DNA from: an uncultured Gammaproteobacteria bacterium
GTDB lineage: Bacteria > Patescibacteriota > Patescibacteriia > SBBC01 > CAIJZX01
Assembly: GCA_964349465.1 (NCBI GenBank)
Contig: CAYGGC010000006.1
Coordinates: 1,218-65,217 of the forward strand
Length of the DNA: 64,000 bases
Direction of reading: 5' to 3'
In this document: positions 1 to 64,000 of the stretch, piece by piece
Layout: every line of letters begins with the position of its first letter
Position numbering within the stretch: the first letter of the stretch is position 1
The notes under the pieces: generated by a model
Seen by the model: the letters and a program-made list of their open reading frames with translations, nothing else
Told to the model about the DNA's origin: nothing
The model's database searches: none
Position numbers and translations under genes: made by a program

Positions 1-377
1 TCCATGTTCTGCGTTCTCTGCTTGTATTCCTTCAGCCTTTGCCATGGCTCCCATATCTTGATTCCAATCTCCCATCCGGGTGGTACTCTTTTCTCTTCGT
101 TGTTGCTCTTTTAAATATCGTGCCTCGTTGGTACGCGCTGTGTCACTTGCTTCAGCCATGACCCGCGCTTTTTGCGGATTTGTTACTTGTTGGCTTTCAT
201 CTGGTACTACAAAACCCTCTCCTTGGTGTTGTGGGGTTTCTCCTGACATATGGTTTGAAGTTATTTTTACCGATGCAAAAATTTTGATAACAACTGTATT
301 GTAGCAAAAAAACACGTTTTTGTCAATAAAAATGCAAACAAAAAACGCGGATTACTCCGCGTTTTTTAGGTGGTGGA

Positions 378-941
378 TTACTCGGTAACGCGCTCGGCGT
401 ATTCTTCGGTCTCGGTGTTGATGCGAATCACTTCACCAGACTTAATGAATTGCGGAACCTTGATGACGTGGCCGGTTTCAAGGGTCGCGTCTTTGAGGAC
501 AGCACCGGTCGTATCGCCCCGAACGACGTCGGAGGTGTCGGTGACTTTGAGCTCGACTTTCTTCGGGAGTTCGACCGTGATTGGCCGGCCTTCAAACTTC
601 ACGAGCTGATATTCACGGCCGTCGAGCATGAAGTGAATCTGTTCCGCGACCATTTCTTTCGGCAGGTCAATCGGTTCAAACGATTCGCTATCCATGAAGT
701 GCGCGCCGGTATCATCGGAGTAGAGGTAACTGGCTTTGCCGCGTTCGACGTCAGCTTCTTCAATCTTATCGCCGTGCTTAAATGTTTGCTCTAAGACATT
801 GCCGGTGATGAGGTTTTTCAGTTTCGTGCGTCGAACTGGTTTGCGTTGAGCCGTCCGCATGAAATCAGACCACAGGCAAACGTACGGCGCGCCGTCGATT
901 TTGACAAGGGTTCCGACGCGGATGTCATTCATGTCCATCAT
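378..941 (-). CDS. efp: elongation factor P
   Basis: The 187-aa product has a typical EF-P sequence (KIDGAPYVCL...KPVRRTKLKNLITG) and the right length. Confidence 0.9.
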   Translation of the reverse strand: MMDMNDIRVGTLVKIDGAPYVCLWSDFMRTAQRKPVRRTKLKNLITGNVLEQTFKHGDKIEEADVERGKASYLYSDDTGAHFMDSESFEPIDLPKEMVAEQIHFMLDGREYQLVKFEGRPITVELPKKVELKVTDTSDVVRGDTTGAVLKDATLETGHVIKVPQFIKSGEVIRINTETEEYAERVTE

Positions 942-952
942 ACGGTTTCGAT

Positions 953-1189
953 TTAGCGGACAGTAAACGGAATCAACGACATGATGCGAGCGCGTTTGAT
1001 CGCTTGGCTGATCATGCGTTGGTGCTTGACGCAGGTACCGCTACGGCGTCGCGGGACGATCTTGGAATACGATGAGGTGAAGCGCTGAATCAGGCGGAGG
1101 TCCTTATAGTCGACGTCATTAATGGCGTGGACGCAGAAGAAACAGCTCTTGGCCTTTTCTGGCGCGGTGGTTTGTTGCTTCGGGCGCAT
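953..1189 (-). CDS. rpsR: 30S ribosomal protein S18
   Basis: The 78-aa product carries the S18 signature RRFTSSYSKIVPRRRSGTCVKHQR and sits directly downstream of ssb. Confidence 0.9.
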   Translation of the reverse strand: MRPKQQTTAPEKAKSCFFCVHAINDVDYKDLRLIQRFTSSYSKIVPRRRSGTCVKHQRMISQAIKRARIMSLIPFTVR

Positions 1190-1192
1190 AAA

Positions 1193-1639
1193 TTAGAAAG
1201 GAATGTCTTCAATATTGATCTCGTCTTCCGTCGGCGCGGCTGGTTGAACCGTGTCGTCAGCCGTCGGGACGGCACTTACTGGCGCGCCAGCTGGGACGTC
1301 GCCTTTTTTGTCCAGGAGAATGACGTTGTCGGCGATGATTTCCGTCCGATATTTCTTCACGCCCGACGGGTCATCCCAGGAGCGGGTTTGGAGCCGGCCT
1401 TCAACGTAGAGCTTGCTGCCTTTGCGGACATACGAACTGACGGTTGTGGCGAGCTTGGCCCAGGCGACGATGTTGTGGAACTCGGTCGCTTCTTTGAGTT
1501 CACCAGAGGCTTGGTCTTTCCAGCGGCGCGAGGTCGCGACGGAGAAGGAGACCACGGATTGACCGGAATTGGTCGTTCGAGTTTCCGGATCGCGGGTGAC
1601 GTTGCCGAGAATCGTAACGCGGTTTAATGAGAATGCCAT
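1193..1639 (-). CDS. ssb: single-stranded DNA-binding protein
   Basis: OB-fold SSB sequence with the acidic C-terminal tail ending DIPF, placed between rpsF and rpsR. Confidence 0.9.
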   Translation of the reverse strand: MAFSLNRVTILGNVTRDPETRTTNSGQSVVSFSVATSRRWKDQASGELKEATEFHNIVAWAKLATTVSSYVRKGSKLYVEGRLQTRSWDDPSGVKKYRTEIIADNVILLDKKGDVPAGAPVSAVPTADDTVQPAAPTEDEINIEDIPF

Positions 1640-1650
1640 AGGGTTGATGG

Positions 1651-2154
1651 TTAGACCTTCAACGTGTCTTCATCGAGGATTTCCTCGAGCTTTTTGTCGA
1701 GCTGGGCGCTGTCCATCGGGGCGGCTTCGACTGGCGCGGCGATTGGAGCGCTTGGGGCGTTATCGGCGACGATCGCGCTGGCGACTTCCTTTTCCTTGTC
1801 GGCTTGTCGGCGAGCGGCGATATGTTCTCGCAGTCGTTCTTCGGCGGCGAGTTGCTCTGGTGACTTGACGATGAATGAAGTCACTTGGTGACGGACGATG
1901 CTGTCGTTCAAGCGCAGAATATTTTCGAGCGCCTGAAGTTTTGTGGATTCGATCTCAAACGTGATGAGATCGTAGTATCCATGGCTCAGATGGTCGATCT
2001 CGTAGGCGAGCTTCCGCTTACCCCAAAAATCTTCCTTGATCGGATTTCCGCCTTGCTGTTTGACCAGCTCACGGATCGTTTGGACATGGCTCTGGGCTTC
2101 TTCTTCGGTTTTGTTCCCGGGAAGGATATAGAGCAGTTCGTAGTGTTTGAGCAT
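1651..2154 (-). CDS. rpsF: 30S ribosomal protein S6
   Basis: The ORF is trimmed to the internal Met (MLKHYELLYIL...). The longer N-terminal extension of the listed ORF is Arg/Ser-rich junk. The product matches S6 and has an acidic C-terminus. Confidence 0.8.
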   Translation of the reverse strand: MLKHYELLYILPGNKTEEEAQSHVQTIRELVKQQGGNPIKEDFWGKRKLAYEIDHLSHGYYDLITFEIESTKLQALENILRLNDSIVRHQVTSFIVKSPEQLAAEERLREHIAARRQADKEKEVASAIVADNAPSAPIAAPVEAAPMDSAQLDKKLEEILDEDTLKV

Positions 2155-2366
2155 TGATGCTGCTGAGGAATAAAAAAGCGATGGACGTGCGGGCCGTTTT
2201 TGTCCCGCCGTAATGGCGGGACTACTTCCGGGTCCCGATCGACTTCGGGACACATGCATCGATGGCCAGACCTTACCAGAAAGCCCAATATTTGGCAAGT
2301 CCTGGTCGTATGGTCGCGACTACACCTGGTTGGGCGTGGCGGAGAAATAGGGTATACTGGCGCGGT

Positions 2367-3572
2367 ATGAATGATACCCTCTTTATCCTTGGTCGTGAGC
2401 CAGAGTTATCTGTCGCGGAACTGAATGCCATGGCCAAACACTGGTCCGGGCAGGTGGTATGGTGCTCAACGGAAGCAGCACTGGTGACGACAGCGAGCGA
2501 GGTGCCGTTGAACGAGTTCGCAAAACTTGGTGGGTCAGTAAAAATGATTCGAGTGTTAGAGCGCTGGCCCGCGGGCACACAGCCAATTGAGGTGGTTCGT
2601 GCGAAACTTGATTGGACCTGGCTCCAGCAATTCTGGCCCGAGGGTCGGGTTGAATTTGGTGTGAGCGCGTATGGATTCTCGAATAGTCAACGCGGAACCC
2701 TGATCGCCCATTTGCTCGGCGTAAAAAAAGATATCCGCGCCGACAAGCGGCCGGTCCGACTCGTGACCTCGCGTGAACCACAGCATTCCGCGGTGACGGT
2801 CCAGCGAAATGGACTGTTAAAAAACGGCAAGGAAATTGTTCTCGTCCATCACGGTGATGAGATTGTCGTTGGCGTGACTGTCGCGGTGCAGGATTACCAA
2901 GCCTACAGCTTGCGTGACTTCGGACGACCGAATGCCGATCCGAAAAATGGAATGGTCCCGCCGAAACTGGCTCAGATGATGCTCAATATCGCCGGAGCGA
3001 ACACGTCCGACATTCTTCTTGATCCATTTTGCGGATCTGGAACCGTTTTGCAGGAAGCGGCCTTGATGGGCGTGAAACAGTTGCACGGCAGCGATAACGA
3101 GGCAAAGGCTGTTAAAGACAGTCAAGAAAATCTTCGTTGGCTGGTGAAGGAATTGCCACAGTTGAATATTGACCTGGAAATTACGAAAATGGACGCCCGT
3201 TCATCGACGATCAAGCCAACCATGATTGTCACCGAACCATACCTTGGTCAGCCGCTCCGTGGACACGAACCGCTCCAGTGGTTAAAAAAACAAGCAGCTG
3301 AACTAGCAAAACTCTATCACGAAACATTCTACCAATGGAAAAGAATTCTTCGTCCAGGCGGACGAGTCGTGATGCTCTGGCCACTGTTTGTAAGCGAACA
3401 GGGGAACGTTCAACTTGAATTGGACACTGAAGTCGAGAAGCTTGGCTTTGTATCACAAGATCTGCTCACTCCCGAACAGGCGCAGGTCTTGAAAATTGAA
3501 AATCCAAAAGTCCTCACCTACGCCCGTGATGATGCGCGCGTGCGACGGCAGGTCCGGATGTGGGTAGTGTAG
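2367..3572 (+). CDS. SAM-dependent RNA (guanine-N2) methyltransferase, THUMP/Trm11-RlmL-like
   Basis: The SAM-binding motif DPFCGSGT is present. The start is trimmed to MNDTLF at 2367, and a TATACT box lies 9 nt upstream. Confidence 0.65.
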   Translation: MNDTLFILGREPELSVAELNAMAKHWSGQVVWCSTEAALVTTASEVPLNEFAKLGGSVKMIRVLERWPAGTQPIEVVRAKLDWTWLQQFWPEGRVEFGVSAYGFSNSQRGTLIAHLLGVKKDIRADKRPVRLVTSREPQHSAVTVQRNGLLKNGKEIVLVHHGDEIVVGVTVAVQDYQAYSLRDFGRPNADPKNGMVPPKLAQMMLNIAGANTSDILLDPFCGSGTVLQEAALMGVKQLHGSDNEAKAVKDSQENLRWLVKELPQLNIDLEITKMDARSSTIKPTMIVTEPYLGQPLRGHEPLQWLKKQAAELAKLYHETFYQWKRILRPGGRVVMLWPLFVSEQGNVQLELDTEVEKLGFVSQDLLTPEQAQVLKIENPKVLTYARDDARVRRQVRMWVV

Positions 3573-3593
3573 GTCACTTTCTTTGGAGGCGGG

Positions 3594-3623
3594 GATAAAA
3601 AAAGACCGGGATGTTCTCCGGTC
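3594..3623 (-). terminator. rho-independent terminator (minus strand)
   Basis: A GACCGGG/CCGGTC hairpin is followed on the minus strand by a T7 run (the plus strand reads ataaaaaaa). Confidence 0.5.
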
Positions 3624-4117
3624 GAAGGTCAGGCAGCTAGGTCTGCCTTAGTTTGGATCACCCCCTTCTAGCGAGTGTCGGCGCGGTGGTCGTTGAGGTA
3701 CGGCGCCAGAGACATCACTGAAGGCACCTCCTTCGTGGAAATGGCCGGGCTGATGGTTGGGGTGTCGGTAAAAGGTTCGCTAGCTGAACCGGGTTAGCAT
3801 CAGGAGGGCGAGACCGATGGCGCTCACCCGTACACGGTGTCGATTGCGGGCGGCAAAGTGTCGGGCCGCGGTGTTCTTGGCGTTGTGAATTCGGCGCCTC
3901 ATGGCCCTGCTCGAACGAGCGGTGCCAGGGGTAAAGCGGTGAGGAGTCTCAGGACGCGGAGAACGGGCTGCCGTACATACCTCCCTGTTGAAGTGCACTC
4001 GGACGTGGGAAATGAAAAAAGCTACCCAGAGTATACCTCCGACTTACACCTTCGTGAATTGTTCGTCAAGCCCCCCACACCAAAACTGAGGCAACAGTTT
4101 TGGTGTGGGGGCAAGAC

Positions 4118-5206
4118 CTAGGCCGCAACTCGAAAGAAGACGACATCACCATCGTGGATGATGTATTCTTTGCCTTCAATCCGGAGTTTTCCGGCCGTTT
4201 TTGCCGCTTCCCATGAGCCCGCGGCGACCAGATCAGGATAGCTGACCACTTCTACTCTAATGAAAGTCTTTTCGAAATCGGTGTGGATAACGCCAGCGGC
4301 TTGGGGAGCTTTTGTTCCGATTGGAACTGTCCAGGCCCGTGTTTCGTCGGCACCGGTCGTCAGGAAGGTGATGAGACCAAGTGTTTGGTAGGCGAGCTGA
4401 ATGAGCCGATCGAGGCCCGAGGCGGCTAACCCGAGCTCGGCGAGATAGGCGGCAGCGTCTTCGGGCGGCAAATCAGCTAACTCCTGCTCAACCTTCACGG
4501 CCACGATGATTGTTTGGTCAGGCGGCAGGTTGAAGTCGCTGGCCTGCGCCGAGGCGAGCTGATTTTCGCTAACATTCACGACGTACAGTAGGGGCTTACT
4601 GGTGAGCAGTGTTAAGGTCTTCACTAATACCAGCTCGTCGTCGGTCAGGCTCATCGTCCGGACCGGATGGCCGGCGCCGAGATGTGCGTGAACTTTTTCG
4701 ACCAAGGTTAATTCAGTTTGCGCGGCTTTATCTAGACCAGCTTTCTTTTGTTTCGTGAGCGTCTCCAGTCGCTTTGTGACTGTGGCGAGGTCAGCCATAG
4801 CCAATTCAATCTCAATCGTGGTGATGTCGGACGTGGGATCGACTTTCCCTGCAACGTGGATAATATTCGGATCCTCAAAAGCGCGAACAACTTCGGCGAT
4901 TGCATCGACCTCACGGATATTGGCTAGAAATTTATTCCCAAGACCTTCTCCTTGGTGAGCGCCGGCCACTAACCCAGCAATGTCGACAAATTCAACGGTT
5001 GTGGCAATAGTTTTTTTCGAGGACTCCTGCCTCGTTAAAACATCGAGCCGTTCATCAGGGACGGGGACAACGCCAACATTTGGATCAATGGTTGCGAATG
5101 GGTAATTCGCTACATCGACCTGCTTTTTGGTCAGGATTTGGAAGAGGGAGGATTTGCCGACGTTGGGGAGGCCGACGATACCGATCGTTTGTTTTGAACC
5201 TGACAT
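4118..5206 (-). CDS. ychF: ribosome-binding ATPase YchF (Obg-family GTPase)
   Basis: Diagnostic N-terminus [14 protein letters not shown] and a C-terminal TGS domain; 362 aa. Confidence 0.9.
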
Positions 5207-6788
5207 AGTTTGAGGTTATGGGTAAATATCCGCTCACTTCTAGCTTTTCTTGCGTAGCAACGATTCTTTCTATGACGTTGGTTACTATTTCACGTCTAAG
5301 GCCAAAATTCAAGCCAACAAGGGCTTCTTTTGACTCCTCCGCGAAGGCATTGATCTCATCGCTATTCGGTAAGTCCGTCGCATTTACCTGCTCTTCCTGT
5401 TGTTTGGCCTTTACTGTTTGGAGTCCTAGCGAGGCAACCTGTTCTTTTAACGGCGCTATATATTCCTTTAACTGATCAATACTAAAGAGCCCAGCCCCGT
5501 ATGCCTTGGTGTAGCGTTCCTCCTGTTCTTTTAGTTTCAAAATACTTTTTTCCATCACTTTTGTATCTCCAACTGCAGAACCCGCCCTATTTTTCCGTGT
5601 ATTAGTCCAGCGCTTAAGATACATCTCAAGCAAGTCTGGTGAACTCATTAATCCTGCAATTTTGTCCCAAACTAATCTATCAGCTATTCGTGCATTAAGA
5701 CCTCTTTCCTGACAAGTACGAGGCAGGGGAGCGCTTAATACCCTATCAGTACATCTGTAGTAGAGGTGCTTTCCTTGTTGTGGGCCCTCGCCCGCACGTG
5801 TACGGCCACAGACACATCGTATCTTACCTGAAAGCAGGTACTCATTTTTTTTATTTCTTTTACATAAAGCGAAGTTAGCTTTTATCTGCTCACGCGCTCG
5901 TATGAATAACTTCTCATCAATTATCGGCGGCACCGGGATCTTCGAGGCGATCCAGTCTTCCTCCGGCTTAATTCTTCTACTACTCTTCTTCATTTTGCGG
6001 TACTTTTCTTTGTTGGTAGGATTTTCGGGAACCACGGCGTAAGAGCTACCCCAGTGAGCCTCCCCAATATAAGTCCTGTTCCTTAACATCGTGGTGAGGG
6101 TGCTAGTAGCCCAAACGCCACGCCTACTTAATCGTGGTTTAATGCCTAGTTCGTGTAACTTTCTAACTATCGTCCTAAGGGTTAATCCTTCCTCGCCAAC
6201 CCAGCTAAATATTATTTTTACAACCCTGGCTTCTTCGGGATCGATTTCATAGTAACCATGCCGGCCTTCTTCTTTCTTAATATAGCTGTAGCCATACAAC
6301 GGTCTACTCACCAGAAGATGGCCCTCTTTTACCTTACGGAGCTTCCCTAACCGGAAACGTTCAGAAATTTTCGCTCGTTCATATTGTGCGAACAAACCTT
6401 TAACCCCATATAATATTTTGTCTTCCTCGTTTTTAGGAGTAGATGTAGTAACAAAAAGTACCTCTATACCAGCCTCTCGTAATTCGTCCATGACCAGTTC
6501 TTGATACGAATATCTACGGGCTAACCGATCTGGGTCATACATCAAAACTGCTTCCCATGTTTTCTTTTTTGCATCTATGCGAAGTTGGTCAAGCGCTGGC
6601 CTTACAATGTTATCTCCACTCCAACCATTATCGAGATATTCTTGGACGATAGTATATTGGTTTTGTTTAGCAAAGTCTTTTACAGCACCAAGCTGAGTTT
6701 CAATAGTTCCCTCATTCTCTTGGTTCGAGGTTGAAACCCTTCCATAGATGGCAATCAGTTTCATTTCTTTTTTGAGGGAGTCGGTCAT
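5085..6788 (-). CDS. large serine recombinase (integrase)
   Basis: N-terminal resolvase domain (LIAIYGRVSTSNQ), followed by a recombinase domain and a Cys-rich zinc-ribbon (CVCG...YYRCT). The last ~40 codons read into host DNA antisense to ychF. Confidence 0.8.
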   Translation of the reverse strand: MTDSLKKEMKLIAIYGRVSTSNQENEGTIETQLGAVKDFAKQNQYTIVQEYLDNGWSGDNIVRPALDQLRIDAKKKTWEAVLMYDPDRLARRYSYQELVMDELREAGIEVLFVTTSTPKNEEDKILYGVKGLFAQYERAKISERFRLGKLRKVKEGHLLVSRPLYGYSYIKKEEGRHGYYEIDPEEARVVKIIFSWVGEEGLTLRTIVRKLHELGIKPRLSRRGVWATSTLTTMLRNRTYIGEAHWGSSYAVVPENPTNKEKYRKMKKSSRRIKPEEDWIASKIPVPPIIDEKLFIRAREQIKANFALCKRNKKNEYLLSGKIRCVCGRTRAGEGPQQGKHLYYRCTDRVLSAPLPRTCQERGLNARIADRLVWDKIAGLMSSPDLLEMYLKRWTNTRKNRAGSAVGDTKVMEKSILKLKEQEERYTKAYGAGLFSIDQLKEYIAPLKEQVASLGLQTVKAKQQEEQVNATDLPNSDEINAFAEESKEALVGLNFGLRREIVTNVIERIVATQEKLEVSGYLPITSNYVRFKTNDRYRRPPQRRQILPLPNPDQKAGRCSELPIRNH

Positions 6789-6793
6789 AAGAT

Positions 6794-6982
6794 TTACCCG
6801 TTTCGGGTTCTCTTCAATAAGTTTTCTTTTTCGGTTTCAGGTATTCGCCAAAGCGCGGTTTTACCCTTCCCTAACTTATATCCTTTCAGTAGGCCAGTTT
6901 TCAGCCATCTCTCAACGGTTCGGGGATGTACCCGAAAGTATTTTGCTACCTCACCTTTAGTAAGAAAATTCATTAAAATCAT
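6794..6982 (-). CDS. excisionase/AlpA-like HTH DNA-binding protein
   Basis: 62-aa protein with a helix-turn-helix (EVAKYFRVHPRTVERWLKTG), immediately upstream of int. Confidence 0.55.
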   Translation of the reverse strand: MILMNFLTKGEVAKYFRVHPRTVERWLKTGLLKGYKLGKGKTALWRIPETEKENLLKRTRNG

Positions 6983-6989
6983 TATATTC

Positions 6990-7202
6990 CTAATTGCTCT
7001 TAGATGTCAAAGTCTCATTCTTGGGGGTTTCAGCTTTTCTCTCCCTTCTTCTAAGCACTTCATCAAACAAAATACTGAAAGCCCGATCTAGTGCTGGTAT
7101 GGCAGACTCACCAAGCTCAACCTGTTGGTAGTTTAGTTTTACCAACATGGGCTTATTGTTGTGTTTTTGTGGTAGCCGCTTATCCATAGCGTAGCCACTC
7201 AA
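6990..7202 (-). CDS. hypothetical protein (island)
   Basis: An ORF with island-like composition that is tightly packed against its neighbours. Confidence 0.3.
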   Translation of the reverse strand: MSGYAMDKRLPQKHNNKPMLVKLNYQQVELGESAIPALDRAFSILFDEVLRRRERKAETPKNETLTSKSN

Positions 7203-7283
7203 TGGTGAGCGACGACGCTACGGTCTTCGTTTTGGGCTAAGTTATTTCGTAACTAGGTCATAAATTTAATGAAAGTATGATTT

Positions 7284-7649
7284 TCATACACTTTTACCAA
7301 GTAGTTCGTCGAGCGCAGAGATGACCCCTTTTGCGTCCATGCCTATAAGCTCGCGCTCACGTTCACGAATGATTTGCTTCAGTTCGCGTTCATTTGCTAT
7401 CGGATAGCCCAGATCGAGGTTACGTGTTGCTTCAATCATTTTCACCAAATCATTGTCCTCCAAAGCTTTTTTTAGAAGTTTCATGCGCCAAGGTCGATAA
7501 TGCCGGCGGATCACCCTAGCGTAGCCATTCGTGTATCTAGCCTTTAGCGCGCTTTGATATGCATTACCGAATGTAGGCGAGGCAATATCAATATATGCCC
7601 GAAGGAAGTCGAACTCTTGAAGGGTAATACTAAACTTCTTATTACTCAT
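7284..7649 (-). CDS. hypothetical protein (island)
   Basis: 121-aa ORF with island-like composition and no recognisable motif. Confidence 0.4.
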   Translation of the reverse strand: MSNKKFSITLQEFDFLRAYIDIASPTFGNAYQSALKARYTNGYARVIRRHYRPWRMKLLKKALEDNDLVKMIEATRNLDLGYPIANERELKQIIRERERELIGMDAKGVISALDELLGKSV

Positions 7650-7753
7650 ATGCTTTCATACCTACAAGGAAAATCAGGGTTATCAAAGTCAATTGTTGTT
7701 TATGAATAGTCATTATCTTTTTGTTATTTATAATTTATCAAACTCCCTGCTAA

Positions 7754-9187
7754 CTATGATATTGGTATAAGGGCCTGTTGCTTTTCTTGCCCGTGCTCTT
7801 CGTCAAAGAGGGAATTTAGTTCGGCTTCAGAAAGTTCGAGTTGATCAGTAGCGCCTAGCTCTACGTTCCTCCACCCCGTTACCTGCACCTTGTTCTTGGT
7901 TAGGGGATTCATTTCTGACTTTTTCCCATCAATAATATAATCGGCATAATTGCGGATTTTTTTGCCTAGATTTTCCATTGTATCGGCAGGAAGGTTTTTA
8001 GAGCGCGCGTATCGGATAAAAGCCTCGTGCATATCCGTCTTACTTATCCACTCCCCAGTAGCCTCTTTGAGACAGTCATGCACAAACTGTGCAATGACAG
8101 AGCCAGAGCGTTGCATCTCCTTTTTAATTTCATGCGGCGCTTTTGTATAGCTGAACCTTTGGTTTTCCAGCAATCGTTTTAACCCCACAAGCGCAAAGTT
8201 TAGTAGCCCGGACAATTCTTCGGGGGTAGAGATTTTGTCGATCAAAAACTTATCCGGGGTAGCTACTTCATTTCTGAAATGAATAATTATCCATCGACCG
8301 AAATATGCGGCATCGTTAGGGTCTTTAACGTCAGGAATTTTATTGCAAGCAAAAGTCAACTTGGCATAGTTCTCAAATTGAAACTGGTCGCCAAATTTAT
8401 ACTCGCCGGTGATGCTACCGCCACCAGTCGCAATCTTAAAAGCCCCGTTGTCGCTAATATCCTTAAATGATAGGTCATCGTAAATGTTTATATGCTTATT
8501 ATAGAAATGAGCAGCCGCGAACTTGTCAGAAGTGACTTTCTGTAAACTCACGCCCGATACGTTCTCTTTTCCAATGAATCTCTCAAAAAGTCTTAGGAGC
8601 GTTGTCTTGCCTGTATCTCCCTCGCCTACAAAAATTATTGCCTTTTTTATGAAATAAGTTCTGTACAGGATGTACCCGAACCACTCCTGAATTAAAGGCA
8701 CGTCTTGCTTGTCCAGTACTTCCAAGAGAAACTTTTTAATCACTGGACAATCAGCATCCCTAACAAAAGAAACGGGGATCTTATGAAAAAATAGATTCTT
8801 CGAATCATGCGCGCTTATTTTGCTGGTTTTAATATCTAATACTTCATTTTCAAGATTTATCAATTCCCTGCCAACCTTAAAATCTTTTCGATCCATTGTT
8901 GTTGAATCTTTAATCTTTTCAATAATCTCGTTTTTGTAGTGCTTACTAACCAACGATCTTAGTATCCTTTGTATTTCTGACCTTATTGAGTTGCCCCCGG
9001 GTACATAAATGCCATTTTTATAAAGATAAATATCGCGTGACTTCTCCCCAATGGTTTTAAGTTGGTATCTGTCGATTAAATAGTCCGCAATGCTTTGCGA
9101 GCCTAAAGATTTATCTGTTAGATAGAGGCTTCTCAGCCCTTCCTCTTCTTGATCTTGTTCGATTATATTTTGTGTTTGAGGACTCAT
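7754..9187 (-). CDS. phage/plasmid primase-helicase (D5_N plus SF3 P-loop NTPase, P4-alpha-like C-terminal domain)
   Basis: Walker A motif VGEGDTGKTT, and an overall sequence like phage-associated D5/P4 primase C-terminal domains. Confidence 0.65.
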   Translation of the reverse strand: MSPQTQNIIEQDQEEEGLRSLYLTDKSLGSQSIADYLIDRYQLKTIGEKSRDIYLYKNGIYVPGGNSIRSEIQRILRSLVSKHYKNEIIEKIKDSTTMDRKDFKVGRELINLENEVLDIKTSKISAHDSKNLFFHKIPVSFVRDADCPVIKKFLLEVLDKQDVPLIQEWFGYILYRTYFIKKAIIFVGEGDTGKTTLLRLFERFIGKENVSGVSLQKVTSDKFAAAHFYNKHINIYDDLSFKDISDNGAFKIATGGGSITGEYKFGDQFQFENYAKLTFACNKIPDVKDPNDAAYFGRWIIIHFRNEVATPDKFLIDKISTPEELSGLLNFALVGLKRLLENQRFSYTKAPHEIKKEMQRSGSVIAQFVHDCLKEATGEWISKTDMHEAFIRYARSKNLPADTMENLGKKIRNYADYIIDGKKSEMNPLTKNKVQVTGWRNVELGATDQLELSEAELNSLFDEEHGQEKQQALIPIS

Positions 9188-9441
9188 ATCTGGACATGTA
9201 AAATCGGATTTTTAAACTTTAAAGTCCAACGTTTTGCGCATCGATCACATACAAATACTATTTCAGATTGTCCACTTTCCTCATCCATTCCCTGAAGACA
9301 AGCCCTGCCGGTACCGACACGGCAATGTGGGCACTTCTGTAGTGCTTCTTTGTTTTCAACATTACCGTCTTGATCCAGCTTGACGACTGTATTGATAACA
9401 ACCTCAGCGTCGAACATTCTTTGATCATTACGTAATTTCAT
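9184..9441 (-). CDS. small zinc-ribbon protein
   Basis: Two CxxC pairs (CPHC...CDRC). It overlaps the primase start by 4 nt, so the two genes are translationally coupled. Confidence 0.5.
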   Translation of the reverse strand: MKLRNDQRMFDAEVVINTVVKLDQDGNVENKEALQKCPHCRVGTGRACLQGMDEESGQSEIVFVCDRCAKRWTLKFKNPILHVQI

Positions 9442-9494
9442 ACCAATGGGGTTATTGTAAGAAAGCCCACTAATGGCTTCACAGGGTCTCTGCT

Positions 9495-9539
9495 GGGTTT
9501 AGAAAGCAAAGCCACTAGCGGGCTTTGCTTTCTAAACCC
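9495..9539. repeat. perfect 19-bp-stem inverted repeat (GGGTTTAGAAAGCAAAGCC-N7-GGCTTTGCTTTCTAAACCC)
   Basis: Seen directly in the sequence. It lies in the divergent intergenic region next to the primase operon. Confidence 0.8.
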
Positions 9540-10021
9540 AGAAAACCGCAATCTCATGATTGCGGTTGCGGTTTTGGTAGCTATTTAAAAAAGGCTACCA
9601 CCGCATCCCACAATGTGAGATGAAATGGTAGCCCCTCAACTTTCCCTCTACCCAGCGGAGCACTTGAGCCCCGACTAATTGTCAATAATGGAATTATAGT
9701 CGATCTGTCTTTAATGTCAATGAGTTTATACACACTTTCGCTTTCTTTCTGTAAAGCGAAATCCAAACTTTAAAAATGTGTTAAAACCTGATATCCTGTA
9801 GCAACAACTTAATAGATCAGATTTGCCTAAACTCTATGGAATTTTCGTAGGGCATGGCAAAAAAATCCACAAGTAGAAACGGTCTTTTTGACCGGGTACT
9901 ACTTGTGGTCTATCTCCGAAAGGGGGTAGGGCGATCGAAAGGTCGCCGCCCGGATTAAGAGACCGTTTTAAGTTGGTCTTCTGCCGGTAAAGAAAAGACT
10001 AAATTCCTAACAGAAGATATT

Positions 10022-10234
10022 ATGGAAAAAGAACCATACAAGCCCACTGTTCTTCCAGCGAAAGAAGATCCGGCGAATCCCGATAACTGGGAATACGATG
10101 CTAATATGCAAGGTTTTCCCGGGCAGGTTTATTCTCGCAAGCTGACAGAAAAACAGAAGGGCTGGATAGTTATTGCAAAGATTACTTTTTGGGGAGTTTT
10201 GGCGTGGACTATCATTAAGTATCTAATTCTATGA
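10022..10234 (+). CDS. small membrane protein
   Basis: 70 aa with a C-terminal transmembrane helix; island cargo. Confidence 0.4.
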   Translation: MEKEPYKPTVLPAKEDPANPDNWEYDANMQGFPGQVYSRKLTEKQKGWIVIAKITFWGVLAWTIIKYLIL

Positions 10235-10440
10235 AAAAACATCTTTACTATTTAGTTGGAATTACAGTCCTAATTTTTGCGATTGGCTATTTGTTTTCAC
10301 AATATATAGCCTACAAGCAGTTTCGCCTATCACAAGAGAAAGCGATACAGGATTGTGTAGAAAAGACTATTGGAACAAATACCGCTGGCTTCATTGCTTC
10401 GAATGCAAAACAAAAGTGTGTGGAAAAGTTTTCCCAATAG
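10231..10440 (+). CDS. small membrane protein
   Basis: 69 aa with an N-terminal transmembrane helix. Its start overlaps the upstream stop (ATGA). Confidence 0.4.
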   Translation: MKKHLYYLVGITVLIFAIGYLFSQYIAYKQFRLSQEKAIQDCVEKTIGTNTAGFIASNAKQKCVEKFSQ

Positions 10441-10586
10441 TTTTTATTGGCTGGAAGGGGTTGCCCCAACGGGCATCCCTGTTAGCGACAAAAAAGTATC
10501 CACAGATACCCTCTTTGTTCGTTTTTGTGGTAAAATAGATTTAGATAAAAATAGGCCAATTTAAATATAAAACTGGGCGATTTATT

Positions 10587-11186
10587 ATGACTACCAACGA
10601 TAGAATCATACGTAGCGCCCTAAAGAAGAAACTACAAGAAACGCACAAAGACGATCCTAAGCTAAGGATCGTTGAGGAGTTGGGCGTTAAACATGGGGCT
10701 GCCAGAGTTGATATTGCTGTTATCAATGGAGTTCTGCATGGTTATGAAATAAAAAGTGATCGGGACACCTTGCTTCGTTTACCTGAACAGATGGCTGCAT
10801 ATAATTCTGTTTTTGATCAAATAACTTTAGTCGTTGGGAAAAGTCATTTGCATGAAGCAATAAATGTTGTTCCGGATTGGTGGGGGATTACGATTGCAAA
10901 GATTGATTCAGCTAACGTCGTTGTTTTTAGCTGTATACGTGAAGCGAAAAAAAACCTTAAGCAAGACACTATTTCCATAGCAAGGCTTTTATGGAAAGAT
11001 GAGGCGCTAGAAATTTTAGAAGAAGCTGGTCAAGCGGATGGAATTCGCTCAAAAACAAGGGGCTTCATATATGAAAGGTTGTCTGAAGCATTCGATCAGA
11101 AGATTCTCCAAGAAAAGGTTAGAAACGTATTATTTTTTAGGGAAGGTTGGAGATCTGATTCGCCACTAGTACTAAATGGTGGTTAA
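10587..11186 (+). CDS. sce7726-family-like protein (PD-(D/E)xK-like motif)
   Basis: The block ELGVKHGAARVDIAVINGVLHGYEIKSDRDTLLRLPEQ matches my recollection of the sce7726 family, which pairs with sce7725/Beta proteins. It has the D..E.K spacing of restriction-like nucleases. Confidence 0.45.
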   Translation: MTTNDRIIRSALKKKLQETHKDDPKLRIVEELGVKHGAARVDIAVINGVLHGYEIKSDRDTLLRLPEQMAAYNSVFDQITLVVGKSHLHEAINVVPDWWGITIAKIDSANVVVFSCIREAKKNLKQDTISIARLLWKDEALEILEEAGQADGIRSKTRGFIYERLSEAFDQKILQEKVRNVLFFREGWRSDSPLVLNGG

Positions 11187-12264
11187 CACCGGCGCGTAAC
11201 CAAGTTCGCGGGCTACCCGTGTTTGGCGTATCAACGTCTTCACCTTTTTCTGCTATGTACGCATCGCCGTAGCTAAAGCCTTTGCCCTTGTACTCTGGCT
11301 GACTCATAAGTAGTTGCGCATGAGAAGGATATTGAGAGTGCCCGGGGCCTTCATTCCCATCCTTGTCTATTTTATGCAGAGCCTCGCCTCGCATGATTAC
11401 CCACTCGCTTTCACCAGAATATCTTATACTAGCGCTCGGATTTGCTTCTGGATTTGGCTCAGTATAGATTGGGTGCTGGATTGTGTAATCAGCAAATGCG
11501 GGTTTTCTTTTTTGTGTTCCCGAATAAATCTCTTTCAACCAGTAAGCCCAATCAGAGCGAGGAATCCTATAAGTGGCGTGTGGGCTAAAGCGAGAAAGGT
11601 CGAAAGGAAATGCCCCCCCAGCGACCGTAAACGTTCTCCATCGTATAAGGTCGGGGATATTATTAATAGATTTAACGATTTTGGAATATTCTTCTTGAGG
11701 CATACCCTCCACGAGTTCAAAGTCGACTAAGAGGTCGACTTGTTCGTGTTTGAGATCATTTCTTTTTATAAACTCATTAATACTTGTAGCAAGCTTATTA
11801 GAAGAGAGATCAGCACGTAGTATTCTCAAGCATACACCACTTTCGTATTGCTTTATTATTTTTATGATCGTGCCTTCAACATCTATATCGCTATTTATCC
11901 GAATAACGGGAATAACTCGAGAGCCGATAGCAGGTCCTTTACTCATGATTTCTGTGTAGCCCCACTTTTGCAGCGCCCCGCTTGTCAGAAGATTAAGGTC
12001 AATGAATATTGGACTATTGCCCCAATACTTCAGTATTTCTTTTGGCAGGTTGGGTAATGTCCCCTTTAACTTCTCAATAGATTGAGTCTTATACTCTTCA
12101 GGAGTTTTTTTGGCCTCCCCCCTTTTTAATCTTTTACGGGCGGGCATTATTAACTCTAGTAAAGGCGTGATTATTAGCCTGTCTTTTTCAGTAAGCTCTT
12201 TTAAGGCCTCTTTTTCAGCGGTTTTCCACCGCAATATTGGTACGTAGTGTTTTGCGTCAAACAT
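11137..12264 (-). CDS. Beta-protein family (sce7725-like) protein
   Basis: The N-terminus HYVPILRWKTAEKEALKEL...ITPLLEL matches my recollection of the Beta_protein/sce7725 family. The ATG overlaps the stop of the upstream HTH-ImmA gene. Confidence 0.5.
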   Translation of the reverse strand: MFDAKHYVPILRWKTAEKEALKELTEKDRLIITPLLELIMPARKRLKRGEAKKTPEEYKTQSIEKLKGTLPNLPKEILKYWGNSPIFIDLNLLTSGALQKWGYTEIMSKGPAIGSRVIPVIRINSDIDVEGTIIKIIKQYESGVCLRILRADLSSNKLATSINEFIKRNDLKHEQVDLLVDFELVEGMPQEEYSKIVKSINNIPDLIRWRTFTVAGGAFPFDLSRFSPHATYRIPRSDWAYWLKEIYSGTQKRKPAFADYTIQHPIYTEPNPEANPSASIRYSGESEWVIMRGEALHKIDKDGNEGPGHSQYPSHAQLLMSQPEYKGKGFSYGDAYIAEKGEDVDTPNTGSPRTWLRAGVNHHLVLVANQISNLP

Positions 12265-12265
12265 A

Positions 12266-13495
12266 TTATTTAGTAGGCCATTTAATATCTTGGAAATAAT
12301 CTCTAACTTTTGCCGCATTTGTAATCGCATTTAAGTTTGGAGATTGATAGCGCTTATGTTTATGCATCATTATTCCAGTAACAATAGCCACGTTAATCCC
12401 AAGCTCATCGGCTAAACTTTGTGCCGCAACTGGTGAGGGTACTCTTTTTGCAGGACTTTTTTCCCATTTGTCATTAGGTAGCAGAGCTTCTCCTGCTAGC
12501 ATGTCTGCCTCGGTTTCCTTCGTATCAATCTCCGCGCCCCCTACCCCTTCAATCTCATCGTAGAATAGGTTGATATTTTTATCGAAGTGCAAGGCAATGT
12601 GAGCCAGTTCATGCATTAAAGTAAACCAAAAGTTATCTAGTCGATCATATCTAACTGTTAGACCAATGACAGGGTTATCTTTATTTATTAAGATTGTTGC
12701 CCCATCTAAATAGGTTTTAGTTAAATGAGGCGCAATAACAAGTTTAATCCCAAACTTTGTTAAGTATTGTTGAGCCACAATAGGGCTTTTTTCTTTCGTA
12801 CTTAACTTTGCCATTTCTCTCATAAAAGCTAGATTTACAGCTCCATTCTTGTATTTAACTGGAACCTTCACCTCCTCAGATTTTTTTAAGATATATTCAG
12901 ACCATGCCGCAAGCGCGCGTTTGTCAGTTAAAAGAGAAGATCGATAATGAGATTGTCGTGGCATTCCGGCAAGTTGGAACTCAGGGCCGATAACTGAAAA
13001 GAAGTTTCTTAGTAGTTTTTCTTTATTTGAGACATCTAATCTACCTCGCCCAAAGTAACCACGTTCTGACATTTCTCTAATTACGCGAGTATCCCAGCCA
13101 CTATAAAGCGCGTTTTCGCTTTGGTCAGGTTTTTTGAGAAGAACTTTCGCCGGAATACCTAAGCCGGCCTCCAATAATCTAATCATGTCGAGTGTAAGCG
13201 TTCTTTTTCCAGAAAGAATTTCTGATACTCTACTTCTGCTACCTAGATAGGGGATTAGATCGGCAGGTGTCAAATCCGCTTGCTCCATTCGGAATTTAAT
13301 GGCTTCGACAGGATCGGGGAGTGTTGCAGAAAAAGCTTTAGCTTCGTAGTCAGCTACAAGAGTACTTAGAATACTAAGTTGTTCTCCTTCTTGTGATTCA
13401 GGATCAGGATCACCAGCCATAAGCGCCTCAATAAATTCGAGCGCTTCTTGGTAGTCTCTTTCAGTTCTTATTACTTTAATGTCAGGCATGGTCAT
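12266..13495 (-). CDS. HigA-type HTH antitoxin fused to an ImmA/IrrE-family zinc metallopeptidase
   Basis: The N-terminal ~120 aa look like HigA (IKFRMEQADLTPADL...SRVSEILSGKRTLTLDMIRLLEAGLGIP). The C-terminus has the HEXXH motif HELAHIALH. Confidence 0.75.
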   Translation of the reverse strand: MTMPDIKVIRTERDYQEALEFIEALMAGDPDPESQEGEQLSILSTLVADYEAKAFSATLPDPVEAIKFRMEQADLTPADLIPYLGSRSRVSEILSGKRTLTLDMIRLLEAGLGIPAKVLLKKPDQSENALYSGWDTRVIREMSERGYFGRGRLDVSNKEKLLRNFFSVIGPEFQLAGMPRQSHYRSSLLTDKRALAAWSEYILKKSEEVKVPVKYKNGAVNLAFMREMAKLSTKEKSPIVAQQYLTKFGIKLVIAPHLTKTYLDGATILINKDNPVIGLTVRYDRLDNFWFTLMHELAHIALHFDKNINLFYDEIEGVGGAEIDTKETEADMLAGEALLPNDKWEKSPAKRVPSPVAAQSLADELGINVAIVTGIMMHKHKRYQSPNLNAITNAAKVRDYFQDIKWPTK

Positions 13496-13500
13496 ATTGG

Positions 13501-13788
13501 CTATTTAATTTGCCACTTGTCGTATTCTTTATGGGTACCAACTTTTTTGATAAGCACCACCCCAGTCTTATAAGCGATTCTCACCCATATCCGATACTTG
13601 TTCCAGCAAATGTCGAAGATTGCTTGTAGGTTGCCCGGTAGGCTAACCCGGGGGTATTTATTTCGGACATCTTGAGGTGTTTTCCATTCAGCAGCCTCGA
13701 CTTCTGCCTCCCAAGATTCGAGCTGCGATCTGGCATCAGCATGCTCTTCCCCAAAATCGCGCAGTTGTTGTTTTCCTAGTAAGTTCAT
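13501..13788 (-). CDS. higB: type II toxin HigB (RelE/ParE fold)
   Basis: LRDFGEEHADARSQLESWEAEVEAAEWKTPQDVRNKYP...ICWNKYRIWVRI...VGTHKEYDK matches the HigB toxin family. The gene is trimmed to the internal Met (MNLLGKQQL). Confidence 0.75.
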   Translation of the reverse strand: MNLLGKQQLRDFGEEHADARSQLESWEAEVEAAEWKTPQDVRNKYPRVSLPGNLQAIFDICWNKYRIWVRIAYKTGVVLIKKVGTHKEYDKWQIK

Positions 13789-14253
13789 GATACGTAGTAG
13801 TGGAGTAGTGTACATTAAGACCGTTCCCATGGTGGGAACGATACCAAATGTACAAAGTATTGTCAATAGCCCCGTAATTGGGGGTGTGTGGGCATAGTCG
13901 GGGAACCTTTTTACGAGTATATACCCTCTAAAAAGAATCCCATTTTTTGGACTGGGGGTCATTCTACAGGCACTGATCGTACGATTCTGCCCTGTAGGCT
14001 ACGGCTCACGATGGCGCGCTCATAGCGAGGCGCAGGGAGCCTTATGGTAAAGGCGAAGGGTATCAGTTTTGCCGATGTATCGGCATGGTCATGTCGTGCT
14101 GTACTCGAACCATGCCGATTTTGAATGACATAGAGGCCCCGATGGTAGCATGGGGTTGACGAAGACTCAAGAGAGGAGTATCGATAGAGAGGACGGACCC
14201 CCCGGCTCGTCTTCGTCCCTTTCGTTCGCGTCCCTATTTCCAAGGAGCTGGAA

Positions 14254-14523
14254 ATGGACAACGATGATCTGCTCATTTTGAGCCATGCTGTGGAGGCAAC
14301 CAAGCCACTCGGTACTCGCGTTTCGCGGCTAACCACCTTGCGCCGTTCCTACGTCTTGCTCCGCCTCGCGTTTCGCGCGGCTCGTCGTCGGAAGCTCGAT
14401 GCCTGCCGAAGATTCCTCGACCGGGCGCTTCCCGGGTTCTGCCAGAGCAACGACCTCGTGTCGTGCACTAGCGAACTTCTCGGGGTGTACAACCACCTCG
14501 GCCACCAGCTTCACGCAGCCTAA
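14254..14523 (+). CDS. hypothetical protein
   Basis: An AAGGAG Shine-Dalgarno sequence lies 7 nt upstream; the composition matches the host. Confidence 0.4.
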   Translation: MDNDDLLILSHAVEATKPLGTRVSRLTTLRRSYVLLRLAFRAARRRKLDACRRFLDRALPGFCQSNDLVSCTSELLGVYNHLGHQLHAA

Positions 14524-14635
14524 CCCCGATAGGCTGTTTTTCTTTTGATCGGTAATGATATTGACAACGCACGATGCCAAACGTAGTATGCGGCCATCGA
14601 TCTTTATATTACCCTTCCAACCGCGGAGGTACGGT

Positions 14636-15202
14636 ATGCAGTGGTTTGTCGTACTGACCGCGTTGATGGGCGGTCTCATGGTAACCCCAGTTTTGGCTGA
14701 GGAGCATGAGGACGTAGAGCTTGTCCCTACGACTATCGGTATTACCGTGACGGACCGTGCTGGCCAGCCCTTGACCACACGGGATAGTGTGGTCGTGGTT
14801 ATCTGGGACCAGTTTGGCAAACGTCCCTGGTTGCCGGAACATTGGACCGAGCTTGTGCTGAAATCAGGTCCAGTTGGTGCTCTGGTGCCAACCCGAATCC
14901 CGTTGAATAAAGCTGGGCTGCGCTACTTGTGGTGGTATGCCAAAGTCTTCCATCGGCCGACGATTAAACTCGGTTTCACGGTCCGAGATGGACAGGGTCA
15001 GCTGATTCAACCACCTGTCGGCATTCGGATTGTGATTTGGCAGCTGGGCCCGGATCCATGGCCGCACGACCTCTGGGTTACGGTCGCTGGTGACCTTGAT
15101 CGAGTAGGGCACATCGTTGTACCGGTCAATTTCCCGCTAAATGGAGCAGTGGTGAAAAACTTGACCACCCTCTCGAAGAGCCGTGAACAGCGCCAGCCGT
15201 GA
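14636..15202 (+). CDS. secreted hypothetical protein
   Basis: Signal peptide MQWFVVLTALMGGLMVTPVLA, with GGAGG upstream. Confidence 0.5.
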   Translation: MQWFVVLTALMGGLMVTPVLAEEHEDVELVPTTIGITVTDRAGQPLTTRDSVVVVIWDQFGKRPWLPEHWTELVLKSGPVGALVPTRIPLNKAGLRYLWWYAKVFHRPTIKLGFTVRDGQGQLIQPPVGIRIVIWQLGPDPWPHDLWVTVAGDLDRVGHIVVPVNFPLNGAVVKNLTTLSKSREQRQP

Positions 15203-15225
15203 CCATATATAGGATACTTGGCATA

Positions 15226-15251
15226 GACCGTTCTGGACGAACGGTTTTTTC
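15226..15251 (+). terminator. rho-independent terminator
   Basis: A CCGTTC-TGGAC-GAACGG hairpin followed by TTTTTT. Confidence 0.65.
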
Positions 15252-15303
15252 TGTCCTTAGTGCCTAGACGACAAAGCATCAAAAAAATACTATACTAGAC
15301 TCT

Positions 15304-17733
15304 ATGATACCAACAATGAAACGTTCCATAGTTGTACTGGGAGTAGCCGGACTCTGTCTTTGTGTCCGTGGTTCAACTTTGCGAGCACAAACCCCACCGA
15401 CGCTGTCCATCCCACTGACGGTATCTGATGTGACCGGCTACGTTCGTTCGAATGATCCGGTCACGAGCGGGATCCCAATTCCGCTATCAGCGGTTGGCGA
15501 CTCGTGGTCCTTATTCGATGGGGCGACCGAGGTGCCACTGCAAACACAGGTCTTATCAGGCCAGGCAGTTCCTTGGCTTATGCTTGATTTCCCTGCGTCC
15601 GTTAGCGCGATGGGAACAACAACCTATACGTTGCAGAATACTGCTCCGACCGCGCCGGCAGACAGCCTGAGCTACGTTCATACCAGCTCGAGTGAAACAG
15701 TAACGACGGGTCCATTGAAGTTTACCGTGGGCACAAGTCCGTTTCTTGGTATTCAGGATCTCTGGTTCGACGCAAATGCGAATGATGTCTTTGAGGTAGG
15801 GGAACATCGGATTAGTAGCGGAAGCGTTAATGCCTTACGCGTAACGAACGCAGAGACGGGCGTGACAACCGCCGCCACGCCAACGTCGGTCAGTTGGGAG
15901 TCACAAGGAACCCAACGAGCTACCCTGCGGATTGATGGAACCTTCACGGAGGCCAGTTCCACCTTGTTGACATTTACTCTGCGTATGACCGCCTGGGCGG
16001 GACGCAGTGATCTGGGAATCGAACTTGTTTTGCGGAACTCAAACTCATCGGCGCAGAAATTCGTAAAACTCTCTTCGGCGATATTTCAAATTGGCAGCTC
16101 CGCGACAACTCTGCGACCAAACCGGTCGAGCGATCGAGTGTGGGGACTAGCCGATGCTACTGGTCAGACCATTCAATGGTTGCCGGTGAGTGAACTTGTT
16201 TCAACCGCGTATGATCCGGTTGGTGATCCGCGAATCGAGCGCCAGACAGCGCTGTTTACGGTTGATACGAATGGCGGCTTGGTCCTCGGTGACCTGTCTC
16301 ACCAAAGCGGGTCTGCGACCATTGATTTTAATTCTGGGCTTTCTCCGCTCGAGCAAGCCTCGGCCCAATATCGAGCTATGACGCCGTTATTCGCCCGCGC
16401 TGATGCGAGCTGGTATTCGGCCCAGAACGCGCTTGGTGTGCCGGGGTTTGGGACGTTAGCAGACGAGCAATCGGCCTATACGGCGTGGAATTGGACCTGG
16501 CCGAATCCTAATAACGGGTATGCCGCGGTTCCGCATCTCAATCGGCCAACAAATTTTTACCCATCCTGGAGTAATACGAACGGTGCCGAAGACCCGGAAG
16601 GGGATTTTGTCGCACAGAACAACCTGATGTTTATTCGATTAGGCGATCAGGCCTATAAAGATCGGATGGATGCGTATGTATGGTATGCGAAAAATCAGTG
16701 GATTTATCGGACGGACGGGTTTACTGCTTATGGCAATGACTATTGGGATGGCCCGCACGCGGTTAACCGGGGTACCGACACTATTGCTGGAGCAACAAGT
16801 ACCGATCAAAATCGGATAACCAAAGATATCGCGTATGGGCGGGTTGATTATTCACACGCCTGGGCGAGTGGTCTCGTGGATTACTATTATCTTACTGGTG
16901 ATCGGGATGCTCTGGACACGGCGATTGATGTGGCCGAAGAGTGTCGGAACCAGAGCGATTGGTTCAGCGCTGGCACACCGTCTGGTGCAGTTAGCGATAG
17001 TCCGCGTGCCAAGGCACGCTGCTGGCAAAGCACCTTACGGGTGTGGGAAGCGACTGGTGATGCGCAGTGGCTAACCTCGGCAAACCACTATCGGGATTTA
17101 TTTCTCCAATCAACATCGTATTCGGCAGAACGAATGTATTTTGGGTACACCTGTGATCTCGGTGCAGCCTATTGCGCTCGGTATCCAAACGGTACTTTTA
17201 ACTCACCCTTCCAAATTGGTGACACGGTTCACGTCATGTACCACGACTATGTTCTTTTCAATAACCAGGCGGTGAAAGATCGTCTCATTGAAATTGCTAA
17301 CTTTGCCATGCAACATGGACTGGATCCGGCAACTGGGGCGACCGGGGATTATATCGTTTTTGTTGGGTCAAATGTTTATCATCATACGTATTCTCAATTT
17401 CGCGGGACAACGCCGACCTACACCGTGAACTATTCCTCGAGCTCATTGGCATTTATTGACACGTTAGCCATTGGCTATCGCTTGAACGGAAACTTGGCCT
17501 ATTTGGGCCGAGCAAAAAGCTTGTTATCGGCCGCGACGAAGCGCCTTGGCATTCAGCCGTATACCGAAACCATTGCTGATGCCAATCATGTTGGTCAGTT
17601 TATAGGTAATATGAACGGCAACGCGAATACACGGTATAATGATGATCTTACCTATACGGCTCTGTTCCTACGGGATGCATATTTGGCCGATAGTATAGTG
17701 CCTGGACGCGTGACGAATTTGAGCGCGCAATAA
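15304..17733 (+). CDS. large secreted protein, possible alpha/alpha-toroid polysaccharide lyase/hydrolase-like
   Basis: It has a signal peptide, and the Trp/Tyr-rich C-terminal half resembles heparinase/alginate-lyase-like toroid domains. The functional call is weak. Confidence 0.5.
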   Translation: MIPTMKRSIVVLGVAGLCLCVRGSTLRAQTPPTLSIPLTVSDVTGYVRSNDPVTSGIPIPLSAVGDSWSLFDGATEVPLQTQVLSGQAVPWLMLDFPASVSAMGTTTYTLQNTAPTAPADSLSYVHTSSSETVTTGPLKFTVGTSPFLGIQDLWFDANANDVFEVGEHRISSGSVNALRVTNAETGVTTAATPTSVSWESQGTQRATLRIDGTFTEASSTLLTFTLRMTAWAGRSDLGIELVLRNSNSSAQKFVKLSSAIFQIGSSATTLRPNRSSDRVWGLADATGQTIQWLPVSELVSTAYDPVGDPRIERQTALFTVDTNGGLVLGDLSHQSGSATIDFNSGLSPLEQASAQYRAMTPLFARADASWYSAQNALGVPGFGTLADEQSAYTAWNWTWPNPNNGYAAVPHLNRPTNFYPSWSNTNGAEDPEGDFVAQNNLMFIRLGDQAYKDRMDAYVWYAKNQWIYRTDGFTAYGNDYWDGPHAVNRGTDTIAGATSTDQNRITKDIAYGRVDYSHAWASGLVDYYYLTGDRDALDTAIDVAEECRNQSDWFSAGTPSGAVSDSPRAKARCWQSTLRVWEATGDAQWLTSANHYRDLFLQSTSYSAERMYFGYTCDLGAAYCARYPNGTFNSPFQIGDTVHVMYHDYVLFNNQAVKDRLIEIANFAMQHGLDPATGATGDYIVFVGSNVYHHTYSQFRGTTPTYTVNYSSSSLAFIDTLAIGYRLNGNLAYLGRAKSLLSAATKRLGIQPYTETIADANHVGQFIGNMNGNANTRYNDDLTYTALFLRDAYLADSIVPGRVTNLSAQ

Positions 17734-17756
17734 AAAACCGACCAACAATCAGTCGG
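17731..17756 (-). terminator. putative terminator for the DUF360 operon
   Basis: A CCGAC/GTCGG hairpin with an A7 run on the plus strand, which reads as a T run on the minus strand. Confidence 0.4.
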
Positions 17757-17771
17757 TCGTGACGCTGTTAA

Positions 17772-18113
17772 TTATTTTTTGTTGCCAAAAACCTGGGAGG
17801 CGGACCAGCTGATCAAAGTCAGGACAATTGAACCAAGAACCGCGGCGAGAAAGCTATCTATAGTAAATGTTCGAAACATCCGGTCGACGAGTAACAACAT
17901 TCCCGCGTTAATGATCAATAACCACAAACCGAGCGATAGAATGGTTATTGGAAGGGTAATAATAATGAGTAGCGGACGAGCCGTGGCATTCAGTAATCCC
18001 AATACCAATGCTACAAATAACGCCGTTCCAAAAGTACCCACATGAAAACCAGGGACGATGTAGGAAACCAGCATGACACTGATTGCTGAAGTGAGCCAGT
18101 TGAGGAGGATCAT
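17772..18113 (-). CDS. DUF360/phage-holin-4-like membrane protein
   Basis: Four transmembrane helices in the PGFxVxGF pattern. Confidence 0.55.
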   Translation of the reverse strand: MILLNWLTSAISVMLVSYIVPGFHVGTFGTALFVALVLGLLNATARPLLIIITLPITILSLGLWLLIINAGMLLLVDRMFRTFTIDSFLAAVLGSIVLTLISWSASQVFGNKK

Positions 18114-18424
18114 GGTAGTAGAGCCTGAAGAATACCGATCACGATCGCGAGCAACAGTGCGTCACTGAAGCTCTTAATTTTAAATCCGGCAAACCAGCCG
18201 CTGACTAGCCAGATGATGAAGGCATTAATGACAAAAACAAACAGCCCGAAGGTTAAGAGAGTCAGCGGGAAAGAAAAAAAAAGAAAAAAGGGTTTGAAAA
18301 AGATATTACACAGACCGATAGCGAGAGCGACGACGAGTGCCGTCGCACCGTTTTTCACATGAATATTTTTCCACCAGCGTGGCGCAAAGTAGAGAACAGC
18401 AACAGTGGCGAGGAAGTCGAGCAT
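18110..18424 (-). CDS. DUF360-like membrane protein (tandem paralogue)
   Basis: Similar transmembrane architecture to its neighbour, with 4-nt overlaps on both sides. Confidence 0.5.
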   Translation of the reverse strand: MLDFLATVAVLYFAPRWWKNIHVKNGATALVVALAIGLCNIFFKPFFLFFSFPLTLLTFGLFVFVINAFIIWLVSGWFAGFKIKSFSDALLLAIVIGILQALLP

Positions 18425-19209
18425 TATACTGCTAAGTTTACTGTATTTTTAAGTACAAAAGCAATGGTTAGTGGACCGACGCCACCGGGAACAGGGGAGA
18501 ACGCTGAGGATTTACTTTGGGCAGACCGCTCAACATCACCAACTGTTTTACCCTTGCTGGTTCGAATACCGACGTCAATCAAGATAGCACCGGTTTTGAT
18601 ATGGCGGGCGGTGAGCCGCGGCCCGCGCCCACTGGCGGTGATGATAACATCAGCGGTTTTTACCGGCAGGGACAAAATATTTTTCGGTGAAATGATACTC
18701 ACGTGGTGAAAAGAAAGGAGGCGCGCCAGTGACGTGGAAAAAACAGAATCATGACCGAGTAGAACGACGTTGGAAATTTTCGGCGGGTTGGCAAGTTTGA
18801 GGAGATGAAGGACGGCGGCGATCGTTGGCGGGGTCACGCGCGCTTCGGCCGTAAACCCATCAACATCTTTTCCGGCAGAGATACACGCCACGGCTCGGTC
18901 CGTATCAAGGCGCGAGGGGAGGGGGAGTTGCATAAGAATGCCGGTCAGATCGCGTCTTTGGCTGAGTTTCGTGATAGTTTTTTCTAAACTTTTCTGCGTA
19001 ACCGATGCCGGAAGGTGATGTTGCTCAACCGCAATGCCGACGGTGAGGGCTGCATTAGCCTTCAGACGTAAATACAGCGTTGCATCGGGGCGGCGCCCGA
19101 CTTGAATCGTCGCGAGACGTGGTTGACGGTGAAGTTTCGGTACATCTTTTTTTAGTTTGGCCAGAATCTTTTTCGCTTCACTTCGGCCATCGAGCACGCG
19201 TGGAGTCAT
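18424..19209 (-). CDS. folD: bifunctional methylene-THF dehydrogenase/cyclohydrolase
   Basis: FolD-like sequence (GILMQLPLP, DVDGF, GPLT). Confidence 0.85.
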   Translation of the reverse strand: MTPRVLDGRSEAKKILAKLKKDVPKLHRQPRLATIQVGRRPDATLYLRLKANAALTVGIAVEQHHLPASVTQKSLEKTITKLSQRRDLTGILMQLPLPSRLDTDRAVACISAGKDVDGFTAEARVTPPTIAAVLHLLKLANPPKISNVVLLGHDSVFSTSLARLLSFHHVSIISPKNILSLPVKTADVIITASGRGPRLTARHIKTGAILIDVGIRTSKGKTVGDVERSAQSKSSAFSPVPGGVGPLTIAFVLKNTVNLAV

Positions 19210-19210
19210 G

Positions 19211-20431
19211 TTAGATGGTAGGGTAGAGCGGATGACGTTGTGCGAGCGTTGAAATCACGCCGGCGGTTTGTTTTTTTACTTTTGTGCTTTTTGGCGCGCG
19301 GAGCCGATCAATAATCGTTTTCGCAAGGATGGTCATGTCCTTTTCTTTCAAGCCGCGCGAGGTGACGGCCGGTGTACCGAGGCGTAGACCGGATGGATGA
19401 AGCGGTGGGCGAGGATCATGGGGGATCAAATTCTTATTAACGGTCAGACCGATTGTTTCAAGCGCAGCTTCGGCCTCAGCGCCGGTGAGTCCGAGCGGAG
19501 TGACATCAGCAAGGATGAGATGGTTATCAGTCCCACCGGTGCTTACGTGGAGACCATGACGCTCCAGTTCGGCGGCGAGGGTTTTTGCGTTGGCAATAAC
19601 TTGGCGTTGATATTTTTTAAACGATGGCTTGAGCGCTTCAGCGAAGACCTGCGCTTTCCCGGCGATGACATGATCCAGTGGGCCGCCTTGCAGCCCAGGC
19701 ATAACGGCGCGGTCGAGGAGGGCGGCATGTTCTTTTTTGGCGAGAATCATCGCACCACGCGGGCCGCGGAGTGTTTTATGCGTCGTCGTGGTGACGACGT
19801 CAGCATGTGGAATAGGTGATGGGTGGAGTCCGGCCGCAACGAGTCCGGCAATATGCGCAATATCAGCGAGATGGATCGCGCCCACACTTTTTGCAATCTG
19901 ACCAAATTTTTTAAAGTTAATGATCCGCGGGTAGGCGCTTGCTCCCGAAATGATCATTTTCGGTCGATGTTTTTTTGCCAGACGCTCAACTTCGGCTTCG
20001 TCAATCCAGCCCTCACGATCGACGCCGTAATGTACGACATTGAAATATTTGCCGGAAATATTGCGAAGATAGCCATGGGTTAGATGGCCACCGGCATCAA
20101 GGGCCAAAGAAAGAATGGTGTCGCCCGGTTTCAGAAAGGCGAGGAAAACGGCGACATTGGCGATTGCCCCGGCGTGCGGTTGGACGTTAACATACTCGGC
20201 GTGAAATAACCGCTTGGCTCGCTGTATTGCTAGCCGTTCAACCTGATCAATAATGTCGTTGCCGCCATAGTAGCGTCGTCCCGGATACCCTTCAGAATAT
20301 TTATTCGTTAAGACGCTTCCAACCGCTTCCAAGACGGCTGGCGAGACAATATTTTCCGAAGCAATCAGGGTCAGTTCAGTGCGTTGTCGCTGAAGTTCGG
20401 CACGGAGGAGTTTACGAAGTTTTGGGTCCAT
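19211..20431 (-). CDS. glyA: serine hydroxymethyltransferase
   Basis: SHMT PLP-binding region TTTTHKTLRGPRG; 406 aa. Confidence 0.9.
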   Translation of the reverse strand: MDPKLRKLLRAELQRQRTELTLIASENIVSPAVLEAVGSVLTNKYSEGYPGRRYYGGNDIIDQVERLAIQRAKRLFHAEYVNVQPHAGAIANVAVFLAFLKPGDTILSLALDAGGHLTHGYLRNISGKYFNVVHYGVDREGWIDEAEVERLAKKHRPKMIISGASAYPRIINFKKFGQIAKSVGAIHLADIAHIAGLVAAGLHPSPIPHADVVTTTTHKTLRGPRGAMILAKKEHAALLDRAVMPGLQGGPLDHVIAGKAQVFAEALKPSFKKYQRQVIANAKTLAAELERHGLHVSTGGTDNHLILADVTPLGLTGAEAEAALETIGLTVNKNLIPHDPRPPLHPSGLRLGTPAVTSRGLKEKDMTILAKTIIDRLRAPKSTKVKKQTAGVISTLAQRHPLYPTI

Positions 20432-21206
20432 GGTGGAGCTTTCGGTAGAGAATAACGAGGGCGGTCAGAATCATGACACCGCTCACGAGAATCGGCAAGC
20501 GGAGGCCGGCGATGATTGGCGTTTGGTCGACGCGGAGAGACTCGGTACTGATACGGAGCAATCCGTACAGCAAAAAGTAAACGAGGGCGATGACGCCACT
20601 CGGCCACGATCGTTTTTGGCCTAACCACAGGAGAATCACAACAATGAACAGATTACCGATGGATTCGTAGAGAAAGGTTGGGTGAAAATATAGTGCATCG
20701 AGGTGGCTGAGTGGCCGATGAGCCGCCTCGATCGGAATACCCCAGGGACGATCGGTTGGTCGACCAAAGAGCTCCTGATTAAAATAATTTCCCCATCGTC
20801 CGATGACCTGCCCGAGAGCAAGGGCCGGAGTCAAAACATCCAGGAGTGACCAGGCCGAAAGTTTTTTCCGGCGCGCGAAGAGAATGAGTGTTACGAGTCC
20901 AGCGAACATCGCGCCATGAATACCTAGCCCGCCCTCCCACACCATCCAGACCTGGGTGGGGTGGTGGAGATAGTAGGAGAACTCGTTCAGGACATGGTAG
21001 AGTCGGCCGCCGAAAAAACCAGCCACGGTCAGCCAGACAAATAGATCGACAAGATCAGTATCAAGAAAGCCCTTTTTTCGGCCGAGGGTGCGAAGGATAT
21101 GCAGCCCAGCCGCCGCACCGAGCGCGAGCAATAATCCGTACCAGCGGAGCTCGAAAGCGCCGAGGGAAAGAATCGTGGGAGAGGGGATCCAGCTATGCAA
21201 AAACAT
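20412..21206 (-). CDS. lgt: prolipoprotein diacylglyceryl transferase
   Basis: Lgt signature GRWGNYFNQE in a multi-transmembrane protein. The start is trimmed to MFLHSW. Confidence 0.8.
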   Translation of the reverse strand: MFLHSWIPSPTILSLGAFELRWYGLLLALGAAAGLHILRTLGRKKGFLDTDLVDLFVWLTVAGFFGGRLYHVLNEFSYYLHHPTQVWMVWEGGLGIHGAMFAGLVTLILFARRKKLSAWSLLDVLTPALALGQVIGRWGNYFNQELFGRPTDRPWGIPIEAAHRPLSHLDALYFHPTFLYESIGNLFIVVILLWLGQKRSWPSGVIALVYFLLYGLLRISTESLRVDQTPIIAGLRLPILVSGVMILTALVILYRKLHHGPKTS

Positions 21207-21279
21207 CGCTGGTAGTGTATCACAAATAGCCCCGTGGCTATGGTATACTATGATGACTTCATTACTGATGTGAGTACGT

Positions 21280-22605
21280 ATGGAAGTCAACAAATCTGTT
21301 TTCAAAACCTACGATATCCGCGGGATTTACCCGACTGAACTGAACGAAGATACAGCTCGAGAAATAGCCCGTGCGCTCGTGGCGCTGACAAACGGGAAGC
21401 GGTACGCGGTTGGTCGCGATGTTCGTGTGTCATCGCCAGCTTTATGGCAAGCGCTGACTGACGAGTTGATTGCGTTGGGGTGTGACGTCACCGATATTGG
21501 TTTAATTCCAACCGAGGCGATATATTTTACGGCCGGGACGTATGACTTTGATGTGACGATGACGGTCACGGCGAGTCACAACCCAGCGGAATACAATGGC
21601 TTCAAAATGATGTGGGGGAAAAGCGATGTGATTCGTGGAATTGATGTTGGTCAGAAACTTGGAGCGTCAGGTGAACGCAGCGCGACCCCAGGTCAACGAG
21701 AATCAGTAGACGTCCTGACCCCATATCTTCAGCATATTCTCAGCAATGTTGACCGCGCCGCCCTTAAGCCGTTAAAAATTGTGATCGACGCGGGGAATGG
21801 AACGGCTGGCCATGTCTTACCGAAACTCCTAACTGGATTACCGATGCAGGTTGTACCGCTCTACTACGAGCTTGATGGGAGCTTTCCAAATCGTCCGTCG
21901 AACCCGCTGGCTAAGGGTGCGCTCGATGCTTTGCGAAAAAAAGTTGTCGAAGAACAGGCAGTTTGTGGTGTTGCGTTTGATGGCGACTGCGACCGGGTTT
22001 TCTTTGTGGATGAACAAGGTCAGTTTATCCAAGCCGACATGACGCTACTCTTGATTGCTGAAGAGTTACTCCGGACGAACCCGGGTCAGGGGATTGTCTA
22101 TAACGCGATTTGTTCACGCGCAGTTCCAGAATTTGTCACCGAGATGGGTGGCGTCCCGACGCGTTCGCCGGTTGGATACGTGAATGTCAAAAAAGCGATG
22201 ATTGAGAACCACGGCGTACTGGGTGGCGAGGTTTCGGCGCATTATTCATTCCCCGAAAATTTTTATGGAGATTCTGGGTTTCTCGCAATGCTGAAAGTAC
22301 TTGAGCTGCTGTCGCGTTCGGATAAGCCGATTTCGGAACTCGTTCGTGGATTCCGTAAATACGTCCGTCTTGATGAGGTGAATTTTAAAGTCGCCGATGT
22401 CCAGGTTGAAATGCAAAAAGTTCGCGATCACTTCAAGGACTTGCAACAGGATGAACTTGATGGTGTGACGGTCTGGCACGAGGACTGGTGGGTGAATGTC
22501 CGACCGTCGAACACGGAGCCTTTGCTGCGGGTGACCCTTGAGGCGCGCACGCAAGAAATGGCTGAAGTGAAATTAAAAGAAGTTCTCGCGGTTTTGGGGC
22601 AATAA
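21280..22605 (+). CDS. phosphomannomutase/phosphoglucomutase family protein
   Basis: Active-site loop TASHNPAEYNGFK. Confidence 0.85.
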   Translation: MEVNKSVFKTYDIRGIYPTELNEDTAREIARALVALTNGKRYAVGRDVRVSSPALWQALTDELIALGCDVTDIGLIPTEAIYFTAGTYDFDVTMTVTASHNPAEYNGFKMMWGKSDVIRGIDVGQKLGASGERSATPGQRESVDVLTPYLQHILSNVDRAALKPLKIVIDAGNGTAGHVLPKLLTGLPMQVVPLYYELDGSFPNRPSNPLAKGALDALRKKVVEEQAVCGVAFDGDCDRVFFVDEQGQFIQADMTLLLIAEELLRTNPGQGIVYNAICSRAVPEFVTEMGGVPTRSPVGYVNVKKAMIENHGVLGGEVSAHYSFPENFYGDSGFLAMLKVLELLSRSDKPISELVRGFRKYVRLDEVNFKVADVQVEMQKVRDHFKDLQQDELDGVTVWHEDWWVNVRPSNTEPLLRVTLEARTQEMAEVKLKEVLAVLGQ

Positions 22606-22610
22606 TTTCA

Positions 22611-22644
22611 GTATAAAAAACACCACATGTTATCGCACATGTGG
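22611..22644 (-). terminator. rho-independent terminator (minus strand)
   Basis: A CCACATGT-N6-ACATGTGG hairpin followed on the minus strand by a T run. Confidence 0.45.
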
Positions 22645-22661
22645 CAAAGCGTTGTTGATGT

Positions 22662-23264
22662 TCAGCAGCCGCCGAGGCCGAGCGTGATGAGCATCAGAAT
22701 GACGTAGATCACGACGTAGGTGGTTCGCTCGTTCCGGATCGAGAACGAGTATTCGTTGCGGCGATCGTCGAGATCCTTGGGAAACAGCACGTATTTCCTG
22801 GTCTTGGTCTTGTCCGGGCCCTCGGTTTCTTCGGCGAGGATCCGGCGGGGGATGAAGTTCTGCCCCCAAATCCAGAGGAAGACGCAGGTGAACACTGTCA
22901 TGAAGATCAAAGCCAGGCTGAGTCGGATGGCCTGCACGCCAAGAACTTTGAAGGCGACGATCCACATCGTGAATGTTCCGACCTTGGTGTTGGCGAACTT
23001 GTTGGCGTTGTCGGTGATGGCCGACAACGAACCGTTCACGGCTTCACCGACTTCCTTGCCGAGGCCGGCATACTTGCCGACCTGCTGGACCTGATCCGCC
23101 ACCTGGGTCACCTGTTCGACCGTCTGGGCGGCTTTGACCTTGGCCATTTGCTCGGGAGTGAGCAGTGACTTGTCGACGACGACCTTGTTGGCGTCCTGCG
23201 CGAAAGCAGCCGTCGTGACGGTCAGGAGCGTGACGGCGACCAGAGCGATTCTCGTCAGCTTCAT
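22662..23264 (-). CDS. exported membrane-anchored hypothetical protein (GC3-outlier gene)
   Basis: It has a signal peptide (MKLTRIALVAVTLL) and C-terminal transmembrane helices, with GGAGG upstream. The ORF is trimmed from a 429-aa antisense read-through. Its codon bias is extremely GC3-rich. Confidence 0.6.
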   Translation of the reverse strand: MKLTRIALVAVTLLTVTTAAFAQDANKVVVDKSLLTPEQMAKVKAAQTVEQVTQVADQVQQVGKYAGLGKEVGEAVNGSLSAITDNANKFANTKVGTFTMWIVAFKVLGVQAIRLSLALIFMTVFTCVFLWIWGQNFIPRRILAEETEGPDKTKTRKYVLFPKDLDDRRNEYSFSIRNERTTYVVIYVILMLITLGLGGC

Positions 23265-23489
23265 AGAAAGAGCCTCCTGGGAAGAGTTCCGGATCCTTAT
23301 CCGGAACGGGTGGACAACGTTCTGACCGAAGTTCCCTACCTTCGTCAGACCAAGTCTTTTACCAAAAAACCCGTGAAATGTCAAGGCGAATGAACAAAAA
23401 AGGCATACATATGCTATTCTATTGGTGTAACTCGGTTCGACTAACAAGATAGAGCCCAAACCACCGAACCGGCGAAAATCACATTTTTC

Positions 23490-24047
23490 ATGATCCAACC
23501 AGACGAAGAATTGGTGGCGGCGGCCCAAACCGGAGATCATACAGCTCTGTCGACGTTGTATGACCGGCATTTTACCCAGTTGTACCGCTTTATCTACCGC
23601 CACGTGAACCATGTTCATGATGCGGAAGATCTGGCGAGCGACGTTATGCTCCGCATGGTCACCCATCTGCCATCCTATCAACGCCAGTCCTCGTTTACGA
23701 CCTGGCTTTACGGTATCGCGCGCCACGCCATCGCCGATTTTTGGCGCAAGCACTACCGCGTGCGCGAACAACTCGTGGCGGATTATGCCGCGATTGGGGC
23801 GACAGGGGAGCCGGTTGATATCGTGCCGATGACCGAACATGATCCGGCGGAACAACTGCGCCGACAAGCCGCGGATGTTTTTGAGCAGCTGCCCGCGAAT
23901 TATCGCCTCGTCCTGCAACACCGCTTCATCGACCAGCAAACGCTCGAACAAACCGCGTCAGCAATGCAAACCACAGTTGGAAACGTCAAAGTCCTACAAC
24001 ATCGCGCACTAAAAAAAGCCGCCGAAATCGCCAAACATATCGTCTAA
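23490..24047 (+). CDS. ECF-type RNA polymerase sigma factor (sigma-70 regions 2 and 4)
   Basis: Region 2 (DLASDVMLRMV...FTTWLYGIARHAIADFWRK) and region 4 (LVLQHRFIDQQTLEQTASAMQTTVGNVKVLQHRA). Confidence 0.8.
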   Translation: MIQPDEELVAAAQTGDHTALSTLYDRHFTQLYRFIYRHVNHVHDAEDLASDVMLRMVTHLPSYQRQSSFTTWLYGIARHAIADFWRKHYRVREQLVADYAAIGATGEPVDIVPMTEHDPAEQLRRQAADVFEQLPANYRLVLQHRFIDQQTLEQTASAMQTTVGNVKVLQHRALKKAAEIAKHIV

Positions 24048-24051
24048 CCGT

Positions 24052-27000
24052 ATGAGTCAATCACCACAACGCAACCCGATCGATCAGACCGACGACTACC
24101 TTGAATGGCTCGCCGGCCGCGGTGAGAAAGAGCCGCAGCTTGATCCGGCCGACGAGGATATTTTGAAAGCGACTCGCCTGCTCGGGACGTTGCGTGAACA
24201 TGATCCGCGACCAGCGCTGATTCCAAAAATTAAACACGCGGTCCTCGCCACTTCACAGCATGTACCGACAACGCCTATGCCAAAACCACATCGGTTTACC
24301 GGATTACTGCTTTGGAAAATAGCTTCGCCAGCTGTAGCTGTAGCGGTTGTGGTTGTGACGGTGCTTCTGTCGCAAGCCGCGCCAGCTGAAAATCATGCCG
24401 GAACCAATTTTAAGAAAAAGACCGTTACCCCAGCGGTCGCCGCTGTGGTTGATCTAGTAGCGACAAAAGAAGATGTGCTTGGGGTTGATGCCACCACCTC
24501 CTTTACCCTAACGGCGAAAGAGGGGAAAGTGACGCTGGCTGAGGTGGAAAAAAACTTTGCTCTGCAACCGGCCGTCGAGTTCTTGGTTAGTCAAAAAGAT
24601 GACGCGACGTTCGAGGTGGCACCAAAAGAAGCGTTGAAACCCGGGACCGTCTATGCGGCCAGCTACACGGCCGAACCGGTTGAGGTGGACGGGGTTGTTC
24701 AGCCTCGTTCATATTCTTGGGCGTATCAGGTCCGCAGCGATTTTAAGATTATTGGGCTGTTACCGCGCCACCAGGCCACCGGTGTAAGCCTGAGCTCTGG
24801 TATTGAGGTCACTTTTTCTTCCGCCGGCGTCACAGCGGATGATTTCCAAAAAAACTTTTCAATTTTTCCAGAGACACTGGGACGAGTTGAGGTTCATCAA
24901 CGGACGCTGGTTTTTATTCCGGCCAAACCTCTCGCCGAAAAGACCGTCTATACCGTCACGGTGAAAAAAGGCCTACGCCCACCGCAGGCGGAAACGGGTC
25001 TCGGGGCCGACGAAACGTTTCAATTTGAAACAACCGTAAAAAACGAAAAAGATTCGGAGACCTTTTACTCGTCCTTCTTCCCGAGTCAGCTGTTTGAAAC
25101 CGTCCGGCCGAATGAACCGTTAGTTTTTGGGGCGGGTAATAATCCCTATGCTGGGGGCGCGAAACCGAGCGCTTCAGAATTCACGATCTACCAATACAAA
25201 GATTTACCAACGTTCATTTCAGCCATCAAAGCTCAAGAGGCGACCCGAAGTATGTGGGCGATCTATGGCTCAAGAGGTGGAACGCACGCAGTTGATGGCC
25301 TCAAGAAGGTCGGTGTCTATAAAACTTCCTCTAAAGATGATGTCCTGACGCTCGGGCCAGGTTTTAGCAAAGGTTTTTATATTGCGGACGGTGGTACCGG
25401 TACTTCTCGTGCCCAAATTCCTTTCGTCGTGTCCACAATTGGATCGTATAGCATGACCACGAAGACCGATGCATTGGTCTGGGCCCATGATTTAGAAACA
25501 AAAAAACCGTTAACCGGCGCAACACTCACAATCCCAGGTACTGAGGTGACGGTGACGTTGGGGGCTGATGGCGTCGCGCGTTTCCCAACGCCGTTTACGG
25601 CCGACGACGGGGCCTACATGCCAGCCATTGCGGTCCTGACTACTGGTCAAGTGGAGTCGCCGGTGCTGTTGAATGGTACGCAATATAGTGGCTTTGGATT
25701 CAAGCGATACCAAGCCAGCACCGATTTTTGGAGCTACCTATCGCTGGATCGAAGTTTGTATCAACCAACCGACACCGTCCAGTTCTGGGGGCTTCTTCGC
25801 CGCCGCGACCAACCTCGACCCGGCGAGACGATTACCGCTCGACTTGTTCAGCGCACATTTGATAGTCGGTACGAGGAACAAACCATCGCTGAAACAACGT
25901 TGACGACAAGCACCAGCGGGACGTTTATTGGCTCTCTTGCCTTGCGTGGTGTTCCGACGAACGTCAGTACCGTTCTTGAAATTTCCATCGATGGACAGAC
26001 TGTGCTCGAACGGTATTTGAATATTGAAACGTACCGCAAGCCACCGTTTCAAATCATCATCCAACCCGATCAGTATGCAGTTTTGGCAGGCGAGACTGTG
26101 ACGTATACCATCTCGACAAAATTTTTCGATGGGACGCCAGTGCCAAATACGGAATTGCGTGAGGCCTATGGGGCCGGGACAGGTAAGGGGATTGTGACCA
26201 CCAATGCGCGAGGCGAGGCGACCCTCAAGCGTAAACTCGAGCTCAATAGCGGATCCTTGGCACTGGAGCCAACTGACGCGCAACTCCAAACCATTACGGG
26301 CAGTTCCTATGTGCAGGTCTATCCGGCCGCGGTGGAGATGGTCACCTCGACGACCTTAACTGGTACAACCGGAACACTGACGGGAACGGTCTACGAAGTT
26401 CAGCCTGAGAATATTACGCCGAGCACGACCGATATTTTTGCTGACTTGCGTGGGCCCGCTAAGCCAAACCAAGTTATCGCCGGATCGTTGAAGGAAATTA
26501 TCTATGATAAAGTCAAAACCGGTTCTCATTATGATTTTCTCCTGAAGGAAACGGTTGATGATTACCAATATAACAACCGTGAAGAGGAGCGAGAAGCGTT
26601 TAGTCTTACATCTGCAGCTAATGGCACCTTCACAAAAACATTTACCTTGGGCGCAAAGAGTATCTATCGTGTTGATCTGACAACCAAGGATGATAAAGAC
26701 CGCGAAGCTGTTACGAGTGGGTATTTCTGGCGATCAGAATACAATAACATCTATAATCAAAGCCAGTATTCATTAACTGATGTAGTTCAACGAGATGGGA
26801 GCGCAGCGCCGACGTATGGAGTCGGTGCTGAAGTGACACTCGAATTGAATCGGGGTGGTGATGTTGCCGCGGTGCCGACTGAAGGGTCAATTCTCTATAC
26901 ACTGAGCCAGCGTGGGTTACGGCGTTATACGGTTTCAACCTCCTCAAAATTCTCCTTTACATTTGGTGAGGCAGATACACCATCGATCAGCTCACGAGCA

Positions 27001-29190
27001 GTCATTTTTACCGGGACCGGATATGCTGAAGCAATTGGTCCAACGACGGTGATTGATCGTACGACGCGAGCGCTGACGATTGATCTCAAAACCGATAAGC
27101 CAACGTATAACCCTGGTGACCGTGTTCAGGTTTCGATTACGACGACTGACCCAAATGGTCGGGGGCAGGCGGCTCGCGTGAACCTCAAAGCTGTTGACGA
27201 GGCTTTACTCAGCTTGGCTTCGGCCGAAGATAGTTATTACGTACCGGGAAACATTTATAATCAGGTTGATGATGGGGTTCTCGGGAGCTATATCAGTCAC
27301 CAAGCTATTGAAAGTCGGGCCATGGCCGAAGGCGGCGGCGGCGGAGGGGATCGGGTTGATTTTAAAGACACCGCGGTCTTTACCGAAGTAACGACCGACG
27401 CGCAAGGTAAAGGGGTTTTCAGCTTTACGCTACCAGATAATTTGACTACCTGGAGACTGACCGCTCAAGGATTTACCGACGGCCTGCTTGCTGGCACAAC
27501 CCAATCTCCATTAGTGGTGTCCAAAGATCTATTCGTCGCGGTGCTGACCGAACCAGATCAAGTGAGTCGCGATAAGACGAGCGTTAGTGCTAGTGCATTT
27601 GGACGAAGCCTGACCGCGACGGATGAAGTTACCTATACTTTCTCCGTGCTTGACCAATCAGGTTCAGAGAAAGTGACTAAAGGAAAAGCTTTTGTCAGTA
27701 TTCTCTATCGCTTGCCGGAGCTGGCACCCGGTTCATATCGTGTTCGCGTGATGGCTGAAGCGAAAGGGCTAAAAGACGTCGTTGAGTTGCCAATTACGGT
27801 CTCCGCCTCCCGCCTACAGCGTCGGACGGTTAAGTCGGTTATGCTCCCGAGTGCGACACTGCCAACCTACAGTTCAACCGGGCGAACAGTCTTTCGATTT
27901 GATGACGCCGACCGAAACTTGGCGTATGAGACGCTGTGGAGTCTCGTCGGCGCAACGCATAATCGGCTCGATGATGTTGTCGCGAGCGAACTGGCTCAAC
28001 AGGTATTAGAAACCTCGATGAAAGAATCGATTGGGGGGGAGCCAAGTACCGTCCAACAATTTTTGACCGGTAAAGGTTTAGCGCTGTACCCGATTGGTAG
28101 CGAAAATCTTGAAGCCGGAGCGTTAGCCGCCGGCGCTGAAAGCTTCGTGGGCGCGCGCGAACAACTGCTGACCTGGTTCCGCACAACGCTTGATGATCCA
28201 AAGCAGAATACCGAACAGGTCACGCAAGCTCTGTACGGCTTGGCTCAGCTCGGTGAACCAGTCTTGCCAGAAATTCGAGCGCTCTTGGCTCAACAAGATG
28301 TGCCGGAACGTGATCAGATTACGTTGTTGTTAGCGCTGGAGACGCTTGGAGCCAGCGAAGAAGCTCGGCCTCGAACCCTCACGCTGCTCCAAAAATACGC
28401 CGAGTCTCAAGATCAGTATGTTCGGATACATCTAGGCGAATCTGATGACGAAAAAATTGTTAACAGCGCGCGATTCGCGATTTTGGCGGCTGGACTTGGA
28501 CTTGATGAGCGTTACGGATTACTTCGCTATGTTAACGCGTACCAACCGAAGGACACGCGGACAACCCTCGAACGGGCTCTAGCCACACAAACCTTGCTCC
28601 AACATACCTCAGCCACGACGGCGACCGTGACCTATGACTTTGATGGGAAAACCGCGACGGCGACGTTGACGGCTAACCAGCCACTCCTTCTTTCTGCCGA
28701 CCCAGTCCAGGTGAAGACGTTGGCGATTCAGAAAACGACCGGTCGGGTTTCCGTCCTCTCAACCTACCAAGAGCCGTTTGACATTACCACGGCCTCCCGC
28801 GAAGCACGACTCTCGTTAACGCGAACCTATCTGGTGAACGGAAAAAAGACGACGACCTTTGCGGTCGGGGATCTCGTCAGAGTTCAATTTACCTGGTCAA
28901 AAAAATCCGACGTGGTCGGTAAAAATTTCTCGATCACCGATCTTCTCCCAACCGGGCTACGCCCAGTCAGCAATCCGTGGGCCTACGACCGTTCCAATCT
29001 GCAAAACGCGCCCTACGCGATCGCGGGCCAACGAGTCAGTCTCTACGCCGGTGAAAAAAACTCCACCTTCTACTACTTAGCCCGAGCCAGCGCGCCAGGA
29101 CAGGCCGTGGCCGAGCCAGCGATTCTGCAGGCTTTCGATGCGCCAAGCAGTATTCAATACAGTAATGAAGCGGTGGTTGAAATTAAATAA
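24052..29190 (+). CDS. giant membrane protein: N-terminal anti-sigma-like cytoplasmic segment plus TM, fused to an alpha-2-macroglobulin-family ectodomain (thioester-less)
   Basis: It starts 4 nt after the sigma gene. About 75 cytoplasmic aa precede one transmembrane helix. The A2M hallmark block DRVDFKDTAVFTEV...FSFTLPDNLTTWRLTAQG and a TED-like region follow, with no CxEQ motif. Confidence 0.6.
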   Translation: MSQSPQRNPIDQTDDYLEWLAGRGEKEPQLDPADEDILKATRLLGTLREHDPRPALIPKIKHAVLATSQHVPTTPMPKPHRFTGLLLWKIASPAVAVAVVVVTVLLSQAAPAENHAGTNFKKKTVTPAVAAVVDLVATKEDVLGVDATTSFTLTAKEGKVTLAEVEKNFALQPAVEFLVSQKDDATFEVAPKEALKPGTVYAASYTAEPVEVDGVVQPRSYSWAYQVRSDFKIIGLLPRHQATGVSLSSGIEVTFSSAGVTADDFQKNFSIFPETLGRVEVHQRTLVFIPAKPLAEKTVYTVTVKKGLRPPQAETGLGADETFQFETTVKNEKDSETFYSSFFPSQLFETVRPNEPLVFGAGNNPYAGGAKPSASEFTIYQYKDLPTFISAIKAQEATRSMWAIYGSRGGTHAVDGLKKVGVYKTSSKDDVLTLGPGFSKGFYIADGGTGTSRAQIPFVVSTIGSYSMTTKTDALVWAHDLETKKPLTGATLTIPGTEVTVTLGADGVARFPTPFTADDGAYMPAIAVLTTGQVESPVLLNGTQYSGFGFKRYQASTDFWSYLSLDRSLYQPTDTVQFWGLLRRRDQPRPGETITARLVQRTFDSRYEEQTIAETTLTTSTSGTFIGSLALRGVPTNVSTVLEISIDGQTVLERYLNIETYRKPPFQIIIQPDQYAVLAGETVTYTISTKFFDGTPVPNTELREAYGAGTGKGIVTTNARGEATLKRKLELNSGSLALEPTDAQLQTITGSSYVQVYPAAVEMVTSTTLTGTTGTLTGTVYEVQPENITPSTTDIFADLRGPAKPNQVIAGSLKEIIYDKVKTGSHYDFLLKETVDDYQYNNREEEREAFSLTSAANGTFTKTFTLGAKSIYRVDLTTKDDKDREAVTSGYFWRSEYNNIYNQSQYSLTDVVQRDGSAAPTYGVGAEVTLELNRGGDVAAVPTEGSILYTLSQRGLRRYTVSTSSKFSFTFGEADTPSISSRAVIFTGTGYAEAIGPTTVIDRTTRALTIDLKTDKPTYNPGDRVQVSITTTDPNGRGQAARVNLKAVDEALLSLASAEDSYYVPGNIYNQVDDGVLGSYISHQAIESRAMAEGGGGGGDRVDFKDTAVFTEVTTDAQGKGVFSFTLPDNLTTWRLTAQGFTDGLLAGTTQSPLVVSKDLFVAVLTEPDQVSRDKTSVSASAFGRSLTATDEVTYTFSVLDQSGSEKVTKGKAFVSILYRLPELAPGSYRVRVMAEAKGLKDVVELPITVSASRLQRRTVKSVMLPSATLPTYSSTGRTVFRFDDADRNLAYETLWSLVGATHNRLDDVVASELAQQVLETSMKESIGGEPSTVQQFLTGKGLALYPIGSENLEAGALAAGAESFVGAREQLLTWFRTTLDDPKQNTEQVTQALYGLAQLGEPVLPEIRALLAQQDVPERDQITLLLALETLGASEEARPRTLTLLQKYAESQDQYVRIHLGESDDEKIVNSARFAILAAGLGLDERYGLLRYVNAYQPKDTRTTLERALATQTLLQHTSATTATVTYDFDGKTATATLTANQPLLLSADPVQVKTLAIQKTTGRVSVLSTYQEPFDITTASREARLSLTRTYLVNGKKTTTFAVGDLVRVQFTWSKKSDVVGKNFSITDLLPTGLRPVSNPWAYDRSNLQNAPYAIAGQRVSLYAGEKNSTFYYLARASAPGQAVAEPAILQAFDAPSSIQYSNEAVVEIK

Positions 29191-30070
29191 GATCGTCACG
29201 ATCTGGCTCATTGCCGGTAGCGCGGCCGCCGTCACAACGGCGGCCGCGCTTCGTCTCGATCGTCCAGACGCCGGACGCGAATTGGGTGAGTCAACCGCGT
29301 GGCGCGTGCCGGACAGTACGACAGCGGAGCTGACCCAAGCGTTTGCTGCGGCCAAACCATGGACTGATTTCTCTAACCGCGCTGTTCAGGCGGGTATTTT
29401 GCCGCACCATGGCCTCGTTGGTTCCCTGATGGCCGGGTGGGTTATGGGCGTACGAGCGCAACCAGCGCCACAGACAGTCGTGATACTTGGACCAGATCAT
29501 CACAACGCCGGCCGGGGCTATATGACGTCGGCGATGGTTGATTGGCAAACGCCGGATGGAGTGGTCGGGGTTGATCGGGCACTGGTCTCGACCTTGATGG
29601 AAAAGAATATGGTCGTTAATGATCCCGAATTGATTCAAGTTGAGCACGGAGTGTATACAGCGATTCCGTATATCCATCGCGCGTGGCCAGCGGCGAAGGT
29701 TGTGACAATCGCGATCAAAGGGGATGCCCGGCCAGATTGGATCGCGACATTGGCCGAGGAACTCGATCGCGCGCTCGGGCCGAATGACCTGGTCATAGCT
29801 ACGGTCGATTTTTCGCACTATACGACTGCGATTGATGCCTTACGAGCCGATGAAGAATCAGTCGCGGTTATTCGACGTGGCGACGTTGACGCGGCGCTGC
29901 GATTGCCCGTTGATTCACCGCCCGCAATTTCACTGATACTTGAATACGCCAAACGGCGATCGTTGGTTTATCGCCAGATCGCGCATACCACCTCGGCGCA
30001 ATTCACTGGGCAACTCGATGCCCAGTCGACGACCTCATATCTCTCAGCCTATTTCACTGCGGCGAAGTAA
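29165..30070 (+). CDS. MEMO1/AmmeMemoRadiSam-system-protein-B-like protein with N-terminal signal/TM
   Basis: The AGILPHHG...ILGPDHHNAG...FSHY motifs of the Memo family are present. Its start overlaps the end of the A2M gene. Confidence 0.65.
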   Translation: MKRWLKLNKIVTIWLIAGSAAAVTTAAALRLDRPDAGRELGESTAWRVPDSTTAELTQAFAAAKPWTDFSNRAVQAGILPHHGLVGSLMAGWVMGVRAQPAPQTVVILGPDHHNAGRGYMTSAMVDWQTPDGVVGVDRALVSTLMEKNMVVNDPELIQVEHGVYTAIPYIHRAWPAAKVVTIAIKGDARPDWIATLAEELDRALGPNDLVIATVDFSHYTTAIDALRADEESVAVIRRGDVDAALRLPVDSPPAISLILEYAKRRSLVYRQIAHTTSAQFTGQLDAQSTTSYLSAYFTAAK

Positions 30071-30083
30071 TCTCGAGGCGGGT

Positions 30084-31133
30084 TTATGACCTCAGACCCA
30101 TTTTTTGCTGCACTTCCAGGAGTGTCGCTTCGGCCATAGCGGTTGCTTTCAAGTTACCCTCACGGATAACACGATCGACGAGTGCTGGGTCGGCTTGGAG
30201 CTCGGCGCGGCGGGCCCGAAACGTGGCAAAATGGTTGGCAATGATGTCCGCCAGGGCTGGTTTAAATTCAGCAAATTTCAGTTCTCCTGTTTCGGCGAGC
30301 GTGTCCCAGTGGGCGATTTCTTCGGTCGTGCCCAGTGCAAGGAGAATAGTGAATAGGTTTCGGACGCCGTGATATTGCTTCTGTAAATTTTCGTCACCCT
30401 TCCATTCGCGGTCGGTCGCTTTCTCACCAGCTTGCGCTGCTTTCATGGCTTCGCGGACGACGCGGGGTTCGGAGCTGGAAACGGCTTTTTTGATCTTGGC
30501 GTGAATCACTTCGGGTTCATCGCCGATATTGATCCCGTTCTTTTCGCTCTTACTCATTTTCACTTCCGGATTGTCCATCGACATAATCCGTTTGCCCGAG
30601 GCGAGAAAAGCTTTTGGTTCCGGGAAGGTTTGACCATAGATGCGATTGAATTTCTTCGCTGTGTCACGGGCTAACTCAACGTGTTGAGCTTGGTCTTCAC
30701 CGACCGGTACTGCTTCGGGTTTGTAGAGAAGAATATCGGCCGATTGCAAAATCGGATAATTTAGAATACCCGCGGTAATACTTTCGCCATATTTCTGCGA
30801 CCATTCTTTAAACTGCACCATCCGTTGGAGTTCGCCGAATGGTGTCAGGGTATTGAAGAGCCACATCAGCTGGGTGTGCGCGGCGATATGGGACTGAATG
30901 AAAATTGTCGCCTTCGCTGGATCGAGACCGAGGGCGAGATAATCAATCACCGTATTCCGGACGAGGGCCGGAAGTTCCTTCGGATCAAACGGGGTCGTGA
31001 TGGCGTGGAGGTCGGCCACCATATAAAAGACCTCATGGTCTTTTTGGAGATCAATCCATTGTTTGATCGCACCAAGGTAATGACCAAGGTGGAGGTCGCC
31101 GCTGGGGCGGATACCGGAGAGAATGCGTGACAT
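30084..31133 (-). CDS. trpS: tryptophan--tRNA ligase
   Basis: HIGH-like motif (SGDLHLGH) and KMSKS, matching TrpS. Confidence 0.85.
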   Translation of the reverse strand: MSRILSGIRPSGDLHLGHYLGAIKQWIDLQKDHEVFYMVADLHAITTPFDPKELPALVRNTVIDYLALGLDPAKATIFIQSHIAAHTQLMWLFNTLTPFGELQRMVQFKEWSQKYGESITAGILNYPILQSADILLYKPEAVPVGEDQAQHVELARDTAKKFNRIYGQTFPEPKAFLASGKRIMSMDNPEVKMSKSEKNGINIGDEPEVIHAKIKKAVSSSEPRVVREAMKAAQAGEKATDREWKGDENLQKQYHGVRNLFTILLALGTTEEIAHWDTLAETGELKFAEFKPALADIIANHFATFRARRAELQADPALVDRVIREGNLKATAMAEATLLEVQQKMGLRS

Positions 31134-31176
31134 ATACGGATAGTGTAGCACACGGGCCCGTTCGGGCCCGGGTAAG

Positions 31177-32943
31177 TTAGGCGTCGATAATAACCGGGAG
31201 AATCAGCGGCTGACGCTGGGTCTTCGTAAAGATGAATTTTTCTAAGGTTCGGCGGAGTTTATCGCGCAGGTCCTTCTCGTCAGGTTTGAGTCGTGGCTCG
31301 CGATCACTTAACGCTTTTTTGGATTGACTAATGAGCTCACCGATGAAGCGACCCTGTTCTTTCATGTGTGTCAGACCGCGGGAGATCACGTCCACCTTGC
31401 CGACTTTGCCGGTTTTGGCGTTGATCTGCGCGACGATGATGACCATGCCGTCACCCGCGAGTTGTTTACGGTCCCGAAGAACCAGTGCGTTAACGTCACC
31501 AATTCCCAAACCGTCGACGAAAATATATTCGATCGGAATGCGTTTGTTGGTCACGAAGGCTTGGTTGTTTGCCACTTCAACGGTCTGGCCGTTATCGGCA
31601 ATCAAAACATTCTTGTCGGGAATGCCAGCGCCGACCGCAATTTTTTTATTCTCCAAGAGTGAACCGTAGTTACCCTCGATCGGCATGAAGTATTTCGGCT
31701 TGATCAGTCGAATAAAATCGGCGATGTCTTCTTGTTTGGCGTGACCGCCGGCGTGAATATCTAGCATTTTCGAGTCGATGATCGACGCACCTTCACGCAG
31801 GAGTCCGTCCTTGAGGCGGGTGACCGCACGATCGTTACCCGGGATGACGGAGGACGAGAAGACGACCAGGTCGCCGCGTTCAATCCGGAGATATTTATGC
31901 TCGCGGTTCGCGATGCGCATCAAGACCGCGTTATCTTCGCCTTGGGCGCCGGTACAGAGGATGAGGTAGCGATTGGCCGGAAGTTTCTTCGCTTCTTCCC
32001 AGGTTACAATCGTGTTTGGCTTCACCCGAATGTACCCGAGTTGTTTTCCAATTTCGATATTCGTGCGCATCGAAAAACCTTCAACCAGTACTTTTCGGTT
32101 GTGCTTTTCGGCGGCACTGAGGACTTGCTGGACGCGGGAGAGGAGGGAGGCAAAGGTCGCGACAATCATCCGGCCCGGCGTGTTGGTGAACATCAGCTCA
32201 ACGTTTTTTTCGACTTCTTCTTCCGAGACTTGATGGCCTGGCGCGTACGAGTTCGTCGAGTCGCACATGAGGACGGTAATATTTTTCTGACCGAGGGTTT
32301 GGATAAAGTCGATATCCGTCCGGTTGTTGATATGCGCGTGAGCATCAAGCTTAAAGTCGCCGGTATGGACGACGCTGCCGCCCGGGGTTTCAATCACGAC
32401 GCCCATGCTGCCAGGAATATTGTGCGACAGACTGAAAAATTCAATCCGAAAGGCACCGAGGCGAATGCGCTGGCGACTGCGGATCGGGTTGAGGCGCAGA
32501 TGTTTTTCTGGCGCGACATCTTCCATCTTTTTCTTCAACATCGCGCAGGTCAGATCCGAAGAATAGATCGGCGGGTTGCCGAGTTTCGGGATCCAGTGGG
32601 GGACGCCACCGGTGTGGTCGTAGTGACCGTGGGTAATAATCACCCCACGAATCATTTTTTCCTTCCCCTTGAGCGAATTGAGGTCGGGGATAATATAATC
32701 GACGCCTGGCATATCTTCCTCTGGCCATTGCAGCCCGAGGTCGATCAACAACAGTTCCTTGTTGTATTCCAACAGGGTACAGTTTCGTCCGCCGGTTTCT
32801 TCGTTACCGCCGATCGGGGTGATCCGGAGAACGTTGTGGTGCTCACTCGGAGCCCGTTCGCCCTCTTTTGGTTTAGGTTCGGGCCGGCGGGTATACCGCG
32901 GTCCGTCTGGTCGGCGCATGCGCGCCTTTGGCCGTTTAGCCAT
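31177..32943 (-). CDS. rnj: ribonuclease J
   Basis: Metallo-beta-lactamase motif ITHGHYDHTGG plus beta-CASP and a C-terminal domain. It has a basic N-terminal extension. Confidence 0.85.
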   Translation of the reverse strand: MAKRPKARMRRPDGPRYTRRPEPKPKEGERAPSEHHNVLRITPIGGNEETGGRNCTLLEYNKELLLIDLGLQWPEEDMPGVDYIIPDLNSLKGKEKMIRGVIITHGHYDHTGGVPHWIPKLGNPPIYSSDLTCAMLKKKMEDVAPEKHLRLNPIRSRQRIRLGAFRIEFFSLSHNIPGSMGVVIETPGGSVVHTGDFKLDAHAHINNRTDIDFIQTLGQKNITVLMCDSTNSYAPGHQVSEEEVEKNVELMFTNTPGRMIVATFASLLSRVQQVLSAAEKHNRKVLVEGFSMRTNIEIGKQLGYIRVKPNTIVTWEEAKKLPANRYLILCTGAQGEDNAVLMRIANREHKYLRIERGDLVVFSSSVIPGNDRAVTRLKDGLLREGASIIDSKMLDIHAGGHAKQEDIADFIRLIKPKYFMPIEGNYGSLLENKKIAVGAGIPDKNVLIADNGQTVEVANNQAFVTNKRIPIEYIFVDGLGIGDVNALVLRDRKQLAGDGMVIIVAQINAKTGKVGKVDVISRGLTHMKEQGRFIGELISQSKKALSDREPRLKPDEKDLRDKLRRTLEKFIFTKTQRQPLILPVIIDA

Positions 32944-33221
32944 AGTTTTCTATTGCGTGCAGTTCTCTCGCTTACGCTCGGGACGCTACGCGTTCTGGTT
33001 CTCGAGAAACGTTATTGCAGCCGTTACTGAACCACTAATAATTTTTTTCTTTGACTAGGCGCACCTAGTCTCGAATGCGTTTCCCGTGGTCCTTCAACCC
33101 TTCGACTAGCGCAGGGCTCAGGACACAGGATCACGCGCAATGATGTAACCCCCGAAGGGCAACGTCGCTGCGTGCGATGTCTAGATAACGGAAACCAGTA
33201 TAGCGGAAAACCTCCCAGGTG

Positions 33222-33899
33222 TCAAGATGCCGCGAGTGACCGGACTAATTCAGCGGTAATTTTTTCATGAGCTTCAACAATCAGAGTGGCTGGATAGTCG
33301 GGGTGTAGGGCGGCAAGATGGGCCTGGACATAGCCAATGCATTTCATGCCGGCTCGTTGAGCGGCTAGCATGCCATTGACGCCATCTTCAATCACGACGC
33401 ATTCTTCTGGCTTCGAACCAAGTCGCTGCGCGGCGAGCAGAAAAACATCTGGTGCCGGTTTTCCGTTGGTAACCTCCTCGCCGCTCGTCAGCGTCGTCAT
33501 CGCATCGCGGATGCCCAGCTCGTCCACGACTATCTTGATAAATTCCGGAATCGACGCTGAGGCGACACCAAGCTTAAAGCCCGCCCGATGTAGTCTATGG
33601 ACAGTTTCAACCGCGCCAGGGACGGCCGTAACGTTTCCGCGGGCTTGGGCTAAAAACGGTTTCCATTTTTCTTGAGCGACTTTTTGTAGATCGACGACTT
33701 TTCCGGCCTCTCGAAAAACGGTTCCGTAGAATTCGTGATCTGAATACCCGGCAAAGCGTCGGGTAATTTCTTCTGGGCTCAAGCTAATACCATACTGCTT
33801 CAACAGTGCTGATTCAGCTAGGGCATGCAAATGCTGAGTGTCTGATAAAACACCGTCCATGTCGAAAATAATGGTCGTGATGTTTATAGTGTCGTGCAT
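33222..33899 (-). CDS. HAD-IA family hydrolase (beta-phosphoglucomutase-like)
   Basis: Motif I (IIFDMDGVLSDT) and the DGVNG motif. Confidence 0.75.
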   Translation of the reverse strand: MHDTINITTIIFDMDGVLSDTQHLHALAESALLKQYGISLSPEEITRRFAGYSDHEFYGTVFREAGKVVDLQKVAQEKWKPFLAQARGNVTAVPGAVETVHRLHRAGFKLGVASASIPEFIKIVVDELGIRDAMTTLTSGEEVTNGKPAPDVFLLAAQRLGSKPEECVVIEDGVNGMLAAQRAGMKCIGYVQAHLAALHPDYPATLIVEAHEKITAELVRSLAAS

Positions 33900-33904
33900 A
33901 GGTG

Positions 33905-33991
33905 TGGTGCCCAGAAGAGGACTCGAACCTCCAATCCCTTGCGGGAACTAGCTCCTGAAGCTAGCGCGTATACCAATTCCGCCATCTGGGC
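33905..33991 (-). tRNA. tRNA-Leu(CAG)
   Basis: A manual fold gives a 7-bp acceptor stem, anticodon loop UUCAGGA, a long variable arm, T-loop GGUUCGAGUCC and an encoded CCA. Confidence 0.8.
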
Positions 33992-34000
33992 AAATTGTTC

Positions 34001-35818
34001 TTATTTCCAGGAGAGTCTACGCTTTACGTACCAATTGTCAACGTCGAGCCAACGGTCGGCTCCAGCCACCAACCGCGTGGCGGTGATGCCGCGCAGTGAT
34101 TTCGGATGGGCGTAGAGGTATTCTGATTGATAAAGGAAAATCGCTGGCACTTCGTCGGCCAGGATATTTTGGAAATCAAGATAGTCGGACCGACGCTGGT
34201 CAAGCGATGTTGTTACGCGACCATCCTGTAAATCTTCGTCGATTTTTTTGTTAAAGAAAACAGCGAGGTTAAAGCCCGGATCTCGCTGTTGGCTGGAGTG
34301 CCAGAAGAGATACGGGTCGGCATCGGCTTCATAGCGCTGACCAAACAGGAGCGCCTCGTAATTTCGGGGGCGGATGATGTCCCGCTGAATTTCGCTCGCC
34401 TGGGTTGGTTTGATTTCGATTTGCGCCCCAATAGCTCGCCAATGAGCAACTAAGCGCTCGGCGATCGCCCGGGAGGTTGGTTCATCGACATACGCAAAGG
34501 TAAAAGTCAGTTGCTGAGCACCTTTCTGTCGAATGCCCTGATCATTCTTTTTCCAACCGGCGTCCTCTAGAATTTTTTCAGCAGCGACGGGATTGTAGTC
34601 AAAGCGCTTCAGAAATTCGTTATACCCGAGCGTCCCGGGGAGAATTGGGCCAACGATCGGCTTGGCGTATCCATGAACAACGTCAGCGATGATGGGATCA
34701 CGGTCAACCGCTGTGGCCAGTGCTTGTCGGACCTCTTTTACTTTCAGGGCCGGATTCTTCCCTTGGTTGAAGAAAACCGCGGTGAGCTGGGAGATCGGCC
34801 AGGCGGTAATTGATTGCTGTTTTGTTACGTCATCGGCGTCGCTGAGTGTAATATTTCCAAGCGTGTCAATTGACTTGGTCGAGAGCGCTTCCATCGCTTG
34901 TGGCTGATCGGGGTAAAATTTCACGATCACTTTATCGAGGTACGGCGCGTCGTGATGATAGTTTTTATTTCGGATGAAGGTATAACTTCGAATGGTGCCG
35001 TTGCGGTCCTTCGTTAAACTTTGAAAACGGAACGGGCCATTACTAATCGTCGGCTTTGTATTTAGTTCAGCCAAGGCGAAGGTTTGTGGCGCGGTATCAA
35101 TCCACGCGTGAGCCGGGAGGAGACCAGTGGTCAGGAGGGACGGAAAACTATTGGCTGCGGCTGGCAGGGTAAAGACCGTCGTCAGATCATCCGGCGCCGT
35201 GACGGTTATCCCACGCAGAGCGGGGGCTAATGGACTCTTGTAGCTGGCATCAATGATGGTTTCAAACGTGAAGACCACGTCTTGGCTGGTGATGGCTTCA
35301 TCGTCAGACCAGCGGAGGTTAGGCCGGAGCTTGATCGTGTAGGTTTTGCCGTCAGACGACGTGACGAGACTGGCGGCGAGGTCGGGGATGATATGACCGT
35401 TGCGATCAATCGTCAGGAGACCGCGATACGTCAAACGGGTTAAGAGTTCGTCGATCGTGCTGGTCCGTGCGAGGACGGGGTTGATGTATTGCGGCGTGCC
35501 AATCAAGCCCTCAGTTAACGTTCCGCCGCTCGCCGGCAAGAACCCAACGTGCATGATAACTTGTTGGACAATGATCGTAGCTAAGGCAAGACCGCCGATG
35601 CCTATCCACGTACGAATCCAGCGGCGATCGCGATTTTCCAGAATGCGCGGTAAAAAACGCAATTGTTTCGTGCTCGGAATCCGTGAAGGCGATAACGAAA
35701 AAACCAGATCATGGTCAGCCGCGACGACGTCAGTCGGTTTGTTCCTACGCCAAGGACGCCAACTGATCAGCCGGCGGGAGAGTGTCGACCAGGAAAATTT
35801 CAATCTACCGATACGCAT
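34001..35818 (-). CDS. family-5 solute-binding protein (oligopeptide/nickel SBP-like), N-terminally membrane-anchored
   Basis: SBP_bac_5-like sequence throughout. The start is uncertain because the longest ORF overlaps secG. Confidence 0.55.
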   Translation of the reverse strand: MRIGRLKFSWSTLSRRLISWRPWRRNKPTDVVAADHDLVFSLSPSRIPSTKQLRFLPRILENRDRRWIRTWIGIGGLALATIIVQQVIMHVGFLPASGGTLTEGLIGTPQYINPVLARTSTIDELLTRLTYRGLLTIDRNGHIIPDLAASLVTSSDGKTYTIKLRPNLRWSDDEAITSQDVVFTFETIIDASYKSPLAPALRGITVTAPDDLTTVFTLPAAANSFPSLLTTGLLPAHAWIDTAPQTFALAELNTKPTISNGPFRFQSLTKDRNGTIRSYTFIRNKNYHHDAPYLDKVIVKFYPDQPQAMEALSTKSIDTLGNITLSDADDVTKQQSITAWPISQLTAVFFNQGKNPALKVKEVRQALATAVDRDPIIADVVHGYAKPIVGPILPGTLGYNEFLKRFDYNPVAAEKILEDAGWKKNDQGIRQKGAQQLTFTFAYVDEPTSRAIAERLVAHWRAIGAQIEIKPTQASEIQRDIIRPRNYEALLFGQRYEADADPYLFWHSSQQRDPGFNLAVFFNKKIDEDLQDGRVTTSLDQRRSDYLDFQNILADEVPAIFLYQSEYLYAHPKSLRGITATRLVAGADRWLDVDNWYVKRRLSWK

Positions 35819-36032
35819 TGAAGATGGCCACGACGAAGAACAAAGCCGCGATAACAATCGTCGCCATAAAAATCACTTTTTCTGCCCCGCGTTTTGAACG
35901 ATAGACGTTATCCGCGCCGCCGAAAACGCCGGACAGTCCGGCCCCTTTTGATTGAATAAGAATCAGTCCCATCAAAAGAACCGCCAGGACAACCTGGGCG
36001 ATGGGAATTGTGCGGTCAAGCCATGCGGGCAT
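35805..36032 (-). CDS. secG: preprotein translocase subunit SecG
   Basis: 75 aa with two transmembrane helices and a Gly-rich loop (SKGAGLSGVFGG). Confidence 0.75.
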   Translation of the reverse strand: MPAWLDRTIPIAQVVLAVLLMGLILIQSKGAGLSGVFGGADNVYRSKRGAEKVIFMATIVIAALFFVVAIFNAYR

Positions 36033-36114
36033 AGGAGGGGAAAAACGGGTGAATCAATTCTTGATGAACCGTGCCAGAATACCATATCACCACCGATTCG
36101 TCAATGAGTTTTGT

Positions 36115-37926
36115 TTATAGCTGTTCGCGAAGAAGGTGGGCTTTCTTTGCTCCAATTGTTGAGCGTAACTCGTCATCCGACGCGGCCCGAATGTTTTCAA
36201 TCGTTCGGAAAGTACGAAGAAGTTTTTGACGGGCGTCGGCCCCTAAGCCGGAAATGTCGTCTAAGATTGAGCGCGTCGTTTCGGCGCGGTGTTTTTTGCG
36301 GTAGAAGCCGATCGCAAACCGATGCGCCTCGTCCCGGATCCGTTGCAGTAAAAAGAGTTCTTGCGATCCGGCGGGAAATCGTAGAGGCGTTTTTTTATTT
36401 GGTAGAAACAACTCCTCATGTTCTTTTGCGAGCGCGGCGAGTTGGACGTTCTCAGCCAATCCCGGCACCTGTTTGATGACCGTCGAGAGCTGTCCTTTAC
36501 CGCCGTCGAGAATAAGGAGATCGGGGAGCGGCCAAGCATCTTTTTCCTGAGCAGCGATACGTGATTCAGCATCGATCACAACATCTTCGTCCGCTCCTCC
36601 TCGACGAGCAAAGCGGCGACGCAGGACTTCGGCGAGACGGTGTTGGTCGTCGGGAATCTTCGTATCGCGAATCGTGAATTTACGATAGTCAGATTTTTTT
36701 GGTATACCATTTTCAAAAACAACCATGGATCCGACGACGTTCGTGCTTTGGTTATGAGAAATATCGTACATCTCGATGCGTTTTGGCGGTTCGGTGAGAT
36801 TCAGGGCACGGGCTAACTCAGCGAGGGCGAGTGTCGCCTTGGCTTCTTCGGATAGCCAACGGTCGCGTTCGCGTTGCAAATAATCTTCGGCGTTAGCGGT
36901 GCCCATCGTGACGAGTTTCTTTTTGAGACCGCGTTGAGCTTGATGCAAGCGAAGTTGCAAGGCCTGGCCAAGGTCGTTCGGGAGCGCGACCGGCGCGTAC
37001 ACATCGGTCGGGTGATTGGTCGACTGACTGTAATATTGCTCGACGAAGGCAGTCAGCACTTCGGCATCAGTTCGGCCTTGGACATGCTGCAGCATGAATT
37101 GATCGCGCTGCACGAGTTTACCCTGGCGAACCTGGAAAAGATTGACGGTGGCGAGCGTTGCAATCCGGGCGAGCGCTAGGACATCAAAGTTTTCACGCTT
37201 GGTGGTGATCACCGTTTGTTGTTCGAGGATATGATCGAAGGCTTGCAGTCGATCGCGTACTATTGCAGCTGTTTCAAAATCACGTTTTTTCGCGGCGGTC
37301 TGCATATCTTTCTTCATCTGCTTCAACAGGTCGCCCGTCTCACCTTCAAGAAAGCGGATAAGTTTTTTTATCACCACCAGATAGCGCTCGTGGCTGCCCG
37401 GACCAGTGTCGTGGCCTAAACATCGCCCAAGCTGAAAATCAAAACAGGGGACGTCTGGTTTGTTATTGCAGGTTTTGAATGGGAATAGTTTTTTTAGGAG
37501 CTTGAGCGTTCGTCGAACCGCAAGACCTGATGTGTAGGGTCCAAAATATCGCGCCCCATCGAGCGAAATACGTCGAACGGTGCTAACTTGGGGCCAGTCC
37601 GTCCCGAGCGCGATTTTAATGTATTGAAAAAACTTATCGTCTTTCAGGAGGACGTTATACTTTGGTCGATATTTTTTTATCAGTGTTGACTCAAGGAGCA
37701 ATGCTTCCGTTTCGGTCTTGACCAGGATATGTTCGATCCGTCGAATCTCGGACAGCATGATGACTTTGGCGGGGGAGAGGCTGTGGGATTTTTGGAAGTA
37801 TGACGAAACGCGAGAACGGAGGTTTTTTGCCTTGCCAACGTAAATTATTTCGTCGTTATCCGTGTGGTAGAGATAGACGCCGGGATTTTTCGGAAGTGAC
37901 CTTGCAATCGGGAGAAACTCATTCAT
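36115..37926 (-). CDS. uvrC: excinuclease ABC subunit C
   Basis: GIY-YIG domain (PGVYLYHTDNDEIIYVGKAKNLRSR), a UvrBC domain and C-terminal HhH motifs. Confidence 0.9.
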   Translation of the reverse strand: MNEFLPIARSLPKNPGVYLYHTDNDEIIYVGKAKNLRSRVSSYFQKSHSLSPAKVIMLSEIRRIEHILVKTETEALLLESTLIKKYRPKYNVLLKDDKFFQYIKIALGTDWPQVSTVRRISLDGARYFGPYTSGLAVRRTLKLLKKLFPFKTCNNKPDVPCFDFQLGRCLGHDTGPGSHERYLVVIKKLIRFLEGETGDLLKQMKKDMQTAAKKRDFETAAIVRDRLQAFDHILEQQTVITTKRENFDVLALARIATLATVNLFQVRQGKLVQRDQFMLQHVQGRTDAEVLTAFVEQYYSQSTNHPTDVYAPVALPNDLGQALQLRLHQAQRGLKKKLVTMGTANAEDYLQRERDRWLSEEAKATLALAELARALNLTEPPKRIEMYDISHNQSTNVVGSMVVFENGIPKKSDYRKFTIRDTKIPDDQHRLAEVLRRRFARRGGADEDVVIDAESRIAAQEKDAWPLPDLLILDGGKGQLSTVIKQVPGLAENVQLAALAKEHEELFLPNKKTPLRFPAGSQELFLLQRIRDEAHRFAIGFYRKKHRAETTRSILDDISGLGADARQKLLRTFRTIENIRAASDDELRSTIGAKKAHLLREQL

Positions 37927-37960
37927 AGTGCTCAGTATATCATGTTTTTCTTGAAATATT

Positions 37961-37978
37961 TTGGCTAATATTAGCCAA
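37961..37978. promoter_or_regulatory. 18-bp perfect palindrome TTGGCTAATATTAGCCAA in the uvrC promoter region (candidate operator)
   Basis: Seen directly. It lies ~35 nt upstream of the uvrC ATG on the minus strand. Confidence 0.5.
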
Positions 37979-37995
37979 GGCAGGCTTGATAGGTC

Positions 37996-38024
37996 TTGAC
38001 TTTTTAGGACAAAGGGCGTATTCT
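37996..38024 (+). promoter_or_regulatory. sigma-70-like promoter (TTGACT-17-TATTCT)
   Basis: The -35 and -10 hexamers have ideal spacing, upstream of the 38188 gene. Confidence 0.45.
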
Positions 38025-38187
38025 AGCTGGTCTTACTGGAGGGTCGTACCCGATGTCTTCAGTCCGACAGACGGTTCTTTTACAACCTCTAGTGAAGCAA
38101 ATTTCCTGGATCGACCAGGGAAGTAGTACTGTGCGACTCCACCATTCGCCACGCACCACGACGGTGTCTGGCAAGGGAGGTACCCAC

Positions 38188-39192
38188 ATGTCCACCTCGT
38201 ATCTGCTGCCTTATGCTCCGAAGCTCGACAAGATCGCGGCCCTCTACATCCTGCTGACGTACGTCAAGCCGGAACAGCTGAGCGACGCTGCCATCGTCTT
38301 CCACACTGCGGATCAGCCGCTGCCCGAAGACTTCATCGACGTGGATGCCGTCTCCGATTACAAGTCAGCCGGCTACCGCACGGCGACGCAGCGGATCGTC
38401 GATGACGAGCCGTACAAGCATCTCAACCTCCGGTCGATTCCCGGCATGGACCACTTCGTCAGCCGGTTCGATCTGAACAACTCGAACGGGTCGCTGAAGA
38501 ACCGGTTCGCTTCGAACCTGTTCAACCTCGTCAACGATTGGCCGCGGGTCGGACATAACGTCCCGCGCCATGAGCACATGATGGAGGTGATCGAGACGGT
38601 TTTCGGGGTCTTCGATCACTACTTCGTGGCGGCGGAGTTCAACGCCGTCGCCATCAACTCGATCGAGAACCCGTTCTGCCTCTCGGGCATCAAGGAATTG
38701 GAGTTCGTGACCAACCAGGTCTTCGTCGAGCAGGTCTGCGACGAGATCGAGCACCTGCTCGCTCGGACCAGCAAGGCTGATGGCCAGACCCGCAAGCGGG
38801 CCGAAGCGATCAAGCCGGAACTGGTCTTCGAGGTTCCGACGAAGGGTGACCAGATGGTCGGCGGCGCGGTCTACCGGACCGACGATCGTCGGATGTCCCG
38901 GCACCTGTTCGATCTTCATCCGGAGACCCACGTCTTCGTGATGAAGCACCGGACCGGCAACGCGGTCATCATGACGCGGGGTCAGCAGAACCTCACCGCG
39001 CTCGCGCAGAAGCTCAATGAGCTCGAGCCGGGCCTCTGGCACCACGAGACGCGGTACAAGTCGCCGTTCCTCGCGAACGGTGGCGAGACCCGCTCGGTCA
39101 CGCCGACGGCCCTCACGGCGTCGCAGCTGCGCAACCTGATCGTCGAACACTTCCGCTATGCCACCCGTTCTCAGGACATGATCGTCCGCTAG
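38188..39192 (+). CDS. degenerate DHH-like paralogue (GC3-outlier gene)
   Basis: GGAGG RBS upstream. Its N-terminal (KLDKIAALYILL) and C-terminal (NGGETRSVTPTALTASQLRNL) blocks parallel the downstream gene, but the catalytic H/DHH residues are replaced. It has extreme GC3 codon bias. Confidence 0.6.
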   Translation: MSTSYLLPYAPKLDKIAALYILLTYVKPEQLSDAAIVFHTADQPLPEDFIDVDAVSDYKSAGYRTATQRIVDDEPYKHLNLRSIPGMDHFVSRFDLNNSNGSLKNRFASNLFNLVNDWPRVGHNVPRHEHMMEVIETVFGVFDHYFVAAEFNAVAINSIENPFCLSGIKELEFVTNQVFVEQVCDEIEHLLARTSKADGQTRKRAEAIKPELVFEVPTKGDQMVGGAVYRTDDRRMSRHLFDLHPETHVFVMKHRTGNAVIMTRGQQNLTALAQKLNELEPGLWHHETRYKSPFLANGGETRSVTPTALTASQLRNLIVEHFRYATRSQDMIVR

Positions 39193-39288
39193 GAGGACTC
39201 AAGCTTAAACTAGAGGTTCAGCCCACACATGCAACACTGTGTGGGCTTCCTCTTTTTTTCAAACCGAATCAAGAGTATACTGAATCCA

Positions 39289-40377
39289 ATGGAACCAATA
39301 CCAATTTCAAAAATCATTCTCTATCCGCGACCACACGTCGATAATATTGCGGCGTTATTTTTGTTACGAGAATTTGGTTTGGCGGCCTTTCCGGGGATTG
39401 AAACCGCGGCGTTAGAATTTTGGCCGGTTGTCCCGCCCGGAAAAACGCCGGATGAATACGAAGCGGAAGGAGTATTGTTTGTCGACCTTGGTGGCGGTCG
39501 TTTTGACCATCATCACGACGAACATCAACCCAACGTTGCTAAAACGACCGCCGCCCAACTCGTGGCCGAGCACCTTGGTCTCGCCGATCAACCGGTCTTG
39601 AAACGTCTCTTGGAGTTCGTACGACGTGACGACGTTGAAGGACGGGGGATTATTTCGAAGGATCCGCTGGATCGAGCTTTTGGATTACCGGCGATCATCA
39701 TGAACCTGAATCGAAACTATCCGAAAAATCCAGAATTTGTCGTCGATCTCGTCACGCGGATTTTTCAATCCTGGTATGCCGAAGAGTATCGCCGGAAAGT
39801 GCTGATGCCGCAGGAGTGGGCCGAGTTGCAAGCGAACGGCCGAGCGCAAAAAATACACATCCCGACATCGGTTCGTCCGCTGACAGTGGTCGCAATTGAA
39901 TCAGATTCGCCGACGATGGTTGGGTTTTTACGCGCGGTCGGCGATGTCCAGGCGGACATTGTTATCCAGCGAATGTCGAGCGGCCACACGAATATTGTGA
40001 CGAAACAAGATCGCGATCGGACCATGGCGAAGCTCAACATCGGACCACTGGTGAGCGCGGTCCGTTCGGCTGAAGCGGCGAAAAAAGGATTAGCCTTGCC
40101 GGCCGATGTCGATCTCGCGAAGCCAGGACGAATTGAGGGACTAGAGGAGTGGTATTTTGATACGGCCGCAAATACACTCCAGAATGGCGGGGCCGCAAGC
40201 CAGGGCATTTCACCGACGCACTTGAGTATTTCTGAACTTGTTGAACTCTTGCCTATGGCGTTAGCCGATGCGGTTCCAGCCGAACGACCGCGGAACGATC
40301 GTCGCTCTCAAACCGGTCCTCAGGTCTTGCGTTTCTCGGATTTGCGTCGTCAGCCGCCGGTCGGACCAGCGGCATAG
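39289..40377 (+). CDS. DHH-motif phosphoesterase-family protein
   Basis: Motif I-like PHVDNIAALFLL and motif III FVDLGGGRFDHHHDEH. Its codon usage matches the host. Confidence 0.55.
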   Translation: MEPIPISKIILYPRPHVDNIAALFLLREFGLAAFPGIETAALEFWPVVPPGKTPDEYEAEGVLFVDLGGGRFDHHHDEHQPNVAKTTAAQLVAEHLGLADQPVLKRLLEFVRRDDVEGRGIISKDPLDRAFGLPAIIMNLNRNYPKNPEFVVDLVTRIFQSWYAEEYRRKVLMPQEWAELQANGRAQKIHIPTSVRPLTVVAIESDSPTMVGFLRAVGDVQADIVIQRMSSGHTNIVTKQDRDRTMAKLNIGPLVSAVRSAEAAKKGLALPADVDLAKPGRIEGLEEWYFDTAANTLQNGGAASQGISPTHLSISELVELLPMALADAVPAERPRNDRRSQTGPQVLRFSDLRRQPPVGPAA

Positions 40378-40464
40378 GCCAGGTCCAGCCGTCCCGGCTT
40401 GACCGAGGTTGACATATGGGTGTACACTGTCCCAAGCTTTTTGCGCGCTCACCCAATTTCCCTT

Positions 40465-43434
40465 ATGGCCACTCCGCGCCGTTCGAAATCCGTTTCGGTC
40501 AAGACAACGCCTACCACGAATGTGATTCGTGTCCGCGGCGCCCGTGTTCACAATTTAAAAAATATCTCGGTTGATATTCCCCGCGAGAAACTCGTCGTGC
40601 TGACCGGACTTTCCGGTTCGGGAAAATCATCGTTGGCTTTTGATACAATTTACGCGGAAGGCCAGCGCCGGTACGTCGAATCCTTATCCGCTTACGCGCG
40701 GCAGTTTTTGGGCTTAATGGATAAGCCGGATGTTGACCAGATTGACGGACTTTCTCCGGCAATTTCGATTGACCAAAAATCGACCTCGCATAACCCGCGC
40801 TCGACGGTCGGGACAGTCACCGAAATTTACGATTATTTACGTTTGTTGTACGCCCGCGTCGGTATTCCTCATTGTCCAAAATGTGGTCGGATCGTGACCA
40901 AACAATCGATTGATCAAATTGCCGATCAAATTTCAAGCCAACCCAAAGGAACTAAAATTGCCTTACTTGCGCCGGTTATTCGGGACCAAAAAGGAGAGCA
41001 TAAGCACGTCATGGCTGATGTCCGGAAGGCTGGTTTTGTTCGCCTGCGGATTGATAAGAATCTCTACTCGCTTGATGAAGCAGAGGACCTCGCGCTTGAT
41101 AAACAAAAGAAGCACTCGATCGAAATTGTCATCGATCGCTTAACGATGGGTGTTGATGATAAAGAAAAAGGGGAGCATGATCGTACGCGATTGTATGAGT
41201 CGCTTGAAACCGCGCTTGATTTGGGCGATGGGCTGGTGATTGTGACCCGCGAGGGTGCCGATGATTTGTTATTTAGTGAGCATTTTGCCTGCGCCTATGA
41301 CGGCACCAGCTTACCGCCGATCGAACCGCGCAACTTTTCCTTTAATAATCCCCACGGCGCCTGTGCCGACTGTACCGGACTCGGAACGAAGCTTGAAATT
41401 GATCCGGACCTCGTTATTCCGAACCGTCGTTTAAGCATTGCCGAGGGTGCGGTTCGCCCTTGGTCACGAACGAGTTCGAACCAAACCTGGTATTATCGTG
41501 TCTTGGAAGCGGTGGCGAAAGAACAGGGCTTCTCGTTGAACGTGCCGGTCGATAAAATGAAACCGGCTGATTTGGAAATCATTTTGAATGGCACAGGTGA
41601 CCAAACCTACGACGTCAATAATTTGTCCGGAGGTGGTAAAGTTCGAGAATTCTTTACGACGTTTGAAGGCGTCGTGCCAAATCTCTTACGCCGCTATAAG
41701 GAAACAGAATCCGACTATATGCGCGCGGAGATTGAGCGCTATATGCGAGTTTTTCCTTGCCCGGCCTGTAAAGGAAAGCGGCTTAAACCGGAAGCGTTAG
41801 CAGTTAGCGTTAGCGATAAAAACATTGCTGATGTCAGCATGATGAACATCGCGAAGGCGAGCGAATTTTTTACCGCACTCAGCGGCGATGAAAAATCAAC
41901 CGGTGTGAAAGCGCTCACAACGCGCGAGATGAAAATCGGAACGCAGATTCTCAAAGAAATTCGCGCGCGGTTAACGTTTCTCCGCAATGTCGGCCTGGAC
42001 TATTTAACACTCGATCGCGCCGCGTCGACGCTGGCGGGTGGTGAAGCTCAACGGATTCGCTTGGCAACACAGATCGGTTCCTCGTTAGTCGGCGTGATCT
42101 ATATTCTTGATGAACCGTCCATCGGGTTGCACCAGCGTGATAATGACAAGCTGATTGATACCTTGGTGAAACTGCGCGACCTCGGAAATACTGTCCTCGT
42201 GGTTGAACACGACGAGCAAACCATGTTGGCCGCCGATTATTTAATTGATATTGGCCCGGGGGCGGGGGAGCATGGTGGCCAAATTGTGTCCCAAGGTACG
42301 CCGGCTGAAGTGATGGCCGATCCGAACTCCTTAACTGGGAAATATCTGTCCGGCAAGTCGATGATTATCCCGCCGACCAGTTATCGCAAGGGGAACGGCA
42401 AGTCGATTGATATTTACGGCGCCGAAGAATTCAATTTGCAACAGGTTGACGTTTCGATTCCGCTCGGGAAGTTCGTCGCAATTACGGGCGTTTCTGGTTC
42501 CGGAAAATCGACGTTGATGACCGATATTCTCGCGCGCGCTCTGAAGCAGCATTTCTACAATGCCAAAGATTTGCCGGGGAAGCACAAAGACATCAAAGGC
42601 TTCGAACATTTAGATAAAGTCGTTGATATTGACCAAAGCCCAATCGGACGGACGCCGCGTTCAAACCCAGCGACGTACACCGGCGTTTTTACGGCGATTC
42701 GTGACCTCTTCACCCAAGTTCCCGAAGCGAAAATGCGTGGATATGGCCCAGGTCGTTTCTCTTTCAACGTGAAGGGCGGCCGGTGCGAGGTTTGCGAGGG
42801 CGATGGCGTCGTTCGGATTGAAATGCAATTTTTACCGGACGTCTATGTTGAGTGTGAAGAATGTAAGGGTCAGCGTTACAATCAACAAGCACTAGAAATC
42901 AAGTACAAAGGTAAGACGATCGCGGAAGTGTTGAACATGACCGTTGAAGAATCGATGCAATTTTTCACCCATATTCCGGTCATCCACCAAAAACTCAAAA
43001 CGCTTCATGAAGTCGGTCTCGGATATATCCATCTTGGTCAATCAGCAACGACATTGTCTGGTGGTGAAGCGCAGCGCGTGAAACTTGCCACCGAATTATC
43101 CCGCCGTGCGACTGGCCGAACTCTTTATATTCTTGATGAGCCGACGACCGGGTTGCATATTGATGACGTGAAACGCTTACTCCATGTGGTGCAGCAACTT
43201 GTTGATAAGGGCAATACTGTGTTGGTGATCGAACACAATCTTGATGTGATTAAGTCGGCCGATTGGATTATTGATCTTGGCCCTGAAGGCGGCGATGGCG
43301 GTGGAAAGATTGTGGCCAGCGGAACGCCGCGCGACGTCGCCAAAACGAAAACGCATACCGGGAAGTTTTTGGCAGAGATGTTAGCCGCTGACGCGACCAA
43401 AGAAAAAACCGCCGGGCGTAAGCGGGGCGGTTAG
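40465..43434 (+). CDS. uvrA: excinuclease ABC subunit A
   Basis: Two ABC ATPase modules ([14 protein letters not shown] and [10 protein letters not shown]) and zinc-finger Cys clusters. The start is uncertain; the longest ORF begins at 40399. Confidence 0.9.
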
Positions 43435-43655
43435 GGAGATTCCGGTTTTTCGGGAACGGGGGGTGGGCGGCTGCTGACCAGCGCGCGCCGATTTTCTTCC
43501 TGAATGCGGGCGTAGATTTCCTCGCGGTGAACCTTGACGTCGGGGGGAGCCTCGATGCCGAGCTTGACCTGGCCCGAACGGACCTCGAGGACGACGATCT
43601 TCACCGCATCACCGATGCGGATATTTTCACCCAGTTTCCGAGTGATGACCAGCAT
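43431..43655 (-). CDS. csrA: carbon storage regulator CsrA
   Basis: [25 protein letters not shown]...[19 protein letters not shown], with GGAGGT upstream. Trimmed from a 138-aa ORF. Confidence 0.8.
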
Positions 43656-43774
43656 GAGCGCTACCTCCGTGTGGACCCCCGTAGGGGTAGGTTGAAAGGG
43701 CGATAGTTGTGCTAAGCTATCTACCAGTACGAGAGTTTCCTGAATCGCCAACAACCTATCATTCAGCCTGCAAA

Positions 43775-44734
43775 ATGTCAAATCATGCACCTCTCCAGAC
43801 AGCCATTCTACGGACGTTAGCCTACTATGATGTTTTTTCGTATCCACTCACGATAGATGAGTTGTGGCGCTGGTTGTGGCCAGCTCCAGGTGAAAGTATC
43901 GCTGGAGCAACTCCCGACGATGTTCGGGCTCTGGTCCAGAGTGATGGATTGCGGGACCAGGTGACGCTGACTGGCGAAATGGTGACCCTGCGCGGACGGG
44001 AAGAACTAGTCACGATTCGTGAGCAGCGCTATGAAATGAATCAGAAAAAATGGAAACGGGCAGAATCCGCGGCGCGGTTTCTTGAGCTCGTCCCATTCGT
44101 GAAAATGGTCGCGGTCGCGAATACCTTAGCGATCAATAACGCCCGCTCGGAGAGCGATATTGATTTCTTTATCATTACTTCACGCCAACACATCTGGATT
44201 GCTCGTTTCCTCGTTACTGGTATAGTTTCATTATTGGGCTGGCGACGACATGGCCAAAAAATCCAAAATAGAATTTGTTTAAGTTTCTACGTGAGCAGTG
44301 ACGCCTTGAATCTTGCGCCATTACAATCCTCGTCGCCGGACACGCACTTGATGTTTTGGGCTTCACAGCTCGTCCCATTGATGGTTGACGCTGATATGTA
44401 TACAAAATATAAAGAGGCGAATGACTGGGTCACGGCGGCATTGCCAAATGCCTGGCCGGAAAAACCCCAGCGCCTCCAAACACCCAATAGCAGTCTCCGT
44501 TCGATCAAGCGCTTCTACGAAGTGTTCCTTTCGTCACCAATTGGCTTGATGATTGAAAACTGGGCGCGGACGAGGCAGCTCAAAAAAATGGAAGCAAATG
44601 TAAGCTCACGCGCGAAAGAAGGGACAACGGACGTGATCGTGTCGGAAGAGGTTCTTAAATTTCATGAGGCCGACCGACGCAAGGACTATAACGCCGCAGT
44701 GAAGGAGCGGCTTACCTCGCTTCACCTGGAATAA
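43775..44734 (+). CDS. nucleotidyltransferase-fold (Pol-beta superfamily) protein, function unknown
   Basis: [11 protein letters not shown] resembles the GS...DhD NTase motif. Confidence 0.5.
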
Positions 44735-44750
44735 AAAACCGCACAGATGA

Positions 44751-45641
44751 CTATGCGGTAATACTGACCGAGAGCTCGGGCATTGACGAAAGGTACTGAC
44801 GGAGCGCGTTGGTCCAGGGCCGGAGTTGCGGACCACGGTTGTTCTTGAGTCCGCCGTTCGGGTTGCGCAGGATCCAATTCTCCATGTCCGACTGTCGGCA
44901 AGCCTCGACCCGACCAGCCAGCCCAGCTGCTTCGAGAATTGCCCTGGTCATTTCTAGACGGGAGACGGGCGGACCGTTGACGGCGTGGTACGTGCCTTCA
45001 GCGGTCGGATCCTCGATCAGCTCGCCGGCCGCGTAGGCGACGTCCGGGGCGTAGCACGGGCAAGCGACATAATCCGTGAGCGCCGTGATGAGGTTACCGG
45101 CTACGGCCTGAGTGACGACGTCGCGGACGAAGTTCTGCCGCGTCGGGTGGTCTCCGAATAGCCACGACGTCCGAATGATCATCGATCTCGAGTAGCGCCG
45201 GAGGAACGTCTCGGCGTCGGCCTTTGTGCGTCCGTAGACCTGCGTCGTCCGAAACACGCCGTCGAGATCATCGCCTTCATGGTGCTGGTAGAACGACGAG
45301 GTCCGATCGTCCATGAAGACCTGATCGGAGCTGAAGTAGACGAAGCGCCCGTTGACCCGTGAGCAGAGGTTCGCGAGCAGGAATGGGACGACGACGTTGA
45401 GGTGCTCGGCCGTGCCGGGGTTGAGGTCGCACTTGGCGATCTCGGTGTACCCCGCGGCATAGACCACGACGCCGTCCGGATGGCGGGCGAGCCAGGGTCC
45501 GACGAAGTTGTTGACCCGCGACAGATCGAAGAGGTTGACGTCATTCCGTCGGGGCGCGCAGATCTCCCATCCGCGATTACCAAACTCGCGCAGGAGATGC
45601 GAACCAAGGAGACCGGTGCTGCCGAACAAGAGAATCTTCAT
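44751..45641 (-). CDS. dTDP-4-dehydrorhamnose reductase-like NAD(P)-dependent SDR (GC3-outlier gene)
   Basis: Rossmann motif MKILLFGSTGLLG and a YxxxK-type catalytic region, with GGAGGA upstream. GC is very high. Confidence 0.65.
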   Translation of the reverse strand: MKILLFGSTGLLGSHLLREFGNRGWEICAPRRNDVNLFDLSRVNNFVGPWLARHPDGVVVYAAGYTEIAKCDLNPGTAEHLNVVVPFLLANLCSRVNGRFVYFSSDQVFMDDRTSSFYQHHEGDDLDGVFRTTQVYGRTKADAETFLRRYSRSMIIRTSWLFGDHPTRQNFVRDVVTQAVAGNLITALTDYVACPCYAPDVAYAAGELIEDPTAEGTYHAVNGPPVSRLEMTRAILEAAGLAGRVEACRQSDMENWILRNPNGGLKNNRGPQLRPWTNALRQYLSSMPELSVSITA

Positions 45642-45751
45642 ACTTCCTCCACATGGAGTAGGGTGGTGGGGACGTAAAAAGGGCGGAAAACGTAGACGGA
45701 CCCTACGGAAAATATAGGCGATTGTCAATGGGCTAAGGATAATCTTGACCA

Positions 45752-45778
45752 TTAGCACTCTCTGGTATAGACTGCTAA
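45752..45778 (+). promoter_or_regulatory. CIRCE operator (TTAGCACTC-N9-GACTGCTAA) overlapping a TTGACC/TATAGA promoter upstream of groES
   Basis: It differs from the CIRCE consensus TTAGCACTC-N9-GAGTGCTAA at one position, and sits in the classical spot ahead of groES-groEL. Confidence 0.7.
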
Positions 45779-45834
45779 CTGTCCACAGGAGTGTGGAAAA
45801 AAATCAGTTATCTATTCAGTAATCATAGCCAGCT

Positions 45835-47786
<1,952 letters not shown>

Positions 47787-47807
47787 GTATTAAAAAGTAC
47801 TTGTTCT

Positions 47808-47846
47808 ACCAGCGCCCCGCCATTCGGCGGGGCGCTGGTTTTATAT
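47808..47846 (+). terminator. rho-independent terminator after groEL
   Basis: A 14-bp GC-rich stem (ACCAGCGCCCCGCC/GGCGGGGCGCTGGT) followed by TTTTAT. Confidence 0.6.
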
Positions 47847-47875
47847 AAAGAAAAAACTCTGAAGCGTGTTCAGAG

Positions 47876-48409
47876 TTAGTCGTTGAGCGGGGCACTCATC
47901 GAGCGGAGATATCCGCGGGCGCCGAGGGAGGTCTTGAAGGTTTCGTTGCGTCGTAGGTCGCGACGAAACCCCAGGTCGAGGCAAACGCGGCGCAATTCTC
48001 GGTCTTGGGAAGGAAATTGCAGAAGCGCGTCCCATATCCACAGGTGTTCGGAAGCGGTTCGTTCTTTCCGCAGTCGCGTGAGGAGTGTTTCTACCAGCAG
48101 CAGCCGGAGTCCCGGCACCTCGAGTGATGGCAGAAAGCCCAGGTAGACCGGAAGTTCCGGGTCTGGGTGCTCAGCGTGAGCCCAGTTCCAGCCGGCGATG
48201 CCAAGGACCGTGCCTTGCTCGTCGCTGATGAGCAGGAGACGGGCCTGACGCTCGATCTCTTCTTCGATGTAGGCCAGGACGATGTCCCGATCCTTGAGGT
48301 CGTAAATCTCGCAGAGGGCGACAACCACGACGTCGAGATTGTCATGGTGCTTCATCATCCATTGGGCAAGCGTCATGATCGCGTACGTCGGCTGTTGCGT
48401 GCTTGGCAT
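47876..48409 (-). CDS. hypothetical protein (GC3-outlier gene)
   Basis: Trimmed to MPSTQQ. It is strongly GC3-biased and has no recognisable motif. Confidence 0.45.
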   Translation of the reverse strand: MPSTQQPTYAIMTLAQWMMKHHDNLDVVVVALCEIYDLKDRDIVLAYIEEEIERQARLLLISDEQGTVLGIAGWNWAHAEHPDPELPVYLGFLPSLEVPGLRLLLVETLLTRLRKERTASEHLWIWDALLQFPSQDRELRRVCLDLGFRRDLRRNETFKTSLGARGYLRSMSAPLND

Positions 48410-48536
48410 CTCGCGCTCCTTGGAGATGGGTGAAATGGCTCGTCTATGAAAAGGACGTTGGCTTACCTTATCGATCGTCGCTGAAAAAGTCAATTCTTCA
48501 CTTGAAAAAGGTACAAAAATATGCTATACTCATCTT

Positions 48537-48947
48537 ATGTCCGAACAGTTCCCAACGATTCCGTCACGCTCGGTCGTCGGTGGATGGAGCGTTGATCGGT
48601 ATGTCCGCTTGCTTCGGCCGTGGGTGATAGTCGCTGGGCTCGGGGCGATTGCCCTGGTGTTGTTTCGAGTACAGCAGGGAGTTATTACGTTTCTTCAGGT
48701 AGTTACGTGTGGGGTTATTGGAGTGCTCGTGGCACGCCGCGGGGGACGCCAGGTGGAAGCGGTTGCGGCCGGGGCAATGGCTGGCGCCGCGCTTGGGATG
48801 ATGACGAGCGTGAGTCGTTTCGTTTTGGCGCCGTCGCTCTACTGGCTCGTCAACATCCTGTTTGAAACCCTGCTCTTTGGCCTGATCGGCGCGATGATCA
48901 GTGCCGGCGTACAATCCTTTCTCAATCGAAAAAAATTATCAACGTAA
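48537..48947 (+). CDS. hypothetical membrane protein
   Basis: Three to four transmembrane helices. Confidence 0.45.
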   Translation: MSEQFPTIPSRSVVGGWSVDRYVRLLRPWVIVAGLGAIALVLFRVQQGVITFLQVVTCGVIGVLVARRGGRQVEAVAAGAMAGAALGMMTSVSRFVLAPSLYWLVNILFETLLFGLIGAMISAGVQSFLNRKKLST

Positions 48948-48959
48948 AATACGAACAAC

Positions 48960-51350
48960 ATGCCGACACCCCGCGACCAACAATTCATCCTGTGGTTCAA
49001 CGAGCTTCGTAACACTGACGTCAAATTGGTCGGCGGAAAAAACGCCAGCTTAGGGGAAATGTATTCACTCTTGACCCCGAAGGGTGTAAAAATCCCGAAT
49101 GGCTTTGCGGTTACCTCCGCAGCCTATTTTTATTTTCTCGAGAAGGCTGGAATTCGCGAAAAAATAAAACAGATTTTGAGCGATCTCGATACAACGAACA
49201 TGAAGAACTTGTCGGTCCGCGGCGCGAAAGTTCGAGAGACGATCTTAAAAGCGAAATTGCCTCAGGATCTGCAAGATGCGATTACAACGAATTACCGTAA
49301 ACTTGAACAGGAATACACAAAGAAGGTTGATGTCGCGGTTCGGTCATCAGCCACCGCCGAAGATTTACCAGACGCCTCGTTTGCTGGGCAACAAGAAACT
49401 TTCCTGAATATCAAAGGTGAGCAGGCGGTTATTCTCGCGGTCAAAAAATGTTTCGCGTCGTTGTTTACGAACCGTGCGATTTCCTATCGCCAAGATAAAG
49501 GGTTTGATCATTTCACGATCGGGTTATCTGCCGGCGTGCAAAAAATGGTCCGCTCGGATAAAGCCAGCTCAGGCGTGATGTTCTCGATTGATACCGAGTC
49601 GGGATTTCGTAATTCGGTGTTGGTCAGTGGCTCGTGGGGTCTTGGTGAAAATATTGTGCTCGGCCGCGTGAACCCGGATGAATGGTATGTCTTTAAACCG
49701 ACGTTAGCCCAAGGGAAACCAGCAATTCTCTCGCGCAAACTGGGCGATAAGTTGATTAAAAAGATCTATACCACGAGCCCAGCCAATCCGATTAAGGATG
49801 TGGCGGTGACCGCGGTCGATCGCGATCGCTATATTTTGACTGATAAGGAAGTCGAGCAACTGGCCCGTTGGGCGGTCATGATTGAGCAGCATTACGGCAA
49901 ACCGATGGATATGGAATGGGCTAAAGACGGTCAAACCAACCAGCTCTACATCGTCCAAGCTCGGCCTGAAACGGTTCACTCGCGCGCCAATGTTGATACG
50001 CTGGAAGAATATGTCCTCGCGCCGCATAAAGCGAAAATTGTGACGACGGGCTCCCCGGTTGGATCAAAAATTGGTGCCGGGAAAGCGCGGGTGATCCTTG
50101 ACGTCAAAGATATTGGCCAGTTCAAAAAAGGTGAAGTCTTAGTGACCGATATGACCGATCCGGACTGGGAACCGATTATGAAAATTGCTTCCGCGATCGT
50201 CACCAATCGTGGCGGCCGCACGGCTCACGCCGCGATTATTTCCCGCGAGCTCGGCATTCCGGCGATCGTCGGGACCAAGAATGCGACGGCAGTGATCAAA
50301 ATCGGTCAGCCATTGACTGTCGCCTGTTCCGAAGGCTCGGTTGGAAATGTCTACGAAGGAATCCTCAAATACTCAGTCAACACACACGACTTAAAGGCCT
50401 TACCGAAACCGAAGGTTCGCATCATGATGAACCTTGGTAATCCGGAGCAAGCCTTTGCTCAGAGTTTTATTCCGAACGATGGCGTCGGTTTAGCGCGCGA
50501 GGAATTCATTACTGCGTCCTGGATCGGCGTTCACCCGATGGCCTTGATTACCTACAACAAACTCAAGAGCGCCAAAGTGAAGCGGCAAATTGATGCCGTG
50601 ACGCATGGCTACAAAGATAAGAAAGAGTTCTACGTCGAGAAGCTCGCGTCCGGCGTGGCGATGATCGCCGCCGCATTCTATCCGAAAGACGTGATTCTTC
50701 GCTTGTCTGACTTCAAATCGAACGAATACGCCACATTGATTGGGGGGACCGACTTCGAACCACATGAATCGAATCCGATGATGGGGTGGCGTGGCGCGGC
50801 ACGGTATTACAGTGATGCCTACCTCGAAGCGTTTAAGCTCGAATTGCGCGCGATGGTGAAGGTTCGAGAAACTATGGGCCTGACGAATCTGAAATTGATG
50901 ATTCCGATGTGTCGGACAATCGACGAGGCCAAAAAAGTCATCAAGTTGATGGCCGATGCCGGCTTAGTCCAAGGGAAGAATGGCTTCCAAATCTATTGTA
51001 TGGTTGAGGTCCCGGCGAACGTCATCCTGATTGATGAATTTGCCAAACTGTTCGATGGCTTCTCGATTGGCTCGAACGACTTGACCCAGTTTACGCTCGC
51101 GGTCGATCGTGATTCAGAGTTGGTGAGCCATATCTATAACGAGCATAACGACGCGGTGAAGAAAATGTTGACGATGGCGATTCAGGGCGCGAAAAAAGCC
51201 GGAAAGAAAATTGGGATCTGCGGCCAAGCGCCCTCGGACTACCCAGATATCGCTCAGTTCCTCGCCGATCAGGGAATTGATTCGATGTCCCTGAATCCTG
51301 ACACGGTTATCAAGACGACCCTCATGCTTGGGCAACAGGCCAAGAAATAG
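48960..51350 (+). CDS. ppsA: phosphoenolpyruvate synthase (pyruvate, water dikinase)
   Basis: PPDK N-terminal domain, phospho-His domain (GGRTAHAAII) and PEP-utilising C-terminus; 796 aa. Confidence 0.9.
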   Translation: MPTPRDQQFILWFNELRNTDVKLVGGKNASLGEMYSLLTPKGVKIPNGFAVTSAAYFYFLEKAGIREKIKQILSDLDTTNMKNLSVRGAKVRETILKAKLPQDLQDAITTNYRKLEQEYTKKVDVAVRSSATAEDLPDASFAGQQETFLNIKGEQAVILAVKKCFASLFTNRAISYRQDKGFDHFTIGLSAGVQKMVRSDKASSGVMFSIDTESGFRNSVLVSGSWGLGENIVLGRVNPDEWYVFKPTLAQGKPAILSRKLGDKLIKKIYTTSPANPIKDVAVTAVDRDRYILTDKEVEQLARWAVMIEQHYGKPMDMEWAKDGQTNQLYIVQARPETVHSRANVDTLEEYVLAPHKAKIVTTGSPVGSKIGAGKARVILDVKDIGQFKKGEVLVTDMTDPDWEPIMKIASAIVTNRGGRTAHAAIISRELGIPAIVGTKNATAVIKIGQPLTVACSEGSVGNVYEGILKYSVNTHDLKALPKPKVRIMMNLGNPEQAFAQSFIPNDGVGLAREEFITASWIGVHPMALITYNKLKSAKVKRQIDAVTHGYKDKKEFYVEKLASGVAMIAAAFYPKDVILRLSDFKSNEYATLIGGTDFEPHESNPMMGWRGAARYYSDAYLEAFKLELRAMVKVRETMGLTNLKLMIPMCRTIDEAKKVIKLMADAGLVQGKNGFQIYCMVEVPANVILIDEFAKLFDGFSIGSNDLTQFTLAVDRDSELVSHIYNEHNDAVKKMLTMAIQGAKKAGKKIGICGQAPSDYPDIAQFLADQGIDSMSLNPDTVIKTTLMLGQQAKK

Positions 51351-51354
51351 ATCC

Positions 51355-53520
51355 ATGATCCGTCGCGCCGGTCTGACCTTGGCAATACTCAGTCTGGTTG
51401 GGTTGGCCGTCTGGGCCGGCGCGCAAACGCCGGCCCACCAAGCGATCGCGCAAGATCTGGTGATTGATCCAGCTGTAGAGGCGAAGTCGGATTTTCAACA
51501 GCTAGTGAATACGGCCTTGCCCGATCTTGAGAGCAATCTAGTTGGCATTCAATCGGTGAATGGATCGTCGACGACGCCATTCCCACATCCGTTTCTCTAC
51601 GGTGGCCCGAATAGTTCGGGGTGGCCGATGGTTGGGGATATTTCGGATCAGCGCCCGAGTCCAACCGCCCCCCTGAATGATGCTGTGATTGGCGCGTATG
51701 CCCGATTTCCTCTGGTCGTTCTCCCGACAACTCCGGTAGCAGATTCTCGCCCTGATATTATTCCCGCTTTGCGGGCAAAAAATCCGACGATCCAGGTTCA
51801 GGCATACGTTATGGGCCACACCATCTGGTGTCCGGAAGATGGGTCCGGAAACATCGCCTATGCCCCAGGCATATACTATCGCGATTATTATCTGGCGGTT
51901 ACCGGGGGCGATCCAAATTGTGCTTCGACGAGCAATGGTTTTTTATGGATGCAAGATGGTGTGAAGGCTGATCTGCCGCCGCACAACCTAGGCATGAACG
52001 TGAACTTAGCGCATCGCGTGCAGAATCCAGATACTTCATATACGTACGATGTGGCCGAACATCTCGCCGAAGCAATGTATGAATATGGTCGACCGGGCCG
52101 AAACTGGGACGGGATTTTTATTGATGTGTTTTGTCCTGGGATTATGTGGATTGAGTCGCCGGGACATCTCTATGATTACGCTCGCGCCGGATACGGTTCG
52201 GATAATACCAATCCAGCCAATCGCACGGCCTTTGATCTTGGGTGGCAGGCTGGACACCAACGCTTGGTCACGCGATTACGCGAATTGGCGGTAGCCGATG
52301 GGCATCCGGACTATCCGATCAGCGGCAACTGCGCGCAAGCGCCGGAACGCTTACATGAGCCAATGAATGGCTGGATGCGCGAAAACTATCCGTTCCAAAA
52401 CGGAGGAAACTTTTACAGTAATATGTTGACTTGGCCATGGGGTCAGTTGCATCAAGATCGAAATTTTCGTCAGCCGGCATATAACTATATTTTTACCGCA
52501 GCAAATTGGAGTGGCGGTCTGACCAATAATCCGGGCGACGAACAATACAATGCGTTAAACCAAAAAAAGATGCGGTTTGGTTTAGCGAGCGCATCGCTCA
52601 GTAATGGGTGGGCAGCCTTTCATCATGGCAGCGGCAATACGGCCCTGGGGTATTGGTTTAACTGGTGGTACGACGAGTACGGTGTGAATACACGGGTACC
52701 GCAATCAGATCCTGATTGGGGCAAGGCGATGAACGGCGCTTCCTATACGGGCTGGTTAGGCCTGGCAACGAGTCCGGCCTACCAACAACTCGGCAACGCC
52801 TACGCCTCAACCGCGGATCAATTAACCTCGAATCAAGGTTTCGAATCGGTTGGTGGTTCGCCGACCGCACTACCTAGCTGGACAGCGCCGTCATTCTTCT
52901 CGACGGTTGCGACCTATGAACGTACCACCGCCACGGCGGCTTCTGGAACCGCTTCCGCTCACGTCTCAGTTACGGCCATCGAAAATCCTTCCGTGTTTTG
53001 GTCGACCTATATGGCCAACGGAAACTTTTCCATCTCAGCGAATACAACGTACAGTGTCAGTTTTAAGGCTAAAGCGTCCGGACCATTGCCGGTGACTGTT
53101 GCGATTGGTAATGTCATTCAATCACTTCCCATCGATGACCAGTGGCGCCAGTACCAGGCGGTTTTGACGCCGACGAATACTCTTGCTAATGGCACGGTTG
53201 GCTTTAACTTTGGTTTAGCGACCGGAGACTATTGGATTGATGATGTGCGCGTTCAAGTCGGTTCAATGTCCGTTTGGCGTCGTGATTTTGAAAAGGGCCT
53301 TGTCCTGGTTAACCCGACGCCAGCGACCGTCACGATCGACCTTGAAGAGCCATATCGTAAAATACTAGGCACCGTCGATCCGGTTTTGAATGATGGCAGT
53401 GTCGTCACGAGCCTAACACTCGGTGGCACGAATACCGGTGCCGGAATTGGCGAGGCGGTTTTTCTGCTCAGCCTCGATTCGACCCCGCCCGGATCAGTCG
53501 CCGATCTTGTAGCCCCATAA
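51355..53520 (+). CDS. secreted hypothetical protein, possible glycoside-hydrolase-like
   Basis: Signal peptide (LTLAILSLVGLAVWAGA) and a Trp-rich sequence with a C-terminal beta-sandwich-like region. Confidence 0.5.
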   Translation: MIRRAGLTLAILSLVGLAVWAGAQTPAHQAIAQDLVIDPAVEAKSDFQQLVNTALPDLESNLVGIQSVNGSSTTPFPHPFLYGGPNSSGWPMVGDISDQRPSPTAPLNDAVIGAYARFPLVVLPTTPVADSRPDIIPALRAKNPTIQVQAYVMGHTIWCPEDGSGNIAYAPGIYYRDYYLAVTGGDPNCASTSNGFLWMQDGVKADLPPHNLGMNVNLAHRVQNPDTSYTYDVAEHLAEAMYEYGRPGRNWDGIFIDVFCPGIMWIESPGHLYDYARAGYGSDNTNPANRTAFDLGWQAGHQRLVTRLRELAVADGHPDYPISGNCAQAPERLHEPMNGWMRENYPFQNGGNFYSNMLTWPWGQLHQDRNFRQPAYNYIFTAANWSGGLTNNPGDEQYNALNQKKMRFGLASASLSNGWAAFHHGSGNTALGYWFNWWYDEYGVNTRVPQSDPDWGKAMNGASYTGWLGLATSPAYQQLGNAYASTADQLTSNQGFESVGGSPTALPSWTAPSFFSTVATYERTTATAASGTASAHVSVTAIENPSVFWSTYMANGNFSISANTTYSVSFKAKASGPLPVTVAIGNVIQSLPIDDQWRQYQAVLTPTNTLANGTVGFNFGLATGDYWIDDVRVQVGSMSVWRRDFEKGLVLVNPTPATVTIDLEEPYRKILGTVDPVLNDGSVVTSLTLGGTNTGAGIGEAVFLLSLDSTPPGSVADLVAP

Positions 53521-53663
53521 TTGAGAATCTTGACGTCGGTGCGCCAAAAGAGTAGGGTGGACGTTATCGTCCGCCCGTTCTTTTACGTTCACCCATTGGA
53601 GGAACCGCTGATTCTAATGCTGTTTTGATCAGGAAGATCACTACTACCAGGAGGATCGATCCA

Positions 53664-54044
53664 ATGTCCAACGATCAGAAGGTCGTGACCGACCCGAGTG
53701 TCTACACGGAGCTCTCCGCCCAGCAGCGCGTCATGACGGTCCTGCAGCTCGCCGGTCACACCCCCGAACAGATCGACAACCTGACCCGCCGCCACAGCCA
53801 CATCGGCGTGCTCGTCAACAACATCGCCACCTGTCGGGATGTCCGGCACAAGGTCGCGTGCGACGAAATGCGGACCAAGGCCGAAGCCGAGTTGATGGCC
53901 AACCAGCCGCCGTCGTCAACGCGTCGCTGGACGCCGCTCGAAGAGCTCGAGCTCATCATCACTGCGGCTGGCGATTCGAAGGTGCCCGTACAGCTTCGTC
54001 GGGCGTTCGACACCTCTCGCTCGCTCCAGGCCGACCCGGTCTGA
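53664..54044 (+). CDS. hypothetical protein (GC3-outlier gene)
   Basis: AGGAGG RBS upstream, extreme GC3 bias, and its own strong terminator. Confidence 0.5.
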   Translation: MSNDQKVVTDPSVYTELSAQQRVMTVLQLAGHTPEQIDNLTRRHSHIGVLVNNIATCRDVRHKVACDEMRTKAEAELMANQPPSSTRRWTPLEELELIITAAGDSKVPVQLRRAFDTSRSLQADPV

Positions 54045-54059
54045 ACCTCGTCCGTTGTG

Positions 54060-54097
54060 CCTCTCTCATGTCCCCGGGAGAGGTTTTTCTTTTTTGC
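54060..54097 (+). terminator. rho-independent terminator
   Basis: A CCUCUCUC/GGGAGAGG hairpin followed by TTTTTCTTTTTT. Confidence 0.7.
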
Positions 54098-54269
54098 CAA
54101 AGGGTGCTGAATCTGATAGGGTGGCTAGTGTTTACGGAGAGGTCGTCCCGTACAATCTCGCTGACGCTCGCTGTACGGGATAAACTCCGTGGCCGAGCTT
54201 GTTCCCGATTTGTCTAAAAATTCAAGCCCGCGCAGAATTTTTGCTACAAATCGCAATCCCGCCTGTGGC

Positions 54270-54357
54270 GGAGGGTTCGCATAGTGGCCTAGTGCATACG
54301 CTTGGAAAGCGTACATACCGCAAGGTATCGAGAGTTCGAATCTCTCACCCTCCGCCA
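54270..54357 (+). tRNA. tRNA-Ser(GGA)
   Basis: Manual fold: acceptor GGAGGGU/ACCCUCC, a 3-bp D-stem, anticodon loop UUGGAAA, a long variable arm, T-loop GAGAGUUCGAAUCUCUC, discriminator G, and an encoded CCA. Confidence 0.8.
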
Positions 54358-54360
54358 TCG

Positions 54361-54516
54361 GCGGGAGAAAGCGAGTATACCGCAAGGGTCGAGGCGATCA
54401 AAGCGAATGAACTGCTTCATTCGCGCGCCGAGACGGGCGATTCGATGTTTCAGAGGAACCGAATCGCCCAGGACCTCGGGAGTTCGAATCTCCTCCCCCT
54501 CCCTCTCTCTCCGCCA
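54361..54516 (+). other. atypical ~155-nt tRNA-like element (canonical T-arm and 3' CCA but no standard cloverleaf)
   Basis: It has GGGAGUUCGAAUCUCCU and a terminal ...CUCUCUCCGCCA. It contains UACCGCAAGG, shared with the variable arm of the adjacent tRNA-Ser, and several long internal hairpins. Confidence 0.3.
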
Positions 54517-54541
54517 TTATCTTCTCTCTGTTCGAAAAAGA

Positions 54542-55495
54542 ATGAAGTTAGCGTATCTTCTCCCGGCTTTTAATGAGTCCAAGACAATCACTGAGGTGAT
54601 TAGACGTTTGCCATTGCAACTTTCAGGCCTAGAAGTACTTGAGACCATTGTCGTTGATGACGGCTCAACCGATGGAACCGCTGAACTTGCGCGTCAGGCG
54701 GGTGCAATTGTCGTGAGCCATCAGTGGAACCGTGGCTTAGGCGCCGCCTTTCAAACCGGCATTGACCAGGCGTTACGGCGTGGGGCTGACCTTGTTGTAA
54801 CGATCGATGCTGATGGACAATTCTCGCCGGAAGATATTCCGAGTCTTGTCCAGCCGATTGTGGCTGGTCAGGCCGATATGGTGACGGCCTCACGATTTCT
54901 CGATCCATCAAAAGTTCCGACTATGCCGTGGGTGAAAAAATGGGGGAATCGTCGCGTCGCCGGGCTCGTTTCATTTCTTAGTGGTCAAAAAATTTTCGAT
55001 GCGGCTTGTGGTTTTCGGGTGTACAGCCGTGAAGCGTTGCTCAGTCTCAACTTATTCAGTCGTTTTACCTATACCCAAGAAACACTTCTTAATCTCATCT
55101 TTAAAAACTTTCGCGTCGTCGAAGTTCCAGTGATTATCCGTGGTGAACGTGAGCATGGTCAGTCCCGCGTCGCCAATAATCTTTGGAAATACGCTTTCAT
55201 GACCGCCAACACCATGTTCCGAACGGCCTTGGATTACCGCCCACTACGGGTATTTGGGTGGCTTGGCGCGGGAATATTCTTTGCTGGAATTGTTTGTGAA
55301 GTTTTTGTACTAGCGCATTTTGTACGAACAGGGATGGTTACTCCGTATAAGACGGTGGGGTTTACGGGTGGTCTTCTGAATCTGGTTGGTTTGGCAGTGG
55401 TGATGATTGGTCTTGTGGCCGATATGATAAACCGGGTGCGCATGACACAAGAACGTGTCTTAGCGATGACGAAGCGGCAGATGTATGATCGGTAA
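54542..55495 (+). CDS. GT2 polyprenol-phosphate glycosyltransferase (DPM1/GtrB-like)
   Basis: VVDDGSTDGT and DADGQ motifs, with a C-terminal transmembrane anchor. Confidence 0.85.
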   Translation: MKLAYLLPAFNESKTITEVIRRLPLQLSGLEVLETIVVDDGSTDGTAELARQAGAIVVSHQWNRGLGAAFQTGIDQALRRGADLVVTIDADGQFSPEDIPSLVQPIVAGQADMVTASRFLDPSKVPTMPWVKKWGNRRVAGLVSFLSGQKIFDAACGFRVYSREALLSLNLFSRFTYTQETLLNLIFKNFRVVEVPVIIRGEREHGQSRVANNLWKYAFMTANTMFRTALDYRPLRVFGWLGAGIFFAGIVCEVFVLAHFVRTGMVTPYKTVGFTGGLLNLVGLAVVMIGLVADMINRVRMTQERVLAMTKRQMYDR

Positions 55496-56573
55496 GACGT
55501 CGAAGGGTGAAATACGGATATTGTATGCCGCGACATATTATGTTCGTGATTATGTGCGACAGTCGGTTCTCCTTGAGCATGTCCGCCGGCTACCTAATGT
55601 GAGCGTTGATGTCTTGCTAGTGAACCGGCGTGGTTGGACAAGATATTTTGAGTTTCTGTGGAAATTCCTGTGGCTGAAGAAGGGGGAGTATCAGGCTATC
55701 TACCTTGGTTGGCGGACGATCGAAGTTGCCCCACTGCTTCGCGTGATGACGCGTCGACCAATTATTTTTGACGCGTTTGTACCAATTTTTGAGACGTTAT
55801 GCTATGAGCGAAAGAGGGTTAGCCCGCGAAGTGTGATTGGCCGGTTTGTTCATTGGTGGGAAGGATTGGCGCTACGATCGGTCAATCATGTAGTAACAGA
55901 CACGAAGGCCAATGCACAATATTTTTCCGAAGAGTACCATCTTGATCCAGTCAGATGCGTGGATATTCCTGTTGGTGTTGATCGGTCAATATATAGTGCC
56001 CGTCCGAATGTTGTGCCGCCCGACAAAACGCGCGTGTTTTTTTATGGCACATTTTTACCTCTACATGGGACACGTGTCATGATTGAGGCGGCACATCTTT
56101 TGCGCGATCGGGTCGATATTGTTTGGCAATTTGTTGGCAATGGGCCGGAACGGTTACTGGCAGAAACGTTAGCAAACAAACACAGGCTTTCCAACGTCAC
56201 ATTCATTCCTCGCGCTCCTCAAAGCGTCCTCGCACAAAAAATATCTGAAGCAGATATTTGCCTCGGCGGCCCGTTTAGTAATCTGCCGAAAGCGCAGCGG
56301 GTCATCACTGGCAAAACCTATCAATTTTTAGCGATGGGCAAGCCGGTGATTGTTAGCGATACGGCCGGGAATTGCGAGTTGCTGACGCATAAAAAAAATT
56401 GTTACATGGTGGATCCGAATAATCCCCAGGCTTTAGCCGAGGCGGTTCGAGTTTTGGCTGACGGGCCGGCTTTTCGGCTACAACTTGGTGAAGCTGCAAA
56501 AGCCCTGAGCAGTGACATTGATCGACGTATCGATGAACAACTAGGTAGGCTGATCGAACAGTATGCGACTTAG
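55485..56573 (+). CDS. GT4 (GT-B) glycosyltransferase
   Basis: C-terminal GT1/4 fold (GKPVIVSDTAGNCELL). Its start overlaps the GT2 stop. Confidence 0.75.
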   Translation: MIGKTSKGEIRILYAATYYVRDYVRQSVLLEHVRRLPNVSVDVLLVNRRGWTRYFEFLWKFLWLKKGEYQAIYLGWRTIEVAPLLRVMTRRPIIFDAFVPIFETLCYERKRVSPRSVIGRFVHWWEGLALRSVNHVVTDTKANAQYFSEEYHLDPVRCVDIPVGVDRSIYSARPNVVPPDKTRVFFYGTFLPLHGTRVMIEAAHLLRDRVDIVWQFVGNGPERLLAETLANKHRLSNVTFIPRAPQSVLAQKISEADICLGGPFSNLPKAQRVITGKTYQFLAMGKPVIVSDTAGNCELLTHKKNCYMVDPNNPQALAEAVRVLADGPAFRLQLGEAAKALSSDIDRRIDEQLGRLIEQYAT

Positions 56574-57981
56574 ACTCACGAGCGCCTCTCATTGGTGGTT
56601 CGTCATACTTCTCTTAGTTGTGGCGGCAAAACAAATCTACGTACTTACTCTGATTCCGCCGTGGCAAATTCCTGATGAACCGGCGCATTTTCAGTACGTC
56701 CAAACGCTTGCTGAAGACCATCAGGCGCCGGTTTTTTCGGTTGTCGAGCGCGACGTGTCAGCTGAGTTGCGAGCATCATTTTATCGGATACAGAATCGAA
56801 TCAAAGGGTCCGGGAAAGAGCATTTACCAATGGCGCTCTATCCGGAGCATCCGGGGATTTCGGATCGTCAAAGCGCGCCGGTGGACCAACCGGTTCGAAG
56901 CTTGGCCGGTGCATACGGGCCAGTCTATTATCTTGTCGCGACCATTCCATATTATCTTTTCTATGATGTATCGATTGAAACACGTTTACTAGCCGTTCGT
57001 GCGCTTTCCAGTCTGACACTGTTGGTAGTCGTGTGGCTGGCTTTTCGGATTGGCCGCCGGATTCGGGGCCCAGGATTTGGATTAGCTCTTGCGGCGATGA
57101 TTGGCTTCATGCCGATGCTGGGATATCTCGCCGCTGGAGTAAATAATGATATTTTTCTACTGCTCTTTTCTGCTTTGGTGTTTGATCGTCTGGCGCGCGG
57201 ACTGACATCGCGGCTGACCTGGCGAGATATCGTGTGGCTGGGTGTGTGGGCTGGTTTAGCCGCGCTGACGAAGCAACACGGGTGGATACTTGCCGTGGCG
57301 GTCACGCTCAGCTTATTTTTCCAGCGCCGATTGCTTGGCTGGAACACGGCTCTCAAGATGCTTGGAGTCTTCTTTGTCTTGGCTTTCGTCATTGGCGCTA
57401 GCTGGAGCGTTCGTGGTTTTTTGGTTGATCAGAATAATTTTATTTCCGGCGAAGGAGTAAACGTGGATAACACCAGAACGACTGGGACACCACGTGAAGC
57501 CGGTGAGATTGTTGCTCACATTCTTTTTTCCCGATGGCCGAGCGTCTTTGTGACGTTTTGGGGATTTTTTGGCTGGAATGGTATAGCCACGCACTATCCT
57601 TGGAGTCTCTACTATAGCCTAGGGTTGATCGCGAGCGTCCTGCTTGTCGGGTGTGGTCTAGCCTGGTGGCGACGTGATGATGTAGTTGCTGGGCAGTGGT
57701 TGCGGCTGAGCGTCTTGACCTGGGCCACGCTGGAAATAGTTTTTTTGCTTACCTTCTGGCAGCGGGCCGCGACCTATGGGATCGTAACGTTTCCAAACCA
57801 AGGACGATATTACTTTCCATTGTTACTGCCGATCATGTCGGCGGTGTTGTTGGCGGGCGAGTCACTGGTCAAGCGGCGGTATCGTGCCTGGGCTTGGGCG
57901 GGGATGGCGGTGGCTATGGTGGGTTTGTCCGTGTGGTCGATCTGGCCCGTGATGAGCGCCATTTTTGGAGGGGTGATCTAG
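56563..57981 (+). CDS. GT-C-fold membrane glycosyltransferase (DUF2142/PMT-ArnT-like)
   Basis: Ten or more transmembrane helices and a first-loop DEP motif (IPDEPAHFQY). Confidence 0.55.
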   Translation: MRLRLTSASHWWFVILLLVVAAKQIYVLTLIPPWQIPDEPAHFQYVQTLAEDHQAPVFSVVERDVSAELRASFYRIQNRIKGSGKEHLPMALYPEHPGISDRQSAPVDQPVRSLAGAYGPVYYLVATIPYYLFYDVSIETRLLAVRALSSLTLLVVVWLAFRIGRRIRGPGFGLALAAMIGFMPMLGYLAAGVNNDIFLLLFSALVFDRLARGLTSRLTWRDIVWLGVWAGLAALTKQHGWILAVAVTLSLFFQRRLLGWNTALKMLGVFFVLAFVIGASWSVRGFLVDQNNFISGEGVNVDNTRTTGTPREAGEIVAHILFSRWPSVFVTFWGFFGWNGIATHYPWSLYYSLGLIASVLLVGCGLAWWRRDDVVAGQWLRLSVLTWATLEIVFLLTFWQRAATYGIVTFPNQGRYYFPLLLPIMSAVLLAGESLVKRRYRAWAWAGMAVAMVGLSVWSIWPVMSAIFGGVI

Positions 57982-58014
57982 TCAAACTGGCTGAACCTGC
58001 TAGACTCGTCCTGT

Positions 58015-59838
58015 ATGTCTACCCCTGTTGAAGAAGTTAAGCTCCGGCTCGATATCGTCGAACTGATTGGCGAATATGTCCAGCTCAAACAAACAGGAGC
58101 GAACTGGAAGGCCCGGTGCCCGTTTCATAACGAACGAACACCGTCATTTATGGTATCCCGGGAGCGGGCGAATTGGCATTGTTTTGGGTGCGCCCGGGGC
58201 GGTGACATTTTTTCCTTTGTGCAGGAAGTCGAAGGGATGGATTTTCCCGAGGCTCTCCGGTTCTTAGCGAAACGGGCGGGTGTCGAAATTCGCAATGTTG
58301 ATCCGAAACTGGCGACCCAGCGTACGAAGTTGCTGGACGTGATGCGCTGGGCGATGCGGTATTACCACGAAGTGCTTCTCAAGGGTTCGGAAGCACACAT
58401 CGCGCGCGAGTATCTCGCGAAGCGCCAGGTCAGCAGTACGACGATTGAGGAGTGGCAACTTGGATACGCGCCGACCGGTGGCGACGTGGCCTATCGAGCG
58501 ATGCGCCAAAAAGGTTTTTCTGATGATGATATTTTTCAAGCCGGACTAACGATTAAAAAAGAACGTGGCGTTGGATATTTCGATCGTTTTCGCGGACGGG
58601 TGATGTTTCCAATTGCTGACGTCCACGGTGCTATTGTTGGTTGTAGTGGTAGGATCCTTGACGCCCTGATCGACCCGAAGAAGCCGACGCCGGCGAAATA
58701 TATTAATTCGCCCCAAACCTTGATTTATAATAAAAGCGCGATTCTCTACGGACTGGATCATGCTAAGCAGGCGATCAAAAAAGCCGAGCGCGCAGTTCTC
58801 GTCGAAGGATATATGGACGTCATCGCTTCCCATCAAGCTGGCCGAGCGAACGTCGTCGCGAGTTCCGGGACCGCGCTCACCCGTGACCAGGTCAAGCTGT
58901 TAAAGCGGTATACAACTACTCTGGTTTTGGCGTTTGACTCGGACGCGGCCGGCGCTCAAGCCGCCTTGCGGGGGATCGATCAAGCGTTGCAGGAAGAGGT
59001 GAACGTTCTGATGTTGCGGTTGCCGTTTGGAAAGGATCCCGATGAGCTCATCGCGAAAGATCCGCCGGCCTGGGATGCGGCTGTCAGCGGGGCGCAACCA
59101 ATCATGGAATATTATTTTGCTGAAGCGACGGCTAATCGTGATCTTGGCCAGGTGAAAGAAAAAAAGGCGGTCGCGAAATTTCTCTTGCCAATTTTAGCGA
59201 AAGTGGGTGACGCGATTGAACAAACGCATTACCTCCAGCGCTTAGCTGATTTGCTCCGGGTCGAAGAAGCGGTCTTGCGGAAATCAATGCCGAAACCCTT
59301 GAATGTCGCGACGACATCTTCAGCAAAGCCAGCGGTGAATGCGCCGGCAATCCCGACGCCGATCGCTCCGCCGAGTCGTTTCCGGGCTGTCTCGGAACGT
59401 TTGGTTGCGGCTTGGTTGCATGACCCAGCGTCGCTTGAGCGCTGGTCCCAAGATGTCGACCCGCTCTGGCTCATCGGGGATGATCTACGGGCCCTATACA
59501 AAACCCTCGTGGTCTGGTATACTCAGGGCCACCTGAAAAACCGAGCTGATCTCGATCGCCTGATTGGCGGCCTTGACCCAGAACAGCGGGACGTTTTGAA
59601 TCTCCTGCTGCTCTTGAGCGACAAGGAATTTTCCGAGGAGTCAGCCCAAACGGTTAGTCATGAATTGGGACTCATGGTTGCGACGCTTCAGCGCCACGCC
59701 TTTGCCCAACAACTTCACGATCTCGAGCAGGACATTCGGAGGCTTGAGCGTCAGACCGACGCCGCCTCACATGACGAATTGAACCAGTATCTCGGGAAAT
59801 TTCAATCAGTGACCGATCAGCTTCGTCGTCTTGACTAA
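58015..59838 (+). CDS. dnaG: DNA primase
   Basis: CHC2 zinc finger ([11 protein letters not shown]...CFGC) and a TOPRIM domain. Confidence 0.9.
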
Positions 59839-59897
59839 GCGGTCGTCGCGCTCCGCTCCTTCGCAGTTCCATATTTTTCCGACTCCATTTTTCACGC

Positions 59898-61127
59898 ATG
59901 CCAAAAAAAGTTTTAAAGAAGTCGAGCAAAGGATCAAAGCCATCTCGTCCGAAGTCTTCGAAGGGTAAAAAGATCACGAAGAAGTCAGCCGCCAAAACCA
60001 AGGTCGCGGTTCGTGCGCCGCGCGCGGCAAAGCCGCAATTTTCGGCGGAACAACTGAAGTCGATTATTGCGAAAGGCCGCCAACGCGGATTCGTGACCGA
60101 AACAGAGTTGCTCTACGCCTTCCCGGACCTGGAAGCGTATCTTGATGAATACGAGAAAGCGCTCGACGAGTTCGAGCAACAAGGAATCGCGATCGTCGAA
60201 AGCGGCGGAAGTATTCTCGAACCGCAACGACCGAGCTTTCTTGATGTTTCCCATAGCAAAAAACATTTACCTTCTGACGAGCGTCATTTTGATCTTGGCG
60301 ATATCTCGAATGATTCGATCCAGATGTACCTCCGAGAAATTGGGAAGGTGCCGCTTTTAACCGCTGAAGACGAAGTTTCCCTGGCGAAGCGCAAAGAAGC
60401 GGGTGATGTCGAAGCCTCAAAGCGTCTCGTCGAAGCGAACTTGCGTCTCGTTGTTTCGATCGCGAAAAAATTCACCGGTCGTTCGCTCTCCCTCCTCGAT
60501 TTAATCCAAGAGGGAAATATCGGACTCTTCCGCGCAGTCGAAAAATTCGATTACCGCAAGGGGTACAAGTTTTCGACTTATGCGACCTGGTGGATTCGTC
60601 AAGCGATTACCCGGGCCCTGGCCGATCAATCGCGGACGATTCGTATCCCGGTCCACATGGTTGAAACAATCAATAAATTTCAACAGATTGAACGGCAGTT
60701 GATTCAGGATCTTGGCCGCGCGCCGTTACCGGAAGAAATTGCCTCAGAAATGGGCGAGTCGATCGATAAGATTCGGCAAATCATTAAAATTTCTCAAGAC
60801 ACCGTTTCGCTCGAAACATCCGTCGGCGAAGATGATGAAGATTCGACACTTGGTGACTTCATCGAAGATGTTAAAACGGTTTCGCCGGATAAAGTCGCGG
60901 CCATGCAGCTCTTACGCGACCATGTTCAGGAAATTAAAGAATCGCTGTCACCGCGGGAACAAAAAATTCTGGAAATGCGATTTGGTCTGACTGACGGCGT
61001 CGCGCATACCCTCGAAGAGGTTGGCCAAGAATTCGGCGTGACCCGCGAGCGTATTCGGCAGATCGAATCGAAAGCCTTGGAAAAAATCAAGACGCATTCG
61101 CATATGCGGAAACTGCAGGATTACTAA
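59898..61127 (+). CDS. rpoD: RNA polymerase sigma factor RpoD
   Basis: Region 1.2 ([17 protein letters not shown]), region 2 and region 4, in the dnaG-rpoD arrangement. Confidence 0.9.
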
Positions 61128-61142
61128 ATACAATATCTCAAA

Positions 61143-61169
61143 GCGCCGCCCAGGGGGCGGCGCTTTGTT
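61143..61169 (+). terminator. rho-independent terminator after rpoD
   Basis: A GCGCCGCCC/GGGCGGCGC hairpin followed by TTTGTT. Confidence 0.6.
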
Positions 61170-61181
61170 ATGAATACGTTT

Positions 61182-61256
61182 TGGCTCCGGGGGTGGGATT
61201 CGAACCCACGACCAATGGATTAACAGTCCACTGCTCTACCGCTGAGCTACCCCGGA
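61182..61256 (-). tRNA. tRNA-Asn(GUU)
   Basis: Manual fold: acceptor UCCGGGG/CCCCGGA, D-arm AGCUCAGCGGUAGAGC, anticodon loop CUGUUAA, T-loop GGGUUCGAAUCCC, and an encoded CCA. Confidence 0.85.
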
Positions 61257-61334
61257 AAAGAAAATTGAACAGGAGGAGTATACGTAATCTCGTGTATCTC
61301 GTCAATGTTTTTGGTATGGTATACTTCAGGCCTG

Positions 61335-62570
61335 ATGCGACTTTCTTTGTTTCTTCTCACCTTCGCCCTGGCCATGGGGCTCCTTGTTGTTGCGGGGCCC
61401 GTTTCCGCCGCAACGGTCGGGGAACGTACCGCCGGCCGGATTTTGATCGATGTCCCGCGACCGGGCGATGCTTGGTATATCGCGCCGAAAACGAAGGAGC
61501 GGTATTACCTCGGGGCGACGGTTGATGCCTACGCCACGATCGTGCAGATGGCTGTACGGGTGAGCGGAACTAATCTAGCAAAAATCCCGATCTCCGATAG
61601 CCGAGAGCGAGGGAGCGCGAAATTACGGAAACGGCTTGCGGGCCACTTTGTGATGGATATGAGCAACCGCGGTAAATTGTGGTACGTTTCGCCGCGGACA
61701 CTTCGCCGTAAAGCGCTTGATGAAGGGGTGCACCCAATCAACAGCCTGTTACGATTTGGTTTCAAAACCTCACAGGCGGAGCTACGTCAAATTCCTGTGG
61801 CGGCGACGTCGTTGCCTGGGCCAGCTATTCCGCCTCGAGTGACAACCGTAAAAACGGCTCGCGTCGCTACGAACCGCGGAACTTTTACGACTAACCAAAT
61901 CATTCTTGACCGCCGGAACCCGCATTGGCAGATTATGACCGATACTGGTGACGGGGCGGATTGCACCGTGAGCTGTACAGCCTTCCCGGTTCGTGAATAT
62001 GTTCAGCGTCGCAACGCGATCGCCGGTGTGCAAGGCACCTATTTTTGCGACGATGGGGTGAACTGCATCGGAGCGTTGAATTCCTACGCCTACCCAGTTC
62101 TCAATTCATGGTCACGCGTGATGCTGAACCAAGCTCGGGTCAAGTACACGGTTGAGCCGATGGTCTTGTTCGACGCAAAAAATACGCCGCTCTATCTGCC
62201 GGTCGGAAGTCGGTTTGATACACTCGAAGAGTTTGAGGAACGTTACGCGATGACCGTCCAGACGGCGATCACGAACGGTCCGGCTCTCCTTGAAGGCGGA
62301 GTGAGTGTTTTGCAAAATAGCACGATGGATGCTTCGCAACGGAATGTTCGCGCGACGCGCGCGATGCTGGGCTGGAAAGGTTTTTTGGTCTATCTTGTGG
62401 TCGTCCGGTCAGCGACGCTCCCAGAAACAGTGGCGGTCGCGACGTCAATGGGTCTTGAATATGCCTTAAACCTTGATGGTGGTGGGTCGACCGCGCTCTA
62501 TAACGACGGGATGTTTTACGCTGGGCCTGGTCGCGCGGTGCCGAATGCTCTGCTGGTAGTGCAGCGGTAA
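61335..62570 (+). CDS. secreted phosphodiester-glycosidase (NAGPA)-family protein with N-terminal 69-aa repeat modules
   Basis: Signal peptide and the C-terminal LNLDGGGSTAL motif. The N-terminus carries two copies of the module also found in the 63017 gene. Confidence 0.65.
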   Translation: MRLSLFLLTFALAMGLLVVAGPVSAATVGERTAGRILIDVPRPGDAWYIAPKTKERYYLGATVDAYATIVQMAVRVSGTNLAKIPISDSRERGSAKLRKRLAGHFVMDMSNRGKLWYVSPRTLRRKALDEGVHPINSLLRFGFKTSQAELRQIPVAATSLPGPAIPPRVTTVKTARVATNRGTFTTNQIILDRRNPHWQIMTDTGDGADCTVSCTAFPVREYVQRRNAIAGVQGTYFCDDGVNCIGALNSYAYPVLNSWSRVMLNQARVKYTVEPMVLFDAKNTPLYLPVGSRFDTLEEFEERYAMTVQTAITNGPALLEGGVSVLQNSTMDASQRNVRATRAMLGWKGFLVYLVVVRSATLPETVAVATSMGLEYALNLDGGGSTALYNDGMFYAGPGRAVPNALLVVQR

Positions 62571-62650
62571 CCTGGCTTGACAGAAGCCGGCGTCTAGACT
62601 AGCCTAATGCATGTTCACCCGTGGTTTTCCGTTTGACCAAGGAGGTTCCA

Positions 62651-62782
62651 ATGGACTGCCAGTTCTGTCAGCAGACATTCGAAGAGATCCTCGTTTCGAG
62701 CGTGGATCTGAAGACCTGCGGGTGCTATGCTTGTCTGAAGGAGCGCAAGCTCATCAAAAACGAGCTCACCGCGGCCGTCTAG
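62651..62782 (+). CDS. small Cys-rich (zinc-ribbon-like) protein, 43 aa
   Basis: A strong AAGGAGG RBS lies 7 nt upstream. The product MDCQFCQQ...CGCYAC has five Cys residues. It is below the ORF-track length cutoff. Confidence 0.4.
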   Translation: MDCQFCQQTFEEILVSSVDLKTCGCYACLKERKLIKNELTAAV

Positions 62783-63016
62783 TCTCGATCTTCCGACCGA
62801 GACTTTTTTCTATGGCGAAATGGTAATACTTTGTGGTTTGACGCAGGTGTCGCGACTGCGAACAATCAGATCGTGCGTCCCAACTGGTTGCCAGCGGCAA
62901 TTGCCAGAAGACCGATCAACCAGGCACTGATGACGAGAAAGGGGAAGAAGAGCGATGGTTTTATAGTGCGCACAGTATAACCAGATGTACCTGCAAAATG
63001 TGTTATACTAGCGCCC

Positions 63017-64000
63017 ATGAAACGAGTACTCTTTGGGTTGATTGTTCTCTTTGCTGGTAGCTTCGGAATTGTGACCGTTCGCGCGGCTACTATGGCCGAC
63101 CAGGTGTCTGGTCGGATTCTCATCCAAACCGAACGGAATGGCGAAGGCTGGTATGTCTATCCAAAAACCAAACAGCGGTATTACCTGGGTCGCCCGACCA
63201 ACGCGTTTAACGTGATGAAACAACTTGGGCTCGGGATTACCGACGCGAACTTGGCGAAGATCCCGGTCGCGGGGAGCTCAGAGACGGGGGACGCGAGCCT
63301 GCGCAAACAACTTTCGGGATATATTCTGATCCAGACCGAACGAAACGGCGAAGGCTGGTATGTCTATCCGAAAGATCAGAAGCGCTATGCACTCGGCCGC
63401 CCGACCAACGCGTTTAAGGTGATGAAACAACTTGGGCTCGGTATCACGAACGAGAACCTCGCCCAAATCACCCCCGCGGCTAACCAGCCACCGCTCTTGC
63501 CAGTCGTCGCTACCTCAACGACTCGAAGCATTGTCACGAGTCGCGGATCCTTTACGGTTCGACAGTTAGCCCTCTCGGCCTCGTCCTTGAGTTATAACAT
63601 CATGACCGATACCGGGAATTCCACTGATTGCGACAATAACTGTGTGGTCGTGAGCTTAAGTCATTACGTCACACGGCGATATGGTTCAGCCGGAATTCAC
63701 GGGACCTATTTCTGTCCCTCTGACTACGCCTCCTGCGCGGGCCAGACCGGATCGTACTTTTACCCGGTCTATAACTCATTTTCCAAAACAATGATTAACC
63801 AGGATCGGGTAAAGTATACGCATAACCCGATGATTATTTTTGATACAAACAATACTCCGCATTATTTGTCCGACACCGCTGACCTCGATACCGTGAGTGA
63901 ATATGAACAGCGCAATAACATCACCATCCAAGCGGCGATCAGTAGTGGTCCGGCGATGGTGGAGGCGGGCAAGAATGTTCTCAACACCGGCGCGCTTGAT
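63017..64000 (+). CDS. secreted NAGPA-family paralogue (partial, runs off window end)
   Basis: It has a signal peptide, two near-identical 69-aa modules (SGRILIQTERNGEGWYVYPK...), and the same C-terminal domain as the 61335 gene. No stop codon occurs within the window. Confidence 0.65.
   Translation, partial: MKRVLFGLIVLFAGSFGIVTVRAATMADQVSGRILIQTERNGEGWYVYPKTKQRYYLGRPTNAFNVMKQLGLGITDANLAKIPVAGSSETGDASLRKQLSGYILIQTERNGEGWYVYPKDQKRYALGRPTNAFKVMKQLGLGITNENLAQITPAANQPPLLPVVATSTTRSIVTSRGSFTVRQLALSASSLSYNIMTDTGNSTDCDNNCVVVSLSHYVTRRYGSAGIHGTYFCPSDYASCAGQTGSYFYPVYNSFSKTMINQDRVKYTHNPMIIFDTNNTPHYLSDTADLDTVSEYEQRNNITIQAAISSGPAMVEAGKNVLNTGALD
63104..63513 (+). repeat. tandem direct repeat, 2 x 207 nt (~85% identity)
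   Basis: Seen directly: ...ccgaacggaatggcgaaggctggtatgtctatcc... recurs 207 nt later. Confidence 0.8.

Follow-up and report, generated by a model that had tools for sequence, protein, structure and literature searches.

An integrative, probably mobile element in the 5' coding region of ychF in a Patescibacteria host, with its attP inside its own recombinase gene

The stretch of DNA analysed here (the window, 64,000 nucleotides) very probably carries a mobile, integrative element of a Patescibacteria (CPR) host, which its own large serine recombinase (LSR) put into ychF near the 5' end of the coding sequence. With the GG core counted once, the element measures 8,934 bp (window 5183-14116, minus strand), as delimited by the junctions of nine family loci, the set with both ends, and by the empty site of a relative (L172). 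The first-pass annotation had described a compositional island at this place, and the island is real: the GC content falls to 0.418 across 5183-14116 from 0.53 in the host on both flanks, and the tetranucleotide distance from element to host lies 45 standard deviations above host windows of the same size. Its boundaries, however, were both misplaced. The left junction, set at 5207, actually falls at 5181-5183, i.e. 24-26 bp within the annotated ychF ORF, and the right end, set near 13990, at 14114-14116, the terminal 156 nt of the element resembling the host with a GC content of 0.55. Insertion precisely at the start codon does not hold either: the ychF ATG (5204-5206) and the next seven codons are element DNA, and the crossover point is a GG dinucleotide within the codon of the first P-loop glycine, codon 6 of the native gene.

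The left attachment site, attL (5157..5206, minus strand), consists of a P arm at 5206-5183 (ATGTCAGGTTCAAAACAAACGATC on the minus strand), the GG core at 5182-5181 and a host B' arm at 5180-5157, which is the P-loop coding sequence of ychF. On the other side, attR (14091..14140, minus strand) is made up of a host B arm (14140-14117), the GG core (14116-14115) and a P' arm (14114-14091, CATGGTTCGAGTACAGCACGACAT). The nine loci are built alike, with the native ATG, three to five codons, GG and the P' arm at one end and the P arm, GG and the ychF P-loop at the other, and in three of them (L126, L139 and L142) GG is the sole identity common to both junctions. The 50-bp attP is an imperfect palindrome (ATGTC..-N-GG-N-..GACAT) within the LSR ORF, at codons 528-544 of 587. 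A blind palindrome scan of the reconstructed attP and six intact genes placed the top 24+2+24 dyad on the same GG, with 14-16 of the 24 positions complementary. An LSR element is expected to have attachment sites like these, some 40-50 bp long, with dyad symmetry around a non-palindromic 2-bp core and without long direct repeats. At attL the third base of the glycine codon resembles that of the host (A 32, C 19, T 10); 7 of 9 attR junctions and 11 of 14 intact attP sites have C there. The right half of attB is conserved, being the coding sequence of the ychF P-loop (GGN ATC GTN GGN CTN CCN AAY GTN GGN AAR); its left half is poorly conserved between hosts, which is unusual for a site-specific LSR and counts against the explanation that we prefer.

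Because attP lies inside the LSR ORF, integration splits the last 51 codons from the gene. The prophage form of the recombinase (5085..6788, minus strand) has 567 aa, of which 536 are native and 31 are read out of frame from ychF, and its orphan 3' end (13959..14114, minus strand; 51 codons, HGSSTARHDHADTSAKLIPFAFTIRLPAPRYERAIVSRSLQGRIVRSVPVE, and a stop) is homologous to the tails of intact relatives. When the ends of the element are rejoined, an in-frame recombinase of 587 aa results, with a tail that matches intact homologues. A sister element (L084) has the same 3' fragment at its far end, and a circular contig of 8,429 bp (L086), closed through a 16-bp terminal overlap, carries an intact LSR of 586 aa with HTH_17 upstream of it across the closure. 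Recombinase tails in the ychF frame were found in about 86 of 120 database homologues and about 63 of 81 loci (about 150 relatives overall). Intact-tail relatives are also chromosomal (Bradyrhizobium, L085, and a B' clade, L167-L171), so that an intact gene alone does not mean an episomal element. The prophage protein matches the Pfam families Resolvase, Recombinase and Zn_ribbon_recom (PF00239 at 3.9e-29 over residues 12-157, PF07508 at 8.4e-20 and PF13408 at 8.8e-06); the R-V-S-T serine motif is present in the sequence YGRVSTSNQ, and Y15, R17, V18, S19 and T20 do not vary across 31 homologues. In the AF2 model of a homologue (P0051), long helices at 382-468 follow the zinc ribbon, as in a coiled-coil insertion. 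This is an LSR-based integrative element, with integration and excision activity predicted from sequence; the truncated LSR, probably with its HTH_17 partner, would excise the element and restore both genes.

The resident ychF (4118..5206, minus strand; 362 aa) is chimeric, since its codons 1-8 (MSGSKQTI, 5206-5183) are encoded by the element and the remainder is native, the Pfam YchF domains being intact. Its body is fused to the ATG and seven codons of the element, which are the outer attP motif in another reading frame. Integration moved the native promoter region, ATG and first five codons 8.9 kb away, and the stranded start (14117..14131, minus strand; ATG TCA TTC AAA ATC, MSFKI), with the native upstream region beyond it, matches the ychF start of L172 exactly and that of L001 closely. 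Eight residues of the MSSSKLxI type precede the first glycine in 50 of 61 ychF genes that adjoin a recombinase; in empty-site ychF the number is two to five (76 of 78). In the integrated state ychF lies directly downstream of, and overlaps, the HTH_17-LSR operon, and its transcription would now start from element promoters.

A related genome with an empty site, which the first-pass annotation had named as a check, was found in L172, where one collinear 2,265-bp HSP covers the predicted join and reads ...ATGTCATTCAAAATCGGTATCGTCGG... at that point. In L001 the genes downstream and upstream of ychF adjoin and the element is absent, L174 is the empty-site counterpart of L084, and the YchF of close empty-site genomes has 359 aa, matching the prediction. 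All three assemblies of the host genome are occupied at ychF, and neither an excised circle nor a same-strain empty site was found.

The genes listed in the first-pass annotation (the LSR, an AlpA/Xis-like HTH, a helicase with an upstream Zn-ribbon gene, a hairpin-rich region and defence cargo) were all recovered, and its reading of an integrative mobile element in which defence cargo accompanies a serine recombinase, an excisionase-type HTH and a P4-family helicase domain is supported. The HTH_17/excisionase-family gene (6794..6982, minus strand; Pfam 2.5e-10, TIGR01764 6e-08) ends 5 nt before the recombinase start, immediately precedes the recombinase in 51 family loci, and is a candidate directionality factor or regulator. 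A sigma70-like consensus promoter (TTGACA-18-TATAAT; 6981..7010, minus strand), a pattern match only, stands upstream of HTH_17, recombinase and ychF. For orf65 (6990..7187, minus strand), a gene call in L081 that is conserved in six family loci, profile sets including Pfam, PADLOC and NCBIfam gave no family match. The product of orf121 (7284..7649, minus strand) is possibly a small-terminase-like DNA-binding protein: 34 of 40 homologues match Pfam Terminase_2 (best E 0.0016) and 32 of 40 match phrog_51 terS (best 2.5e-4), all weakly, while its profile-to-PDB match to SF6 TerS has an E of 0.98 and its model gave no structural match to terminases. A clear Terminase_2 TerS (9.5e-15) is present in a sister element, L138.

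Next to orf121 is a gene for an SF3 helicase of the P4/D5 family (7754..9187, minus strand; D5_N and DUF5906, TIGR01613 2.3e-51). It had been taken for a primase-helicase, of which the D5/P4-type helicase stands, but no primase domain was detected, the PHROG primase profiles being matched only in their C-terminal parts. A Zn-ribbon ORF of 85 aa (9184..9441, minus strand), with a weak Phage_zn_bind_8 match and conserved in L084 and L092, overlaps the helicase start. The region 9442..9720 (minus strand) is a candidate control or origin region, in which a perfect consensus promoter (9720-9693) precedes a leader that contains four strong hairpins (fold z = -9.2 for the intergenic 9442-9680), and it is nearly identical in L084. 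On the plus strand, a LOOT RNA (Rfam RF03000; 9824..9947) lies 75 nt upstream of orf70; it scores 87.7 bits with the covariance model against a gathering threshold of 46.4, covers model positions 1-121 of 121 and occurs in 16 of 20 other family elements scanned. No family matches to orf70 or the hydrophobic orf69 (together 10022..10440, plus strand) were found in Pfam, PADLOC and PHROGs. An episomal form would replicate through the SF3 helicase module, and the control region, with the LOOT RNA and the hairpin-rich leader, would govern that replication. Three features were absent from the first reading, namely the attP inside the recombinase ORF, the coding overlap between the recombinase and the ychF N-terminus, and the LOOT RNA.

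The defence cargo is a complete operon of the PD-lambda-2 type (11137..13788, minus strand; PADLOC and Pfam), whose three genes are co-oriented and whose PADLOC matches each span nearly the full profile. Gene A (13501-13788, minus strand) is HigB-like (PADLOC 1.1e-34; Pfam HigB_toxin), B (12266-13495, minus strand) joins an Xre HTH to an M78 peptidase (PADLOC 8.1e-132; Pfam HTH_3 and Peptidase_M78), and C (11137-12330, minus strand) is P4 beta-like (PADLOC 9e-43; Pfam Beta_protein). Anti-phage activity through abortive infection was demonstrated only for the E. coli PD-lambda-2 system (Vassallo et al. 2022, PMC9519451), which has the identical gene order of HigB-like A, Xre-peptidase B and P4-beta-like C. 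The copy described here differs from it in that it sits in a CPR element, is flanked by a convergent sce7726-family/P4 cII-like gene (10587..11186, plus strand; NCBIfam 1.7e-51, PADLOC cll 3.9e-24, precomputed PF26915), and has an activity that is predicted. The operon would give the host an abortive-infection defence, paying for the carriage of the element.

Could the element be a fixed island that no longer moves, its recombinase truncated as in archaeal 'suicidal' integrases and the whole kept only for the defence cargo and the dependence of ychF? The occupancy of all three assemblies and the missing excised form agree with this, as does the loss from the prophage LSR of a tail that is conserved and predicted to be structured (strand 550-559, pLDDT ~87). 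We nevertheless consider it unlikely, because every ORF is intact, as are the 536 codons native to the LSR and its orphan tail, the ends rejoin in frame, the prophage LSR keeps all recognised domains and the composition is still strongly foreign; moreover, closely related elements with LSRs 86-88% identical occupy different hosts, which together with the related empty sites argues for recent mobility. That the right-end tail was left behind by an earlier or a tandem element, with the true attP outside the recombinase ORF, is very improbable: nothing specific speaks for it beyond the fact that orphan fragments at island edges are often relics, and the fragment adjoins the native start of ychF at all nine loci, rejoins in frame and completes a palindrome centred on the crossover GG, the empty site leaving no space for extra DNA. 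Such an origin of the tail is effectively refuted. A chimeric assembly, in which a low-GC contig was joined to a CPR chromosome, is barely conceivable, even though the sequence is metagenome-derived and two public contigs stop about 360 bp past attR, as three independent assemblies share this attL and two share this attR, and the junction structure recurs across dozens of unrelated samples.

A P4-like or broader phage-satellite element that needs a helper phage for packaging is a doubtful reading, with more to recommend it. The element is small and lacks structural genes; among its products are an integrase, an AlpA/excisionase-type HTH (the HTH_17 match meaning that the element shares this trait of P4-like satellites), the P4-family helicase domain (TIGR01613) and homologues of P4 beta and cII, and to these are added the weak but consistent small-terminase matches of orf121 homologues and the TerS of L138. 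Capsid size and late control in P4-like satellites are the business of sid, psu and delta. Membership in the P4-like group, as first proposed, is not supported: the only recombinase in the element is a serine and not a tyrosine integrase, no primase domain was detected in the alpha-like protein, and no ORF matched psu, sid or delta families of the Pfam, PHROGs, NCBIfam and PADLOC sets, or epsilon families of Pfam and PHROGs. The similarity to beta and cII belongs to cargo and not to satellite machinery, the terminase resemblance of orf121 finds no echo in structure, no relatives appeared in a viral contig scan, and phage and plasmid recombinases reach at best 29-33% identity to the LSR. By gene content the element is not P4-like; a satellite lifestyle is possible.

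The integrative LSR element that we favour shares traits with several known systems. Like P4-like satellites and PICIs it is small and integrative and combines an AlpA-type HTH with a helicase domain of the P4 family and cargo of the beta/cII kind, perhaps also with a TerS-like protein; it differs from them in its serine integrase and CPR host and in having no psu/sid/delta, no detected primase domain and no known helper phage. In the mycobacteriophages of Broussard et al. 2013, attP reportedly lies in a regulatory ORF, so that integration changes the C-terminus of the protein, which reports the integrated state; in that integration-dependent immunity the split gene is said to be the repressor and the integrase a tyrosine recombinase. 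The ychF gene has been reported as the integration site of LSR-encoding pipolins, piPolB elements of Actinomycetota that act as defence-gene platforms, a report resting on gene context only, with no att sites or recombinase/ychF overlap described (PMC11551731). Compared by description, pipolins and the element have the ychF target, an LSR and defence genes in common, and the element is without piPolB. The archaeal 'suicidal' integrases of the SSV1/pTN3/pT26-2 type are tyrosine recombinases that become inactive when the split detaches their catalytic domain, and they are described as confined to Archaea (review PMC8371274); in the element the loss is limited to 51 of 587 codons at the 3' end, all known domains stay together and the host is bacterial.

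The nearest precedent is phage Mx8 IntP/IntX, a tyrosine recombinase, of which the element is an analogue and not a member. According to the summaries of Tojo et al. 1996 and Magrini et al. 1999 given in PMC6070905 and PMC4383910, the Mx8 attP lies inside the integrase coding sequence, and integration creates a new 3' end, giving the prophage integrase a different C-terminus and altering its activity without destroying it. The attP core is in the integrase ORF in both, the change here being from 587 aa when rejoined to 567 aa when integrated (536 native and 31 foreign). In these summaries Mx8 is a 49-kb phage with tRNA-associated targets, whereas the element has an LSR, a 2-bp core and a palindromic attP, and its att DNA additionally encodes the replacement N-terminus of the target gene.

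The integrative element is genuine, and its important feature is that attP, the 3' end of the large serine recombinase (LSR) gene and the 5' end of ychF overlap. GC content is 0.418 in 5183-14116 against 0.53 on either side, and the island lies at a tetranucleotide distance of 0.45 from the remainder of the window, as opposed to 0.097 +/- 0.008 for 41 host windows of the same size (z ~45), which bears out the compositional island described in the first-pass annotation. The ends proposed there (5207 and ~13990) were wrong, as junction comparison gives an element of 8,934 bp at 5183-14116, and so was its placement of the insertion at the ychF start codon: the ATG from which ychF is now read (MSGSKQTIG...) belongs to the element.

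On the minus strand, the junction at 5206 reads ..AACT ATG TCA GGT TCA AAA CAA ACG ATC GG|T ATC GTC GGC CTC CCC AAC GTC GGC AAA, and that at 14131 reads ..CCTCT ATG TCA TTC AAA ATC GG|C ATG GTT CGA GTA CAG CAC GAC AT... The right junction thus holds a second, canonical ychF start (MSFKIG...), in agreement with L172 and L001, two relatives whose ychF carries no element. The same anatomy is found in the nine family loci for which both ends are available (L081, L084, L088, L095, L126, L131, L138, L139 and L142), whose elements measure 7.0-11.4 kb. Between the two junctions of L126, L139 and L142, the bases flanking GG differ on both sides, so that GG is the only sequence common to both and therefore the crossover core, located at 5181-5182 in attL and 14115-14116 in attR. 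The base following GG is host-like at attL (A 32, C 19, T 10, versus A 32, C 22, T 20, G 4 at empty sites); it is T in the window attL as in L172, and C in seven of nine attR junctions and 11 of 14 intact attP sites. We rejected AT as the core, since the base that separates GG from AT resembles the host at attL and attP at attR. For its right half, attB has the conserved stretch of ychF that encodes the P-loop; its left half, made up of 5'UTR and first codons, shows little conservation between hosts. The predicted junction sequences are CAAAACAAACGATCGGCATGGTTCGAGTACAG for attP and TCATTCAAAATCGGTATCGTCGGCCTCC for attB.

Comparison with related genomes lacking the insert upheld the claim of an integrated element. 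Among species-representative genomes, the YchF most similar to that of the window (70% identical; the other close matches are also Patescibacteria) belongs to L001, a Candidatus Kerfeldbacteria MAG that is syntenic with window positions 1-5185 (ychF, methyltransferase, S6, SSB, S18, EF-P) and 17775-22596, and has no counterpart of 5186-17775. L172 is a nearer relative, with a YchF of 359 aa that is 91% identical. When the window DNA outside both predicted junctions is joined, it gives a single HSP of 2,265 bp to L172 that runs straight over the join, with identity through GCTACCATCGGGGCCTCTATGTCATTCAAAATCGGTATCGTCGGCCTCCC; the occupied window gives two HSPs, ending at 14109 and 5185 and overlapping by 11 nt. 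As judged from these alignments, L172 is a true empty site, and L174/L175 play the same role for the sister element L084. Close YchF relatives measure 359 aa at the empty site versus 362 aa at the occupied one. The window LSR is absent from all 80 species-representative ychF loci, which were used as empty sites only, and an exact-sequence look-up of the window YchF and of an 809-aa neighbour gave no match. This neighbour, with weak PcRGLX/GH127-like matches only, lies in a second block beside the element (14117-17775) that has no counterpart in the syntenic L001, has a host-like GC content (~0.55), and also encodes an 89-aa protein (present in L172) and a 215-aa ORF whose N-terminus includes a hydrophobic stretch. 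L081 and L082, independent public assemblies of the window's genome, end at the same point (~14477), some 360 bp past attR, possibly a sign of strain heterogeneity around the element.

Downstream of a conserved ..GYIPIT.NYV.FKT..R, two kinds of C-terminus can be told apart among 120 database LSR homologues (55-100% identical). In about 86 of them the tail begins R[YHN][CRS][RGW].., which is the conserved P-loop coding sequence of ychF read one base out of frame, and in 32 it is intact, of the form ..RHG....RH......LIPFEF.I.LP.P...; at 81 loci the counts are ~63 and 18. The window LSR, 567 aa as encoded, belongs to the first class, and an ORF at the far end of the island (13959-14336, minus strand) terminates in ..NRHGSSTARHDHADTSAKLIPFAFTIRLPAPRYERAIVSRSLQGRIVRSVPVE before its stop, an intact-type LSR tail. 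We rejected two alternatives, that this orphan tail is a tandem relic and that the island is an assembly chimera. Rejoining the element ends yields an attP of ATGTCAGGTTCAAAACAAACGATC GG CATGGTTCGAGTACAGCACGACAT, an imperfect palindrome of 24+2+24, and restores an in-frame LSR of 587 aa (536 residues plus a 51-residue tail). A blind dyad scan of the last 260 nt of intact LSR genes (L086, L085 from Bradyrhizobium, L112, L151, L167 and L169, with the reconstructed window attP) centred the best palindrome on this very GG (14-16 of 24 positions complementary). L086 is a contig of 8,445 bp with a 16-bp terminal overlap; once circularised, its HTH_17 (excisionase-family) gene is completed directly upstream of an intact 586-aa LSR, and it is the episomal counterpart of the ychF-integrated elements. 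In an AlphaFold2 model of this intact LSR, residues 528-547, the stretch encoded by attP, have a pLDDT below 50, followed by a confident beta-strand at 550-559 (pLDDT ~87) and two more strands, so that the tail is probably a structured appendage on a flexible linker.

Intact-tail relatives also occur inside chromosomes, beside defence genes and IS elements (L085 and L167-L171), where the LSR ORFs retain an unrecombined attP-like palindrome, so that having an intact gene does not prove that an element is episomal. These chromosomes, including that of Bradyrhizobium diazoefficiens (L085, AP014685), lie outside the CPR, and their LSRs are ~60-63% identical. Their defence neighbours comprise Wadjet-like JetB and MksE/SMC, an OLD-family nuclease, a ubiquitin-like/ThiF system, patatin and trypsin.

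The LSR family is large, with about 200 relatives at 55-88% identity, and the overlap is kept in more than 150 copies, mostly from CPR bacteria. In a metagenome scan of 80 loci, the ychF start usually lies 90-120 nt ahead of the point where the LSR alignment ends, with host YchF proteins only 39-84% identical to that of the window. Occupied ychF genes carry eight residues (MSSSKLxI type) ahead of the first P-loop glycine in 50 of 61 cases, versus two to five residues in 76 of 78 empty sites. HTH_17 lies directly upstream of the LSR in 51 loci; the remaining gene content is variable, other family elements carrying AAA_25, DnaG-type Zn or Prim-Pol replication genes and restriction-modification systems. 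A viral-contig scan with the LSR found no relatives, and the nearest recombinases in annotated phage and plasmid collections are only 29-33% identical. One homologue, P0043 (648 aa), ends in genuine YchF sequence (..FEDDNIIHVHGAD), which suggests a frameshifted or read-through LSR-YchF fusion call in its contig.

The window LSR ORF overruns the ychF start, extending 122 nt into that gene in a different frame, and because of this the automatic gene calls (L081-L083, the assemblies of the window's genome; window 4118-5206) give an N-terminally truncated ychF of 283 aa. Gene callers that run the LSR into ychF and shorten the latter are an annotation pitfall, and the artefact is probably widespread in the family. 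In the native ychF upstream region (14132-14175, minus strand), as in L172 and L001, a conserved TTGAnn..TGCTACCAT/TGCTACGAT motif ends ~10 nt before the ATG, a position that would imply a very short or absent native mRNA leader. No such conserved motif precedes the element-supplied ATG.

Most of the genes listed in the first-pass annotation were recovered: the LSR (Resolvase, Recombinase and Zn_ribbon_recom domains), the HTH_17 gene ending 5 nt before it, a D5_N/DUF5906 helicase gene with a Zn-ribbon ORF ahead of it, an intergenic region rich in hairpins, and defence cargo. The exception is the primase: the helicase matches the C-terminal domain TIGR01613 'phage/plasmid primase, P4 family' (2.3e-51), and PHROG primase profiles align in their C-terminal portions only, so that no primase domain is detectable in this protein. 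The cargo consists of a full PD-lambda-2-type system (A 1.1e-34, B 8.1e-132, C 9e-43), whose E. coli prototype works through abortive infection (PMC9519451). Its operon (11137-13788, minus strand) is convergent with an adjoining sce7726/P4 cII-like gene (10587-11186, plus strand), a pairing also seen in L084 that ties PD-lambda-2, with its P4 beta-like C protein, to the gop-beta-cII module of phage P4. By pattern matching, there are two perfect TTGACA/TATAAT promoters, one (9720-9693) directed at the replication operon and the other (7010-6981) at the HTH_17-LSR-ychF unit. The former is followed by a 240-nt leader that folds far more strongly than shuffled sequences (z = -9.2) and is a candidate origin; it is near-identical in L084, and a third sequence did not align.

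LOOT RNA (RF03000), which Rfam types only as sRNA, is found at 9824-9947 on the plus strand (87.7 bits, gathering score 46.4). Of the 20 other family elements scanned, 16 carry it (17 of 21 with the window; L084, L086-L088, L090, L095, L097, L098, L100, L108, L110, L126, L131, L138, L146 and L148); it is thus a conserved component of the family, which places this RNA in a defined class of mobile elements. It lies 2.2-6 kb upstream of the LSR, on the opposite strand in 14 of the 16, and is mostly divergent from the operon ending in HTH_17 and LSR.

Junction and empty-site comparisons establish the integration site, the core and the reciprocal exchange products, and with them the swap of the ychF 5' end and of the LSR 3' end. 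The LSR would integrate the circular element. With its own upstream region now 8.9 kb distant and facing the PD-lambda-2 operon, integrated ychF would depend on read-through transcription that begins at the HTH_17-LSR promoter. Both genes would be restored by excision, for which the HTH_17 partner is probably needed, and the helicase module with the LOOT/leader control region would maintain the episome. A more speculative possibility, which we consider less likely than not, is that the C-terminal swap is a built-in state sensor altering the activity or direction of the integrase. The episome would then make the 587-aa LSR, its structured tail favouring attP x attB integration, and the integrated element a tail-less, ychF-tagged isoform of altered activity or directionality, possibly excision-competent with HTH_17. 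One 24-bp stretch would serve as attP arm, LSR codons and replacement N-terminus of an essential-type GTPase, ychF would be placed under element control, and the orphan LOOT RNA would be the control RNA of the family.

In this element a serine integrase has attP within its own ORF, and integration rewrites integrase and target gene alike; in the literature we found, the only precedents are tyrosine recombinases. In phage Mx8, attP lies within the integrase ORF and integration creates a new 3' end that modifies activity (PMC6070905, PMC4383910); the archaeal SSV-type 'suicidal' integrases also have attP within the ORF, an arrangement said to be exclusive to Archaea (PMC8371274). Both are tyrosine recombinases, unlike the enzyme of this element. 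We found no description of attP within a serine recombinase's own ORF in the literature on integrative elements and serine recombinases of Patescibacteria or on serine integrases more generally. LSR-bearing pipolins have been reported to integrate at ychF, a site assigned solely by gene context (PMC11551731). If the state-sensor reading is true, the element would give Mx8 IntP/IntX its first counterpart among serine recombinases, and would be a bacterial exception to the view of gene-splitting integrases as exclusive to Archaea. The nucleotide-exact attP, attB, attL, attR and GG core now available for a large, highly conserved LSR family, whose target ychF is among the most conserved bacterial coding sequences, are relevant to integrase tool development and to how one conserved half-site can suffice. 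The element also adds a defence-carrying, presumably self-replicating example to the few characterised in the CPR/Patescibacteria.

The P4-like label did not survive the gene-content test for P4-like elements, and the satellite label is unproven. The product of orf121 (7284-7649) has 65 uncharacterised homologues, of which 40 were scanned; 34 weakly match Terminase_2 (best E 0.0016) and 32 match phrog_51 'terminase small subunit' (best 2.5e-4). Searching PDB and BFVD with Foldseek found no significant structural neighbour for its model (pLDDT 72), with nothing below E = 0.5, and a profile search of PDB sequences reached SF6 TerS at E = 0.98 only. With the structural searches empty, the TerS idea rests on these weak sequence matches, and orf121 is at best a weak TerS candidate. 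A clear small terminase (Terminase_2, 9.5e-15) is encoded at 4625-5056 (plus strand) of L138, a sister element of 8.0 kb integrated at ychF that has no large terminase or capsid genes, a combination that is a hallmark of PICI-type satellites.

Follow-up and report, generated by a model that had tools for sequence, protein, structure and literature searches.

The locus described here is a divergent copy of the PD-lambda-2 defence system, and the form that the system takes in this clade is best explained as a four-gene module made up of two portable parts. The probability of this explanation as a whole, including the mechanism proposed below, is put at roughly 60%. The new points are a conserved convergent nuclease gene and a conserved control site, and the explanation draws on gene order, family membership, conservation of catalytic motifs, conserved synteny, a candidate operator and modularity. 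The features within the window (the whole stretch of DNA that was analysed, 64,000 nucleotides in length) are the following, with the genes designated A to D:

10587–11186, plus strand: D, convergent fourth gene, sce7726/Phage_P4_cII family, predicted PD-(D/E)xK nuclease, 199 aa
11137–11186, no strand assigned: 3′–3′ coding overlap of the Beta and sce7726 genes, 50 nt, dual-coding; an overlap occurs in 41 of 41 loci
11137–12264, minus strand: C, PD-lambda-2 C, Beta_protein family, 375 aa, predicted TIM barrel (PF14350, E 1e-56; PADLOC PD-Lambda-2_C, E 7e-43)
12266–13495, minus strand: B, PD-lambda-2 B, HigA-type HTH fused to an ImmA/IrrE (M78) zinc peptidase, 409 aa (PADLOC PD-Lambda-2_B, E 8e-132)
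13501–13788, minus strand: A, PD-lambda-2 A, HigB-family RelE-like protein, 95 aa (PF09907, E 7e-23; PADLOC PD-Lambda-2_A, E 1e-34)
13824–13838, no strand assigned: candidate operator, palindrome TTCCC-N5-GGGAA, extended form CGTTCCCACCATGGGAACG, beginning at the last base of the -10 hexamer
13838–13866, minus strand: sigma-70-like promoter, TTGACA, 17 nt, TG-extended TATCGT, the best promoter-like site in the region (10/12 matches)

The GC content is 0.39–0.45 across positions of about 5000–14000 and about 0.53 outside these, and the operon cassette stands at one end of an integrative element of roughly 9 kb, which also encodes a large serine recombinase and a P4-family primase. The view of the earlier note, made from this DNA alone, that the genes are a defence cassette on a mobile element is supported. 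A search for the ends of the island gave no convincing direct repeat (att) and, in positions 1–20000, no tRNA that could be a target. Metagenome contigs encoding the same protein were 100% identical to the window and supplied no alternative flank. Small membrane open reading frames at 10022–10440, upstream of the sce7726 gene, were excluded from the system because they are not conserved in other loci.

The three minus-strand reading frames of the earlier note were confirmed as an operon: the HigB gene (13788–13501), the HigA-HTH::M78 fusion (13495–12266) and the Beta_protein gene (12264–11137). The HigB gene runs from the ATG at 13788 to a stop codon at 13503–13501; its assignment to the HigB family, proposed earlier, holds, with the PADLOC match spanning residues 1–93 (on a model of 94 positions) and an alignment over the full length with E. 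coli HigB (5ifg_A). The motifs FN.xGNxYR and GTHKEYD are intact in A of the window, the HigB motifs are kept across its clade, and these conserved motifs are absent from the A proteins of E. coli-type PD-lambda-2. A spacer of 5 nt (ccaat) separates A from the ATG of B at 13495.

The B protein, which would be 407 aa long if the second ATG is the start, is the fusion of a HigA HTH with an ImmA/IrrE HEXXH peptidase that had been read from the sequence: HTH_3 covers residues 67–116 and Peptidase_M78 residues 248–352, and residues 7–115 match E. coli HigA (5ifg/5ycl, E 5e-14). The PADLOC match extends over residues 3–403 of the protein and positions 1–398 of 402 in the model, and the PADLOC capP model also matches (E 1.2e-08). 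HELAHIALH lies at residues 295–303, and H295, E296, H299 and E327 are invariant in 20 homologues. A plasmid search with B gave only relatives of 40% identity or less. A canonical type II HigBA system was considered and set aside: the HigB part is present, but a small stand-alone HigA is not, the HigA homologue being the N-terminal domain of the 409-aa fusion. Compared with HigBA of E. coli K-12 (PDB 5ifg), both partners have their counterparts and the toxin-first order is the same; the differences are the roughly 290 extra residues of the antitoxin homologue, including the M78 peptidase, and the two further linked genes.

At the junction of B and C the sequence reads TAA-T-ATG: the B stop codon (12268–12266) is followed by a single base and then by the ATG of C at 12264, and a spacer of 1 nt recurs in many related loci. 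Thus, of the packing described previously, the 5-nt gap between A and B stands, whereas the overlap of stop and start codons at B/C does not. The Beta reading frame, given before as 397 aa, is likewise shortened to 375 aa: a start at 12330 would place 65 nt of the frame within B, and the homologues start at the MF..KHY position. The Beta protein has the YVPILR...ITPLLE signature, and its PF14350 match and a match to the PADLOC beta model (E 5.6e-07) uphold its placement in the Beta_protein family. The label "sce7725-like" has to be dropped: NCBIfam sce7725_fam (NF033831, cut-off 60 bits) gave no match to C of the window even at E<=10, and an E. coli beta protein scores only 12.4 bits against it. 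The matches of the Beta protein were no more than generic TIM-barrel ones, and sequence comparison with solved structures returned only a marginal match to malyl-CoA lyase (E 0.097).

The palindrome upstream of the operon is found upstream of HigB in 43 of 74 homologous loci, against an expectation of 0.015 from shuffles; its position is fixed at about 28 nt after the -35 element, and in most related loci a TTGAC -35 element is equally spaced from it. The HTH of B probably binds this palindrome. Pairs of an HTH protein and an M78 peptidase control ICEBs1 and prophages, and the cassette occupies an end of the element that bears the serine recombinase and the P4-type primase; the system could therefore be seen as a switch of the ImmR/ImmA type, governing excision or replication of the roughly 9-kb element rather than defending against phages. 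The proteins of ImmR/ImmA (ICEBs1) and DdrO/IrrE (Deinococcus) share with B the HEXXH...E M78 metallopeptidase, whose known substrates are HTH repressors; they differ in that protease and repressor are separate proteins, serve the DNA-damage response and have no toxin, Beta or nuclease attached. A life-cycle switch of this kind is very improbable: the 64-kb window has no such palindrome other than the one ahead of the operon itself, the cassette recurs in many settings unrelated to this one, and a homologous system has proven defence activity.

That homologous system is PD-lambda-2 of E. coli ECOR42, which protects against lambda-vir by abortive infection. Its B protein is toxic when alone and is neutralised by A, and defence also depends on C [Vassallo et al. 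2022, PMC9519451]. The same three families occur in both loci in the same order and orientation, with C co-directional and directly downstream, all three proteins of the window match strongly the models for PD-Lambda-2, a system listed by PADLOC and DefenseFinder, in PADLOC, and both loci are on mobile elements. The system is thus a known one, contrary to the earlier note, which was not aware of a description. Identity between the proteins of the window and those of an E. coli representative is low, at 37% (B), 24% (C) and 25% (A), and therefore transfer of function between the two is uncertain. They also differ in that A of the window keeps the HigB motifs.

The earlier note had suggested that HigB is the toxin and that the HigA::M78 fusion is an antitoxin that destroys itself on a signal, freeing HigB to shut down translation and de-repressing Beta. 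In favour of this, A retains FN.xGNxYR and GTHxEY in common with the mRNA interferase HigB of E. coli, the N-terminus of B is a true HigA homologue, the metal ligands of the peptidase are invariant, and the operator supports autoregulation. For the E. coli system, the only relative tested, the suggestion is contradicted by the toxicity of B alone, its rescue by A and the requirement for C. Moreover, the E. coli-type A lacks the HigB motifs and yet that system defends; therefore, the RNase activity of HigB cannot be the common effector of the family. As the whole account of the locus the suggestion is doubtful, and it also leaves a strictly conserved nuclease gene without a role. Release of HigB is possible in the clade of the window, because A there keeps the motifs that have been lost in E. 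coli-type A.

The nuclease gene (10587–11186) does not appear in the earlier note. NCBIfam sce7726_fam matches D with 174.8 bits (cut-off 70), the PADLOC cll model matches it with E 3.9e-24, and the family is PF26915. A D-E-K triad is invariant in the homologues of D, which has the D...(D/E)xK motif of the PD-(D/E)xK superfamily (restriction-endonuclease-like fold) and is predicted to be a nuclease; a sequence search of solved structures with the sce7726 protein gave no match. Among the 80 loci surveyed, a convergent D gene was found in the 41 that have C and enough downstream DNA, spanning Planctomycetota, Chloroflexota, Patescibacteria, Acidobacteriota, Bacteroidota and Proteobacteria; L047 departs from this pattern, as A-B-C is followed there by about 4.9 kb of DNA with no match to D. 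The two genes overlap by exactly 50 nt in 21 of the 41 loci, and the information content of the overlap is 1.36 bits/nt, compared with 0.69 in the flanks. A scan of the C/D junction for terminators found none. The E. coli PD-lambda-2 loci examined differ from the clade of the window (L047 excepted) in having no convergent, 3′-overlapping sce7726/cII gene, and the published clone could not have contained a complete one; therefore, the nuclease is not needed for defence in the E. coli branch.

Could the operon and its convergent neighbour be two uncoupled units, that is, a HigBA-like addiction module stabilising the island, next to a separate beta/cII defence pair? Each half does occur without the other: A-B without C-D adjoins unrelated genes, and C-D without A-B is found in prophages and in E. 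coli. Such independence is improbable here, as C and D are present in all 41 loci whose B has an identity of about 46% or more, provided that the contig extends that far, the stop of B and the start of C are 1 nt apart in the window and in many other loci, and defence in E. coli needs C together with A-B.

The HigB/HigA::M78 pair is nonetheless a portable cassette. A-B alone was found directly upstream, and on the same strand, of genes for PycC (3e-215), CBASS TRIP13, HsdM, HsdR, a type IIG RM enzyme, AbiJ, a PLD-helicase and a NACHT protein, an adjacency that could in part reflect clustering in defence islands. Beta with a convergent sce7726 gene occurs alone in four viral contigs and in E. 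coli, where the arrangement GNAT-M78-beta with a convergent sce7726 gene was also found.

Another known system close to this locus is gop-beta-cII of satellite phage P4 [Ghisotti 1990; Rousset et al. [quoted passage not shown] Its order, gop(+) beta(+) cII(-), is likewise that of an upstream toxic module, followed by beta and a convergent cII; C of the window is in the Beta_protein family and D in the cII/sce7726 family, and in both cases the carrier is a small integrative element that encodes a P4-family primase. There was no PADLOC match to gop among the six proteins scanned, and HigB and HigA::M78 stand in its place. The cII protein of P4 is longer (264 aa) and 28% identical to D over 121 residues, and the beta and cII genes of P4 do not overlap but are separated by 27 nt with an annotated terminator within.

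In the explanation preferred here, a four-gene PD-lambda-2 module, the first part would be a sensor/regulator cassette, consisting of the HigB-like protein and the HigA-HTH::M78 fusion and expressed from the conserved promoter. A complex of A and B would bind the operator via the HigA-type HTH of B and repress the operon, with A keeping B harmless. An infection cue, for which ssDNA, DNA damage or a phage protein are candidates, would activate the zinc peptidase. By analogy with CapP/CapH, ImmA/ImmR and IrrE/DdrO, its substrate would then be the portion of B that bears the HTH, cleaved either in cis or in trans. CapP, an M78 peptidase activated by ssDNA, cuts the HTH repressor CapH, and a vapC-like gene with a CapH-CapP fusion has already been reported upstream of DISARM [Lau et al. 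2022; Calloji et al. 2026]. The CapH/CapP system resembles the present one in having an M78/ImmA-IrrE zinc peptidase and an HTH repressor upstream of defence genes; however, the HTH of the window is of the HigA type, fused N-terminally to the peptidase and paired with HigB, and A-B is co-directional with its cargo whereas the CapH/CapP genes are divergent from their operon. By the same analogies, cleavage would lift repression and, in the clade of the window, may also free a HigB that still looks catalytically competent.

The second part would be an effector pair, "beta -> <- cII", in which the TIM-barrel Beta protein, translationally linked to B, and the convergent PD-(D/E)xK nuclease perform the abortive-infection step. 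De-repression would raise the expression of Beta, and transcription would proceed into the nuclease gene from its 3′ end, in antisense. A model in which B is purely a repressor does not obviously predict that B alone should be toxic.

To our knowledge, PD-lambda-2 and gop-beta-cII are validated defence systems of which neither has a known mechanism. The literature consulted, the coverage of which was incomplete so that absence is unproven, neither followed up the mechanism of PD-lambda-2 nor described a four-gene form. A wider proposal can be offered tentatively, and is unlikely to hold in all of its parts jointly: PD-lambda-2 and P4 gop-beta-cII would be two faces of one widespread superfamily, the core of which is the convergent, 3′-overlapping pair of a beta TIM-barrel enzyme and a cII nuclease; HigB/HigA::M78 would serve generally as a portable transcriptional switch, gated by a protease and equipped with a conserved operator of its own, that plugs into Pycsar, CBASS, RM, AbiJ, PLD-helicase and beta/cII systems; in the clade of the window this switch would also be a second effector, through release of an active HigB RNase; and, through the conserved antisense overlap, turning on the operon would alter nuclease expression directly.

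The locus does not reveal a new kind of system. It suggests that the published three-gene form from E. coli, in which HigB is degenerate and the nuclease missing, is a reduced version of a system whose present clade is common in uncultured phyla. The HigB/HigA::M78 pair, with its conserved promoter-operator, recurs upstream of many other defence systems. PD-lambda-2 and gop-beta-cII may share a beta/cII core, and the findings suggest that defence-annotation tools should link cII/sce7726 genes to PD-lambda-2 calls.

A three-gene operon on the minus strand, 13788-11137, is met by a convergent fourth gene on the plus strand. The four genes, A to D, are:

13788 to 13501, minus strand: A (ATG 13788, stop 13503-13501), HigB-family protein, 95 aa (Pfam HigB_toxin, E = 7e-23)
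13495 to 12266, minus strand: B (ATG 13495, stop 12268-12266), 409 aa, HTH_3 (residues 67-116) and Peptidase_M78 (248-352) domains (Pfam)
12264 to 11137, minus strand: C, Beta_protein (PF14350, E = 1e-56)
10587 to 11186, plus strand: D, sce7726/P4 cII family, 199 aa (NCBIfam, PADLOC and Pfam profiles)

The earlier note had described A, B and C as close-packed genes for a HigB-family protein, a HigA-type HTH protein fused to an ImmA/IrrE peptidase, and a Beta protein, and in this it was correct. Residues 1-115 of B align with E. coli HigA, an antitoxin of solved structure (5ifg/5ycl; E = 5e-14). The peptidase motif, HELAHIALH, occupies residues 295-303, and the M78 metal site is complete: H295, E296, H299 and, further downstream, E327 do not vary among 20 homologues. 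The 5-nt A-B spacer was also as described, but the overlapping ATG/stop at the B/C border was not: the junction reads TAA-T-ATG. As many related loci share this 1-nt spacer, and homologues of C begin at the MF..KHY position that matches start 12264, C most likely has 375 aa, not the 397 previously assigned. The "sce7725-like" label for C does not stand, as the NCBIfam sce7725 model found no match even at E ≤ 10.

The operon is very probably a member of PD-lambda-2, a known, experimentally validated system: PADLOC calls the proteins PD-Lambda-2 A (1e-34), B (8e-132, full length) and C (7e-43). The suggestion that this was not a described system was therefore mistaken. PD-lambda-2 was isolated in E. 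coli by functional selection and has three components, namely a HigB-like protein, a peptidase fused to a HigA-like HTH, and a protein related to the antitoxin beta of P4; its action against lambda-vir is abortive infection (Vassallo et al. 2022, PMC9519451). One E. coli HigB-M78-beta locus spans exactly 2625 nt, the length of the published ECOR42 system. Protein identities between the window and an E. coli representative are low, at 37% (B), 24% (C) and 25% (A).

The earlier note had proposed a HigB toxin held by a self-inactivating fusion antitoxin, which would release HigB and/or de-repress the Beta effector. In the sole tested relative, from E. coli, the roles are otherwise: B is toxic by itself and is rescued by A, whereas C is dispensable for neutralisation but required for defence (PMC9519451). 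In favour of HigB release, A of the window aligns full-length to the E. coli mRNA interferase HigB, and the motifs FN.xGNxYR and GTHxEY are kept in it and in every A of the 80 loci surveyed; GNxYR and GTHxEY are also conserved in E. coli HigB. Judging from RelE, YoeB and YafQ, these positions are probably the catalytic Arg, His and Tyr. Both motifs are missing from the A proteins of PD-lambda-2 type in E. coli (86-92 aa; loci L083:3915-4175, L085:2824-3102 and L086:3052-3315), and this loss may be the reason that A neutralises there instead of poisoning. HigB could be an active RNase in the clade of the window, although its release as the main mechanism is doubtful.

Protein D matches NCBIfam sce7726_fam (E = 1.7e-51), PADLOC "cll" of gop-beta-cII (3.9e-24) and Pfam PF26915 (Phage_P4_cII), and is a predicted PD-(D/E)xK nuclease, with a D-X11-ExK motif (D42, E54, K56) that is invariant in 35 sequences. 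For the survey, one genome per species was scanned with an alignment of B homologues, giving 80 loci, and gene content was determined by tblastn with the four proteins of the window. Beta and sce7726 genes do co-occur with B, a point that the earlier note had put forward for checking: the loci with B at least ~46% identical (n = 41) have A-B-C and a convergent D wherever the contig reaches. L047, with A-B-C and ~4.9 kb of downstream DNA, gave no D match and is an exception. The A-B-C-D loci come from Planctomycetota, Chloroflexota, Patescibacteria, Acidobacteriota, Omnitrophota, Bacteroidota and Proteobacteria. The final 50 nt of C and D are common to both coding regions (11137-11186), and the 3′ ends overlap in all 41 loci having both genes, by 26-137 nt and by exactly 50 nt in 21 (overlap loci: the window and related loci L001-L048, L075, L078, L081, L082 and L091-L094). 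Information content is twofold higher in the overlap than in flanking coding DNA (1.36 versus 0.69 bits/nt), as would be expected for dual-coding sequence. The conserved (I/V)NHH helix of Beta is encoded antisense to the ...LNGG tail of the nuclease. That A-B and C-D are two unrelated neighbouring systems is unlikely.

The three-gene HigB-M78-beta loci of E. coli lack an sce7726 gene, unlike the clade of the window. In a second E. coli form, GNAT - M78 - beta faces a convergent sce7726 gene; in strain 2014C-3075 (L081:3918-7015) this form comprises a GNAT acetyltransferase, a short ImmA/IrrE peptidase (283 aa), beta and sce7726, and adjoins a relaxase gene. A third, in a lambdoid prophage, is beta and convergent sce7726 with nothing else, and four viral contigs have just this pair, with an overlap of 14-80 nt. 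Phage P4 has gop(+), beta(+) and cII(-) in that order, NCBI naming P4 cII "sce7726 family protein"; in P4, unlike in the 41 surveyed loci, beta and cII do not overlap. The general architecture is therefore X -> beta <- cII, in which X is gop, HigB + HigA::M78, GNAT + M78, or nothing.

The A-B pair is also found without this partner. Where B is ~40-45% identical, C and D are mostly missing, and often a known defence gene comes next on the same strand, at a distance of 20-340 nt: Pycsar cyclase PycC (3e-215), CBASS TRIP13 (3e-78), HsdM, HsdR, a type IIG RM enzyme, AbiJ, a PLD-helicase or a NACHT protein (related loci L043, L049, L052, L056, L064, L066, L070, L072, L074 and L079). The pair appears to be a portable cassette that accompanies many defence systems. 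CapH/CapP offers a parallel: there, ssDNA activates an M78 peptidase, which cuts an HTH repressor and so turns defence operons on (Lau et al. 2022; Calloji et al. 2026); its authors had already noted a vapC-like gene and a CapH-CapP fusion upstream of DISARM.

Upstream of A is a good sigma-70 promoter (TTGACA, 17 nt, TG-TATCGT; 13866-13838, minus strand), directly followed by the palindrome CGTTCCCACCATGGGAACG; together they span 13824-13866 (minus strand). The core, TTCCC-N5-GGGAA, occurs once in the 64-kb window; of 74 homologous upstream regions across phyla, 43 have it, versus 0.015 expected from shuffles. Its start is constant at ~28 nt past the start of the -35 element, which is a TTGAC so placed in most related loci. 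This is strong comparative evidence for a candidate operator, which the HTH of B would bind.

The operon lies, as first described, inside a mobile island, a roughly 9-kb integrative element with GC of 0.39-0.45 (~5000-14000) versus ~0.53 outside:

5085 to 6788: large serine recombinase, 567 aa; its ORF shares ~120 nt at the 3′ end with the 5′ end of the ychF ORF (4118-5206 region)
7754 to 9187: P4-family primase (D5_N/DUF5906, TIGR01613)
within 5085 to 9441: HTH_17 protein and small zinc-finger protein
9493 to 9541: perfect 21-nt inverted repeat, 7-nt loop
9824 to 9947, plus strand: Rfam LOOT RNA (RF03000), full-length match, 87.7 bits (gathering score 46.4), after the primase/zinc-finger genes and before the small membrane ORFs
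10022 to 10440, plus strand: two small ORFs of 70 and 69 aa that overlap and have hydrophobic segments, just upstream of D on the same strand; no conservation among the surveyed related loci
13964 to 13997: imperfect palindrome exactly at the GC boundary, which could be a recombination site or a terminator

A search for the ends of the island found no tRNA in 1-20000 and no clear att repeat. The parallel with P4 (primase, integrase, beta/cII cargo) is striking. An ImmR/ImmA-type switch governing the life cycle of the island itself is very improbable.

Overall, we read the locus, with a probability of roughly 60%, as a PD-lambda-2-family regulator cassette coupled to a beta/cII effector pair. 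In the searchable literature we found no four-gene form with an overlapping cII-type nuclease, no conserved promoter-operator of PD-lambda-2, no split between intact and degenerate HigB, and no explicit link between PD-lambda-2 and gop-beta-cII. In the proposed mechanism, the A-B complex would sit on the palindrome, repressing the operon and restraining B. More tentatively, an infection cue (ssDNA, DNA damage or a phage protein) would activate the peptidase to cut the HTH-bearing part of B, thereby lifting repression and, in the clade of the window, perhaps releasing HigB in active form; the abortive step would then fall to Beta and the cII-type nuclease. Transcription of the induced operon that runs on into D, antisense to its 3′ end, may be an additional regulatory link. 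In this comparison, PD-lambda-2 and gop-beta-cII have the beta/cII core in common.

Follow-up and report, generated by a model that had tools for sequence, protein, structure and literature searches.

Three neighbouring genes on the forward strand of the 64,000-nt window (the whole stretch of DNA that was analysed) encode an ECF sigma factor, a giant protein of 1712 aa carrying an alpha-2-macroglobulin (A2M) ectodomain (ORF 24052-29190), and a membrane-anchored Memo-like protein (Table 1). The sigma ORF gave Pfam Sigma70_r2 (3e-18, aa 23-90) and Sigma70_r4_2 (3.8e-9, aa 127-176) as its sole real matches, and it scored 92.9 bits against a cut-off of 42.9 with the NCBIfam sigma70-ECF profile TIGR02937. 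With 185 aa comprising only the sigma-2 and sigma-4 domains, it has the domain composition and size (~160-220 aa) of an ECF sigma factor. As the first-pass annotation had stated, its stop codon (TAA, 24045-24047) precedes the giant ORF by 4 nt, the next ATG being found at 24052. The adjacency of a candidate cognate regulator, which is likewise an ECF feature, is kept in the orthologues and in other clades.

The Memo-like gene, which the first reading had missed, overlaps the 3′ end of the A2M gene and is part of the conserved unit. It matched Pfam Memo at 1.1e-18 and NCBIfam TIGR04336 at 1.9e-27 (96 bits versus a cut-off of 26), and its N-terminal hydrophobic segment reads IVTIWLIAGSAAAVTTAAAL. 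Among the related loci with enough downstream DNA, a Memo homologue was found directly 3′ of the A2M gene in 54/72, and the two genes overlap by 4 nt in most loci. The other neighbours in the window are a TrpRS/TyrRS-class tRNA synthetase, PGM and LGT, and no protease, site-1 protease or site-2 protease gene was found in the neighbourhood of the A2M gene.

Table 1. Features of the sigma-A2M-Memo locus (positions in the window).
Feature	Position	Strand	Basis
TGCTATTCT, extended −10-like element (TGnTAnnnT) upstream of sigma gene, candidate promoter	23412..23420	+	conservation
Conserved leader: GTAAC-N6-CGACTAA (23427-23444) and hairpin	23427..23472	+	orthologue comparison
Leader hairpin arms	23432-23439 and 23465-23472	+	folding, compensatory changes
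ECF (group 4) sigma-70 family sigma factor, 185 aa	23490..24047	+	Pfam, NCBIfam
Predicted cytoplasmic N-terminal domain, putative anti-sigma, aa 1-80	24052..24291	+	AF2, conserved motif, co-occurrence
Single transmembrane helix, aa 81-109, invariant Pro93	24292..24378	+	Kyte-Doolittle, AF2
Thioester-less, predicted extracytoplasmic A2M ectodomain, aa 110-1712, and stop	24379..29190	+	Pfam, AF2, Foldseek
Disordered loop at canonical bait position, aa 1070-1106 (...SHQAIESRAMAEGGGGGGDRVDF...)	27259..27369	+	AF2
TED-like alpha-helical domain, thioester-less, aa 1286-1518	27907..28605	+	AF2 model residues 727-959
Membrane-anchored Memo-like protein (AmmeMemoRadiSam system protein B family), third gene	29165..30070	+	Pfam, NCBIfam

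The giant protein has a single hydrophobic segment (aa 82-112, Kyte-Doolittle window >=1.6), which coincides with an AF2 helix modelled at a pLDDT of ~90 and confirms the one transmembrane helix noticed earlier. A segment preceding this helix was also found as claimed, but it measures about 80 residues by Kyte-Doolittle and AF2 instead of the ~75 proposed. The single-helix arrangement suggests that the N-terminus is cytoplasmic and the remainder outside. AF2 predicted three short helices in the N-terminal domain (aa 9-20, 32-49 and 56-68), where the conserved motif D-x-Y-L-E-[FW]-L-A-G-R ... DEDIL-x-A-x-x-L-L-x-x-L-R ... P-x-P-x-F was identified. Across 16 orthologues, E18, L20, A21, G22, R23, A40 and L44 of this domain are invariant, as is P93 in the transmembrane helix. 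With three helices ahead of one hydrophobic segment, the protein fits the architecture of single-pass anti-sigma factors, which have a cytoplasmic N-terminus, one transmembrane helix and an extracytoplasmic C-terminal sensor.

A thioester-less macroglobulin ectodomain

In the giant ORF, Pfam identified an A2M domain (aa 1107-1178, 1e-9), A2M_BRD (921-1055), Big_5 (231-327) and bMG10 (1588-1696), together with an MG2 match (562-631) scoring slightly below the cut-off. When a family profile was compared with the PDB, ECAM and Salmonella A2M were matched at 1e-22, and the C-terminal part with the MG10 domain aligned to ECAM residues 1306-1607. The AF2 model of aa 560-1712 reached a pLDDT of 82.9, and Foldseek returned native ECAM (5a42, E 1e-44, TM 0.58) as its best match, followed by Salmonella A2M (4u48, E 4e-42, TM about 0.57); the top set comprised ECAM, Sa-A2M, C3/C4, A2ML1, CD109, TEP1 and C5, all with E <1e-33. 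The protein contains the MG chain, bait-region domain and MG10 that characterize the A2M superfamily. Thus the A2M assignment, which the first-pass annotation had made from the letters alone, passed profile, structure-prediction and fold searches; the hallmark block it had pointed out (DRVDFKDTAVFTEV...LPDNLTTWRLTAQG) was located at aa 1100-1140, and its TED-like region was recovered as the AF2 helices at aa 1286-1518. The nearest named relative belongs to Candidatus Kerfeldbacteria.

The giant protein has 0 cysteines, a feature overlooked in the first reading, and consequently neither a CXEQ thioester nor a lipobox. Similarly, no cysteine occurs in the relatives P0001-P0015, and the CXEQ motif is absent from the closer relatives P0001-P0038.

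E. coli ECAM (YfhM) and Salmonella Sa-A2M, the best structural matches, share with the window protein the MG chain, bait-region domain, TED, C-terminal MG10 and anchoring to the cytoplasmic membrane. Type I A2Ms, which are lipoproteins found in diderms, carry a CXEQ thioester, and their genes adjoin that of PBP1c (PMC5764988). The window protein, in contrast, has no Cys, an N-terminal transmembrane anchor after an 80-aa predicted cytoplasmic domain, and sigma and Memo-like neighbours, so that membership of Type I, with its thioester, lipoprotein anchor and pbpC adjacency, is ruled out. Type II A2Ms are found in the periplasm of Gram-negative bacteria and are encoded in a six-gene magABCDEF operon (PMC5764988). 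Their representative MagD of Pseudomonas aeruginosa (YfaS class) is thioester-less, retains the bait, needs operon partners and, once its bait is cleaved, traps the protease non-covalently (PMC5764988). In function, MagD therefore offers the best precedent for a trap that lacks a thioester, but it has no cytoplasmic domain or sigma factor, whereas the window system has a Memo-like partner and is carried by Patescibacteria, Bacillota and Chloroflexota. Type II membership was accordingly rejected as well: the lack of a thioester fits, but the operon context and the carriers differ.

The loop at the bait position comprises 37 residues between A2M_BRD and the A2M domain. It has no secondary structure in the AF2 model (model residues 511-547), and residues 521-544 of the model have a pLDDT <50. 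The sequence of its N-terminal half varies, whereas family-wide conservation is seen for the Gly run and R1101, so that the loop is partly conserved (GAE-GGGGG run) and not hypervariable.

Sigma coupling across genomes

Within the clade of the window, the sigma-A2M pairing was kept in 12/12 further loci, with A2M identity down to 43% and with rearranged flanking genes, and an ATGA stop/start overlap is usual at the sigma/A2M junction. Surveying related genomes for A2M genes downstream of ECF sigmas, as had been proposed in the first-pass annotation, found an ECF sigma gene directly 5′ of the A2M gene in 15 of the 68 usable related loci, and in 10 loci other than that of the window Pfam confirmed the sigma genes as ECF. 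Coupling was tightly linked to the length of the region before the transmembrane helix: the helix starts at aa 57 or later in 15/15 sigma-coupled loci, and before aa 50 in 46/53 sigma-less loci (Fisher p = 3.8e-10 for 68 loci, phylogeny uncorrected). In maximal ORFs, 7 sigma-less loci have 57-102 residues before the helix, most of which look like low-complexity tails or over-extended ORFs. This strict co-occurrence of an extension with an upstream sigma gene is the basis on which we infer a putative anti-sigma role for aa 1-80 of the window protein.

Coupled members are spread over at least 7 separate A2M clades in the ectodomain tree, and the sequences of their cytoplasmic extensions fall into several unrelated types. 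The A2M family as a whole is carried by Patescibacteria, Bacillota, Chloroflexota and Actinomycetota, with free-living Clostridia and Dehalococcoidia among them. The window-type N-terminus is confined to its own clade, to locus L005, which is likewise sigma-coupled, and to one soluble protein, P0047. For aa 1-80, no match was found in Pfam (E up to 10), in a PDB sequence search or by Foldseek, and no anti-sigma similarity was detected by hhalign or in two very large protein searches. Of what might have spoken against the anti-sigma proposal, uniqueness of the pairing to this genome was thus disproved, while a lack of anti-sigma similarity at the N-terminus, in sequence and in fold, was indeed found.

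One of the other extensions is a recognizable anti-sigma domain. The N-terminus of locus L039 matched zf-HC2 at 29.6 bits versus a cut-off of 22.2, and in the Bacillota clade carrying this ZAS-type N-terminus H-x3-C-x2-C was present in 22/22 protein clusters, 18 of which have a precomputed PF13490 match. Hence the class I ZAS (zf-HC2) domain occurs in at least 22 Bacillota clusters, joined by a single transmembrane helix to an A2M that belongs to the same subfamily, with an ECF sigma upstream; in L092 and L093 the upstream ECF sigma gene overlaps by 4 nt. A zf-HC2/ZAS identity was rejected for the window N-terminus itself, which lacks Cys and His zinc ligands and is predicted to form just three short helices; hhalign between the window and ZAS N-termini gave E 0.28, which is not significant.

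In the Bacillota relatives, ECF-type promoters precede the operon, with or without an adjacent sigma gene. A clostridial promoter, GTAACTTT-N12-RCGTT, was found in 5 coupled loci, with a single copy per locus, and had no other occurrence in 91 loci. In the ZAS clade, GAAC-N18-GTCTAA lies 5′ of the sigma gene, and 7 sigma-less loci have it 5′ of their A2M gene. Overall, an ECF-type motif was present in 21/70 operon-upstream windows compared with 34/770 control windows (p = 1e-10). In the literature searched, no paper linking A2M to anti-sigma factors and no description of the sigma-A2M pairing was found.

The upstream region differs in the lineage of the window, where no ECF-type −35/−10 pair was found 5′ of the sigma gene, so that autoregulation there is no more than putative. 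Instead, an extended −10-like element conserved as TGCTAYNCT in 10/12 orthologous loci, usually preceded by a T-run, was identified. Between it and the next conserved block lie 6 to 12 nt, a variable distance of the kind expected where a −10 element precedes the transcript start, and the element is therefore a candidate promoter. The downstream GTAAC-N6-CGAC block was shared by 12/12 orthologous leaders. The window contains a single copy of it, and its spacing is wrong for an AAC-type −35 and a CGT/GTC-type −10. All leaders folded (8/8) formed a 5′-proximal hairpin, the arms of which covary (CGGTTCG/CGAACCG in the window versus CGGTCCG/CGGACCG in L084); the leader had no Rfam match, and RNAalifold on an automatic leader alignment found nothing. 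Judged by sequence, this arrangement resembles an extended −10 of the housekeeping kind with a structured leader after it.

A protease-sensing model and its alternatives

The sigma/anti-sigma reading of the pair, as the first-pass annotation had proposed it, is well supported by comparative genomics, namely by the conserved pairing, its spread over at least 7 clades, the extension link and the zf-HC2 clade; the sigma factor is probably held by the short inside part of the giant membrane protein. The best explanation for the locus appears to be a protease-sensing sigma/anti-sigma unit with an A2M ectodomain and a Memo-like partner, to which we give an even chance. In this model, the ECF sigma factor, the single-pass A2M protein and the membrane-anchored Memo-like protein would act as a three-gene unit, in which the 80-aa inside part would serve as anti-sigma domain towards the sigma factor transcribed with it. 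In the resting state, the three-helix N-terminal domain would keep the sigma factor at the membrane. Extracellular proteases would then cut the bait-position loop or degrade the ectodomain, thereby consuming the A2M, and the leftover membrane stub would be cleared by membrane proteolysis, as for other single-pass anti-sigma factors, to free the sigma factor. The freed sigma would direct its regulon, which in the Bacillota relatives demonstrably includes the operon itself, with its ECF-type promoters; spent A2M would be replaced, and the response would end when intact A2M/anti-sigma builds up again. A protease trigger for sigma release is plausible. The bait-position loop lies ~970 residues from the membrane, so a simple link from cleavage to release needs extra steps, and a single bait cut alone would yield no site-2 protease substrate. 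Somewhat less likely than not, in our view, is a self-reporting, single-use protease trap, in which the A2M would be both neutralising effector and anti-sigma factor and each A2M consumed on the cell surface would free one sigma to call up a replacement.

This logic has parallels among known single-pass anti-sigma factors. RsiV/SigV of Bacillus subtilis, RsiW/SigW and RseA/SigE each combine a single-pass anti-sigma factor with a co-transcribed, autoregulated ECF sigma, and RsiV senses lysozyme by binding the attacking enzyme through its extracytoplasmic domain, release occurring by regulated proteolysis. The RsiV mode, in which the sensor binds the threat, is the closest analogue of the window system. 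However, the ectodomains of RsiV, RsiW and RseA are ~100-200 aa, are not known to have an A2M fold and are not threat-neutralising effectors, and the searches did not place the window N-terminal domain in the class of anti-sigma domains that these proteins carry. In cellulolytic Clostridia, RsgI/SigI systems combine a conserved cytoplasmic module with varied large extracellular sensors, but they employ another sigma family (SigI), an RsgI_N N-terminal domain and carbohydrate-binding ectodomains, not macroglobulins.

A genuine sigma/anti-sigma pair with an A2M-fold sensor could also respond to an envelope state other than foreign proteases, such as damage to the wall, an assembly failure, processing by a dedicated protease of the cell itself or, in Patescibacteria, contact of an episymbiont with its host cell, the A2M fold serving as a large conformational scaffold that acts with the Memo-like partner. 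All pairing evidence applies equally here, and the GAE-GGGGG..R-x-DF segment of the bait-position loop, conserved throughout the family, is more in keeping with a hinge or a site of specific processing than with a bait open to many proteases; the absent thioester, the Memo-like partner directly downstream in 54/72 loci and Candidatus Kerfeldbacteria as the closest named relative also favour such a signal. Nevertheless, the full A2M architecture is kept (BRD, disordered loop, TED-like domain and MG10), the only tested thioester-less bacterial A2M traps protease after bait cleavage (PMC5764988), and a host-contact role cannot be general given that the module occurs in free-living Clostridia and Dehalococcoidia. 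We consider a signal of this kind unlikely, albeit a serious contender.

Two further explanations dispense with sensing by an anti-sigma factor. If aa 1-80 were not an anti-sigma domain, the sigma factor would transcribe, or be co-transcribed with, the A2M and Memo-like genes and be controlled otherwise, with the tail serving membrane insertion, localisation or stability. This would agree with aa 1-80 resembling no known anti-sigma domain and with the narrow distribution of that N-terminus (own clade, L005 and soluble P0047); moreover, Bacillota A2M operons are ECF targets even where no sigma gene adjoins them, and linkage of a regulator to its target could thus be all that the adjacency reflects. 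We judge it improbable in view of the extension in 15/15 sigma-adjacent genes against a helix before aa 50 in 46/53 sigma-less ones, the unrelated extension types including a canonical zf-HC2 anti-sigma domain, and the rule of 4- or 8-nt stop/start overlaps, typical of stoichiometric sigma/anti-sigma pairs; besides, no further candidate anti-sigma gene adjoins the sigma gene in the window or the orthologous loci. Alternatively, a constitutive tether might hold sigma and A2M at a fixed 1:1 ratio at the membrane, ordinary turnover of the large protein setting the basal sigma level with no specific trigger. Translational coupling, the housekeeping-type promoter suggested for the window lineage and the lack of an identified trigger would suit such a tether. 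To our knowledge, however, all studied single-pass anti-sigma factors (RseA, RsiW, RsiV, RsgI) are signal-responsive, and the repeated independent origin in at least 7 clades, with differing N-termini, points to selection for a sensory link, which makes a passive tether very improbable.

If the self-reporting trap is true, the giant protein would be the first A2M-family member in any organism shown to transduce a signal across a membrane. Given the origin of such fusions in at least 7 A2M clades, with cytoplasmic domains that are unrelated, the design would further be a general one, reinvented time and again in wall-exposed (monoderm and CPR) bacteria and built on a third, undescribed type of bacterial A2M system composed of an A2M and a Memo-like protein.

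Sigma and A2M genes of the window and the fold of the A2M protein

The first-pass annotation had read this stretch as an ECF sigma gene that stops 4 nt before a giant ORF encoding one transmembrane helix and a large alpha-2-macroglobulin (A2M) ectodomain, and the ORF coordinates agree with that geometry. The sigma product matched Pfam Sigma70_r2 (3e-18) and Sigma70_r4_2 (3.8e-9), with no other substantial match, and exceeded the cut-off of NCBIfam TIGR02937; by these profiles it is classed as an ordinary ECF sigma factor. In the A2M protein, the sole hydrophobic segment lies at approximately aa 82-112, where an AF2 model placed a transmembrane helix (81-109). Pfam domains were assigned to Big_5 (aa 231-327), A2M_BRD (921-1055), A2M (1107-1178), and bMG10 (1588-1696), while MG2 (562-631) scored slightly below cut-off. 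The protein contains no cysteine, and therefore lacks the CXEQ thioester that marks classical A2Ms; this motif was also found in none of the closer family members P0001-P0038 and appeared only among distant matches.

Although a PDB search with the single A2M sequence gave no match, a profile built from 33 family members reached E. coli YfhM/ECAM and Salmonella A2M at 1e-22, and then TEP1, human A2M, C5, and CD109. Similarly, when the AF2 model of aa 560-1712 (28 homologues, mean pLDDT 82.9) was searched against the PDB by Foldseek, the best match was native ECAM (5a42, E 1e-44, TM 0.58), and Salmonella A2M (4u48, 4e-42), C3/C4, A2ML1, CD109, TEP1, and C5 were matched as well. The A2M assignment was thus upheld by Pfam, family profile, and structure comparison, and the helical TED-like region noticed in the first reading was recovered as an all-helical domain followed by a C-terminal beta-sandwich. 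At the canonical bait position the model has an unstructured loop that includes a six-glycine run and in which residues 1080-1103 have pLDDT below 50; family-wide, its N-terminal half is variable and the GAE-GGGGG..R-x-DF part is conserved. The HMM alignment to ECAM stops short of the ECAM thioester position.

Bacterial A2Ms described so far fall into two periplasmic types, both from Gram-negative bacteria and of debated role (PMC5764988). Placing the window protein in either type was rejected on defining context and chemistry: Type I proteins carry a thioester, are anchored as lipoproteins, and are encoded next to pbpC, none of which applies here, and Type II belongs to the mag operon, whereas the window A2M has a different gene context. 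The ectodomain is therefore a member of the A2M superfamily outside both described bacterial types.

Features of the sigma-A2M locus in the window and of related loci and proteins
Feature	Location	Strand	Remarks
Extended -10-like element TGCTATTCT	23412-23420		Upstream of sigma; TGCTAYNCT in 10/12 orthologous loci
GTAAC-N6-CGACTAA	23427-23444		6-12 nt past -10-like element; begins hairpin; GTAAC-N6-CGAC in 12/12 orthologous loci
Hairpin arms	23432-23439 and 23465-23472		5'-proximal; compensatory arm changes between orthologues
ECF sigma factor gene	23490-24047	+	185 aa; TAA stop 24045-24047
A2M protein gene	24052-29190	+	1712 codons; ATG at 24052, four nt past sigma stop
Loop without secondary structure	aa 1070-1106		37 residues; canonical bait position, between bait-region domain and A2M domain; AF2
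All-helical TED-like domain	aa 1286-1518		AF2 model
Memo-like gene	29165-30070		Overlaps A2M gene end; Pfam Memo; TIGR04336 96 bits against cut-off 26
TGGAAC-N17-CGTCTAA	L016 3846-3873; L025 3719-3746; L036 3941-3968; L056 3724-3751; L067 3909-3936; L074 3481-3508; L083 3768-3795		Sigma-less Bacillota loci
A2M members with Hint/intein-like domains			P0018, P0026, P0028-P0030, P0112, P0113, P0116, P0119, P0121, P0124, P0128-P0130, P0132

The neighbouring genes, encoding LGT, SHMT, FolD, phosphoglucomutase, a class I (Trp/Tyr-type) tRNA synthetase, RNase J, UvrA, UvrC, and GroEL, are housekeeping genes, which marks the window as ordinary chromosome. By its annotation, the closest named relative of the A2M protein (45% identity) belongs to Candidatus Kerfeldbacteria (Patescibacteria). 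At 6001-14000, G+C is ~41% versus ~52% elsewhere in the window, and this stretch may be a horizontally acquired island. The stretch 22662-23264 (minus strand), divergent from the sigma gene, encodes a 200-aa protein without a Pfam match, which has an MKLTRIALVAV start preceded by AGGAGG, a signal peptide (MKLTRIALVAVTLLTVTTAAFA), and hydrophobic segments towards its C-terminus; the 429-aa ORF containing it (22662-23951, minus strand) overlaps the sigma gene and was rejected as a full-length gene, since only 22662-23264 looks genuine.

Recurrence of the sigma-A2M pairing and of a Memo-like partner

Relatives were collected by scanning species-representative genomes with the motif LPDNLT[ST]WR (582 relatives, best 80 loci analysed) and by a metagenome scan with an N-terminal alignment, which gave 4 loci. 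The best 80 of 582 came from Dehalococcoidia, Chloroflexia, Clostridia, Peptococcaceae, Actinomycetota, and many Patescibacteria, and constitute a family of A2Ms with an N-terminal membrane anchor. Searching all ORFs of all loci with the window sigma by jackhmmer found sigma genes solely directly upstream of A2M genes; ten of these were confirmed as ECF by Pfam. Overall, 15 of the 68 usable loci have a sigma gene in this position, so the pairing is not peculiar to one genome. Within the window clade the same gene order occurs in 12 further loci (L001, L002/L003, L007, L084-L091), usually with an ATGA stop/start overlap and with shuffled flanks, such as phosphoglucomutase moving from upstream to downstream. 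Two of them, L002 and L090, are distinct sigma-A2M-Memo loci of one assembly (GCA_040960375.1), with A2Ms of 67% and 46% identity to the window protein, respectively, which reflects either a mixed bin or two system copies per genome.

The presence of the sigma gene was tightly associated with a long N-terminal extension of the A2M (Fisher p = 3.8e-10, 68 loci, phylogeny ignored): the transmembrane helix starts at residue 57-125 in 15/15 sigma-coupled A2Ms and before residue 50 in 46/53 sigma-less loci, most of these within the first 30. One Dehalococcoidia locus (L005), whose A2M N-terminus resembles the window type, is only an apparent exception: the contig end cuts it, and the 125 nt left ahead of the A2M gene code for the end of a sigma-4 domain. 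In a neighbour-joining tree of the ectodomains, coupled members fell in at least seven separate clades with uncoupled ones interleaved, and their extensions are of several sequence types without detectable mutual similarity. Pro enrichment in the transmembrane helices, tried as evidence of intramembrane proteolysis, gave only a weak hint (12/16 coupled versus 23/56 uncoupled proteins) and was set aside. In a Candidatus Uhrbacteria locus (L035, GW2011_GWC2_41_11, 3667-8516), an ECF sigma gene is accompanied by a tblastn A2M match over 4001-8509; under translation table 11 this region holds no long ORF, perhaps because the gene is frameshifted or a pseudogene, or because another genetic code is used.

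The Memo-like protein encoded next to the window A2M (AmmeMemoRadiSam protein B family) is anchored by a hydrophobic segment at its N-terminus. Of the 72 loci with sufficient downstream sequence, 54 have a homologue as the next gene after the A2M gene, in most cases overlapping it by 4 nt, and the pairing spans all sampled phyla (Bacillota, Chloroflexota, Actinomycetota, and Patescibacteria). Because of this distribution, we regard the A2M and the Memo-like protein as the predicted core module, and the sigma gene with the cytoplasmic domain as an add-on in approximately 1/5 of loci. The pair looks like a third, previously undescribed type of bacterial A2M system; a literature search on Memo and A2M returned, by title and abstract, unrelated topics only.

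A clearer anti-sigma domain was found in Bacillota, where the extension of locus L039 matches Pfam zf-HC2 (29.6 bits, threshold 22.2). A search with this protein gave 22 protein clusters at 41-53% identity, A2M domains included, all of which begin with MNCKEI...H-x3-C-x2-C (18/22 with a precomputed PF13490 match); remoter relatives begin straight with the signal anchor. An ECF sigma gene lies upstream with a 4-nt overlap in both clusters checked. As these zf-HC2-type (ZAS) relatives pair with ECF sigmas, their gene and domain order indicates that a sigma followed by an anti-sigma/transmembrane/A2M fusion is a real and widespread architecture, of which the window is predicted to carry a variant whose cytoplasmic domain is non-canonical.

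Other domains also occur in the A2M family. Type I dockerin (PF00404) was found in P0086-P0090 and P0095, one of them named as an Acetivibrio clariflavus dockerin-containing protein, and these may be cellulosome-attached macroglobulins. Some members of ~1750-1870 aa carry Hint/intein-like domains (PF07591, PF14623, PF13403, PF14890; precomputed Pfam), suggesting that part of the family is processed autoproteolytically.

Promoters of the A2M operons and a conserved leader

In five Clostridial-type coupled loci, GTAACTTT-N12-RCGTT precedes the start codon of the sigma gene by 55-70 nt, with no further occurrence among the 91 loci; it is a textbook ECF promoter (AAC-N16-CGT). The ZAS clade has GAAC-N18-GTCTAA upstream of the sigma gene, and seven sigma-less Bacillota loci have the same motif, as TGGAAC-N17-CGTCTAA, just upstream of the A2M gene; the latter operons are probably controlled by an ECF sigma encoded elsewhere. 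A looser ECF motif was present in 21/70 operon-upstream windows versus 34/770 controls (odds ratio 9.3, p = 1e-10), and 20 of the 21 were in Bacillota-type loci, the exception (L008) being probably a chance match. By this promoter frequency, A2M operons of the family are frequent ECF targets; A2M thus seems to belong commonly to ECF regulons, and operons that include the sigma gene look autoregulated.

The window lineage differs: a search ahead of its sigma genes turned up no ECF-type -35/-10 pair. Comparison of the upstream regions of L001, L002, L007, and L084-L091 revealed an extended -10-like element and a conserved, hairpin-forming leader; the leader matched no Rfam family, and RNAalifold on its length-variable alignment found nothing. 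We read this arrangement as a predicted housekeeping-type promoter followed by a structured 5' leader, which is possibly a regulatory or stabilising element of the sigma operon.

The cytoplasmic domain and a candidate route to sigma release

Residues 1-80 are conserved among 16 full-length orthologues (overall identity 43-67%), with the motifs D-x-Y-L-E-[FW]-L-A-G-R, DEDIL-x-A-x-x-L-L-x-x-L-R, and P-x-P-x-F-x-x-x-L-K in this order; the invariant residues are E18, L20, A21, G22, R23, A40, L44, and, within the transmembrane helix, Pro93. AF2 predicted three short helices (9-20, 32-49, and 56-68) ahead of the transmembrane helix. No known anti-sigma domain was matched by this domain in Pfam at E up to 10, in a PDB sequence-profile search, or in a Foldseek comparison of its AF2 model with the PDB. 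By hhalign, only the pre-transmembrane P-x-P-x-F motif aligned with Clostridial-type N-termini (probability 8.7%), and the comparison with the ZAS N-terminus (E 0.28) was counted negative. A phmmer search of 1.84 billion representatives returned the domain's own clade and one spurious repeat protein, and a profile search of 5.8 billion proteins found no anti-sigma domain, its sole return being P0047. This 137-aa soluble protein without a transmembrane helix has an N-terminus of the L005/window type (LD..IDAILAGR...DPDL...LRDLPDPAFKRRLKAQL) and a C-terminal region judged glyoxalase/VOC-like by its sequence, which hints that the module is present in other architectures. The first-pass annotation had proposed an anti-sigma function for this segment: the pairing behind that proposal does recur outside this genome, but similarity to known anti-sigma domains emerged in no search. 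Since no search tied the N-terminus to such a domain, the putative anti-sigma role of residues 1-80 is drawn from genomic context; the domain fits no recognised anti-sigma family, whereas relatives carry zf-HC2.

We prefer a stepwise reading, in which the N-terminal domain would sequester the sigma factor at the membrane and proteolytic attack on the exposed ectodomain, on the disordered loop first, would consume the A2M. The leftover stub would then be cleared by membrane proteolysis, by analogy with RsiW, RsiV, and RseA, and the freed sigma would drive its regulon, in Bacillota relatives including the operon itself, so that trap and anti-sigma would be replenished together. A trap without a thioester is plausible because MagD, whose bait is cleaved, keeps the protease non-covalently (PMC5764988).

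Against this, the bait is far from the membrane, the bait-position loop is partly conserved, and no protease genes lie nearby; sigma binding and bait cleavage in this system are putative, and the main rival is a sigma/anti-sigma pair that answers a different envelope signal. That the cytoplasmic tail is not an anti-sigma at all would accord with the negative domain searches, but the strict co-occurrence of sigma and extension and the existence of the ZAS clade make this only a minor rival. No gene-regulation link is known for bacterial A2Ms (PMC5764988). A full-text search likewise found no paper that, by title or abstract, ties A2M to anti-sigma or ECF factors, and none on bacterial A2M in Gram-positives. 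We view the unit as a variation on known systems, in which an ECF switch has a sensor/effector domain that is new and is combined with a bacterial A2M system of a new type.

These data outline a third A2M family, large, membrane-anchored, and thioester-less, that extends over Patescibacteria, Bacillota, Chloroflexota, and Actinomycetota with a conserved Memo-like partner of its own and, in Bacillota, is commonly under ECF-type promoter control. A2Ms appear to have been fused to anti-sigma domains repeatedly, so that the defence protein itself would be the sensor. Should the protease trigger prove true, detection of proteolytic attack in bacteria without an outer membrane would become directly testable, and a modular protease-responsive transcription switch would be available. 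In CPR bacteria, whose reduced genomes encode very few regulators, the retention of a sigma factor dedicated to this system points to an important stimulus.

Follow-up and report, generated by a model that had tools for sequence, protein, structure and literature searches.

The window, that is, the whole stretch of DNA that was analysed (64,000 nucleotides), belongs to a Kerfeldbacteria-like member of the Patescibacteria. Two adjacent ORFs on the same strand, referred to here as gene 1 and gene 2, were found between uvrC and uvrA, in agreement with an earlier note made from the letters alone. The following features were mapped (positions are those of the window):

31177-32943: gene for RNase J, present in the organism
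36115..37926, minus strand: uvrC, context gene (GIY-YIG N-terminus in the translation)
37996..38024, plus strand: promoter of gene 1, TTGACT-17-TATTCT (consensus scan, 9/12 match)
38031..38187, plus strand: structured 5′ leader of gene 1, about 157 nt (conserved alignment blocks; transcription start inferred from the -10 box)
38084..38093, plus strand: leader block A (AACCTCTAGT), 5′ arm of a long-range pairing (inverted-repeat search, complementarity in relatives)
38116..38191, plus strand: leader element sequestering the SD and start codon (RNAalifold, covariation)
38188..39192, plus strand: gene 1, 334 aa, DHH/DHHA1-like fold, GC3 0.83 (ORF, profiles, AF2)
39209..39218, plus strand: block A′ (ACTAGAGGTT), 3′ arm of the long-range pairing, 17 nt 3′ of the stop codon
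39220..39257, plus strand: intrinsic gene 1 terminator (stem of 10 bp, 6 of them G-C, then a T-run)
39276..39281, plus strand: putative -10 box of gene 2, TATACT, ending 7 nt 5′ of the ATG (inferred from sequence)
39289..40377, plus strand: gene 2, 362 aa, DHH/DHHA1-like fold, GC3 0.53 (ORF, profiles, AF2)
about 40465..43434, plus strand: uvrA, context gene

The flanks were 61–88% identical overall to neighbours carrying UvrC or UvrA Pfam domains (61–67% for uvrC and 81–82% for uvrA). uvrC is oriented divergently from gene 1, and its TATACT -10 box lies 8–13 nt 5′ of the uvrC ATG, which suggests a leaderless uvrC mRNA. Gene 1 starts with the ATG at 38188, preceded 8 nt upstream by the SD sequence GGGAGG, and its homologues share this start site; the start of gene 2 at 39289 is backed by a 100% identical database protein of 362 aa.

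AF2 models were obtained with pLDDT values of 86.6 for gene 1 and 88.9 for gene 2, and both predicted structures show the two-domain DHH plus DHHA1 fold. In Foldseek searches against the PDB, 6mtz was the top match for both models. The gene 2 model further matched RecJ and the C-Ala domain of AlaRS. For gene 1, the matches were 6mtz (4e-5), PPX1 2qb6 (1e-4, prob 1.00), the DHH domain of PF0399 (5yh1), PPase II (1wpm), the C-terminal domain of AlaRS (2zvf), GdpP (5xsp), and DhhP (9r7o). TM-scores were low (0.2–0.36), because the domains are differently oriented. The Pfam models DHH (PF01368) and DHHA1 (PF02272) gave no match even at E ≤ 10 in 33 members of the gene 2 family, neither gene reached any model in all of Pfam and NCBIfam, and a sequence search of the PDB gave no match to DHH or DHHA1 for either gene; these searches returned only weak and inconsistent sub-threshold matches to ChrB_C, DUF6715, and DUF6687. 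MYG1/UPF0160 was considered for gene 2 from what we took to be a resemblance in the DxGG..FDHH pattern, and was rejected as no match to PF03690 was found. The DHH relationship of both genes is one of fold and motif only.

Comparison of the two proteins with plain BLASTP was not significant (E 0.37), whereas profile comparison revealed their kinship. A narrow-profile comparison gave a probability of 89% (E 2e-6) over 108 C-terminal columns, and hhalign with a 22-sequence profile gave 99.4% (E 9.9e-22) over 273 columns. In the latter alignment, the shared N-terminal and C-terminal blocks named in the earlier note pair up, and the paralogy proposed there is supported. Gene 2 proteins were matched by the gene 1-like HMM (1e-15 to 1e-21), and a number of sequences fit both profiles about equally. 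The two genes are ancient paralogues, belonging to a branch of the DHH/DHHA1 phosphoesterase fold that is restricted to Patescibacteria and has so far carried no annotation. With about 20% identity between the two families, their sequences place the split deep within Patescibacteria, and the reading of the pair as recent tandem duplicates had to be abandoned.

Searching 1.84 billion proteins with the gene 1 profile gave 111 cluster representatives at E ≤ 1e-3, and at least 177 family members were found for gene 2. A genome scan with the gene 1 profile found one Kerfeldbacteria MAG, and no match was obtained in JGI metagenome contigs and IMG/VR. The order gene 1-like to gene 2 was present in 11 of the 13 loci examined (the window, L001, L004, L006, L008, L009, L010, L011, L013, L015, and L016); in two Uhrbacteria loci no gene 1-like partner was found beside gene 2. 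Contexts other than uvr were observed in L011 (recO/ileS) and L013 (PMT/Rrf2-iscS), and the uvr neighbourhood was rejected as a functional clue because the pair adjoins other genes in these two loci.

The motif set of gene 2 comprises D18, D66 (in DLGGG), D73-H74-H75, R113-D114-D115, D125/D128, G232-H233, and Q298-N299-G300. The stretch FDHHHDEH is present, and D73-H74-H75 was invariant in 33 homologues, as were D18, D66, D114, D125, and D128; motif IV was assigned by position only. The DHH-like character attributed to gene 2 in the earlier note is upheld by these motifs but not by the DHH/DHHA1 HMMs of Pfam and NCBIfam. In gene 1, D57-Y58-K59 aligns to D73-H74-H75 of gene 2 (DYK being invariant in 7 orthologues), N97-N98 to D114-D115, and G257-N258 to G232-H233, that is, gene 1 possesses neither the DHH motif nor the GGGH-type histidine of DHHA1. 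The absence of His/DHH residues from gene 1 had been noticed before, and judged by these residues its product is plausibly non-hydrolytic. The description of gene 1 as degenerate did not survive: its family is conserved, has invariant motifs of its own (GSAT, NNxxGxLKN, NDWPR, WHHETRYKSP, and NGxExR), and is predicted with confidence to fold. Two aspartates (D14 and D53) persist in the wider gene 1-like branch, as does one His or the GH in some of its members, so that a different chemistry is possible.

Gene 2 would be a phosphoesterase that depends on metal and acts on nucleotides or on substrates derived from RNA. Of 6 long gene 2 homologues, 4 matched PF13563 (2H phosphoesterase-like; E 9e-5 to 4e-3), with visible HxT/HxS motifs, which indicates that some gene 2 relatives are probably fused to a 2H phosphoesterase-like domain. 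Gene 1, by analogy to inactive DHH paralogues, would be no canonical DHH hydrolase and may work with gene 2 as a subunit in a binding, regulatory, or partner role; a partnership is proposed because the adjacency is conserved.

Gene 1 is transcribed as a unit of its own, with promoter, leader, and terminator all conserved. Its own promoter, also recognised earlier, is kept as TTGACx-17-TATxxT with both hexamers and the spacing in 6 aligned loci and is visible in L015 and L016, and a hairpin plus T-run equivalent to the terminator was found in all other loci. In front of gene 2, other loci have TATACT or CATACT at the same distance from the ATG; a -10 box lying 7 nt before the ATG suggests that the gene 2 mRNA is leaderless.

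The gene 1 leader had no match in Rfam at the gathering threshold or at E ≤ 1. RNAalifold gave an outer helix, in which UCAUG..CUCC pairs with GGAG..CAUGA and buries the SD and the AUG, and an inner covarying hairpin. In this element, 16 pairs were 88% paired, compared to 33–46% with the partners slid, and the covariation score was 0.41 against 0.07–0.12, a value reached by 0 of 500 shuffles. The leader structure model R1, when run over 187 kb, matched gene 1-like leaders only. A second pairing, of 7–14 bp, joins the leader to the region past the stop codon. The two arms were complementary in 8 of 8 loci in 4 sequence variants (5 with L011); a position-anchored exact-complement test gave p values of 0.0002–0.026 per locus and a Fisher p of 4e-10. 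RNAduplex on whole leaders versus tails was uninformative, as shuffles scored equally well. The A:A′ helix was present in the full-transcript MFE fold of 7 of the 8 loci. The 5′ and 3′ UTRs of the gene 1 mRNA are complementary beyond chance, with compensatory change.

The gene 1 ORF also appears to be more stably folded than its synonymous shuffles. Compared with synonymous-codon shuffles, its MFE had z values of −1.9 to −5.7 in 8 of 8 orthologues (−4.2 and −4.4 with 60 shuffles), and the gene 2 ORF had −1.0 to +1.6. The signal is suggestive and noisy; when folding was limited to the initial 720 nt, gene 1 had a z of −1.95 against a background for window ORFs of mean −0.57 (sd 1.14), and two other window ORFs were at −3.1 and −3.5.

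The strong GC3 bias of gene 1 was confirmed. At 0.832, compared to 0.533 for gene 2, its GC3 is the highest of the 38 ORFs in the window (mean 0.55, sd 0.10). Orthologues in the clade had GC3 of 0.74–0.97 in 8 of 8 cases, in hosts with GC3 of 0.45–0.87. The values for gene 1 and its neighbours were as follows:

Window: 0.83 vs 0.53–0.54
L001: 0.94 vs 0.50–0.55
L004: 0.74 vs 0.44–0.50
L006: 0.93 vs 0.69–0.71
L008: 0.92 vs 0.67–0.74
L010: 0.84 vs 0.65–0.71
L015: 0.97 vs 0.77–0.87 (64%-GC host)
L016: 0.93 vs 0.55–0.56

Only GC3 is atypical, GC1 (0.57–0.70) and GC2 (0.375–0.435) of the orthologues being similar to those of the neighbours. Were RNA stability under selection, variable residues might be expected to show raised GC1 and GC2 as well, which they do not. 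Along gene 1, GC3 was 0.80–0.95 in every 40-codon window and fell at once to 0.40–0.68 in the flanks. The shift of NNR codons towards G matches in strength that of NNY codons towards C, and Nc is close to what GC3 by itself predicts. Across the clade, gene 1 orthologues share the extreme GC3 as a conserved feature, which is limited to the synonymous sites of the ORF.

Translational selection was rejected as the cause, because EF-P, groEL/ES, and S16 are barely above the genome means and also because the two codon shifts are equal. An antisense ORF (38365-39150, 261 aa) was rejected as well. It is the exact reverse-codon frame of gene 1 and stays open solely through the avoidance of TTA, CTA, and TCA; its interruptions differ in position between L010, L011, L009, and L013, in the first three of which the breaks fall where A-ending codons are commoner.

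Syntenic orthologues of gene 1, with 33–66% amino-acid identity, were found at the same position in 8 of 8 related lineages recovered, i.e., its presence is not patchy; nor is its composition atypical at all codon positions. Its phylogeny does conflict with that of the flanks. In NJ trees (300 bootstraps; few taxa and a distance method), gene 1 grouped {window, L004} at 100% and {L001, L006} at 100%, with L008 outside at 98%, while the flanks grouped {L006, L008} at 96–99% and {L001, L004, L006, L008} at 86–100%. Gene 1 also evolves faster than the neighbouring genes. The conflict therefore points to alleles having been exchanged between related lineages within the clade. The term xenologous, which the earlier note applied to gene 1, thus holds some truth as regards allele replacement between related lineages, but is not supported as an explanation of the codon signature: the GC3 excess extends to orthologues with about 35% identity, which argues against a recent import, as an imported signature would have ameliorated.

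Selection on RNA structure is our leading guess for what maintains the GC3 of gene 1. The overall explanation that we favour, with confidence slightly above even, is a conserved pair of DHH-fold paralogues in which the GC3 of gene 1 is kept for mRNA structure, gene 1 acts as a partner of gene 2, and alleles are exchanged. The GC-rich wobble sites would be kept mainly to build a very stable mRNA closed end to end, which would be translationally gated and probably long-lived; the GC3 would not derive from foreign origin, and allelic replacement between related lineages would also occur at the locus. Such an architecture would serve the lifetime of the mRNA, or a gated and possibly termination-coupled translation. 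The more far-reaching form, in which synonymous sites have been co-opted clade-wide for a hyper-stable closed mRNA of ~1.2 kb encoding a His-less DHH-fold partner of an active paralogue, with GC3 due to selection on mRNA architecture and neither to foreign ancestry nor to mutation bias, is tentative and appears rather doubtful.

The GC3 may instead be a by-product of recombination at an exchange hotspot of Kerfeldbacteria, either through GC-biased gene conversion or because alleles of high-GC relatives (e.g., the L015 lineage) have repeatedly replaced the resident one in situ. Explanations based on recombination are kept alive by the tree conflict (supports of 86–100%), and the faster evolution of gene 1, the symmetric preference for G and C over NNY and NNR codons with Nc near the GC3 expectation, and the existence of high-GC members of the clade (L015) fit them. 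In bacteria, genes that recombine show raised GC3 owing to non-optimal codons (PMC4450053), but the excess observed here (+0.10 to +0.44) looks, in our reading, very large for that effect. Replacement by way of homologous flanks should leave tracts; the boundaries are nevertheless sharp, with no gradient in uvrC, the gene 2 codons, or the UTRs. Many residues are weakly constrained, yet GC1 and GC2 show no rise, and the GC3 excess persists even in the 64%-GC host (0.97 vs 0.77–0.87). We regard this origin as unlikely.

An equally improbable reading takes gene 1 as fully active through a re-tooled site (D14, D53, Y58, K59, N97, N98, and R255) and independent of gene 2, with the adjacency as a relic of duplication. 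Polar residues are strongly conserved at the former active-site positions, the two genes have separate promoters with a terminator between them, and their regulation is very different, with a gated leader for gene 1 and a leaderless mRNA for gene 2. The tandem order is, however, kept across deep divergence and in unrelated contexts, and of the residues that bind metal in characterised DHH enzymes, gene 1 has lost the two DHH histidines and two aspartates.

It is much less probable that the complementary blocks on either side of gene 1 belong to the DNA level, as inverted repeats of a cassette that inverts or moves (phase variation or cassette exchange), and form no RNA helix. Inverted repeats of 7–14 bp do bracket exactly the leader and ORF with the promoter outside, the history of gene 1 is incongruent with the flanks, and its antisense frame has a long stop-free run. 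Against this, all gene 1 loci recovered (window, L001-L007, L008, L010, L015, and L016) have one orientation, no recombinase was found at the locus, the antisense frame is broken in L010, L011, and L009, and thermodynamic folding of complete transcripts reproduced the helix in 7 of 8 loci. In addition, the sequence, length, and spacing of the repeats vary freely while complementarity is kept, a pattern seen typically in RNA helices rather than in recombinase sites.

Least probable, and largely refuted, is gene 1 as a recent xenologue from a high-GC donor, retaining donor codon usage and decaying beside the native copy: GC3 of 0.83 versus 0.53, the highest of the window, the lost catalytic histidines, and the incongruent tree agree with it, but 8 lineages carry syntenic orthologues (33–66% identity) with the same excess in hosts of GC3 0.45–0.87, GC1 and GC2 are host-like, no mobility genes were found at the locus and no gene 1 homologue in viral contigs, and the motifs, the confidently predicted fold, the promoter, the leader, and the terminator are conserved.

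The locus is a clean counter-example to the routine equation of atypical GC3 with horizontal transfer, as the signature has been inherited with the gene across deep divergence. If the RNA-structure reading is true, gene 1 would be a tractable case of selection on the synonymous sites of a whole ORF, combining a 5′/3′ closing helix with an SD-sequestering leader, for which there are very few bacterial precedents. The two genes represent two unannotated sister families that are widespread in Patescibacteria and have the DHH/DHHA1 fold, one with motifs of the active type and the other His-less, and are possibly a natural pair of enzyme and pseudoenzyme; both families are candidates for the nucleotide or RNA salvage chemistry on which reduced genomes depend.

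Compared with the DHH/DHHA1 superfamily (RecJ, NrnA, GdpP/DhhP, family II pyrophosphatase, and PPX1, with AlaRS C-Ala as a DHHA1-like module), both models similarly have two domains linked by a long helix, and gene 2 has a motif I-like Asp, a motif II-like DxGGG, a motif III DHH, a conserved D..DRAFG, and in the C-terminal domain a GH where GGGH sits. They differ in that motif I of gene 2 is one Asp and not DxD, in a large helical insertion, in a family-specific C-terminal W..D/E..NGG..PT motif, and in the lack of both DHH and GH from gene 1. Eukaryotic Cdc45 and archaeal RecJ-like proteins with degenerate DHH motifs are inactive DHH paralogues that serve as partners or scaffolds. Like these, gene 1 keeps the DHH fold, loses metal-binding His and Asp, and persists under purifying selection beside active relatives; unlike Cdc45, nothing ties gene 1 to replication, and its inactivity is a prediction only.

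Genes that are compositionally atypical through horizontal transfer or GC-biased gene conversion (PMC4450053) resemble gene 1 in being single genes with GC3 far above the neighbours and with trees in conflict with the flanks, but in gene 1 the signature is kept across deep divergence, is synonymous only, and is bounded by the ORF. For the mRNA, precedents of 5′/3′-UTR pairing that controls decay and translation are B. subtilis hbs, with a 14 bp pairing that modulates attack by RNase Y/J1 (PMC5737220), and S. aureus icaR, in which the 3′-UTR pairs with the SD region (PMC3868564). Gene 1 is similar to both in its monocistronic mRNA with a leader:3′ UTR helix of 7–14 bp, in the RNase J encoded by the organism, and in the SD-like and anti-SD-like sequences that take part in the pairing. 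It differs in that its helix rests on covariation across lineages and is known from sequence, the 3′ arm lies 0–19 nt past the stop codon, the SD is buried by a different, second segment of the leader, and the intervening ORF is itself GC3-extreme and over-structured.

Translation of the ORFs in this region showed a same-strand pair, namely gene 1 (the upstream, DHH-like ORF) and gene 2 (its downstream neighbour), flanked as follows.

36115-37926, minus strand: uvrC, flank of the pair
38188-39192, plus strand: gene 1, 334 aa, with ATG 38188 as the best start
39289-40377, plus strand: gene 2, 362 aa, with an identical protein in a public collection
about 40465-43434, plus strand: uvrA, flank on the other side

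GGGAGG precedes ATG 38188, and the homologues of gene 1 all begin at the equivalent ATG. A longer ORF from 38053 was rejected because it crosses the conserved non-coding leader. Named homologues and a single GTDB hit place the organism in the Patescibacteria, near Candidatus Kerfeldbacteria.

Direct BLASTP between gene 1 and gene 2 gave no significant match (E 0.37). A 7-sequence gene 1 profile matched a 33-sequence gene 2 profile in the C-terminal domain (probability 89%, E 2e-6), and a 22-sequence profile of the wider gene1-like branch matched the gene 2 family over 273 columns (probability 99.4%, E 1e-21). As an earlier note had proposed, the N-terminal blocks PKLDKIAAL (gene 1) and PHVDNIAAL (gene 2) and the C-terminal blocks NGGETRSVTPT.L (gene 1) and NGGAASQGISPT.L (gene 2) were matched to each other in this 273-column alignment. 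Exhaustive profile search yielded 111 cluster representatives of the gene 1 family, many of which also matched the gene 2 profile. Judged by these profiles, the two genes are genuine and ancient paralogues with about 20% identity; of the tandem paralogues described in that note, the paralogy was upheld and a recent tandem duplication was not.

Searches of Pfam, NCBIfam and PDB sequences gave no match above threshold for gene 1, gene 2 or about 60 relatives tested. AlphaFold gave confident models of gene 1 (pLDDT 86.6) and of gene 2 (pLDDT 88.9), identical in the order of secondary structures. In Foldseek comparison with the PDB, the best match of each was 6mtz, an uncharacterised H. pylori protein; further matches were RecJ and the AlaRS C-Ala (DHHA1-like) domain for gene 2, and PPX1, a Pyrococcus DHH domain, family II pyrophosphatase, the AlaRS C-terminal domain, GdpP and DhhP for gene 1 (probabilities 0.77-1.00). 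Both proteins represent branches of a known fold that are new and carry no annotation.

Residues invariant or nearly so in the gene 2 family were D18, D66 (in DLGGG), D73-H74-H75, R113-D114-D115, D125, D128 (in DRAFG), G232-H233-x-N235 and Q298-N299-G300, in agreement with the view that the downstream copy keeps DHH-type motifs. The DHH pattern is common to this family and the DHH family, whereas motif I of gene 2 is a single Asp, and GH is found where DHHA1 has GGGH. The aligned positions in gene 1 were as follows.

gene 2 D18: gene 1 D14, retained
gene 2 D66: gene 1 D53, retained
gene 2 D73-H74-H75: gene 1 D57-Y58-K59
gene 2 D114-D115: gene 1 N97-N98
gene 2 G232-H233: gene 1 G257-N258

The motifs GSAT, NNxxGxLKN, NDWPR, WHHETRYKSP and NGxExR were invariant and particular to gene 1. 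These features mark gene 1 as a conserved protein without the canonical metal/His chemistry, not as a decaying gene; the reported loss of His/DHH residues was correct (DYK, NN and GN), but degeneration was not supported, as the protein has invariant motifs of its own.

Long gene 2 homologues of 514-550 aa (proteins P0125, P0093, P0097 and P0122, the last at 6001-7545 of locus L014) were extended at the N terminus by a domain of about 180-220 aa that contains two HxT/S motifs. This extension gave sub-threshold matches to the 2H (2'-5' RNA ligase/CPDase) superfamily, PF13563, in 4 of 6 long proteins, and the 2H-like fusion points to RNA-end or nucleotide phosphoester metabolism. In P0129, a gene1-like protein of 513 aa, the C-terminal (DHHA1-like) domain is repeated at residues 360-488 (local HMM, E 1.5e-34).

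Local HMMs confirmed that, in the window and ten other loci (L001, L004, L006, L008, L009, L010, L011, L013, L015 and L016), a gene 2 homologue directly follows a gene1-like gene; L007 is a Kerfeldbacteria MAG that matches L004. Within the Kerfeldbacteria-like clade, uvrC and uvrA enclosed the pair in every case. The L011 pair adjoins recO/ileS, that of L013 adjoins a PMT gene and Rrf2-iscS, and two Uhrbacteria loci had gene 2 without an adjoining gene 1. An ancient pair of DHH/DHHA1-fold paralogues is maintained in conserved tandem, with the catalytic motif of gene 1 lost and its protein conserved. Since the tandem was long retained in differing neighbourhoods, the two proteins are probably functional partners. 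Gene 2 would be a phosphoesterase, and gene 1 either a non-hydrolytic partner to it or a derivative that binds RNA or nucleotides. Inactive DHH paralogues have precedents.

The extreme GC3 of the upstream copy was confirmed. Its third positions were C 0.47, G 0.40, T 0.10 and A 0.02; GC3 was 0.832, compared with 0.533 in gene 2 and a window mean of 0.55 (sd 0.10), and ranked first among 38 ORFs. The excess was found in all clade gene 1 orthologues, independent of host composition.

GC3 of gene 1 and of its flanking genes (range of uvrC, gene 2 and uvrA)
Window: gene 1, 0.83; flanking genes, 0.53-0.54
L001: gene 1, 0.94; flanking genes, 0.50-0.55
L004: gene 1, 0.74; flanking genes, 0.44-0.50
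L006: gene 1, 0.93; flanking genes, 0.69-0.71
L008: gene 1, 0.92; flanking genes, 0.67-0.74
L010: gene 1, 0.84; flanking genes, 0.65-0.71
L015: gene 1, 0.97; flanking genes, 0.77-0.87
L016: gene 1, 0.93; flanking genes, 0.55-0.56

Distant gene1-like genes had little or no excess (L009 0.62, L011 0.70 and L013 0.63). GC1 and GC2 of gene 1 were host-like, and the shift was equal for C/T and G/A choices. GC3 was 0.80-0.95 in each 40-codon window and abruptly 0.40-0.68 in neighbouring uvrC/gene 2 codons, with UTR GC of 0.38-0.54. An antisense ORF inside gene 1 (38365-39150, minus strand, 261 aa) was rejected as a gene: it lies in the exact reverse-codon frame, is open only through the near absence of TTA, CTA and TCA, a by-product of the avoidance of A-ending codons, and is broken in orthologues with more such codons and not conserved. 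Raised GC3 was also observed in csrA (43431-43655, minus strand), just downstream of uvrA, with 0.71 in the window, 0.85 in L001 (11298-11633) and 0.63 in L004 (11453-11731); csrA of L010 was not raised (0.65).

Neighbour-joining trees were built from Kimura-corrected distances with 300 bootstraps. The uvrC, uvrA and gene 2 trees contained a clade of L001, L004, L006 and L008 without the window (86-100%) and concurred on grouping L006 with L008 (96-99%). In the gene 1 tree, the window was grouped with L004 (100%) and L001 with L006 (100%), and L008 fell outside these four (98%). Identities of gene 1 and of the flanks were uncorrelated (rho 0.10-0.16). Taken as they stand, from few taxa and by a distance method, the trees would mean that the gene 1 allele of one lineage has replaced that of another while the locus stayed in place. 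Such replacement does not explain the GC3, because all alleles in all hosts carry the excess; the term xenologous has some support in the limited sense of the conflicting tree, but not as a cause of the composition.

The excess is conserved, synonymous-only and bounded by the ORF, and the gene 1 phylogeny is incongruent. The main rival explanation is recombination-linked GC bias, a general phenomenon (PMC4450053), or repeated import from high-GC relatives. The conflict between gene 1 and flank trees favours this rival; the sharp ORF boundaries, the normal GC1 and GC2 and the effect size argue against it. Ordinary translational selection was rejected, since highly expressed markers were near genome means (EF-P 0.65, groEL 0.73 vs about 0.67, S16 0.50). 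A recent foreign, degenerate copy, as the earlier note had it, was not supported given the conserved protein, the excess in every clade orthologue and host-like GC1/GC2; at a protein identity of no more than 33-66% among the orthologues, synonymous positions have been substituted many times and a donor-derived signature would have ameliorated. The GC3 of gene 1 may instead be kept chiefly to build a stable, closed and translationally gated mRNA.

The promoter attributed to the upstream copy was recovered and is kept across the aligned loci, and a terminator was also predicted.

37996-38024, plus strand: gene 1 promoter, TTGACT-17-TATTCT, conserved in all aligned loci
39220-39257, plus strand: gene 1 terminator, 10-bp hairpin and T-run, with equivalents in all loci

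A TATACT -10-like box ends 7-13 nt before the ATG of uvrC and of gene 2 (window 37905-37926 and 39276-39291), equivalent boxes were found in L001-L016, and neither gene has a Shine-Dalgarno (SD) sequence. These features suggest that the uvrC and gene 2 mRNAs are leaderless, unlike that of gene 1 with its long leader and strong SD.

The gene 1 leader is about 157 nt and has two supported structures. In the leader helix, UCAUG..G..CUCC is paired with GGAG..C..CAUGA, so that SD and start codon are paired and an inner hairpin is enclosed. Across 11 leaders, 88% of cells could pair, compared with 33-46% with partners slid; double changes occurred in 10 of 16 pairs, and the covariation score was 0.41 versus 0.07-0.12, reached by 0 of 500 shuffles. 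In the 187 kb searched, all matches to a leader covariance model lay ahead of gene1-like genes, and an Rfam search of the leader gave no family match.

A conserved leader block (A) had its exact complement (A') 0-19 nt past the gene 1 stop codon.

Complementary leader and post-stop blocks
Window: A, AACCTCTAGT, 38084-38093; A', ACTAGAGGTT, 39209-39218
L001, L006, L008, L015 and L016: leader CCTCTTCC(AT); post-stop (AT)GGAAGAGG
L004: leader CTTCTCCTT; post-stop AAGGAGAAG
L010: leader CATCTCCTTCGGTT; post-stop AACCGAAGGAGATG
L011: leader GCTTACGC; post-stop GCGTAAGC; likely fifth variant, same positions

The complementarity had p values of 0.0002-0.026 per locus (Fisher combination 4e-10, four independent variants), and 7 of the 8 whole 1.2-kb transcripts contained the helix in their minimum-energy folds. 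An RNA 5'/3' closing helix is favoured over a DNA inverted repeat, since sequence, length and spacing vary yet complementarity is kept, the orientation of the locus is identical in all assemblies, and no recombinase was found nearby. The predicted promoter and terminator, like the predicted gated leader and closing helix, are all conserved. By eye, a hairpin directly 3' of block A (window 38105-38119) seems to covary between lineages, with stems GAGCGC/GCGCUC, GAGUG/CACUC and CGAGCG/CGCUCG, and CCUGG/CCAGG in the window.

Folding of the ORF was tested by shuffling synonymous codons within the gene, with protein and codon usage fixed, and comparing summed local minimum free energies. Gene 1 orthologues gave z values of -5.7, -3.2, -2.8, -1.9, -2.9, -3.9, -2.4 and -4.0, compared with -1.0 to +1.6 for gene 2 orthologues and +1.0 to -1.4 for other high-GC3 genes (one exception at -3.5). 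With 60 shuffles, z was -4.2 for the window and -4.4 for L001, no shuffle being as stable; the first 720 nt of gene 1 alone gave -1.95. The other window ORFs (n = 36) had a mean z of -0.57 (sd 1.14); two of them reached -3.1 and -3.5. The over-structure of gene 1, a noisy signal, is suggestive of selection on mRNA structure. Three further genes were observed.

22662-23951, minus strand: 429 aa, GC3 0.72, no Pfam match; folding z -3.5 over 1008 nt and -1.8 in the first 720 nt, stabler than synonymous shuffles
44751-45758, minus strand: RmlD-like reductase, GC3 0.75, folding z about 0
L013 (Parcubacteria-group contig) 4908-5900: gene1-like ORF, GC3 0.63 vs 0.375 in its gene 2 neighbour, folding z -10.8

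Elsewhere in the window, a low-GC island (5085-13962; GC3 0.31-0.46 vs about 0.55 elsewhere) resembles an integrated mobile element or the remnant of a prophage. The features of the island and the tRNA genes (Rfam RF00005) were as follows.

5085-6788: large serine recombinase, island
7754-9187: D5-N/DUF5906 primase-helicase-like gene, island
9824-9947: LOOT RNA motif (RF03000), full-length, 87.7 bits, island
12266-13495: HTH plus IrrE/M78 peptidase gene, island
33908-33991, minus strand: tRNA gene
54270-54354, plus strand: tRNA gene
61185-61256, minus strand: tRNA gene

What is unusual in gene 1 is the combination of features, above all a GC3 of 0.74-0.97, confined to this one gene across the clade, which follows the gene and not the genome. 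Pairing between 5'- and 3'-UTRs has precedents in icaR (PMC3868564) and in hbs, in which a 14-bp pairing modulates RNase Y/J1 attack (PMC5737220); an RNase J gene is present in the window.
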